This document shows positions 1-32,000 of a stretch of 32,000 bases of DNA, one piece after another. How positions within the stretch are numbered: position 1 is the stretch's first letter; the number at the start of each line of letters is the position of its first letter. This stretch comes from an uncultured archaeon (GTDB lineage Archaea > Asgardarchaeota > Thorarchaeia > Thorarchaeales > Thorarchaeaceae): NCBI GenBank assembly GCA_964354495.1, contig CAYHAA010000009.1, positions 30,001-62,000 on the forward strand. The letters run 5' to 3'. The position numbers were made by a program, and so were the translations under genes. The notes below the pieces were generated by a model. It was not told where the DNA came from. It worked only from the letters and a program-made list of their open reading frames with translations, and did not search any database.

Positions 1-783
1 AGCATCAACCCAGACATAGAGTTTGAGACTCTCATCGCCAGGATACGGGATACCCCATTCCAGGTCTCTTGTGATGCACCAGTCCTTGAGACCCTCATTC
101 ACCCAACCGAGAGCGTAGTTCTTTGCTACCTTTGAACCGTCGACGTCGGTAAGATACTTCTTCAGAAAATCCTGGAATGCAGACAGTCTGAAGTAGTAGT
201 GCGTTCGAGTGACTGTCCGGGTCGGAGAGCCACAGATGGCACATCTTGGATTCAGAACTTCGCCTGGTTCCAGATACCGACCGCAGCCCTGGTCGCACTC
301 ATCGCCGCGAGCGTCCATATGACAATATGGGCACTCACCACGGACATATCGATCCGGCAGAGACCTGCGATCGTTGTCACAATATGGGGAGGCCAAGTCT
401 TTCGGATAGATGTGCCCGTTCTTCTGAAGCTCTTTCACGATCTGAAGGGTGCGAGCGATGTTTTCAGGATCATCAGTCGTGCCGTAGTTGTCAAAGTTGA
501 TATTGAGCTTGGGAAAGATGTCGAGATAGTACTGGTGGTACTTTGTATAGAGCTCTTTGGGACTGACGCCAGCGGCCTCTGCTGCGGTCAGGACAGGGGT
601 ACCATGGGTGTCTGAGCCACAGACGAATGTAACATCCACTCCCATCTTCTTCAGGAGTCTGACAAACACGTCGGCAGGTACATAGGTCCTGAGGTGACCG
701 ATGTGCATCTGCCCACTAGCATATGGAAGTCCGCAAGTTACAAGGACTGGATCTTTAGTGGGGTAGTTTCTCAGTCTAGTCAC
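1..783 (-). CDS. metG: Methionyl-tRNA synthetase, N-terminal part (runs off the window start; missed by the ORF track)
   Basis: Manual translation from GTG at 783 gives VLVTCGLPYASGQMHIGHLRTY (HIGH motif), FVCGSDTHGTP, Zn-knuckle DRYVRGECPYC...DECDQGCG and DWCITRDLEWGIP...YVWVDA. The frame is open to base 1. Confidence 0.96.
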   Translation of the reverse strand, partial: MTRLRNYPTKDPVLVTCGLPYASGQMHIGHLRTYVPADVFVRLLKKMGVDVTFVCGSDTHGTPVLTAAEAAGVSPKELYTKYHQYYLDIFPKLNINFDNYGTTDDPENIARTLQIVKELQKNGHIYPKDLASPYCDNDRRSLPDRYVRGECPYCHMDARGDECDQGCGRYLEPGEVLNPRCAICGSPTRTVTRTHYYFRLSAFQDFLKKYLTDVDGSKVAKNYALGWVNEGLKDWCITRDLEWGIPYPGDESLKLYVWVDA

Positions 784-932
784 ACTCCTTCAGATTTTCT
801 TGAAGACCTACTGTTTTCTGAGAACGGACATCTCTGCAGAAAAGGAAGTTGCCCTACTCTAGAGTAATCGTCACTGGGGGCACCTGATACATGTGGTTCT
901 TGTTTTCTTTCTGTGAGTTCTTTTCCCGCCAT
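780..932 (-). CDS. Possible 50-aa upstream ORF coupled to metG
   Basis: ATG at 932 reads MAGKELTERKQEPHVSG...RKSEGV*. Its TGA (782-780) overlaps the metG GTG start (GTGA overlap). No recognisable family. Confidence 0.3.
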   Translation of the reverse strand: MAGKELTERKQEPHVSGAPSDDYSRVGQLPFLQRCPFSENSRSSRKSEGV

Positions 933-1019
933 CAGTTAGTAGGTTACAGATTGACCGCCAATGAGGGATATAACTTTGACGGCATACCTTAAGAGTCAGT
1001 CAATCGAAACATCAGCAAT

Positions 1020-2102
1020 ATGACCAGAGACTGGATTTCAGCCTTAGAAGCGGTGCCTCTAGATTGGCTTCTGGAAGCAGACAATCCTCCAGTCCGGTTC
1101 TACACCATGAGAGACCTCCTGGATTATCGAGCAGATAATTCTGAGTTGATTGCTGCGAACGAGGCGATTATCAGCTGTCGACCGGTTCAACAGATACTGA
1201 AGAAACAGAACTCCGATGGATCATGGATGTCTAAGGATGAACCCTACATCCCGAAGTACAAGTCCTCGTATTGGCAGGTCATGCTCCTTGCGATGTTCGG
1301 CATGAATCGCAGGAATCCACAAGTAGAGTCAGCAATCAACCACCTACTTGCTTTTCAGCACCCAGAAGGCGGTTTTGAAACACATGAAGCAACAAGGAAG
1401 CAATACGAGTTCGTGCGCAAGAGAAACCTAGCCAAGAAGAGACCTACACCAAGTTTCGAGGAGTGGGCGCCTCTCAAGTACAGAGAGATGCAGATGTCCT
1501 GCCTGACAGGAAATGTCTGCCTTGCATTGATTCGGCTGGGATATGAACATCATGATGCCCTAAAGAAAGCACTACAGTGGCTGGTCGAGATTCAGAATGT
1601 GGATGGGGGATGGACATGTCCATATTGGGGAGCTCATAAGAATGACAAGCATGGATGCTTCATGGGCACTATTACACCACTCGACGCATTCTCGGAAGCA
1701 CAAGTGAATCCTAAGGATGCAAGTATGAAGGAAGCGATCAGACACGGAGCTGACTTCCTCCTGATGCATAGACTCTACAAATCTGACCATCATGACTTCA
1801 GCGTGATAGATTCGAGATGGCTGAAAATCTGCGTCCCGCAATTCTTCTTTGACATTCTCAGAGGGTTGGCAGTCCTAACGAAGCTCGGGTATTCGAATGA
1901 CGAACGCATTGATGATGCCTTGCAGATTGTATTGAAGAAACAGGATCGCTCCGGAAAGTGGCATTCGGACTATAGCTATTCAGGTCGCCTCCATGGAACT
2001 ATCGAAAAGAAGGATGAACCCAGCAAGTGGACAACTCTTGAGGTTTTAAGAGTCATAAAGAGAGTCGTTCAAACTAGAGGACATCTTGAATTGAATGAAT
2101 GA
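1020..2102 (+). CDS. Cytoplasmic prenyltransferase/squalene-cyclase-repeat (alpha/alpha barrel) protein, function unknown
   Basis: Four QW-like repeats: KQNSDGSW, FQHPEGGF, IQNVDGGW, KQDRSGKW. Also SCLTGN, GCFMGT and PSKWTTL segments. No DxDD motif and no signal peptide. Confidence 0.8.
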   Translation: MTRDWISALEAVPLDWLLEADNPPVRFYTMRDLLDYRADNSELIAANEAIISCRPVQQILKKQNSDGSWMSKDEPYIPKYKSSYWQVMLLAMFGMNRRNPQVESAINHLLAFQHPEGGFETHEATRKQYEFVRKRNLAKKRPTPSFEEWAPLKYREMQMSCLTGNVCLALIRLGYEHHDALKKALQWLVEIQNVDGGWTCPYWGAHKNDKHGCFMGTITPLDAFSEAQVNPKDASMKEAIRHGADFLLMHRLYKSDHHDFSVIDSRWLKICVPQFFFDILRGLAVLTKLGYSNDERIDDALQIVLKKQDRSGKWHSDYSYSGRLHGTIEKKDEPSKWTTLEVLRVIKRVVQTRGHLELNE

Positions 2103-2259
2103 ATTGCCCATGATTAAGACGACTTCAGAGCGTTGAGGCAATAATATAGCCACATGCAGACTTCTGAGGCTGTCCAAATGAACGACCAAACCTTACATGT
2201 CTTGATTCGCATAGAAATAGTCGTGAATCTCACACAATCTTTCATGGTTGCTATATGAC

Positions 2260-3510
2260 ATGTCAGAGATTGAAAACACGACAGCAGAGGTCACCATATT
2301 TCAGAGGGCTCGCCAGATTCTATTTGAGCCATCAGAGGTGATTCAATCTGATGTGGTCCGAATGAAGGCACGACTACTGTCATTTGCACTGCTCTTGATG
2401 GTAATCGCTCTTCCTCTGGTTCAACTGTTTCTTGGGACTCTTATTGCCAACCTTGCGTTATTTGTTCTAGCCACATTTCTGTTCTTCTTGATTTACATAG
2501 TGAGCAGAACGAAGTATGTTGTGGCGGCAGGTGTTATCACCACTCTCTGTGTAGCCTTCATGCCCTTTCTATTTCTACTTGTATATTTCAATCAGACTCC
2601 GTTGAGGGTAGCACTGAACGTGATTGTTTGGCCTGTCGTGGCAGCCCTCTTTGGCAGTCAATGGCTTAGCGCGAAGTTCGAAACGCTACTCATTAGTGGA
2701 GAAACAGCTGGACTTCTAGTGTACTGCGGGATTCATCCGAACATTGGACTCATGGTGGCACTGGAACCCATTGTCGATCAAGCATGTCTCTCCCTTATCG
2801 TACTGATTTTCTCATGGGTAGCAAGTTACTACCTCTCACAACTTGCAGAACACAAGAAGTTCCTCGAACAACGTCAACGGGAACTCGAAGTCTATACTTC
2901 CGTTCTGACTCATGATCTTGGTAATGACATGCAGATAGTCAGAGGACTCATTGAACTACTAAACGAAACAATGGAAATACCCGAGGACAAGAAGTCGTAC
3001 ATCACAACAACACTCGCCGTAAGTGAGAGGATGTCTCGGGTCATCAAGCTCTTCTCAGTTGTTGGGCGAGGAGATGAATATGATTTCATCGAGACTCTGC
3101 AGACCATGGCTGATAGAGCAAGGTATGCAAGTAGCGGTGTGAGAATCAGTCTGTTGATGGAATCGGATATTCGATCTGCGGACATCCGACCAGGTGTCCT
3201 TCTTCCGTTGGTTCTTGAGAATCTGTTGAGAAACACAGCGGACTATGTTGGAGAGAGCGCGGTTGTGACCATCCGTTTGGGACTTGTTGAGAAGAGATTG
3301 ATAATCACATATCGTGACAATGGGCCAGGCATTGATCCAAGCATCAGGCCTCGTATCTTCCAAAAGGGCGTTTCTACTAAGGGTGATGGAAAGGGTCTTG
3401 GTCTCTATCTATCTAAGAGAATCGTGGAGTCATATGGTGGCACAATTGAACTTCTTGACGAGAAGGAGACACAGGGCGCAGCATTTCTCATCTCGGTCCC
3501 AGTTCTGTGA
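2260..3510 (+). CDS. Membrane-bound sensor histidine kinase
   Basis: About 6 N-terminal TM segments. H-box LTHDLGN, N-box ENLLRN, G1 DNGPGI, F-box IFQKGVSTK, G2 GKGLGLYLS. ATG at 2260 preferred over the track's TTG at 2248. Confidence 0.93.
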   Translation: MSEIENTTAEVTIFQRARQILFEPSEVIQSDVVRMKARLLSFALLLMVIALPLVQLFLGTLIANLALFVLATFLFFLIYIVSRTKYVVAAGVITTLCVAFMPFLFLLVYFNQTPLRVALNVIVWPVVAALFGSQWLSAKFETLLISGETAGLLVYCGIHPNIGLMVALEPIVDQACLSLIVLIFSWVASYYLSQLAEHKKFLEQRQRELEVYTSVLTHDLGNDMQIVRGLIELLNETMEIPEDKKSYITTTLAVSERMSRVIKLFSVVGRGDEYDFIETLQTMADRARYASSGVRISLLMESDIRSADIRPGVLLPLVLENLLRNTADYVGESAVVTIRLGLVEKRLIITYRDNGPGIDPSIRPRIFQKGVSTKGDGKGLGLYLSKRIVESYGGTIELLDEKETQGAAFLISVPVL

Positions 3511-3561
3511 AGCTTGGCTTCACAAAGCATAGACAAAGAGAGTGGTGGAGGAGCCGTCTTG

Positions 3562-3579
3562 TTGGAACACGTGTTCCAA
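3562..3579. repeat. Perfect 18-bp palindrome TTGGAACAC-GTGTTCCAA
   Basis: Read directly in the gap between the convergent kinase and FG-GAP genes. Its last 15 bp recur exactly at 6430-6444. Confidence 0.9.
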
Positions 3580-3656
3580 TGACGACCCACCTAGGTGTAA
3601 CGCACTTCGGATTCCTAAGAATTGAAACGATTCGGGAACCAGGGACTCACGATACA

Positions 3657-3847
3657 TTAGAATACACTCATGAAAGGATGGGCGAGAATAGTCAGTATAT
3701 CTTCTGGAAATAGCACGCGGTCATACTAGGTTGGCAGCAAAATTGTAGGTACCAGTATAAGGAGCACATCTGCTACGAAACCACAATGAGGAGAATCATG
3801 CCTGAAAGAGCATAGGATTTCTGAAGTATCTCAGAAGCCCAGATCAT
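3657..3847 (-). pseudogene. Probable decayed membrane-protein gene coupled to the FG-GAP gene
   Basis: ATG at 3847 overlaps the FG-GAP stop (ATGA). It reads MIWASEILQKSYALSGMILLIV; a 1-nt shift then continues GFVADVLLILVPTILLPT*YDRVLFPEDILTILAHPFMSVF*. Confidence 0.3.
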
Positions 3848-5244
3848 CTTCTCAGACGCTTGAAAGCAAATGCAACGGCAACCAGTGCGATAGGCACAGC
3901 TACCAGTAGCAATACAACCTCAGGAGTGAATGGAGGTGTGGTGTCATTAGTGGATGTGGTAGATGTGCTAGTGGTTATCGTTCTAGCTTCATCGCTGTCA
4001 TAGTTGCCAATTTCAACTGTCGCGGCGTATAGATACCCCGTTTGGCACTGCTGGAGAATCGTATCGTTCTTGAAGACAGTAATCCATGGATGCGGAAACG
4101 CGGTGACATTGTAGTATACGAAAGCCCATTCGTTCTGAGAGTCGCCATCAAGATCAGCAATGTCAATGCAGGTGTAGGCTGTCTGGTCGCCGTGACCGAG
4201 AGTGATGTTGAACGTGTTGATGATGTTGGTTTCTACCGTTTCATAAATGTAGATTAAACCATTCAATCTGTCAGGAATCACGATGTCAATCTTTCCATCA
4301 TTCGTGATATCACCGGCGAGTGTGGAGAACACTCGACTGGTCAGCAATGGACAGCGCCAAGACTCAACAAAGACGCCTCCAGCGTATTCGAGAACAAGCA
4401 CGAAATCTTGATCTTGGTTGACCAATACTTCATTCTGTCCGTCATTGTCGACATCCTCGATTTGTACCTGTCGGACCATGTTGTGAATATCGCCTGTTGT
4501 GAAGGTATAGTTCCTTATGTTTGCCCAGTGATCAGTCTGCCAGTCAAATAGCCTTAGTAAAGACACTCCTTCAGGATCAGGAAACTCCTCTGTGACAATG
4601 AATTCCAGGTCATCATTATTATCTATATCTCCAACGCAGCAAGCAGGTCCACCGATGTTCCGTGGATCCGACGAAGATATGTTGAGGGCAGGACTATACG
4701 AGTCACCGTTTCTCTTGAATACGACTGACTGAACATTGAAATCGAAGGTTCCAGCAAGAATCTCAAGATAGGGACTCCCGTCGTTATCGAGGTCGCCGAC
4801 TGCGATTGTGACAACCTGGCAGTCATCCCACAATGGATGTGTCAAGTTATGACTGAGAACCATCTGGCCTTCCACGTACTCGTAGATGTGAATCTTGCTT
4901 CCGCTATTCGCGACGATAGTTTCCATCTCAGTATCGCCGTCGATATCTGCCACTTCAATGTCGAAGATCATACCCCAACCAGGAAAATACACATCAAACG
5001 AGCACTCCTTTTGCCAGGTTTGATTGACATTCTCCCACACACTGACATCATGTGAAGCGTAGTCACCACCGAGAAGGATTTCGATTCCCGATGTTGTGTT
5101 TGAGCCTCCAATTAAGCTAATGTCACTTGGCAGGTTCAATTTATTTCTGGCATTATCAGACTTCAAAGTGACTATTGGAAACAGTAACTGAGAAGCTAAT
5201 AGGGATAAAGAAACAACTAGAGCCGCAATAGTCCACGCTTTCAT
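3844..5244 (-). CDS. Secreted, C-terminally anchored FG-GAP/VCBS-repeat beta-propeller protein
   Basis: Signal peptide; about 7 Ca-binding-type loops (ADIDGD, GDLDNDG, GDIDNN, EDVDNDG, GDITNDG, ADLDGD, GNYDSD); Thr/Ser-rich linker; C-terminal TM helix with a KRLRR tail. Confidence 0.87.
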   Translation of the reverse strand: MKAWTIAALVVSLSLLASQLLFPIVTLKSDNARNKLNLPSDISLIGGSNTTSGIEILLGGDYASHDVSVWENVNQTWQKECSFDVYFPGWGMIFDIEVADIDGDTEMETIVANSGSKIHIYEYVEGQMVLSHNLTHPLWDDCQVVTIAVGDLDNDGSPYLEILAGTFDFNVQSVVFKRNGDSYSPALNISSSDPRNIGGPACCVGDIDNNDDLEFIVTEEFPDPEGVSLLRLFDWQTDHWANIRNYTFTTGDIHNMVRQVQIEDVDNDGQNEVLVNQDQDFVLVLEYAGGVFVESWRCPLLTSRVFSTLAGDITNDGKIDIVIPDRLNGLIYIYETVETNIINTFNITLGHGDQTAYTCIDIADLDGDSQNEWAFVYYNVTAFPHPWITVFKNDTILQQCQTGYLYAATVEIGNYDSDEARTITTSTSTTSTNDTTPPFTPEVVLLLVAVPIALVAVAFAFKRLRR

Positions 5245-5530
5245 ACTACTCTGAAGACCCCCTTATGCATAGAGTGACTGAAGGCTGAGGCCATAACTTA
5301 AATGCGCTGGCAGTCCGATTCAGCCGCCGTACTTCTGAGGGATTGAAACAGAATACCTAGCAAGATCCTCAGATATTCGGAACTCCTGATATGTATGAAT
5401 AGGCACAGATAGAGAAGCCATATCGTTTTGTAGGCTCTATGGAGGATCCTGATATCGGTTCTATTCGCACTACCAATGCGCCAGAGAATCGGAAGAGTCA
5501 TTAGCGGTTCTTGAATAACGAAAGAGCGAG

Positions 5531-6431
5531 ATGAAACTTCGCTCTGGACAGTAGGGTATACAGAAGAATTGAGTTTCTTGAGGGACTATATGCACTGTCA
5601 GGACTGGCGCTTCTGGTTTTCTTCAGTCCTTTTGGGGGATTTGGGGTGTACACCGTTTCAGACAGACTACCCTACGAAATAGCTTTGACGTTCATAGGGG
5701 TATTTCAGCTAGTGACACTCTGGCTCGCCAGAAAGGAATTGCCAGAAAGCATCGCTGCAATGGCCTTCCTGAGCTCATTAAGCATTCTGGCACTGCTGCT
5801 CTCTATTCCCGTACTCGGTCAAGGAAACCTGTTCCTTGTCACTGTCATGTATCTGATGATCGCTTTGAATATCATCGACCTTAGTCTACTCAGTCAGGAA
5901 TCAACCACTTCGAGGATGCTGCATCGTCAGGTATTGTATTATAATGATGGGCCTGTCTTACTACTGGTCACATCGCATGTATCCTATGGTTTCATTCTGT
6001 TTTCCCTTAGCGAGTTCTGGCTACCGATAATGGCATACAGTCTGACCACGACTGCAATGATTCTGCTGTATTCAATCTGGATTGCTGGTGCTCTTCTAGT
6101 TCTTGCCATTCCCTTCTTGATACTGCGACAGAAGTATGCTGGGATCCTATTCCTTGTCTTGGATATTGCAGTTCTAATCATGTGCCTTGTTTCAGGCATC
6201 CTTGCAATTCAGCAGCCCGATGCGCTGGTTTCGCCTTGGGAACTTTACAGGGTTTATAAGTTGACACAAATCGGACAAATCGCGCTTATGGGTATCCTAT
6301 TCGGTGTTTTGCCATGCGCGGTCCTCGTGGGGTCAATACCTGCGCTGGATACAGATGAGAAAGCAATCGCTGCTAGGAGAGAGAATCTAGGGAAGCCGGA
6401 CCTTCCAGAGCACAAACAGGAAAACGAGTGA
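5531..6431 (+). CDS. Polytopic membrane protein of unknown function, with a probable frameshift near the start (track start is GTG 5646)
   Basis: About 8 hydrophobic segments. The frame is open from 5535 and encodes an extra TM helix (GLYALSGLALLVFFSPFGGFG) upstream of 5646. The only nearby ATG (5531) is out of frame by one base. Confidence 0.7.
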
Positions 6432-6444
6432 ACACGTGTTCCAA
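6430..6444. repeat. Second copy of GAACACGTGTTCCAA (12-bp palindromic core)
   Basis: Exact 15-bp match to 3565-3579. It overlaps the stop codon of the membrane-protein gene. Confidence 0.85.
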
Positions 6445-6488
6445 CACTTCCTCAAGGATGAGGGCTCAGAAAATTCATAGGTGCTCAA

Positions 6489-6794
6489 ATGAATAGAGGA
6501 GAGAATGGAACTATTCGGAGGGATGGTTGTCTGTCAGTTTTTATGCAATTGATAATAGGTATTGTCTTCCTTGCATTGGTGCTTCTTTCAGCCGAGATAC
6601 TCGATAGACATAGAAAAAGACGAGTTGGTGACAGACCCTCAAGTATCCTTGAGCACAGAGAGAAACAGAGTCCGTACATCATGCCGATGGGGATGCGGGT
6701 GAAACCAGGATTGACATATTCAGGTAATCCAGACTATTCATTGCCTATCCCTGAGTCACATGAGAATGAAGAAGAATATGAAACAGAAACTTGA
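6489..6794 (+). CDS. Small single-pass membrane protein (start may be ATG 6543)
   Basis: TM helix MQLIIGIVFLALVLLSAEIL, then a basic stop-transfer stretch RHRKRR and an acidic tail. Confidence 0.65.
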   Translation: MNRGENGTIRRDGCLSVFMQLIIGIVFLALVLLSAEILDRHRKRRVGDRPSSILEHREKQSPYIMPMGMRVKPGLTYSGNPDYSLPIPESHENEEEYETET

Positions 6795-6962
6795 CTTGCT
6801 TAGCTCATTCTCTCGCTGTGAGCAGTCTATCCTCGGGTCTTATGGTACGCAATCTACTCTTCAATCTGTGCTTCCGAAGAAGGGTTGTTGATCCTCTAGA
6901 GTTACCAAGCTTCGTCCTTCGTACAGACATGTCAATCACAACACATGATTTCGGAAAATGGT

Positions 6963-7055
6963 GTGGGGGACAGACCCGAGAGAGTCAGCCCCCACTGTGT
7001 CTCTGATGCCGGGAGGTGCACGGAGACAGCGAATTGACCTCATTTTTCAATGAGG
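6963..7055 (+). ncRNA. Cluster of three hairpins; candidate structured RNA or terminator region
   Basis: GTGGGGG/CCCCCAC stem (6963-6995) with a GAGA loop; TGTCTCT/GGAGACA stem (6998-7028); CCTCATT-TTTC-AATGAGG (7038-7055). Lies between convergent small genes. Confidence 0.35.
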
Positions 7056-7067
7056 AGCGTAAAGATG

Positions 7068-7208
7068 TCAGGAACTCGCGTACAGGTATCGAAGACTCTG
7101 TGCGTCTTGATCTGTAGGCTCACGGTCGCTATCTAGAAGGCCATAGAGAGTGTGAAGAATTTCGGCGTTCTTCTGGAGGGTTGATGTGTGTCTTGTTGTT
7201 TCGGCCAT
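7068..7208 (-). CDS. Small hypothetical protein, 46 aa (52 aa from ATG 7226); below the ORF-track cutoff
   Basis: MAETTRHTSTLQKNAEILHTLYGLLDSDREPTDQDAQSLRYLYASS*. Purine-rich GGAGAAGG precedes the ATG, and the sequence has an amphipathic helical pattern. Confidence 0.5.
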   Translation of the reverse strand: MAETTRHTSTLQKNAEILHTLYGLLDSDREPTDQDAQSLRYLYASS

Positions 7209-7441
7209 TTCGCCTTCTCCGAGCATATTCAAGTTGTGTGGTACAACTGACCTCTACTACGCTTGGAATTCAAATAAAGCTAAGCGTTATGTCCAGAGTA
7301 CGGTCGTAATACAAGGGACATACAAGGGGCTGATTCTGACAATATACCTGTAGAATGAAGCTACAACGGCTGAAGACCCTGTAAATCGTACCCAAGATTC
7401 CCAGTTCCAAAAGAAGAGATGGGGAGAGGGGGTTCATATGA

Positions 7442-7852
7442 TTACTGGCGCGATTCAGAACTAGAGCAGCTGTAACATCTATTGGTATGAACACACAATG
7501 TCTTGCCGCATCTCCGGCATCTGTATTTCTCAGCCTGGCTAGAGAGGAACCTCTCCATTCCATGATTCCTTATGAAATTCAGGTTGTCGATCATGCTCAT
7601 GTTGTGTTTTGCTCTATAGCGATTGTCGAGTTTCTTGAGGTGCATACAAGGAAATTGATCACAGTCGAAGCAGAAGTGGACTTCATTTCTCGATAGAAGA
7701 TCGCAGTGTTTCTTCAGAAAGGCACATCCCTTATTCCTGGGTCTGCAGCCGGGACACACAGTCTTCCTCTTTTCCTCAAGCATGGTGTAGCCAAAATATG
7801 CAATGCAGACGGCGCAATTCATTCCGCACGGAGCAATCAGATCTGATCTCAT
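7442..7852 (-). CDS. DUF3795-family Cys-rich (metal/Fe-S binding) protein
   Basis: IAPCGMNCAVC...CPGCR...C...C...FCFDCDQFPC..L pattern, MSMIDNL..I...G, and a C-terminal CxxC...C....CxxC. ATG 7852 preferred over the track start at 7870. Confidence 0.85.
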   Translation of the reverse strand: MRSDLIAPCGMNCAVCIAYFGYTMLEEKRKTVCPGCRPRNKGCAFLKKHCDLLSRNEVHFCFDCDQFPCMHLKKLDNRYRAKHNMSMIDNLNFIRNHGMERFLSSQAEKYRCRRCGKTLCVHTNRCYSCSSSESRQ

Positions 7853-7902
7853 CGAGAGCGCACACGACACTGGTTCCTATAGTCTTGTTGGACGTGCGTC
7901 AT

Positions 7903-7957
7903 TCCTGGTTCAGAACCAGGATTGTCAGCTTATCTGAACAAGATTGGCTGTTCAGAT
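7903..7957. promoter_or_regulatory. Two inverted repeats upstream of the DUF3795 gene
   Basis: TCCTGGTTC-A-GAACCAGGA (7903-7921) and ATCTGAACA-N8-TGTTCAGAT (7932-7957). Both contain GTTCAGA. Confidence 0.45.
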
Positions 7958-8030
7958 GGCTCAATACCAGCTACTCCATCAGCCTAATCACGCGACTCAG
8001 ACTCGGCCTTCTTTTCTGGTTTCTTCGCAG

Positions 8031-8279
8031 TTAATTGCTTTGCTTCACTCTCCTGAGTAACAGACACTGCAAGCTATTCTGGGGTTCATCTGCAGTATCA
8101 AGAAGACAGGCAATAGGAAGCAGGACTAGGGCAGCTCAAAAGACCACTAGTGAGGTTTTCAGGCTGAATGGTCTGATAATCACTATAGCGACCAAGATGA
8201 GATAGAGAGCTATGACAACTGAAACCACAGCGCTTGTCACTCAGGAATACAGGACTCATGATGGAGATTCTCCGCTCAT
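8031..8279 (-). pseudogene. Decayed two-TM membrane-protein ORF with three in-frame TGA codons
   Basis: MSGESPS*VLYS*VTSAVVSVVIALYLILVAIVIIRPFSLKTSLVVF*AALVLLPIACLLD...QSN*. TGA codons are at 8258, 8243 and 8138. Confidence 0.45.
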
Positions 8280-8355
8280 CTCAGGAATCAAACTCTCACT
8301 TCAACACATCTAATACATGGTGGCATGTTGCTTGAGGATGGCAGTTTCGCAATTG

Positions 8356-11300
8356 CTAGGATTCTGAGGAGGGGGTGCCATCATGCTTTGAGAAGAATTC
8401 GGCGAAATCTATCTCAGGACCCTCAGACTCATGCTCTTCACAGACGACAATGAGTTCCTTCTCGATTGCCTCCAGTACAAGAGTGCAGCCTCTCGCCTCT
8501 GTGAGACCATTGCTGGTCAGAGCCTTTGCCAGAAGTATGGGTTTGATGCAATGACGCATCTCCGTGTCATGCATAATCTCATCCAGTAGCTGATATCGGC
8601 TTGGAAACTTCTCGGAAGTGGCAACCTTGTAGAACCTGAGGAGAAATCCATCCATGGTTGTTTGGAAGATGTAATCAAGCATATCGATAATTCTAGAATC
8701 AGCAACCTCACTGGGCATCTCGGCAACCAGGTCATCAAGATATGTCCCCACCTGCCCGGCGTACGCTTCCATCTTTCTGTTGTGTTCAATTGAGGCGGAC
8801 TTCACTGTGATGAATGCACATATCAGATTTCTAGTTTGGACAGCGCGAATGATATCAGATATTGGAATCACCTCCATCGCCTCCTGGTCGAACATCTCGA
8901 ACTCCTCTCGAAAGTGGGTGACTGCAGTGATGAATGCTGCAACGATACCCTCCTCGAATCCGCCCTTCATCATCTTGGAGTAGATGGGAAGACCACTCTT
9001 CTTATGAAGAACTATAACACCAATGATGTTGTCTGCATCGTCAAAACGACGCTTATTAACGAGGTCGTGGTCAAGCTGCGCTTTCTTCTTCTTCGAGGAA
9101 ATGCGCAAGCCACCCAGGAGAATGATACTTGCAGCTAGTATGCCAGCCCCTCCAATGATGAAGGGTTGCATCCTACGTGGGACATCAATTATCTTAATGA
9201 AAGGCTGTTCATAGATACCCAGCTGATACAGATAGTTATCCTTCTCGATTCTTACCTCTAGTCTATATTCAGTCTCATCAGAATAGGAGCGCAAAGATGA
9301 CTGAGCTGTGTATACTCCTGCAGTCGATGTTTCATGCATCTCAAGGAAGTCACCCGACCCAGCCTCCGATATCCTGAAAGAAACACTTGCATTTGTCACC
9401 GGGATTGATGTTCCCTGCTGGGTAACTTGAACGAGGAGGTCAAAAAGCGTTCCTTCCGTGACGGAGTTCCCTGAGAGGACTACTACTTGAATCAGGATGG
9501 GATCGACATCAAGAATGAACTCGACAGAGCTACTTGCATAACCAGTCTTATTCGCTGTTATGGTCAGTGTCCATCGACCAATACGCGTCGTTTCAATGGT
9601 GATAAGATACCCTTCGTCCGCTTCGATATATGACCAGGAGATGCCAGTGTTAGGCGATGCCTGCAAATCGATTGTTGCTCCAGTGACGTTCAGCCCTGTA
9701 TCTATCCGGTCATAGAGAACCAGTCGTTCGTAGGACTCTGTAAACATTGCTGAACCGGATGGCAAGCCGCTTGCGACGTGGAGGCTAGTGGGTGTTCTAA
9801 CAGCACCGAGAGTGAGACTTGCATAGCCATTCTGATAGCCGCTCTTGCTAGCTTTGATGACTATGTCAAATATGCCTACTTCAAGGGGGGTAACAGTCAC
9901 CCGGTAGAATCCATTTCCAAGATCTTCAAACTCCGAAAACGAGGCTCCAGCAGGGGGGTTCGGAATAATCAGATTAGCGTCTTCCAGTCCTACAAAATCC
10001 TCATCATGAAACAGTAGGTATGCTGTGAATGTCTGGTCGAGTGAAATTGTCGTGCTAGTATTAAGCATATTCAGACTTGTGGCAATTGCAGTAGCAGTCA
10101 ATGTGAACAAGACAAAACGCGTCTGATGATCGGATAAGCTAGCCTGAACTAGTAGCGTGAAGGTATTCGATTCCTGCGGTTCTAGCAGGATGGAATAGAC
10201 ACCTTGTGATTCCGTCGTTGTGTTGCCCCAAAGGAGGCCTGTAGCAGGGATAACACTCTCAACGGTCACATTTGCTCCCGATAGACCATAACCAGTGCCG
10301 TTCGTGTAACGGACATAGAGCGTATAGTTCTTCCCGAATCCTACAAAATCTGCCGTACCATTCAACGAGGTCAGTACGGTCGTAATCGCCCTCACTATTA
10401 GAAAGAATGCATCAGAGGCACCCTGATAGTATTGCTTGGAAGCAGCTATTGTGACAAGATATGTACCTGAAGATGATGGGCTGAATTCAATGGACCAATC
10501 ACCAGATCCAATCTCTAACAGCTCCCAAGAGAGGGCGTCAGCGGTGCCACCAGAAAATGTGATGTTGATCTGCGCACTATTGACACCGGTACCATTTAGC
10601 ATCTTGAATCGAAACGTCGTACTGTAGACATCTGTGAGACCGATCTCAACACTAGCAGAGCCAGAGATTTCCAGCAATGTATCAACATCATTCACGACGA
10701 GTACGAAGACTGCAATTGCTGGCTCAGAATTGAGTTCTGTGGCCAGAAATCGAATAGTGAAAACACCAGCAGCATGTGGAGTGAAGGAGGTCGTGTAGTT
10801 TCCAGGTTCTCCACTTACCTCATCAACGCTAGCGTATGACAGCCCTGTTGAGGGAGATATGCCATCGATAGTGACATTGCCACCTGGGATTGGGTTGCCG
10901 CCGCTGTTACGATAGGTAAGCTTGACTGAATCATTACCCTCTAGATCGACTCGAGAGGAGATATCACCAAGAATAGAGAGCGAACTCGTTGTCGGGGAAA
11001 CTATCAGAGTAAGCAAGATAGTCTTGGATTGATGGCTTGGCTTGCTGAAGGTGGCATTCAATAGCGATGTTCCTGAATTCCTAGTAGATGTATCAAGATG
11101 CACTACGTAGATACCTGGCGTGATATCTTCCTCGACCGACCAAGACCCTGCTGTCCAGTTCATCGACATAAAGACACCTGTGTCGTTAGATATCGGCTTC
11201 CATGACGTTTGAGCGGAATCATAGAACTCGTAGTTAAAGGTCATTTCAATTATATGGCCCCATTCGTCAGCTGTCCACGGAGCATTGGGAGAATTGAGTC

Positions 11301-13437
11301 TAGTGACTCGTATTGATTGAACTGTAATATGGCAACTAATATCGTCATAGAAGGAACGAGAGGCATTCACGACAATGAGGAATTCTCCGGCACCCACTAG
11401 CGAGGTGTCGAAGGTTCCTTCCCACCAGTTATGGATGGCATTTGGCACAAAAGGCACTGATATCGTGGACCAGTTGCCTACAATCGTAGCAACTGGATCA
11501 AGAAGAGAGGCGTTCGTATCACCGTCGGTATAACGCACGACTCCTGTCACTATTAATCCAGTATCCGTAGTTATGATTTCGGGCTCTGCGATGAGTTCAG
11601 CAGCATGATGCACTTCGAATCTAGCTCTATCATATGCAATCTCCGTTCCATTCAGCCAATAGACCTCGATCCACCATTCTCCAGCTGGCGAAGAGCCGGA
11701 TGCAAAGGTCTGTTGGCTGCTGTAGATTTGGCCTGAGGACCCCCCACTGATCAACTCAGAGAACCAAATGATAGCAGATGGATTGAACCAAGTGACATTC
11801 GCATCGGTAAGCGACCCAAGAACCTGTGTAGCAGTTCCTATTGTGACGTTTGCACGAGTTGTGTTGCCGATTCTGAATCTTGTCTCATCTCTCCAAGTGG
11901 TATCAGAAATTTGTGACTTGATCGAACTAGCGTAGTTTGGTGACTCTAGTTTAATCTCCCACCATCCCAGACGATCGATGATTGAGGTAGGAACAGAGAG
12001 ATAGCCATTGCCGATATGGCAGCTGCCAGTAATATTTGTGAGAAACGGATCTGACACGGTGACATTCTCCCAGTCTATGGGAAATGTGATGTTCATTGCA
12101 GGGTCTTCATAGTTTCCAAGATAACCAACATATGAGTAGAGAGTCAGAGAAGAGCTCAGACCATGCTCGATTGTGTATGCAACACCGAAACTTGAGATGT
12201 CTGTTCTCCAGTTTGAATCGGTGAATCGGTGTGAGTGAAGGCGAGTCTTGTAGTCAAAGGATATGCTCGTATTTGATGATAGAGAAACAGTGACTGGTGT
12301 AGTCGTCCAGTATGATGTGTTCAAAACTGAAGCGACATAGATGCCAGAGGAACCCGCAAGAGGAGCAGACTGACTTCCTGCGGCAAATTCAAGTTGGACC
12401 TGATCTGGAGTGGGGGGTACAGCCTTGAGAAGAGTGACGTCATCGAGATAGACAGTAATGTATGCCGCATTGTCAATACCATCAGCTAGGTGGGATGGAT
12501 CACCATCATAGTCGTCTCTCTTATCGAGCGTCAGGGTTTGGTCGATGACTAGCCCAATCTCGAGGAGGAAACTGCTCGGAGCGCCAGTTATGTGCAATGG
12601 AATTCCTCCGGTGCTCTGCCAGACGCCTCTTTGCGTCAACAACAAGAGACTCATGTTCCAGACATTGGTCCCATTTGCAAAGAGAGCAACGCTGCAGTTG
12701 CCAGTGATTGCATCGAGTCCGGGGCCGTCAATTGGGCCTCTCAGATAGAAATAATCGAAGCTGAGCAGGAAGTCCTCTGTGTATGGTGCGTTCTGGACAG
12801 ATTGAGTCCAGACTATGCGGGTTCCCACTACATGCCCAAAGGCATTCTGACCTACTTTGCCGCCTTGACTCTCCACAGCAACATATCGACTGCCAGTCGA
12901 ATCATATGCGGCAAGCTGTACATCATCGGGATAGGTCCCAGTATCCGTGCTATCCGCGTCCCAACCAAGAGGATGATATGAAACTCCAGTGGAGGGGAAT
13001 ACGTTGGTCCCAGGATATCCGCTGCTAAAGCTTCCATTTATGGCGTACAGTCTCTCAAGATTCCATACAGTCACATCCGCCTTGTCAGCAATCCAGCTGT
13101 GCACAGTGTCTAGCGGCAAGTCATAGGCGAGATTCTCGTAGGTATCTGTTCTCGCTGAAAGATTCCCTGATGCCGAATATCCAGCTTGCTCAACAACTAC
13201 CGAATCCAAGATTCCTTCAATTGGCGTATCATCTGCTAATCTGGAAAGACCAGTCTCTGGAAGAGATCGCTCCAACTCCTGAACAACAGAGTCAGGCTCC
13301 TTAGTAATTGGCGATAAAGAGGGATAGTTCTCGCTGTTTGTACCATCATGAATCAAGCGAGGAATTCCAGGAACCCATCCCATGGACACTAGAAACAGCG
13401 ACAATAGTAGTATCGTTGACAACAACCTTCGACTCAA
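8356..13437 (-). CDS. Large cell-surface protein (1693 aa): signal peptide, beta-rich head, about 8 Ig-like repeats, TM helix, cytoplasmic longin-like domain and winged-helix-like tail
   Basis: TTG start after GGGGA. Many N-x-S/T sequons. Repeats of about 100 aa (T.L...GA.V...G.Y...A...Y). TM FIIGGAGILAASIILLGGL followed by SKKKK. Cytoplasmic IIGVIVLHKKSGLPIYS...EEGIVAAFITAVTHF. Confidence 0.85.
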   Translation of the reverse strand: MSRRLLSTILLLSLFLVSMGWVPGIPRLIHDGTNSENYPSLSPITKEPDSVVQELERSLPETGLSRLADDTPIEGILDSVVVEQAGYSASGNLSARTDTYENLAYDLPLDTVHSWIADKADVTVWNLERLYAINGSFSSGYPGTNVFPSTGVSYHPLGWDADSTDTGTYPDDVQLAAYDSTGSRYVAVESQGGKVGQNAFGHVVGTRIVWTQSVQNAPYTEDFLLSFDYFYLRGPIDGPGLDAITGNCSVALFANGTNVWNMSLLLLTQRGVWQSTGGIPLHITGAPSSFLLEIGLVIDQTLTLDKRDDYDGDPSHLADGIDNAAYITVYLDDVTLLKAVPPTPDQVQLEFAAGSQSAPLAGSSGIYVASVLNTSYWTTTPVTVSLSSNTSISFDYKTRLHSHRFTDSNWRTDISSFGVAYTIEHGLSSSLTLYSYVGYLGNYEDPAMNITFPIDWENVTVSDPFLTNITGSCHIGNGYLSVPTSIIDRLGWWEIKLESPNYASSIKSQISDTTWRDETRFRIGNTTRANVTIGTATQVLGSLTDANVTWFNPSAIIWFSELISGGSSGQIYSSQQTFASGSSPAGEWWIEVYWLNGTEIAYDRARFEVHHAAELIAEPEIITTDTGLIVTGVVRYTDGDTNASLLDPVATIVGNWSTISVPFVPNAIHNWWEGTFDTSLVGAGEFLIVVNASRSFYDDISCHITVQSIRVTRLNSPNAPWTADEWGHIIEMTFNYEFYDSAQTSWKPISNDTGVFMSMNWTAGSWSVEEDITPGIYVVHLDTSTRNSGTSLLNATFSKPSHQSKTILLTLIVSPTTSSLSILGDISSRVDLEGNDSVKLTYRNSGGNPIPGGNVTIDGISPSTGLSYASVDEVSGEPGNYTTSFTPHAAGVFTIRFLATELNSEPAIAVFVLVVNDVDTLLEISGSASVEIGLTDVYSTTFRFKMLNGTGVNSAQINITFSGGTADALSWELLEIGSGDWSIEFSPSSSGTYLVTIAASKQYYQGASDAFFLIVRAITTVLTSLNGTADFVGFGKNYTLYVRYTNGTGYGLSGANVTVESVIPATGLLWGNTTTESQGVYSILLEPQESNTFTLLVQASLSDHQTRFVLFTLTATAIATSLNMLNTSTTISLDQTFTAYLLFHDEDFVGLEDANLIIPNPPAGASFSEFEDLGNGFYRVTVTPLEVGIFDIVIKASKSGYQNGYASLTLGAVRTPTSLHVASGLPSGSAMFTESYERLVLYDRIDTGLNVTGATIDLQASPNTGISWSYIEADEGYLITIETTRIGRWTLTITANKTGYASSSVEFILDVDPILIQVVVLSGNSVTEGTLFDLLVQVTQQGTSIPVTNASVSFRISEAGSGDFLEMHETSTAGVYTAQSSLRSYSDETEYRLEVRIEKDNYLYQLGIYEQPFIKIIDVPRRMQPFIIGGAGILAASIILLGGLRISSKKKKAQLDHDLVNKRRFDDADNIIGVIVLHKKSGLPIYSKMMKGGFEEGIVAAFITAVTHFREEFEMFDQEAMEVIPISDIIRAVQTRNLICAFITVKSASIEHNRKMEAYAGQVGTYLDDLVAEMPSEVADSRIIDMLDYIFQTTMDGFLLRFYKVATSEKFPSRYQLLDEIMHDTEMRHCIKPILLAKALTSNGLTEARGCTLVLEAIEKELIVVCEEHESEGPEIDFAEFFSKHDGTPSSES

Positions 13438-13633
13438 GAGTCTTCATCCCCAAGCTAATTGTGCGTGCATATTTCGATTACGAACCGAACCTATGCTGTA
13501 GGTCAGCTGCAGGCGTTGAGTGTCAGCAAGAAGATTTCTAATTACCTTTGCGACATAATCCATGTACTCTATGACACATCATCAGCTGACTGACATACAT
13601 TACTCGAGAATCAGTACAAGTGTCTTTTGTGTA

Positions 13634-16600
13634 TCACTCAGCAGCCGAACCCCCTACTCCACCACTATCATGTGGATAAATCGGAAGAACCAATTCCTGT
13701 TCAATGGCATCCATCACAATGAGATAGGCATCATCCTCATCAACGCCGTAGGTTTCAAGGAGCTGTACAATGTTCGCTAGTTTGAATGTCTCGACACCAT
13801 CGGTCTTGTTCACGATGTCTTCGATATGCCTGATCTTCTTTGGAAGTCGCTTCTCGCCAATTTGGTATGTCTGGAGAAGTGCACCATCCACAAGGTCATC
13901 AAATAGCCATTCAAAGGTCTTAATGACTTTCACGTCTGCAACCTCAGCAGGGGGCTGAGCAAGCGACTCATCAAACATCATACCAATGGCGCGGGCGTAG
14001 TTAATCATGCGCTCCTCCTGTTGCCTAGATGCAGAAGTCAGAGTGATGAAGGCACAAATCAGATTTTGAGTGGGCACTGCCCTGACAATATCCGAGATAG
14101 GTATGACGACATAGTCATCTTTCTTTCCTCTTTTATCAAACTCGGTTCTGAAATGCATGATAGCAGTGATGAATGCTGAAAGAATCCCTTCTTCGAATCC
14201 GCCTTTGAGTGTCCTGGAATAGACTGGAAGACCACTCAGTTTGTGAAGTACAATTATACCCAAGAGATTGTTGGCATCAGCAAAACGCGTCTTGATATCC
14301 CGAGCCAAAGCGTGTTTTCTCTGCTTCTTTCGTGAACTGATTTTCTGTCCTGCTACTGCGGCTACGAGCACTCCAGCAACCAGGATGATTTGCGAAGAGT
14401 ACTCCATTATTGTCCGAAAAAGCCGTGCGTTTGCATCGAATGTCGGAACAAGTGCCTGACTGAAGGAGTGTATCATTTCGTGGTTCTCTTTTTCCACCAG
14501 AATGACGATTTCATAGGTCGACTCTCCAGCTAATGGCATGACTATGCTAGCACTATATACTCCGGGGAGTATCTCGTCCATGGTTTTGCTGGCATAGGGT
14601 GCGCCTTGAGATTTTATGCTTAGACTCACATTCGCATTAGTTACAGGATTGTCTGTATCAGCCTCGACCACTTCGACTTCAATTGTCAGTGATTGGTATT
14701 CAGGTCCTCCAAGGCTTGTGAGAAGGTCCACTCTTATCGGCACTCTATTCACTAGGAAAGATAGGACGTGAGTCTGGTTCTCATAGCCTTCTTTCGAAAA
14801 CGTGATTCGGATGCTATAGTCTCGTGATCCGAGAGGAATCAGGGAGAGATTGTAGTGACCAGCTCCGGTGTTTGTAATCATGGCCCACTCTGAACCCTCT
14901 TCAGTGACCTCAACAGATGCTCCATCGACTCCAGACCCATTGTAGCTCATTAAATACACATAATCAAAGCTATACTGACGACCATAGATGAGCGGTTCGA
15001 GGGGTCCCGTGGGTGCATCCAGAGAAGTAAGAAACTGTGATCTTATAGTGATGACAAGGGGAGTGGTTTCGAAGTAAGGAGCAGCTGAAGTTAATGAAAC
15101 ATCAAAATCACCTGCGCCAACAAGAGCAGTATCGAAATCAGCCTGCCACCAATTCTTGACAACATTTGGTTCGAATTCAACGATTCCAGCCGCCCAAATT
15201 CCTACGACTTCAGCGCCGTCGCCCAGAAGAAACAGACTGTTCTCAACATCATAAAATCGCAGTACGACAGTAATAGGTTGACCAACAACAGTGTCTAGGT
15301 TACCTGAGAACACAAGCTCCAGAGCAGCCTGATGGTGAAGAGCAAATCTCTCGAAACTATATGCCAACTCGCTACCATTTGACCAATAATAGACTATGCT
15401 CCAAATGCCAGCAGTTGTGTTCGTAGCGCCAAACGTGACCGGAATACTCTCAGCCGCACCAATCGCACCGCTTATGGTCGACGATTCATACCATATAGAC
15501 GAATTCGGCATTGCCCATTTGAAATTCACTGCATCGGATAGGACGGGAATATCCTCAGCTGAACCGAGCGATATGTGTATGCGTGCACTATCATTACTGT
15601 GAAATATCGTTTCGCTAATCCAATTCATAGTTCCAGTGTCATACCTCTCAATGACTGCTTCAGAGGCGTAGTTCGGACTCTGGCATTGTATGTTCCACCA
15701 GCCGAGACGATCCAATACTGCTGTTGGTATCTCAACTAAATCACTCTCCAGAGCACAGCTTGACGTAACATCTGCCAAAAAGGGATCGCGAATTGTGAAG
15801 TTCTGCCAGTCCACCGGATGATAGATTCGCAGGACCAGTTCATCATAGAGCCCAATGAATCCAAGGTACGTGAACATCTCCAAAGAGCCACTTTCATCGG
15901 AGTGAACTGTGTATGCTACCCCAACCTGCATCGGGTCCATAGCAGGACGGGAACTCAAGAATCGATGGTTCAGTAATCGAACACTGTAATCCAGAGAAAC
16001 GCTTGTGTTTGCCGTAATTCCAATACTTAGTGGGCCAAGTGTCCAATAGCTGTTATTTATCAGCAGACCGGAGCCGGTGCCAGAGTCGCCCAGAATTGGC
16101 GTCGTTATTCCATCTACAGCGAGATGTAAAGCAACCTCTTCGCAGCTGGGTGGTGTATCTCGTACTAGTGAAACGTCATCTAGACAAACGTTGATGTACT
16201 GCGTGTTGACTGTACCATCAGCTAGGCCGTTGCCATCGTAATCAAGGTCTGCATCAACCACAAATGTAGAATCTATCACAAGGCCAATCTCGAATTCTGT
16301 AGCTCCACTTGGAGCTGCAATACTTATAGGAAGCACTCCGGTATCGAACCACGTACCCTTCGTGCTCAGAGTTGGCAAATCAATACTATGTATCGGAACG
16401 CCATCAATGAAGACCTTGAGTGAATACTTCCCAGCGAATATGACATTGAGGGGACCCTGCAGTAGGAGATAATTGAAGCTGAGCAGGAAATGGTCAGTAT
16501 ACGGTGTATTCTCGAAAGTCTGAATCCATGTGATGTTCGTTCCAGCATAGTGGGTATACTGATTTTGGCCGGGATTGGTGAGTTCTGCCGAGTTCTGAAC

Positions 16601-17173
16601 TGTGACATATTGTTCGCTACTCTGTTCGTAAGAGACCTGCTGAACCTGTCCTGTATCCCCACTATAGCTGACTGCCGACCAGCCCAAGGGATAGTTCACC
16701 AGAGTGCCATTCGGATTGACGGTGTATCCCGGATAGCCTTCATCAAAAGTCCCATTGACAACATAAAGACGAGCCAATTCCCAAACATCCACCTCGGCTC
16801 TACTACCAATCCAGCTATGATCGGTGTCAATCGCAAGACTCTGTTGGGTGTTGGCTGAAGTGTCCGTTCTTGCAGAGATATTACCTGTTGACGAATAGCC
16901 TCTCTGTTCAACAACAACGGGATCTAGGACTCCTTGAGCAGGTGCAGGGGTGGTGTTGACATCTGAGGCAATCCCTGCATCATATGGAGAGATAGTGGAT
17001 TCGAGAAGATGTGGCTTTGATTCATCCACCATCTCATTCGGTGAAACGCCATAAGGCAGGAAGCTAGTACTCGAGTCTCTTAGATCTAGGGGCAACGGCA
17101 TGAACACGGACGAGATGAACAATACGATGAGAGAGATAACAACTGCTCTCATGTACAGTGTTCTTTGCCTCAT
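13634..17173 (-). CDS. Paralogous cell-surface protein (1179 aa): same head and cytoplasmic domains, about 3 Ig-like repeats
   Basis: Aligns by eye with the neighbour: GVLDPVVVEQRGYSSTGNISARTDT vs GILDSVVVEQAGYSASGNLSARTDT; LDRLGWW; LLGIIVLHKLSGLPVYS...KGGFEEGILSAFITAIMHF. Confidence 0.85.
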   Translation of the reverse strand: MRQRTLYMRAVVISLIVLFISSVFMPLPLDLRDSSTSFLPYGVSPNEMVDESKPHLLESTISPYDAGIASDVNTTPAPAQGVLDPVVVEQRGYSSTGNISARTDTSANTQQSLAIDTDHSWIGSRAEVDVWELARLYVVNGTFDEGYPGYTVNPNGTLVNYPLGWSAVSYSGDTGQVQQVSYEQSSEQYVTVQNSAELTNPGQNQYTHYAGTNITWIQTFENTPYTDHFLLSFNYLLLQGPLNVIFAGKYSLKVFIDGVPIHSIDLPTLSTKGTWFDTGVLPISIAAPSGATEFEIGLVIDSTFVVDADLDYDGNGLADGTVNTQYINVCLDDVSLVRDTPPSCEEVALHLAVDGITTPILGDSGTGSGLLINNSYWTLGPLSIGITANTSVSLDYSVRLLNHRFLSSRPAMDPMQVGVAYTVHSDESGSLEMFTYLGFIGLYDELVLRIYHPVDWQNFTIRDPFLADVTSSCALESDLVEIPTAVLDRLGWWNIQCQSPNYASEAVIERYDTGTMNWISETIFHSNDSARIHISLGSAEDIPVLSDAVNFKWAMPNSSIWYESSTISGAIGAAESIPVTFGATNTTAGIWSIVYYWSNGSELAYSFERFALHHQAALELVFSGNLDTVVGQPITVVLRFYDVENSLFLLGDGAEVVGIWAAGIVEFEPNVVKNWWQADFDTALVGAGDFDVSLTSAAPYFETTPLVITIRSQFLTSLDAPTGPLEPLIYGRQYSFDYVYLMSYNGSGVDGASVEVTEEGSEWAMITNTGAGHYNLSLIPLGSRDYSIRITFSKEGYENQTHVLSFLVNRVPIRVDLLTSLGGPEYQSLTIEVEVVEADTDNPVTNANVSLSIKSQGAPYASKTMDEILPGVYSASIVMPLAGESTYEIVILVEKENHEMIHSFSQALVPTFDANARLFRTIMEYSSQIILVAGVLVAAVAGQKISSRKKQRKHALARDIKTRFADANNLLGIIVLHKLSGLPVYSRTLKGGFEEGILSAFITAIMHFRTEFDKRGKKDDYVVIPISDIVRAVPTQNLICAFITLTSASRQQEERMINYARAIGMMFDESLAQPPAEVADVKVIKTFEWLFDDLVDGALLQTYQIGEKRLPKKIRHIEDIVNKTDGVETFKLANIVQLLETYGVDEDDAYLIVMDAIEQELVLPIYPHDSGGVGGSAAE

Positions 17174-17270
17174 AATCGGAACCTCTTGATGTCTAGCTCT
17201 ACAAGCTATTAGACAGAGAGCTCGATGAAGGAATATAACATTAGTTCAGATGGTTCAGGAGGAATTGCGC

Positions 17271-18122
17271 TCAGTTTCCATTTGTAACTACTCTTCCCTG
17301 GGCAATCACATCATGCTTATGGATACTCTCAAGCGATCGAGCCTCTGCAAACATCTCAAGGTCACGGTCACCAAAGGTATCCTTTGAAAACTGGAGAATA
17401 TTGCGACACACATCCTCGACAAGAAGAGGATTCTCGTGCATCTGCTTCGTGACAAGCATCTCATCCTCCAGCTTCAGTAGAGAATACGTCTTACTTGAGA
17501 AAGAATTCTCGATTACTTCGATCATGGAACCATACTTGGGAATCGCGTCAGTCTTACCAATTACACGCAGCTTTCCTATTGCTCGTTGGATATGAGTAAG
17601 TCCCTCATTGTTGGCCATACAGTGCGGACAGACAGTGTTTCCGATTACTTGGACCTCAATCTCGTGCATGAAGGGCCGATGGTTCTCTTTACGAGTGATT
17701 GCAGTGATATCACATACTTCCCATGTACGTTTGTTCGACACAGGAGTCTTGGAAGTATACCCGAACTCGAACTCGAATTTCACCTCTCCTCTGCTGAACG
17801 GGTGTTTGTGAGCGAGCCCTTCGAGTATCTTGATCTGAAGTTCTTCGATTGAGGGATGCACCCTAAATTGCTCGCTCAGTTCCTCAGTCATTGACTCAAC
17901 AAGTCGAGACATATGTACTCCTTTCAATTCTGCAGGAAGGTCTATTGTGATCTCCACATTCGGCACTATATGATATCTCATTCCACTTCGTTCAGTAACA
18001 ACGAAGGTCTTGAGGTTCTTTACACCGACCTTGTCTAGCTGAATTCGATACTTGGGTTTCTCGTTCTGAGTGTCAATGAACAAATCGTGAGTCTCCGTAT
18101 ACATGCTGTCACTGGTCTTCAT
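17271..18122 (-). CDS. mptA: GTP cyclohydrolase IB (MptA/FolE2 family)
   Basis: KGVHMSRLVE, TVCPHC, THIQRA, LKLEDE, HENPLLVEDVCR and ESIHKHD motifs. Alternative start is ATG 18104. Confidence 0.9.
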   Translation of the reverse strand: MKTSDSMYTETHDLFIDTQNEKPKYRIQLDKVGVKNLKTFVVTERSGMRYHIVPNVEITIDLPAELKGVHMSRLVESMTEELSEQFRVHPSIEELQIKILEGLAHKHPFSRGEVKFEFEFGYTSKTPVSNKRTWEVCDITAITRKENHRPFMHEIEVQVIGNTVCPHCMANNEGLTHIQRAIGKLRVIGKTDAIPKYGSMIEVIENSFSSKTYSLLKLEDEMLVTKQMHENPLLVEDVCRNILQFSKDTFGDRDLEMFAEARSLESIHKHDVIAQGRVVTNGN

Positions 18123-18561
18123 AGCAGCCCGTGGACCCTGCGCTCTCGTCCAAGCACGCTTTCACACGGTAGCCTTTGGGATATTTGAACTGCCCATGGA
18201 TGTACTTTGCCAAGAGCTCTGCCGTGGTGGCTTTTATTGGAATCACTATACAGTCCTCTTCCGGAAACACATACCGCTTAGAGGCCACATTTACCTCGAC
18301 AAAGCCGTTCTCGGTCATCACAGTGACAGTAGATGACTCTCCAGGAAGCATGACCTTGTGGTCAAGCATCTTACAGATCTGAATGGCTCGGTCCTTGACT
18401 TCTCTGAAGTCAACTACCATCCCATCTTCGTTGAGAGGCCCGCGGATGAACACCTCGAGCACGTAGTTGTGCCCATGCAGATGTTCACAGTCCCCGCAGG
18501 AAAGCAGGAAATGTGAAGCACTGAAATGCATCCTCTGATCCTTGACCTGTAAGCTAAACAA
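18109..18561 (-). CDS. queD: 6-carboxy-5,6,7,8-tetrahydropterin synthase / PTPS family
   Basis: HFSASHFL, CEHLHGHNY, VVDFREVK, LDHK and TTAELLA motifs. TTG start preceded by GGAGG. Overlaps or abuts mptA. Confidence 0.9.
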   Translation of the reverse strand: MFSLQVKDQRMHFSASHFLLSCGDCEHLHGHNYVLEVFIRGPLNEDGMVVDFREVKDRAIQICKMLDHKVMLPGESSTVTVMTENGFVEVNVASKRYVFPEEDCIVIPIKATTAELLAKYIHGQFKYPKGYRVKACLDESAGSTGCYEDQ

Positions 18562-18606
18562 TGTGATACCTCCAGATGCTATTTGAAACTCCGCGGAAGT
18601 TGCATG

Positions 18607-18615
18607 TAAAACTGT
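18607..18615 (-). promoter_or_regulatory. Putative BRE/TATA element ACAGTTTTA upstream of queD
   Basis: The same 9-mer occurs twice upstream of the thermosome gene (23772 and 23807). It lies 46 nt upstream of the queD start. Confidence 0.5.
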
Positions 18616-18629
18616 CGGAAGCTGAACTT

Positions 18630-20390
18630 CTACTGATCAATGCCCCGCTGTCGCTCAAACGCCTCAATCAAATCATCAACTGTCGTGGCTTGGGTGGAAT
18701 CCTTGTCATCACGCCATCTTCCTGTGAACCGAGGGAATCTGATTGCTAGCCCACCCTTGCCCTTCAGCCGGTTTCTTCCTGCAGGATGCGTGGGACTGAT
18801 TGTTATCTCATCTCCGAGGACTTCTATCACTTCTACTGGTTCAAACCAGACATCAGCCTCAATATCTGAAATGACCTTGGGACTCCTTGATTCCAGTACG
18901 TGCTCTTCGAGGCGCTCTTTGAACTCTGCAAGCATCTCTTCGGTGAAACCAGTCCCAATCTTGCAGACTGTCGGATAGGTATCAGTCATGTCGTCATACA
19001 CAGAGGCGAGGATTGCGCCATAGAGGCCGGTTCTCTTTCCTCGACCGTGGAGAGCGCCCACAATGACAAGATCAATGGAGTCTGCAAGACCTTCCGCATA
19101 GGAAGCCTTCAGTTTGATCCAGAGCCAGCTTCGAGCTCCAGCCTGATATCTGGAACTCTCATGTACTGCCTTTGCAATGACTCCCTCATGCCCTGTGTCC
19201 AGCGCTCGTTTGAAGATCTCATATAGTCGGTCGGGATTGTCAGTCAATTCTGCCGTTGTGAGTTGCACTCTGTCACTTGTCTGAATTGTTCGCTCTATCA
19301 GTTTCCTACGTTCGAGCATCGGAAGAGCTGTGACATCTTTGCCATTGAGAAACAGGATATCAAAGACATACAGGGCAACTGGAACATCATCTTGGGTCTT
19401 CTCAATGTCTGTCTTTCGCCTCCGACGCATTAGTTCCTGAAATGGGCGGATCCTTCCTGTTTCGGGGTCGATTGCTACACACTCACCCTCCAAGACGCAT
19501 GATTTCGCTTTGACCTGAGCTCGAATCAGGCCCACGACATCAGGATACTGATTTGTGATGATTTCCTGACGACGTGAGTACAGAGTGATCTTGTCGCCAT
19601 TCTTATGGGCTTGAATTCTCTCACCGTCATATTTGAACTCGACAAGAGCCTTCATGCCGACCTTCTCCATTATCTCGGCAGGGCTTGAGAGTTTCTTGGC
19701 GGCCATCATTCGAATTGGCACAGCGACTTCTGTGTGAATCTTGCGAACGCCGTCTATACCTTTCTCTGCAAGAACACACGCAACCCGACTGAGGTCGCTA
19801 CAGACGTTGAATGCATCTTCAATAGCACTCCGTGCATCCCTGCTCCCCGTAAATGCAGTTGAGAGAGCATCAATAACGCCCATATCACCAAGTCCGAGTC
19901 GTAGTGAGCCAGTCACAGTTCGCAGAATGTACCTTGCCTCGATTGGATGTGCATCTGTGAGAATACTGATAAGCTTGGATATCTTCTCTTTACTGCTCCC
20001 GGAGCCACTGATCTTCGCGGCCTCGTCCAGAGTATCATAGACTCCCGAAACTGTGAGGGCTTGAGCAAACAGGGTTGCCTGCGCACTTGCTCCCAGCAAT
20101 TCCTCTGCAGTGCTTCCAATGTCGCCAGTCTTTCGAAGGATTTCTCTCACAGCACTTTCTGGAACGGACGCAGCCGCTGCCACGACCTGAATCGCCATCT
20201 TCTCAGCCACACCTATTTCGGGTTCGTTTTTCCAGTCTGGATGTAGCTTCCCCATAGTCAGCGCGACAATCTTGTCAACCACGGATGGTTCGGCAGCCTT
20301 GAGCAAATCAGAGAGGATTTTGATTTTCTCAAGAGACCCTGAGGTCGACTCGATTTCGTCATAGGCTTGAGCCAAATTCTCGTAAAGCAT
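18630..20390 (-). CDS. lig: ATP-dependent DNA ligase (archaeal)
   Basis: Motif I EFKYDGER, plus VLEGEC, YVFDIL, HEGVIAK, WLWIKLK, DLVIVG and LAIRFPRF. True start is likely ATG 20390 rather than the track's 20468. Confidence 0.97.
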   Translation of the reverse strand: MLYENLAQAYDEIESTSGSLEKIKILSDLLKAAEPSVVDKIVALTMGKLHPDWKNEPEIGVAEKMAIQVVAAAASVPESAVREILRKTGDIGSTAEELLGASAQATLFAQALTVSGVYDTLDEAAKISGSGSSKEKISKLISILTDAHPIEARYILRTVTGSLRLGLGDMGVIDALSTAFTGSRDARSAIEDAFNVCSDLSRVACVLAEKGIDGVRKIHTEVAVPIRMMAAKKLSSPAEIMEKVGMKALVEFKYDGERIQAHKNGDKITLYSRRQEIITNQYPDVVGLIRAQVKAKSCVLEGECVAIDPETGRIRPFQELMRRRRKTDIEKTQDDVPVALYVFDILFLNGKDVTALPMLERRKLIERTIQTSDRVQLTTAELTDNPDRLYEIFKRALDTGHEGVIAKAVHESSRYQAGARSWLWIKLKASYAEGLADSIDLVIVGALHGRGKRTGLYGAILASVYDDMTDTYPTVCKIGTGFTEEMLAEFKERLEEHVLESRSPKVISDIEADVWFEPVEVIEVLGDEITISPTHPAGRNRLKGKGGLAIRFPRFTGRWRDDKDSTQATTVDDLIEAFERQRGIDQ

Positions 20391-20429
20391 CGATGTCCTG
20401 ACTCCCAAGAATAGTGGCTCACCATATGC

Positions 20430-20437
20430 TTTATAAA
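20430..20437. promoter_or_regulatory. Palindromic TATA box TTTATAAA between divergent lig and rps17e
   Basis: Sits near the middle of the 95-bp gap, about 40 nt from the lig ATG and 48 nt from the rps17e TTG. Confidence 0.6.
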
Positions 20438-20485
20438 CACAGTCAAGAGCACTGCCGCATCCATACAAAGACCGGTGAGCTTGAA

Positions 20486-20731
20486 TTGGGTAGTATTAGA
20501 CCTCGATATATCAAAAACGCAGCCAGAAGTCTGCTAGCTCTATATTCAGATACATTCACAGACGATTTTGAAACCAACAAGAGACAGGTCGAGCAGCTCG
20601 CTGAATACGACTCCAAGAGAATTCGAAACAGAATTGCAGGCTATGTTGTGACACTCATCAAGATTGGCCACGCTAGAGCAGCTGCTGAAGCAGCAGAACC
20701 TGGAGAAGAAGTCACTGACATGGAGATGTAA
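20486..20731 (+). CDS. rps17e: 30S ribosomal protein S17e
   Basis: (M)GSIRPRYIKNAARSLL...FTDDFETNKRQV...SKRIRNRIAGYV. TTG start with GGTGAG 6 nt upstream. The track start at 20414 over-extends the gene. Confidence 0.95.
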   Translation: MGSIRPRYIKNAARSLLALYSDTFTDDFETNKRQVEQLAEYDSKRIRNRIAGYVVTLIKIGHARAAAEAAEPGEEVTDMEM

Positions 20732-20864
20732 TTCTCCAGCACATCTCGTTTCTTCCATTGCTGGCGACTAGTACGCTCCATTTGCATCGCAGATTCACAT
20801 CCGATGCATACATTTTCATACCCCGGAAAGGAATCATATAAGGGAGTAAGGTGGAACCTATCTC

Positions 20865-21899
20865 ATGGGCAGCTGGCAAAATCACTTACATCATGGGGAA
20901 TGTCTCAAGTTCATCCGCGAGAGACTGGACGACCTCAGAGGGCAATTTCGCCTAGTCTACATAGATCCTCCATACCTCTCAGGAACGAGTTATTCACTGA
21001 AGACCCGGTCTAAAGGTACTCCAGACATGGCGGGAACGGTCGAAGACTCTCCGACATATGATGACAAATGGGAGGGGTTGGATGACTACCTCGCTTTCAT
21101 GAGACCTAGACTCGAATCAATGAGAGATCTTCTAACGGAAACTGGTAGTCTTTGGGTGCATTTGGACTGGCACGTGTCGCACTACGTGAAGACACTACTA
21201 GATGACATCTTCGGGTATTCTAACTTTGTGAATGAAATTGTGTGGAAACGGACAAATAGCCCCAAAGCACAGAGCAGAGGTTTTGGTGCGCAACATGACG
21301 TCATCCTCCTGTACGCCAGAAACCATCAGACAATTCGACTAAACCCGGTCCTTAGGAACCATGACGAGAAGTCCTTGAAGCCTTATGGCTATAAAGATGA
21401 ACAAGGTAGCTTTAGGCTTATTGAGATAGAGGCCCAAGGAATTCAGAGAAGCGAGGCAAGAAGGCAATTTGAATGGAGAGGGAGGACTGCTCCATATCTC
21501 TATAGGACTGAGACGTTGGACAAGTGGTGGAACGAAGACCTGATTTATCGTAGCAAAAATGGCAGGTACACAAAGAAGCAGTATCTAGCAGACACGTCAG
21601 GTGTTCCGGTCTCAGATCTGTGGTTCGATATCCCGCCTGTTCAGGGAGGCTCCGTTGAGTATACCGGATTTCTGACTCAGAAGCCGGAAGCATTACTTCG
21701 ACGAGTCATTCAATCAGCGAGCGATCCAGGGGACATTGTTGGAGATTTCTTTGCTGGAACAGGAACAACAGCAATCGTTGCTCATCAGTTGGGCCGAAGA
21801 TGGCTTCTCTGCGAAGAGGTAGCATCGACAGTGGAAATCATCAGGAATAGACTTCAGCAGCTCGATGTGTCCGCGGAGTATTCCCTCTCATCCTTCTAG
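20865..21899 (+). CDS. Site-specific DNA methyltransferase (N6A/N4C, beta class, Mod-like); no cognate nuclease adjacent
   Basis: Catalytic YIDPPY precedes the target-recognition region, and the SAM-binding motif GDFFAGTGTT follows it. Also WVHLDWH, NEIVWKRT and TQKPEALLRRVI. Confidence 0.92.
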   Translation: MGSWQNHLHHGECLKFIRERLDDLRGQFRLVYIDPPYLSGTSYSLKTRSKGTPDMAGTVEDSPTYDDKWEGLDDYLAFMRPRLESMRDLLTETGSLWVHLDWHVSHYVKTLLDDIFGYSNFVNEIVWKRTNSPKAQSRGFGAQHDVILLYARNHQTIRLNPVLRNHDEKSLKPYGYKDEQGSFRLIEIEAQGIQRSEARRQFEWRGRTAPYLYRTETLDKWWNEDLIYRSKNGRYTKKQYLADTSGVPVSDLWFDIPPVQGGSVEYTGFLTQKPEALLRRVIQSASDPGDIVGDFFAGTGTTAIVAHQLGRRWLLCEEVASTVEIIRNRLQQLDVSAEYSLSSF

Positions 21900-21985
21900 A
21901 CTTAGGAACGACATTATGAGAAGTCAACATTTATGAGCGTTTTTCACCATATGTTGAGTGGAGATCTTCGTTCGGAGGTCATGAC

Positions 21986-22213
21986 ATGATTGAGTTGATT
22001 CTCGTCGTCGTACTGCTCCTCGGTGGAGTATTACTCTATGCATTGGCCAGAGCAGGGGGCATGCTTCATTACCCATCGGTGGTGGCTCCGTCAGACGTAA
22101 CGAGTTCTGAGAAACTCTTTGACTCCAAGACAAATGACGCTACTTTCTTCGACGGTGAATCAGAGGATTATGCAGAAACCATGAGCAGACTTCGCACTTA
22201 TGGCGGCGGTTAG
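21986..22213 (+). CDS. Small single-pass membrane protein
   Basis: N-terminal TM MIELILVVVLLLGGVLLYALA and an acidic tail. GGAGG lies upstream. Confidence 0.7.
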   Translation: MIELILVVVLLLGGVLLYALARAGGMLHYPSVVAPSDVTSSEKLFDSKTNDATFFDGESEDYAETMSRLRTYGGG

Positions 22214-22223
22214 AAGCACACCC

Positions 22224-23312
22224 CTAATCAGCCCAGATTGGCTCGTGAGCCTTTGTTGTTTCGTGGTAGATCTCGCCCATGCATATCTTGTCACATCTTC
22301 TCAGAAGCAGATAGATACTGAAAGCAAGAAGAAACGCGGCAGCTGGAGCAGCCATGGACAAAATGAAGGCATATGTATAGGCATGCCGTCCTGTCATTGC
22401 TGAGAAGAGAATTAGGAAATACGTTATACCGAAAACCAGCGTTGTTATGCCCAGTCTTCTTCCGTTTCTTTTGCTTTGCTCCCACTCCTTGACAACCCAG
22501 ACGACGGCTTTAGCTGCTTCTTCATCGAGTTTTGAAGAGGATAGTACCTCATCTCTGGCCACCTGAGGATGAACCTTGTACATCACGACAGCTCGCTCAA
22601 AGGCAGAATCGTGAGTCCAGAAGACGCCTTTGAAGAGCAAAAAGAAGAACGCATACTCAAAGAACAGGATTCCAAGAGGAAGTGGCAATAAGATTGGCAA
22701 TAACAGAGGAGTGAAGAGGAAAACTGGTTCATAGAGTCGTAGAAGTAGTGCCAAGTAAATCGAGGAGCCAGAAAACATCGATACTGCTGCAATGATATCC
22801 AAGATGTTTCTGCGGCTGGGTCTGTGCAATAGATGAAATCCTAGCAGTGCCTCTCCACTAGCAGGCATCTTCAGAATCAAGTCGATCATTGACTCAGAGA
22901 CAATAACCGCATTGAAGAGCGAATTGAATGTAGATACAATGTACGGATCAGAACTTCTTCTTTGCCAGACATGGGCTAGCCCGTGACTACCTACACGTTC
23001 GTGTGCCAGCTCGACAATCTGGGAGAACTGCTCATTGACAATAGGTGAACGAAAGCGATTCTCGAGAATAGAGAGGCAAAGAAAATAGATAGCTGCGCCT
23101 ACTCCACAAGTGAATAGGAAGACTAGTATCAGATTCATGAGCGATGATGAAGGGAGTACATAGACAATAAGGGACCAAGGGATTGCCAATGCAAGCATTA
23201 TCATGTATCTGAACATCCGCGACGTTGAGGGAACCCGGGTTCCAAACCAGCGAGCATATCTTTCAGACATTTTGCTTGGCTTGACTACTCGTCTGTCCTG
23301 TTGGACACTCAT
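22224..23312 (-). CDS. Polytopic membrane protein resembling a degenerate M48/HtpX peptidase
   Basis: Two N-terminal TMs, then PYIVSTFNSLFNAVIVSESMI...GEALLGFHLLH where HtpX has EAVLAHELGH, then further TMs. ATG 23312 follows GAGGAG. Confidence 0.6.
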   Translation of the reverse strand: MSVQQDRRVVKPSKMSERYARWFGTRVPSTSRMFRYMIMLALAIPWSLIVYVLPSSSLMNLILVFLFTCGVGAAIYFLCLSILENRFRSPIVNEQFSQIVELAHERVGSHGLAHVWQRRSSDPYIVSTFNSLFNAVIVSESMIDLILKMPASGEALLGFHLLHRPSRRNILDIIAAVSMFSGSSIYLALLLRLYEPVFLFTPLLLPILLPLPLGILFFEYAFFFLLFKGVFWTHDSAFERAVVMYKVHPQVARDEVLSSSKLDEEAAKAVVWVVKEWEQSKRNGRRLGITTLVFGITYFLILFSAMTGRHAYTYAFILSMAAPAAAFLLAFSIYLLLRRCDKICMGEIYHETTKAHEPIWAD

Positions 23313-23404
23313 GGTACACTCCTCGCCACGCAGCACCTATGACTCACTAAGGAAGAATGAGGATATAATGTATTTGTTCAACGAATGAGTTGACATATGC
23401 AGAC

Positions 23405-23628
23405 TCAATCGGACTGTTTGATCATCCGAATGGCGCCTCCCGGTGCTACGCCCTTTGGACATGCCTTTACACAGTTCATAATCAGTTCGCACATTGGTGC
23501 GCCTGTAGCCATCAGTTGGGACGAATCCTAATGGCGCGAGAATTGTCACGATGAACATGAGTTGACCAATTAATCATGGACTCACGCCATAGAGGTCCGT
23601 CTCTGAATCAGTCTCTTCGGACATACAT
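23405..23628 (-). pseudogene. Frameshifted remnant of a succinate dehydrogenase/fumarate reductase Fe-S subunit (SdhB/FrdB-like C-terminus)
   Basis: One frame reads F..GP...RDNSRAIRIR. After a 1-nt shift in a C run (23520-23518) it continues QLMATGAPMCELIMNCVKACPKGVAPGGAIRMIK, matching the SdhB C..IMNC...CPKG..P..AI..IK signature. Confidence 0.6.
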
Positions 23629-23748
23629 AACCCTCCTTTTCTGTCCTTCATGTAGCTCAAAAGAGTCCCTGAGGAACTGGGAATGTGGCTAGATAAATGC
23701 CCCGAAAGACCAAGACCCGTACTAAGTCTCGAGAATTGACAAGTAATA

Positions 23749-23860
23749 AGTTTTAAAAGCGAAGAGCTAGCACAGTTTTATTAGCGGTACATGCCGAAGC
23801 GCTTGTACAGTTTTAATATATGAATCATGAGCTATTTTATAATAGGTCTTGAAATGGTGA
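23749..23860 (+). promoter_or_regulatory. Thermosome promoter region with four TATA-like boxes and an RBS
   Basis: TTTTAAAA 23751, TTTTATTA 23776, TTTTAATA 23811, TTTTATAA 23835. ACAGTTTTA occurs twice. GGTGA at 23856-23860. Confidence 0.6.
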
Positions 23861-23866
23861 TCAAAA

Positions 23867-25528
23867 ATGGCACAGTTGTCTGGAACACCCATCCTCATTC
23901 TTAGGGAGGGTACATCAAGAACGCGTGGCAAGTCCGCGCAGCAAAACAATATCATGGCAGGTATTGTCATCGCTGACGCTGTGAAGTCCACTCTGGGTCC
24001 GCGTGGCATGGATAAGATGCTCGTGGACAGTCTAGGGGATGTGACCATCACAAACGATGGAGCTTCAATTCTAAAGGAGATAGACGTACAGCATCCAGCA
24101 GCGAAGATGCTTGTAGAGGTAGCAAAGAGCCAGGATCAGGAGACTGGAGATGGTACAACAACATCAGTAGTCCTAGCTGGCGAGCTTCTCAAGAGAGCAC
24201 AGGAGCTGTTGGAGAAGAAGATTCATCCCACAATAATGGTTGCAGGATATCAGAAGGCTGCGGAGAAGGCGACCGCAATACTCAATGAGATCTCTGTCAG
24301 CATGGAAGGCATGGACAGGAAGGTCCTGACCAACATCGCAGCTACAGCAATGAACAGCAAGTCTATCGTGGGAGCAAGAGATCACTTTGCTAAGATAGCG
24401 GTGGACTCTATTCTCCAGATCATGGAAAAGACCGATGGCAAGACCAAGGCCGATATTGATATGATAGAGGTCATCAAGAAGCAAGGCAAGAGCCTGACTG
24501 AAACTGAACTCGTAACAGGTATGGTTGTAGACAAGGAGATAGTACATGCAGCAATGCCTAAGAGAGTTGAGGGCGCGAGGATTGCTTTGGTCAATGCAGC
24601 CATAGAGGTTGAGAAGACCGAGTTTGACGCAGAGATTAAGATCGACAGACCCGACCAGATTCAAGCATTCCTCAATGAGGAGGAGCGCATGCTGAAGAGC
24701 ATGGTCAATAAGGTCATCGAATCTGGTGCCAATGTACTAATCTGTCAGAAAGGCATCGACGATGTTGCCCAACACTATCTAGCAAAGGCAGGAATCGTCG
24801 CTGTTCGCAGGGCAAAGAAGAGCACTCTGGAGAAGCTTGCGAAAGCCACTGGCGGCCAGGTTGCATCTAGCCTCGATGAGCTAGATAAGAGCTACATCGG
24901 TACTGCAGGCGTCGTCGAGGAAGTAAGAATCGGCGAGGACAAGCTTGTCTATGTAAAAGAATGCAAGCACCCTAAGGCTGTATCAATCGTCATCCGTGGC
25001 GGTACTGAGCACGTCATTGATGAAGCAGAGAGAGCTCTACATGATGCTCTCAGCGTGGTCAGAAACGTCGTGGAGGATAGCACCTACGTCGCAGGCGGTG
25101 GCGCAGCTGAAACTGAAATAGCGAAGCGACTCGAAACCTATGCTAACAATGTTGGCGGTCGTGAGCAATTGGCCATCGAAGCCTTTGCGGAGTCACTTCG
25201 TGTTGTCCCTAAGACCCTTGCAGAAAACGGAGGCCATGACCCTATCGATATTATGGCTGACCTTAACAAGGAGCATGCGAAGGAAAGCGGTATCTGGTTC
25301 GGTGTCAATGTTTTCGAGGGCAAAGCTGAGGACATGATGAAGGGTGGTATTATCGAACCGACACGTGTCAAGAGCCAGGCGATCCGTGCTGCTGCTGAAG
25401 CAGCCCAGATGATTCTGAGGATTGATGATGTGATTGCTGCTAAGGCAACATCTGGTCCTCCACCTGGAGCCGGCGGTGGTGCTGGTGGTGGCATGGGTGG
25501 AATGGGCGGCATGCCCGGAATGATGTGA
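23867..25528 (+). CDS. ths: Thermosome subunit (group II chaperonin)
   Basis: [48 protein letters not shown] and a C-terminal GGM-rich tail. Confidence 0.98.
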
Positions 25529-25546
25529 GAAACACATAGAAAAATC

Positions 25547-25580
25547 GGAGCCGCAAGGCTCCTTTCTCTTTCTTCTTTTT
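25547..25580 (+). terminator. Hairpin plus pyrimidine/U-rich tract after the thermosome gene
   Basis: GGAGCC-GCAA-GGCTCC (GNRA loop) followed by TTTCTCTTTCTTCTTTTT. Confidence 0.7.
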
Positions 25581-25595
25581 CCGAGGTCACTGCCA

Positions 25596-26465
25596 GTGTC
25601 AAGAGTCCTGATTATCGGCGCAAACAGCTTTGACTCAGGGAAGACGCAACTTGCCATCAATCTTGGACGGGCAGTCATCGAATCAGGCTTCTCAGTTGGT
25701 TACTTCAAGCCAATCAGCGGCCATAACTACTGGTACAACTATGAGCACACAAAATGGTGTCTTGAGAAGGGTTGTCTTGTTTCTAAGGATGCAACTCGCG
25801 TCAAGAATGCTCTTGACATCAAATCTGATTTGCTGCTGATGAACCCGGTTCATAGCATGTTCGTTCCTGCAAGAATCAGAAGACCATTACAGAATATACC
25901 AAACAGCTTGGCACTATCGGGCTCCACCTCTGTCCTTGTGATGCAGAGGTTCAGTGAACCGACAAAGAGAGGAGTAGATACGACCATACTAGTAGCCGAT
26001 GAGCTTGTTGATAGCCAGCAGCTAATGATAGGACCGGATGAGATAGGTAGGCTGTCGCATGGCGCCGCTATTCTGAATGCAAATAGCCTCGAGGCCTTTC
26101 AAGAATATGAGCACCTCCACTACGATGCATCAGTCACTGGGTCTTTTTCAGACATTGAGAAAGAGACAGACTTACTCATTATCGAGTCATTCAATGACTC
26201 AGCATGGCCGTGGGAAAGCTTGGAATCTGTTGACAATGTCCTCGTCGTCAGTCCGGGGCATGTATTTGGGTATGAACATGAACGATTCAGGAGAGCTGCC
26301 TTTCTCATGAAGAGAGGAAATCTTCCAATCAGAGAGGTCACCTTTGGAAGAATGTCAGACCTTCTGAAACCGACATCTGCAATCATTATGGAACCAAATG
26401 CTAGTCTCACTTCCGACCAATTGAAGGAACTTGGCATCGAGTTACGCGCGGGAAAGGATGATTAG
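25596..26465 (+). CDS. Archaeal P-loop NTPase of the dethiobiotin-synthetase-like superfamily (COG4028-like)
   Basis: VLIIGANSFDSGKT (Walker A variant), YFKPISGHNYWY, LMNPV and LLIIESFND (Walker B-like). GTG start after GAGGT. Confidence 0.75.
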   Translation: MSRVLIIGANSFDSGKTQLAINLGRAVIESGFSVGYFKPISGHNYWYNYEHTKWCLEKGCLVSKDATRVKNALDIKSDLLLMNPVHSMFVPARIRRPLQNIPNSLALSGSTSVLVMQRFSEPTKRGVDTTILVADELVDSQQLMIGPDEIGRLSHGAAILNANSLEAFQEYEHLHYDASVTGSFSDIEKETDLLIIESFNDSAWPWESLESVDNVLVVSPGHVFGYEHERFRRAAFLMKRGNLPIREVTFGRMSDLLKPTSAIIMEPNASLTSDQLKELGIELRAGKDD

Positions 26466-26473
26466 GCGCGTTG

Positions 26474-27475
26474 ATGTCGAAATTGCAGGACAATAGGGAC
26501 CGACACAGTGGAGACAATAGATTGACCGAGGACTTGGATTGGGAGCTTATTATCATAGGTGGCGGACCAGCAGGGATGACTGCAGCCATCTACGGGGCGC
26601 GCTACGGATTGAAGACGCTCCTCCTCGAATCTAAGGTTCTGGGGGGAGCCCAGGCTACAAGTCCCGGTATTGAGAACTATCCGGGGTACACCTTCATCGT
26701 CGGCATAGAGCTTGCAACCAAAATGAAGGAGCAAGTAAGAAAGTCAGGAGCAGTGATTAGAGAGATTACTGACGTGCGGAGTATTGTTAGAGAGAGTGAT
26801 GATGGCGACTTCCTCCTCGACACACGACGCGGCGTCTATCGGGCAAAAGCAATAGTCATTGCCACAGGTGGAGAACACAATCACCTGGATGTGCCTGGAG
26901 AGGATAGGCTTACAGGGCGTGGTGTCTCTTTCTGTGCAACCTGTGATGGGCCATTGTTCAGAGACAAGACAGTAGTCGTTATTGGAGGCGGGGATACTGC
27001 GGTGACAGAAGCGCTCTATCTCGCAGAAATCACCAAGAAGGTCTACTTGGTCCACCGCCGAGATGAGCTCCGAGCAGAGAAGGCAGTTCAGGATTATCTG
27101 TTCAAGTCCAAAGTGGAAATACTCTGGAGTTCTGTGGTGAAGGAGATCAAGGGGAACGATCTTGTAAATGAGATCATTCTGGAGAATGCAAAGACAGGAG
27201 AAACTAGCTCCTTGATGGTTGATGCAGTGTTCGTTGCTCTAGGTTCAAGACCAGAGAGCGGACTTGCAAAGAGCATCGGGGTAGAAACTAATGACCGTGG
27301 CGAGATACTTGTGAACGCCAAACAGGCAACGAACATAGCAGGGGTCTTTGCTGCAGGGGATGTTGTAGAGTCTATGAAACAGATAGCAGTTGCCGTGGGG
27401 CACGGAGCAATAGCTGCCGATTCTGCATATGCCTATATTAGAAGGACCTCGAGGGGACCAATAGGCTATGCGTAG
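26474..27475 (+). CDS. trxB: Thioredoxin-disulfide reductase
   Basis: FAD motif IIIGGGPAG, IENYPG, redox CATCDG, NAD(P)H motif GGGDTA...HRRDELRA, and FAAGDV. Confidence 0.95.
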   Translation: MSKLQDNRDRHSGDNRLTEDLDWELIIIGGGPAGMTAAIYGARYGLKTLLLESKVLGGAQATSPGIENYPGYTFIVGIELATKMKEQVRKSGAVIREITDVRSIVRESDDGDFLLDTRRGVYRAKAIVIATGGEHNHLDVPGEDRLTGRGVSFCATCDGPLFRDKTVVVIGGGDTAVTEALYLAEITKKVYLVHRRDELRAEKAVQDYLFKSKVEILWSSVVKEIKGNDLVNEIILENAKTGETSSLMVDAVFVALGSRPESGLAKSIGVETNDRGEILVNAKQATNIAGVFAAGDVVESMKQIAVAVGHGAIAADSAYAYIRRTSRGPIGYA

Positions 27476-27651
27476 CTCTGCACCTCTGAAACCCAACTAG
27501 ATGACTCGTATGATATCCTTGTCAGACTTGATGATTGAGTTCCATAGTACGACTCTTGAGGATGGAAATGTTAATAACACCGCCGTGAGGCCGATGGGCA
27601 ACGCGCTGAGCCAACCTTCTCAACGTCAAGAACGCAGACCGGGATGTCCCT

Positions 27652-28860
27652 ATGAATAAGGTAAAGGTAATCACCATTACATTTGCGGTTCTACTGGTGC
27701 TGATAGCAGCCTCTGCACAGCCTGTTGCTGCTGCAAGTAGATATGACACTCTGAACTCCTATATTAGCGGGAGATACGATGCCGAAAAAGGCGGCTACAG
27801 CCCTCCAAGTGATGGTGTTGTTCGTGTTGATGCTACCTATGGTGCAATCTTGGCACTAGATGAACTAGGTATCTTGGACAGTCGACCACCGCCCGTCAAC
27901 CTGGCGAAGGCTCTCGACTCTCTGATAGATCGCCAATGGGCATCAAACAGAGCCGATAACGCACTGGATCGTGAGAGATACGGTGGATTCAGTGAATACC
28001 TCGTTGGCCCAGTGACTATGGAGATGACATACATGGGCATGATACTCTATCAGAAACTCAAGGCACAGTCAGACTACCCGGGTATCAGTACAATTGACAT
28101 CAATACCACTGCGCTTCTCATCTATGTCAACAGAACTCAGTCAGCCAATGGCGGCTTTTCCAGCAAACCAAACATAACTACAGATATCGTGTCAACATAT
28201 CAGGCACTGACCATACTCGACTTGCTAGATGAGTACAACTCATCACTGAATGCATGGGATTGGCTGACTAATGAAACAGCGACCCTCGCATGGATTAATG
28301 ACTGTCGTCAGGGTGACGCCTTCAAGCTCAGCCCTGATTCGTATACATCCAGTTTGACCGCAACTGCAGCCGGCATCATGTCACTGGGCTACTTCCAGAA
28401 TGTCCTATCAATTCCTGGCCTTCAGGCAGCCAATAGCTGGATTCTAGAACGGCAGATATTGGAAGCAGAGAGTCCTGATTTCACAGGCGGCTTCGAGGAG
28501 GGAAATGGTACAGCAGATGTCAACCTCGCAAGCACCTACTATGCTCTCAAAGCGCTCGATTTTTCCGGTGCCGACCTATCAGTGAATGAATCTGCAGTGA
28601 CGGACTTCATACTCGACTGCCAAGCAGCTGATGGTTCGTGGGGTTACGTTCCAGGCGAAGAAGTGGGTTCCTTGATGTACGCGGGCCAGGCTTGCGAACT
28701 CCTGAACATTATTAGCCATGGCGATGCGGGCGATATTCTTGCATCATCAGAAGATCCAAACGTTCCAAGTGGTTTCATTCTAGACTGGAGATTCTTCGTC
28801 GTTGGCGGCATTATTGTTGTCGCTCTGGTGCTCGCAGTTGTGAGTCTCAGATGGGACTGA
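27652..28860 (+). CDS. Exported, membrane-anchored prenyltransferase-repeat (alpha/alpha barrel) protein
   Basis: Signal peptide ending AQPVAA. Repeats D.TYGA, QSANGGFS...DIVSTYQA, GGFEE...NLASTYYA and CQAADGSWG. C-terminal TM helix; N-glycosylation sequons. Confidence 0.75.
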   Translation: MNKVKVITITFAVLLVLIAASAQPVAAASRYDTLNSYISGRYDAEKGGYSPPSDGVVRVDATYGAILALDELGILDSRPPPVNLAKALDSLIDRQWASNRADNALDRERYGGFSEYLVGPVTMEMTYMGMILYQKLKAQSDYPGISTIDINTTALLIYVNRTQSANGGFSSKPNITTDIVSTYQALTILDLLDEYNSSLNAWDWLTNETATLAWINDCRQGDAFKLSPDSYTSSLTATAAGIMSLGYFQNVLSIPGLQAANSWILERQILEAESPDFTGGFEEGNGTADVNLASTYYALKALDFSGADLSVNESAVTDFILDCQAADGSWGYVPGEEVGSLMYAGQACELLNIISHGDAGDILASSEDPNVPSGFILDWRFFVVGGIIVVALVLAVVSLRWD

Positions 28861-28937
28861 GAGAGACAAATCTTTATCTCTCCTCCATAGCAATCGAGTC
28901 TCAGAGCCGTCATAGGCCGATATACTTGGTGTGATTT

Positions 28938-30518
28938 ATGGCACATTCCGAACCTGATGAGGAGTCAATTCCAAGATACAAACGTGGGTATGAGTGGTTC
29001 TCCCACATTGCCAATAGCAGTCTGTCAAAGAAGAATTGGAGACGTCTTGGCCTTTTTTCCTTCTATGATGAACCATATGCAGAGAGCAGTTTCCTTTACC
29101 TCTCGCCGAAGCAAGTCATGCTCACTATGGCAAGAATAGCCAAGAAGAAGGAGTCAGGTCTGCTCTTTGTTGTTGATGCCATGGAGAAGGGGGAGATGGG
29201 TCTGAGTACGAAACAGGGTTTCAATCAGTTCATGGAGCTCTTTCAAGGCCTATTCCCTGAGTTTCAGAAGTATTACTTCGGTCCCAAGGAATCAGATAGA
29301 GAATGGCTACATGTCTACACACCTCTGAGAATACCCCTGCAATGGCTCGTCAAGCGACCCAATGTCTTTGCAGAAGTCTTGTCGGATGCCTCTTTTGTGG
29401 GCGAAGAAGTGGCACCTGCTGACGCTGCATTCGAGGATTTCGCAGGGATGATTGAAGTCCTGGATGAGAAATTGGGACCGCCTTCCCTCACTGATGAGGT
29501 CATGGGAAAGATACGTGACACGGAGGCCAGTAGCTACGCCGGAGAGGCGGTTGGCCTCATGACGGTCTTTGTTAGTCCTACAACTGCTGTCACTCGTGGC
29601 GTGAAGTACCTTGGAAAGTTCATGTCTCTTGTTAAGGACAGGAGAAAGCAAGAGATAAGGGATGTCTATCAAGAGTGGACTGAGCGGGTAAAAACAGGTT
29701 ACTCTGAGGAGAAGCTGAGGAAGTTCTTTGACGACTCTCCAGACTACAGCTCTGGAATCATTGAAGCGATTGCCTCTTTCGAGCCGGTCCTCTTGATACT
29801 TGAGACGAGGGGCACCCTCTATGATCTGTTCCTACCCTTGGTTTTGAAGCAACTTGTTGAAGAGATTGGGTTTGTCCCCCCTCACAGACGACCTAAGAAG
29901 AAAGAGGACAAGAAGAAGGACAAATCAAGAAGCGATGATGACAGTGACAGCCGGCTCACCTATGAATCGGTGGATGAAATTACAGCGGAAGACCTTCCTC
30001 CAGTGACCGACCAGCTCGTTCAGACTGTGATTGATCAGGAGGAAGAGCTTGCTCGAGTCAACGTTGAGATGTCTGACGTTGAATTCGAGGGCAAACCTGA
30101 GACCATTCTCTTCTTGGACGCAGCCACGCACTTATCGAAGTTTAGCAGGTCCTTCAAGTTCGCACTGAACATTCCAGAGAAGTATCCGAATATGTCAGTC
30201 GCCGCATCCTTCTTCACTGACAGAGAGAAGATCAGCCCCACGCTTCAAGATGGTGTCATGGACTACATGAAAGAGAGAGCCCTGATCTTCGACCTTCATC
30301 CAGCACTCTTTGATCTAGTCACCGCAAGAATGCCCGTATCAAGAAAGGCATGGCTGAATGGCAAGCTCCAGGAGATGGAGAGAATTAGGTCCGAAGGCGA
30401 GGTGGCATTTCTAGAGTACGTCGGCGATGAGAAGATCAAGTGGAACTTGCGAGTCGTGGAAAAACCAGAGAGAGAAGCCCTAGCCCGAATTCGTAGGTGG
30501 TTCGGTGGATCGCGGTAG
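28938..30518 (+). CDS. Hypothetical protein (526 aa), possibly with a degenerate P-loop NTPase-like C-terminal domain
   Basis: Long ORF co-oriented with its neighbours. Charged low-complexity insert KKKEDKKKDKSRSDDDSD. ILFLDAA resembles a Walker B motif; no intact Walker A. Confidence 0.7.
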   Translation: MAHSEPDEESIPRYKRGYEWFSHIANSSLSKKNWRRLGLFSFYDEPYAESSFLYLSPKQVMLTMARIAKKKESGLLFVVDAMEKGEMGLSTKQGFNQFMELFQGLFPEFQKYYFGPKESDREWLHVYTPLRIPLQWLVKRPNVFAEVLSDASFVGEEVAPADAAFEDFAGMIEVLDEKLGPPSLTDEVMGKIRDTEASSYAGEAVGLMTVFVSPTTAVTRGVKYLGKFMSLVKDRRKQEIRDVYQEWTERVKTGYSEEKLRKFFDDSPDYSSGIIEAIASFEPVLLILETRGTLYDLFLPLVLKQLVEEIGFVPPHRRPKKKEDKKKDKSRSDDDSDSRLTYESVDEITAEDLPPVTDQLVQTVIDQEEELARVNVEMSDVEFEGKPETILFLDAATHLSKFSRSFKFALNIPEKYPNMSVAASFFTDREKISPTLQDGVMDYMKERALIFDLHPALFDLVTARMPVSRKAWLNGKLQEMERIRSEGEVAFLEYVGDEKIKWNLRVVEKPEREALARIRRWFGGSR

Positions 30519-30606
30519 ATTGCGACCTCTCCCGCAAGAGATATAATCAGCATAGCAGCATGTCTTGATGACTGTCCGGAGGCAGATACATTTGAGTAAG
30601 GGTGAT

Positions 30607-31017
30607 ATGACTCAGGCAAGAGTTCTGAAAATAGTGAAGGGTAGTACAATCACACTTCCTGCAGAATTTGTGGAGAGGATAGGACAATCATATGGCTTGA
30701 CCATTCTGGTATTGAAAGATGGCAATGTAAAGATGTATCCTGTCGATAGCGACAAAGTAATGTATCTCAGGCTAGTCATCGATAAGTTGAGCAAGAGCTT
30801 CCTCGAAGAACTTACCATGGTATTCATGGAAGTAGGACTTGAGGACATTCTATTCACAAGCGGAATCTGCCAAGCAGCTGACCAGTGCTTCTATGAATGC
30901 TATTTCACACCCAAACAACTGAATGTGGAAATAGGTTTGCTTGATAAACGCCTAAGGACTATTACTGGCGTCAAGCAGGTCGAACTGGAAAAAGTTGCGA
31001 CAAGCCAAGGCTGCTGA
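30607..31017 (+). CDS. Putative regulator: AbrB/SpoVT-like N-terminus plus ACT-like C-terminus
   Basis: ARVLKIVKGSTITLPAEFVERIG resembles the AbrB swapped hairpin. The C-terminal part has a beta-alpha-beta-beta-alpha-beta pattern ending TITGVKQVELEKV. ATG 30607 follows GGTGA. Confidence 0.55.
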   Translation: MTQARVLKIVKGSTITLPAEFVERIGQSYGLTILVLKDGNVKMYPVDSDKVMYLRLVIDKLSKSFLEELTMVFMEVGLEDILFTSGICQAADQCFYECYFTPKQLNVEIGLLDKRLRTITGVKQVELEKVATSQGC

Positions 31018-31079
31018 GTTCGCTCACGCAGATCGGGATATCTCATGCCTCATGAATAACAAGAGGACTATTGGTCTAC

Positions 31080-32000
31080 ATGTCAGGTATTGTGGGCATC
31101 ATCCTGGTTGAACCGCTAGGTGATGCTGAATCCGTCATTTGTCGCATGTCAAATGCACTCCAACATCGAGGGGGTGAGTTGCTTCACCGGACTCTGCACG
31201 GAAAGAACTCATCCAGCAGCGCACTCATCTCAGTGAGAGCACAGGAGAAGAATGCAGCATTGATTGAATCAAGGCAGGATGGTCTGCAAATCGTCGATTC
31301 ATTTCCTCTCTTTCATGGGCAGGAGGACAGAGACCCTTTCCATAATCCAGAAGTCTTCAATACTCTCCTGTTACGTATTGATACAAGCGGACTTCGGATA
31401 TCCAGGTCACTCGATGGGACTCGTGGGCTCTACTATGTTCGTCTGGACCATGGTGTTGCTTTTGCTACTGAAAAGAAATGCATCTGGGCAATAGCTCAAG
31501 AAAGGAGCGAGATATTAGATCCGGGAGATGTATTGTCGTTCACGTGGGAAGGAGAACTCGCTATCACGCATTTGAGAGAACTTCAGATACCAGCAATCGA
31601 TAGAACCGTCGAGCGGTTCACAGCTCTTGAAAAACTGCAGAAGACACTCAACGCATCGTTCAGACATCTGAAGAGAGCAAAAAGGTGCTCAGTGCTCTTC
31701 TCAGGGGGAGTTGACAGCTCACTTGCAGCCTTACTGACAAAGAAGAATTGCAGAGATACAGTTCTTGTAACGGCAGCATGCAAAGGCTCTCACGACGAAG
31801 AAGCAGCGGTCAAATCAGCTGAATTGATGGGGACGAAGAGCATAGTAATTGAAGTCGATGCAAGTTCCATGTGGGAGGCACTCCCCGAGGTAATTCATTC
31901 AATAGAGACAAGCAATCGGATGCAAGTGGAAATCGCCTTGCCATTCTTCTTTGCAGCAAGAGAAGCAAAGAGGAGAGGATACAGCCTAATGGTTTCCGGC
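31080..32000 (+). CDS. Asparagine synthetase B-like protein, partial (runs off the window end; missed by the ORF track)
   Basis: Manual translation gives MSGIVG...LQHRG...DGTRGLYY...FATEKKCIW...LFSGGVDSS...QVEIALPFFFAAREAK...SLMVSG. The frame is open to base 32000. Confidence 0.88.
   Translation, partial: MSGIVGIILVEPLGDAESVICRMSNALQHRGGELLHRTLHGKNSSSSALISVRAQEKNAALIESRQDGLQIVDSFPLFHGQEDRDPFHNPEVFNTLLLRIDTSGLRISRSLDGTRGLYYVRLDHGVAFATEKKCIWAIAQERSEILDPGDVLSFTWEGELAITHLRELQIPAIDRTVERFTALEKLQKTLNASFRHLKRAKRCSVLFSGGVDSSLAALLTKKNCRDTVLVTAACKGSHDEEAAVKSAELMGTKSIVIEVDASSMWEALPEVIHSIETSNRMQVEIALPFFFAAREAKRRGYSLMVSG

Follow-up and report, generated by a model that had tools for sequence, protein, structure and literature searches.

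A tandem pair of Thorarchaeota surface glycoproteins with a predicted longin-fold cytoplasmic tail

The longin fold is used by eukaryotes to dock small GTPases, but it also serves purposes that do not involve GTPases, as in SNAREs and coat subunits. Asgard genomes encode dozens of small GTPases and roadblock/longin proteins, and we know of no internal membrane traffic that has been clearly tied to them. The locus described here raises the question of what such a domain would do at the inner end of a cell-surface protein. The window, i.e. the whole 32,000-nucleotide stretch of a Thorarchaeaceae contig that was analysed, carries two adjacent open reading frames, for which a sequence-only reading had proposed a signal peptide, a shared head, an Ig-like stalk, a single transmembrane (TM) helix and a strongly conserved, longin-like cytoplasmic tail.

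Both frames are present as described, and their paralogy is confirmed by BLASTP, which aligned the long-stalk protein (P0001) and the short-stalk protein (P0002) in two blocks, one spanning the N-terminus, the head and the first stalk domains (35% identity over about 920 aa, E 2e-157) and the second the last stalk domains, the TM helix and the tail (E 1e-62). The heads are 39% identical and the tails 41% identical overall, rising to 53% in the longin part, and the P0001 tail keeps 32 of the 32 invariant tail residues. P0002 groups with its orthologues in a clade of 99 sequences with a median length of 1176 aa (support 1.0), while P0001 belongs to a separate clade of 24 sequences (support 0.998). 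The two proteins are ancient paralogues within a family of type I single-pass surface glycoproteins, which is confined to Asgard archaea within what was searched. Their features are as follows.

13634..17173, reverse strand: P0002, short-stalk paralogue, 1179 aa, gene including stop
17081..17173, reverse strand: P0002 N-terminal signal/hydrophobic segment, residues 1-31 (19-mer hydrophobic peak 2.49, residues 4-31, after MRQR)
15014..16966, reverse strand: P0002 head, residues 70-720, Trp-rich and family-specific (alignment A4, 42 invariant columns)
14411..15013, reverse strand: P0002 stalk, residues 721-921, about two Ig-like/CarboxypepD_reg-like domains (Pfam, sub-threshold)
14330..14410, reverse strand: P0002 TM helix and flanks, residues 922-948, with six K/R within the 15 residues after it
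13871..14329, reverse strand: P0002 juxtamembrane helix and predicted longin-fold domain, residues 949-1101 (AlphaFold2 model, structure matches)
13667..13870, reverse strand: P0002 winged-helix-like C-terminal domain, residues 1102-1169 (DSSP, structure matches, net charge -7)
8356..13437, reverse strand: P0001, long-stalk paralogue, 1693 aa, TTG start as listed, gene including stop
13360..13437, reverse strand: P0001 N-terminal signal/hydrophobic segment, residues 1-26 (hydrophobicity scan)
11293..13230, reverse strand: P0001 head, residues 70-715 (head profile E 6e-278)
9172..11292, reverse strand: P0001 stalk, residues 716-1422, about seven Ig-like domains (sub-threshold Pfam matches, repeated registers)
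9103..9171, reverse strand: P0001 TM helix, residues 1423-1445 (hydrophobicity peak 2.27)
8635..9102, reverse strand: P0001 juxtamembrane helix and putative longin-fold domain, residues 1446-1601 (fold taken from the P0002 model)
8428..8634, reverse strand: P0001 winged-helix-like domain, residues 1602-1670 (alignment A3, net charge -4)
8356..8427, reverse strand: P0001 acidic C-terminal extension and stop, residues 1671-1693 (not conserved in alignment A1)

The shared head, earlier put at about 600 aa, extends over about 650 aa. No Pfam family and no PDB match was obtained for it in sequence searches, and the label "adhesin" is therefore a guess. An atlas feature search with the head gave a best score of 0.84, which is below the meaningful level, and its GH101/galactose-binding hint is taken as a lead only. 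An Ig-like character of the stalk is suggested by Pfam matches (Big_1, Filamin, Big_6 and CarboxypepD_reg) that all lie below the curated cut-offs: 30.8 bits vs 34.9 for Big_1, 25.0 vs 26.9 for Filamin and 23.0 vs 32.3 for CarboxypepD_reg. Residues 837-1099 of P0001 give sub-threshold matches to Big_1, Filamin, Big_6 and Ig_GEX2_N, and homologues carry precomputed Big_1, CarboxypepD_reg and Invasin_D3 matches. The stalk of P0002 can be aligned with that of P0001 in several registers, so that the stalk is repetitive and P0001 has the longer one. No off-diagonal rows came out of a self-BLAST of the P0001 stalk, and the repeat structure is read from these matches between the two proteins.

The disposition of the proteins in the membrane was judged from hydrophobicity scans and residue counts. 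In both proteins a single hydrophobic segment lies at the N-terminus and a single TM helix about 230-250 aa from the C-terminus, the latter followed by a K/R-rich stretch, in line with the proposed signal peptide and basic stop-transfer. The ectodomains of P0001 and P0002 carry 34 and 16 N-x-S/T sequons, while the tails carry 0 and 1, respectively; lysine makes up 1.1-1.4% of the ectodomains and 6.8-6.9% of the tails. The signal, the single TM helix, the basic flank and the sequon asymmetry are those of type I single-pass glycoproteins. This asymmetry in sequons and lysine, together with the K/R residues after the TM helix, fits an N-terminus outside and a C-terminus inside for both proteins, so that by these sequence criteria the tail would be cytoplasmic, as had been supposed. 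The regions originally assigned to the tails (8356-9105 and 13634-14340) cover residues 1445-1693 of P0001 and 946-1179 of P0002, i.e. everything beyond the TM helix.

The fold of the tail was approached by modelling that of P0002 with AlphaFold2 (model mffa365c66844, pLDDT 84.6, pTM 0.81). The predicted structure is tripartite: a juxtamembrane helix leads into a longin fold, after which comes a small alpha/beta domain that is acidic and resembles a winged helix. DSSP assigned a helix at 2-20, strands at 22-29 and 35-40, a helix at 47-67, a short element at 76-77, strands at 82-86 and 90-96, and helices at 102-119 and 133-152; the model thus presents the secondary-structure order of longins, with a five-stranded sheet between helices, and agrees with the beta-beta-alpha-beta-beta-beta-alpha pattern that had been read by eye. 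It superposes on solved longins over the whole domain, the best match being sedlin (1h3q, Z 11.0, rmsd 2.8, 124 aa), followed by Sec22b (2nut_C, Z 10.7, 120 aa), 1ifq (Z 10.6) and the VAMP7 longin (2vx8, Z 10.2); AP sigma is also matched by the longin part at Z 10-11, these matches to sedlin, Sec22b, VAMP7 and AP sigma extending over 120-128 residues, and the longin domain of a Lokiarchaeota Roadblock-Longin protein (8yqg) at Z 9.6 over 129 aa. Roadblock structures give shorter and weaker matches than longins (Z 6.7-8.4 over 85-105 residues), and the tail shares with them an N-terminal helix. In two structure searches the 50 top rows held nothing but longin or roadblock-superfamily proteins, and the top Foldseek ranks are held by coat zeta/sigma/mu subunits, TRAPP and Gtr/Ragulator chains. 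PAS and GAF, considered as other possible folds, were rejected, as neither occurs among the top rows of the Foldseek and structure searches.

Sequence profiles did not recognize the tail. No Pfam family matched the P0001 or P0002 tail at E<=1, and among 87 tails none was recognized by a Pfam longin or roadblock model above threshold; the strongest sub-threshold matches were MAPKK1_Int (E 0.014, three tails) and Robl_LC7 (PF03259, E 0.023, two tails), and the models Longin, Sedlin_N, Sybindin, Clat_adaptor_s and Fuz_longin_1 gave a single match, that of Fuz_longin_1 at E 0.13. Pfam and PDB sequence searches with the tail and with its C-terminal part likewise returned no significant match. Since no Pfam longin or roadblock model reaches threshold, the homology to longins rests on predicted structure; the model and its matches support a longin fold for the first 150 residues of the tail, and the longin reading has stood in this form. 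An atlas feature search with the tail gave a best score of 0.76, below the meaningful level.

The tail contains the most conserved segment of the protein, in line with the earlier description. In 81 orthologues the juxtamembrane and longin segment shows 64.5% mean identity with 18% invariant columns, as compared to 55% identity for the head and 43%, with 3% invariant columns, for the winged-helix part, the lowest of all. The invariant tail residues L28, H29, S32, G33, P35, Y37, S38, K42, G44, E47, A52, F53, I54, A56, H59 and F60 cluster in strand 1, the loop between strands 1 and 2, strand 2 and helix 1; in GAP-type longins the GTPase pocket is lined by this region (PMC12290439). In an alignment of 87 sequences of the superfamily, D7, G22, F42, A45 and F49 are invariant.

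One search returned 285 homologues and another 230 cluster representatives, so that the pattern cannot be ascribed to chance. A search of sequencing runs listed no RNA data set with this sequence, and the DNA data sets listed shared at most 0.22 of its words. The genome has four such genes, and the head and tail profiles match the same four ORFs, always together. Close relatives occur in 71 of the 76 sampled genomes of the same family (Thorarchaeaceae), with weaker matches elsewhere, and tandem arrays of two or three genes recur in at least 12 related genomes. The same tail stands behind ectodomains of very different length; distant relatives in other Asgard lineages combine it with a different ectodomain, and there are minimal forms of a TM helix and tail only. 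Conserved neighbours are housekeeping genes (DNA ligase, PTPS and FolE2). No small-GTPase, roadblock or longin gene lies near any of the four loci, the 27 Ras-like and 11 Roadblock matches of the genome all being located elsewhere, and no signalling partner was found in the neighbourhoods of the four copies and of four related genomes.

A surface glycoprotein with a longin tail was not found described in the literature searched, and comparison with known systems shows where the likeness ends. Eukaryotic longins (sedlin/TRAPPC2, Sec22b, VAMP7, Ykt6, AP sigma, mu-N and zeta/delta-COP) share the whole-domain fold (Z 10-11, 113-128 residues, rmsd 2.8-3.6) and the same succession of strands and helices down to the C-terminal helix pair, but only 5-19% sequence identity and no Pfam match. 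Unlike them, the Thorarchaeota domain forms the tail of a type I surface glycoprotein after a TM helix, has a conserved juxtamembrane helix before it and a winged-helix-like domain behind it, and is without a SNARE motif and without a coat or TRAPP partner. The Asgard roadblock/longin proteins compared, presumed GTPase platforms of the same phylum and fold superfamily (Lokiarchaeota Roadblock-Longin 8yqg/8yqk, LokiRagM 9m28 and MK-D1 Roadblock 9jq8/9jue), match at Z 9.6 (8yqg), 8.4 (9jue) and 7.7 (9m28). Fusions of roadblock and longin domains to Rag/Arf-like GTPases are frequent in Asgard archaea (Tran et al. 2024, PMC10933270); these proteins are soluble or GTPase-fused, whereas the present longin is part of a membrane-spanning protein, and a transmembrane or extracellular part is not mentioned for them in that paper, where the word "transmembrane" occurs 0 times. 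In the SRX domain of SRP receptor alpha (with SR-beta) and in MglB (with MglA), a longin or roadblock domain docks a small GTPase at the membrane; structural scores are Z 8.8 for 6frk_y, 8.2-8.4 for 5ck3 and 6.9-7.7 for MglB. These pairs are the analogue of the working model given below, except that their anchor comes from the GTPase or a separate subunit, while the Thorarchaeota longin itself belongs to the membrane-spanning surface protein.

The analysis shows how the proteins are built, how they are oriented by sequence criteria, which fold the tail is predicted to have, and how the family is conserved and distributed. The tail is tentatively proposed to couple the surface structure to GTPase-controlled machinery inside the cell through a docked partner, a reading to which we give a little less than an even chance. 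The head, carried on a stalk of variable length, would presumably bind the environment or another cell, and the fixed module under the membrane, composed of the conserved juxtamembrane helix, the longin domain and the small acidic winged-helix-like domain, would offer the longin as a docking platform at the inner membrane face. The partner would most likely be one of the many small GTPases of the genome, or a roadblock or longin partner of one, and the surface structure would thereby be coupled to the machinery under its control, in a direction of information flow that we infer. Counted in favour of this reading are the predicted fold, the topology, the same tail across different ectodomains, the coupling of head and tail, the conserved patch, the Ras-like and Roadblock matches in the genome and the known Asgard fusions to GTPases; counted against it are the absence of a GTPase, roadblock or longin gene by the loci, the lack of a Pfam longin match, the GTPase-independent roles of other longins and the lack of a ligand-binding family in the head.

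Other functions of the tail would make different use of the same parts. The last 65-70 residues, overlooked by the sequence-only reading, form a winged-helix-like domain in the models (DSSP). The resemblance is weak (Z 4.3-6.3), the best rows being generic winged-helix and RRE-like domains at Z 5-6, and the model of this C-terminal part has a low pLDDT of 67.8. Their resemblance to winged helices including MecI, BlaI and BlcR (Z 4.3-5.4) could suggest a membrane-tethered transcription regulator, the tail of which is released by proteolysis on a surface signal so that the domain binds DNA. This is very improbable, as the domain is the least conserved part of the tail and net acidic (median charge -3 over 94 sequences, in keeping with the values listed above), has only two alignment columns with at least 60% K/R and near-invariant residues that are D, G and E (alignment A3), and hence shows no conserved basic DNA-recognition surface; a protease gene linked to the loci is also lacking. 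A longin followed by a small C-terminal domain is likewise the order in NPRL2/NPRL3 (GATOR1/SEACIT) and in the "NPRL2-like" Asgard families. The tail might be a membrane-anchored catalytic GAP of the NPRL2/FLCN/SMCR8 type, perhaps identical with the Thor family of Liu et al., and would then inactivate a membrane-bound reaction partner of the Rag- or Arf-like GTPase class. Those families are reported from most Thor and a few Loki MAGs (Liu et al., bioRxiv 10.1101/2020.10.19.343400), a distribution that resembles and fits the present one. Foldseek alignments of the whole tail with the SEA-complex and GATOR1 chains 8adl_S and 7t3a_C span 261-272 columns, and the invariant G33 and P35 lie just before strand 2, at the site of the GP motif of GAP longins. 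The motif in the tail, however, is G-x-P (S-G-[LIV]-P) and not GP, and neither a conserved arginine finger nor any invariant arginine is present across the 87-sequence superfamily alignment, as compared to the GP motif plus catalytic arginine that mark GAP longins (PMC12290439). GATOR1 chains, at Z 8.5-8.6, rank below sedlin, Sec22b and AP sigma and align over the longin part only; none is found among the 50 rows of the structure search with the C-terminal domain, the best matches of which are generic winged helices and not NPRL2. The NPRL2/NPRL3 profile (Pfam NPR2, PF06218) has no match in the whole genome in six frames at E<=10, nor on the tails, and a catalytic GAP is accordingly quite improbable.

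Less remote, although still unlikely, is an anchoring or sorting handle, in which the tail has no GTPase contact and either ties the protein to a scaffold (cytoskeleton, ESCRT, coat-like or TRAPP/Sec23-like) or clusters it laterally, and would thereby fix its position, for example on protrusions, or form a surface coat that stands in for an S-layer. The structural neighbours include sorting and coat-binding longins (Sec22b with Sec23/24, VAMP7 with AP-3 delta, AP sigma/mu), the genes occur in several copies per genome and in tandem arrays, and cultured Lokiarchaeia have many complex surface proteins on a single membrane with no S-layer (PMC9834061). In 9 of the 242 family tails the C-terminus carries F-x-x-[DE]-V-E-x-L-L, a motif consistent with the acidic dileucine pattern, but it is absent from P0001 and P0002, a machinery that reads such signals is not known from Thorarchaeota, and neither scaffold nor coat genes are linked to the loci.

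Carried beyond this locus, the docking reading would make these proteins an Asgard-wide class of single-pass surface receptors, whose longin and winged-helix tail recruits or regulates small GTPases, a prokaryotic precursor of the way in which eukaryotes couple receptors to GTPases or cargo receptors to coats, with the four Thorarchaeota paralogues serving as parallel input channels; we regard this extension as doubtful. A conserved surface protein with a longin platform under the plasma membrane is a defined bait in the search for cell-surface GTPases and partners; the tails, at about 230 aa, are readily produced as recombinant proteins, and cultured Lokiarchaeia have a related subfamily that could be localised by cryo-ET. 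Should the partner be a GTPase, the coupling of surface proteins to longin-GTPase modules would predate eukaryotes.

The presence of two adjacent, matching ORFs and their BLASTP alignment confirm the tandem paralogues described in the sequence-only reading. The N-terminus, head and first stalk domains of P0001 and P0002 share 35% identity over ∼920 residues (E 2e-157), and a further aligned block spans the final stalk domains, transmembrane (TM) helix and tail (E 1e-62). The two genes, separated by 196 bp, and other features of the window are as follows.

13634-17173, minus strand: P0002, short-stalk paralogue, ORF of 1179 aa, ATG start
8356-13437, minus strand: P0001, long-stalk paralogue, ORF of 1693 aa, TTG start
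17271-20468, minus strand: DNA ligase, PTPS/QueD-like gene and FolE2 (GTP cyclohydrolase IB), immediately upstream of the receptor genes and co-oriented with them
3844-5244, minus strand: FG-GAP/VCBS-repeat (integrin-alpha-like) protein, within 3-6 kb downstream of P0001
2248-3510, plus strand: HisKA/HATPase_c histidine kinase, within 3-6 kb downstream of P0001
1020-2102 and 27652-28860, plus strand: two prenyltransferase or squalene-hopene-cyclase-like alpha/alpha toroid-repeat proteins (Pfam SQHop_cyclase_C, E 3.4e-13; Prenyltrans, E 1.1e-14)

The window belongs to contig C9 of a Thorarchaeota (Asgard) assembly of 3.3 Mb that is 97.7% complete. Thermosome, ATP-dependent DNA ligase and FolE2 genes are among the neighbours, which are typical of archaea. 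No Pfam match at E≤0.001 was obtained for five ORFs of 150-526 aa (5646-6431, 22224-23336, 25596-26465, 28938-30518 and 30565-31017). The FolE2-side block lies 97 bp from P0002, and all four other genomes compared (loci L007, L008, L009 and L010) preserve this gene order (DNA ligase, PTPS, FolE2, receptor genes) with gaps of 33-126 bp; this may reflect a shared transcript or mere conserved synteny.

At the N-terminus, both proteins have a few basic residues and then a single hydrophobic segment; their one strong TM helix lies 232-249 residues before the end of the protein and leads into a K/R-rich stretch. N-x-S/T sequons number 34 and 16 in the ectodomains (about two-fold over composition) as compared to 0 and 1 in the tails. 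Lysine is scarce in the ectodomains (1.1-1.4%), which are rich in Ser/Thr, and the tails are of ordinary cytoplasmic composition. These features agree with the signal peptide, single TM helix with basic stop-transfer and inward-facing tail proposed earlier, and display the pattern of archaeal type I surface glycoproteins with a predicted cytoplasmic C-terminus.

The AlphaFold2 model of the tail, built from 15 diverse tails (pLDDT 84.6, pTM 0.81), shows a helix running on from the membrane (residues 2-20), a strand-strand-helix-strand-strand-strand-helix-helix domain (21-153) and a small strand-helix-strand-helix-helix-strand unit (154-216). Longin domains top both the exhaustive structure comparison and the re-examined Foldseek list, as evident from the matches to sedlin (Z 11.0, 124 residues, rmsd 2.8), Sec22b (Z 10.7), VAMP7 (Z 10.2), AP-3 sigma (Z 9.9) and the longin domain of a Lokiarchaeota Roadblock-Longin protein (Z 9.6), each spanning the complete domain. 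Roadblock proteins gave weaker and shorter matches (Z 6.7-8.4, 85-105 residues). PAS and GAF folds were absent from the top-ranked structure-search results, and the modelled fold thus supports the longin-like cytoplasmic domain of the sequence-only reading. No longin or roadblock family profile was significant on the 87 tails searched; the sole recurrent faint matches were to MAPKK1_Int and Robl_LC7, which belong to the roadblock superfamily.

Among 81 P0002 orthologues, the juxtamembrane helix and longin domain form the most conserved segment (64.5% mean identity, 18% invariant columns) as compared to the head (55%), stalk (57%) and winged-helix part (43%). The invariant positions of the close family include R15, D18 and N21 of the juxtamembrane helix and a dense cluster that begins as strand 1 ends and extends to helix 1 (L28, H29, S32, G33, P35, Y37, S38, K42, G44, E47, A52, F53, I54, A56, H59 and F60), and all invariant residues are kept in both P0001 and P0002.

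The shared head (∼residues 70-720) shows good conservation: an alignment of 20 diverse sequences has 42 invariant columns, in many of which the residue is Trp, Gly or Asn. In the stalk, Ig-like families of Pfam (Big_1, Filamin, Big_6 and CarboxypepD_reg) were matched below threshold only. The P0002 stalk (∼200 residues) aligns with several registers of the P0001 stalk (∼700 residues), so that the two proteins differ mainly by the number of stalk domains. The paralogue on contig C2 has an inserted ConA-like lectin segment (Laminin_G_3, E 9e-6, 26.3 bits, just below the 27.6-bit cut-off). An adhesin role of the ectodomain is thus plausible, and is unproven, since the head has neither a Pfam family nor a PDB sequence match in single-sequence and profile searches.

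The genome possesses four copies, and head and tail profiles match exactly the same four ORFs. The two copies outside the window are as follows.

G000:C23:24600-27689 (L005:7619-10690): third paralogue, P0262, cut by the contig end, with the last 160 head residues assembled
G000:C2:71200-74700 (L006:8201-11701): fourth paralogue, P0263, without Ig-like stalk; its lectin segment separates the head from a conserved N-terminal strand motif

Each of the four copies belongs to a separate supported clade of the 209-tail tree (support 0.91-1.0), that of P0002 comprising 99 sequences of median length 1176 aa and that of P0001 24 longer proteins, which indicates that the duplication is old. The tail profile matched 230 cluster representatives, 114 of them below 1e-30; the module is nearly always C-terminal, and the preceding ectodomains range from a bare TM anchor to ∼2100 residues. 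Of 301 sampled genomes of the phylum, 76 belong to the window's own family, and 71 of these gave strong matches (1-8 copies each); arrays of two or three such genes recur in at least 12 related genomes, in answer to the earlier proposal to survey family size and tandem conservation.

Weaker matches (1e-5 to 1e-13) were recorded in many other families of the sample. All eleven inspected, from five genomes of four other families, sit in large ORFs (384-2329 aa), and all ten translated display a TM helix, a basic stretch and a tail opening with the same conserved motif. By this common layout, the tail module is widespread in Asgard archaea; the head of P0001 and P0002 is specific to the Thorarchaeota branch. 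Some inspected matches carry an extra C-terminal domain of ∼85 residues. A distant tail subfamily (L011, L012 and L013; P0245, P0248-P0260) combines a different ectodomain with such a conserved domain, which ends in ATLL[KR]LIPDL and probably forms a second winged helix.

On the simplest interpretation, the surface protein would present its longin domain just inside the membrane, as a platform for a partner in the cytoplasm. Throughout the tree of life, roadblock and longin domains serve as platforms for small GTPases, and their fusion to Rag/Arf-like GTPases is frequent in Asgard archaea (PMC10933270); for this reason, a GTPase or a GTPase-bound roadblock/longin protein is tentatively rated the likeliest partner, at somewhat short of an even chance. 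No GTPase, roadblock, longin or kinase-type partner gene adjoins the four genomic loci or four related loci, and the 27 Ras-like and 11 Roadblock matches of the genome are all located away from the four loci. That the tail is an anchoring or sorting handle working without a GTPase is the less probable, rather doubtful alternative. Nine of the 242 family tails (P0158, P0165, P0170, P0173, P0176, P0179, P0234, P0240 and P0246) have an F-[LIV]-x-[DE]-[VI]-E-x-L-L motif, usually followed by K, in the acidic extension beyond their winged-helix domain. The motif conforms to the acidic dileucine pattern of eukaryotes, [DE]xxxL[LI]; its regular expression gave 10 matches in 271,776 residues, 9 of them within the 5,768 extension residues. 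The motif is absent from P0001 and P0002.

GAP-type eukaryotic longins carry a GP motif in the loop before strand 2, beside a catalytic arginine (PMC12290439), whereas the tail has G-x-P and the wider tail superfamily lacks any invariant arginine; the invariant patch is therefore read as a putative binding surface rather than a proven catalytic site. A catalytic NPRL2/FLCN-type GAP is improbable, the Pfam NPR2 model being without a match in the genome. The C-terminal unit modelled alone from 94 sequences (pLDDT 67.8, less confident) resembles winged-helix domains (Z 4.3-6.3). It is net acidic and no conserved basic surface was found on it, so we do not think that it binds DNA; membrane-tethered transcription regulators are the most improbable of the readings considered.

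Liu et al. list 130 roadblock/longin asCOGs (bioRxiv 10.1101/2020.10.19.343400), and the Thor family of longins with a small NPRL2-like C-terminal domain that they describe may be the same as this tail, although the Pfam NPR2 model has no match in the genome. In the literature search, no paper was found that describes surface proteins crossing the membrane once and bearing a longin domain on the cytoplasmic side. P0001 and P0002 present a known fold, the longin, in an undescribed receptor-like architecture.
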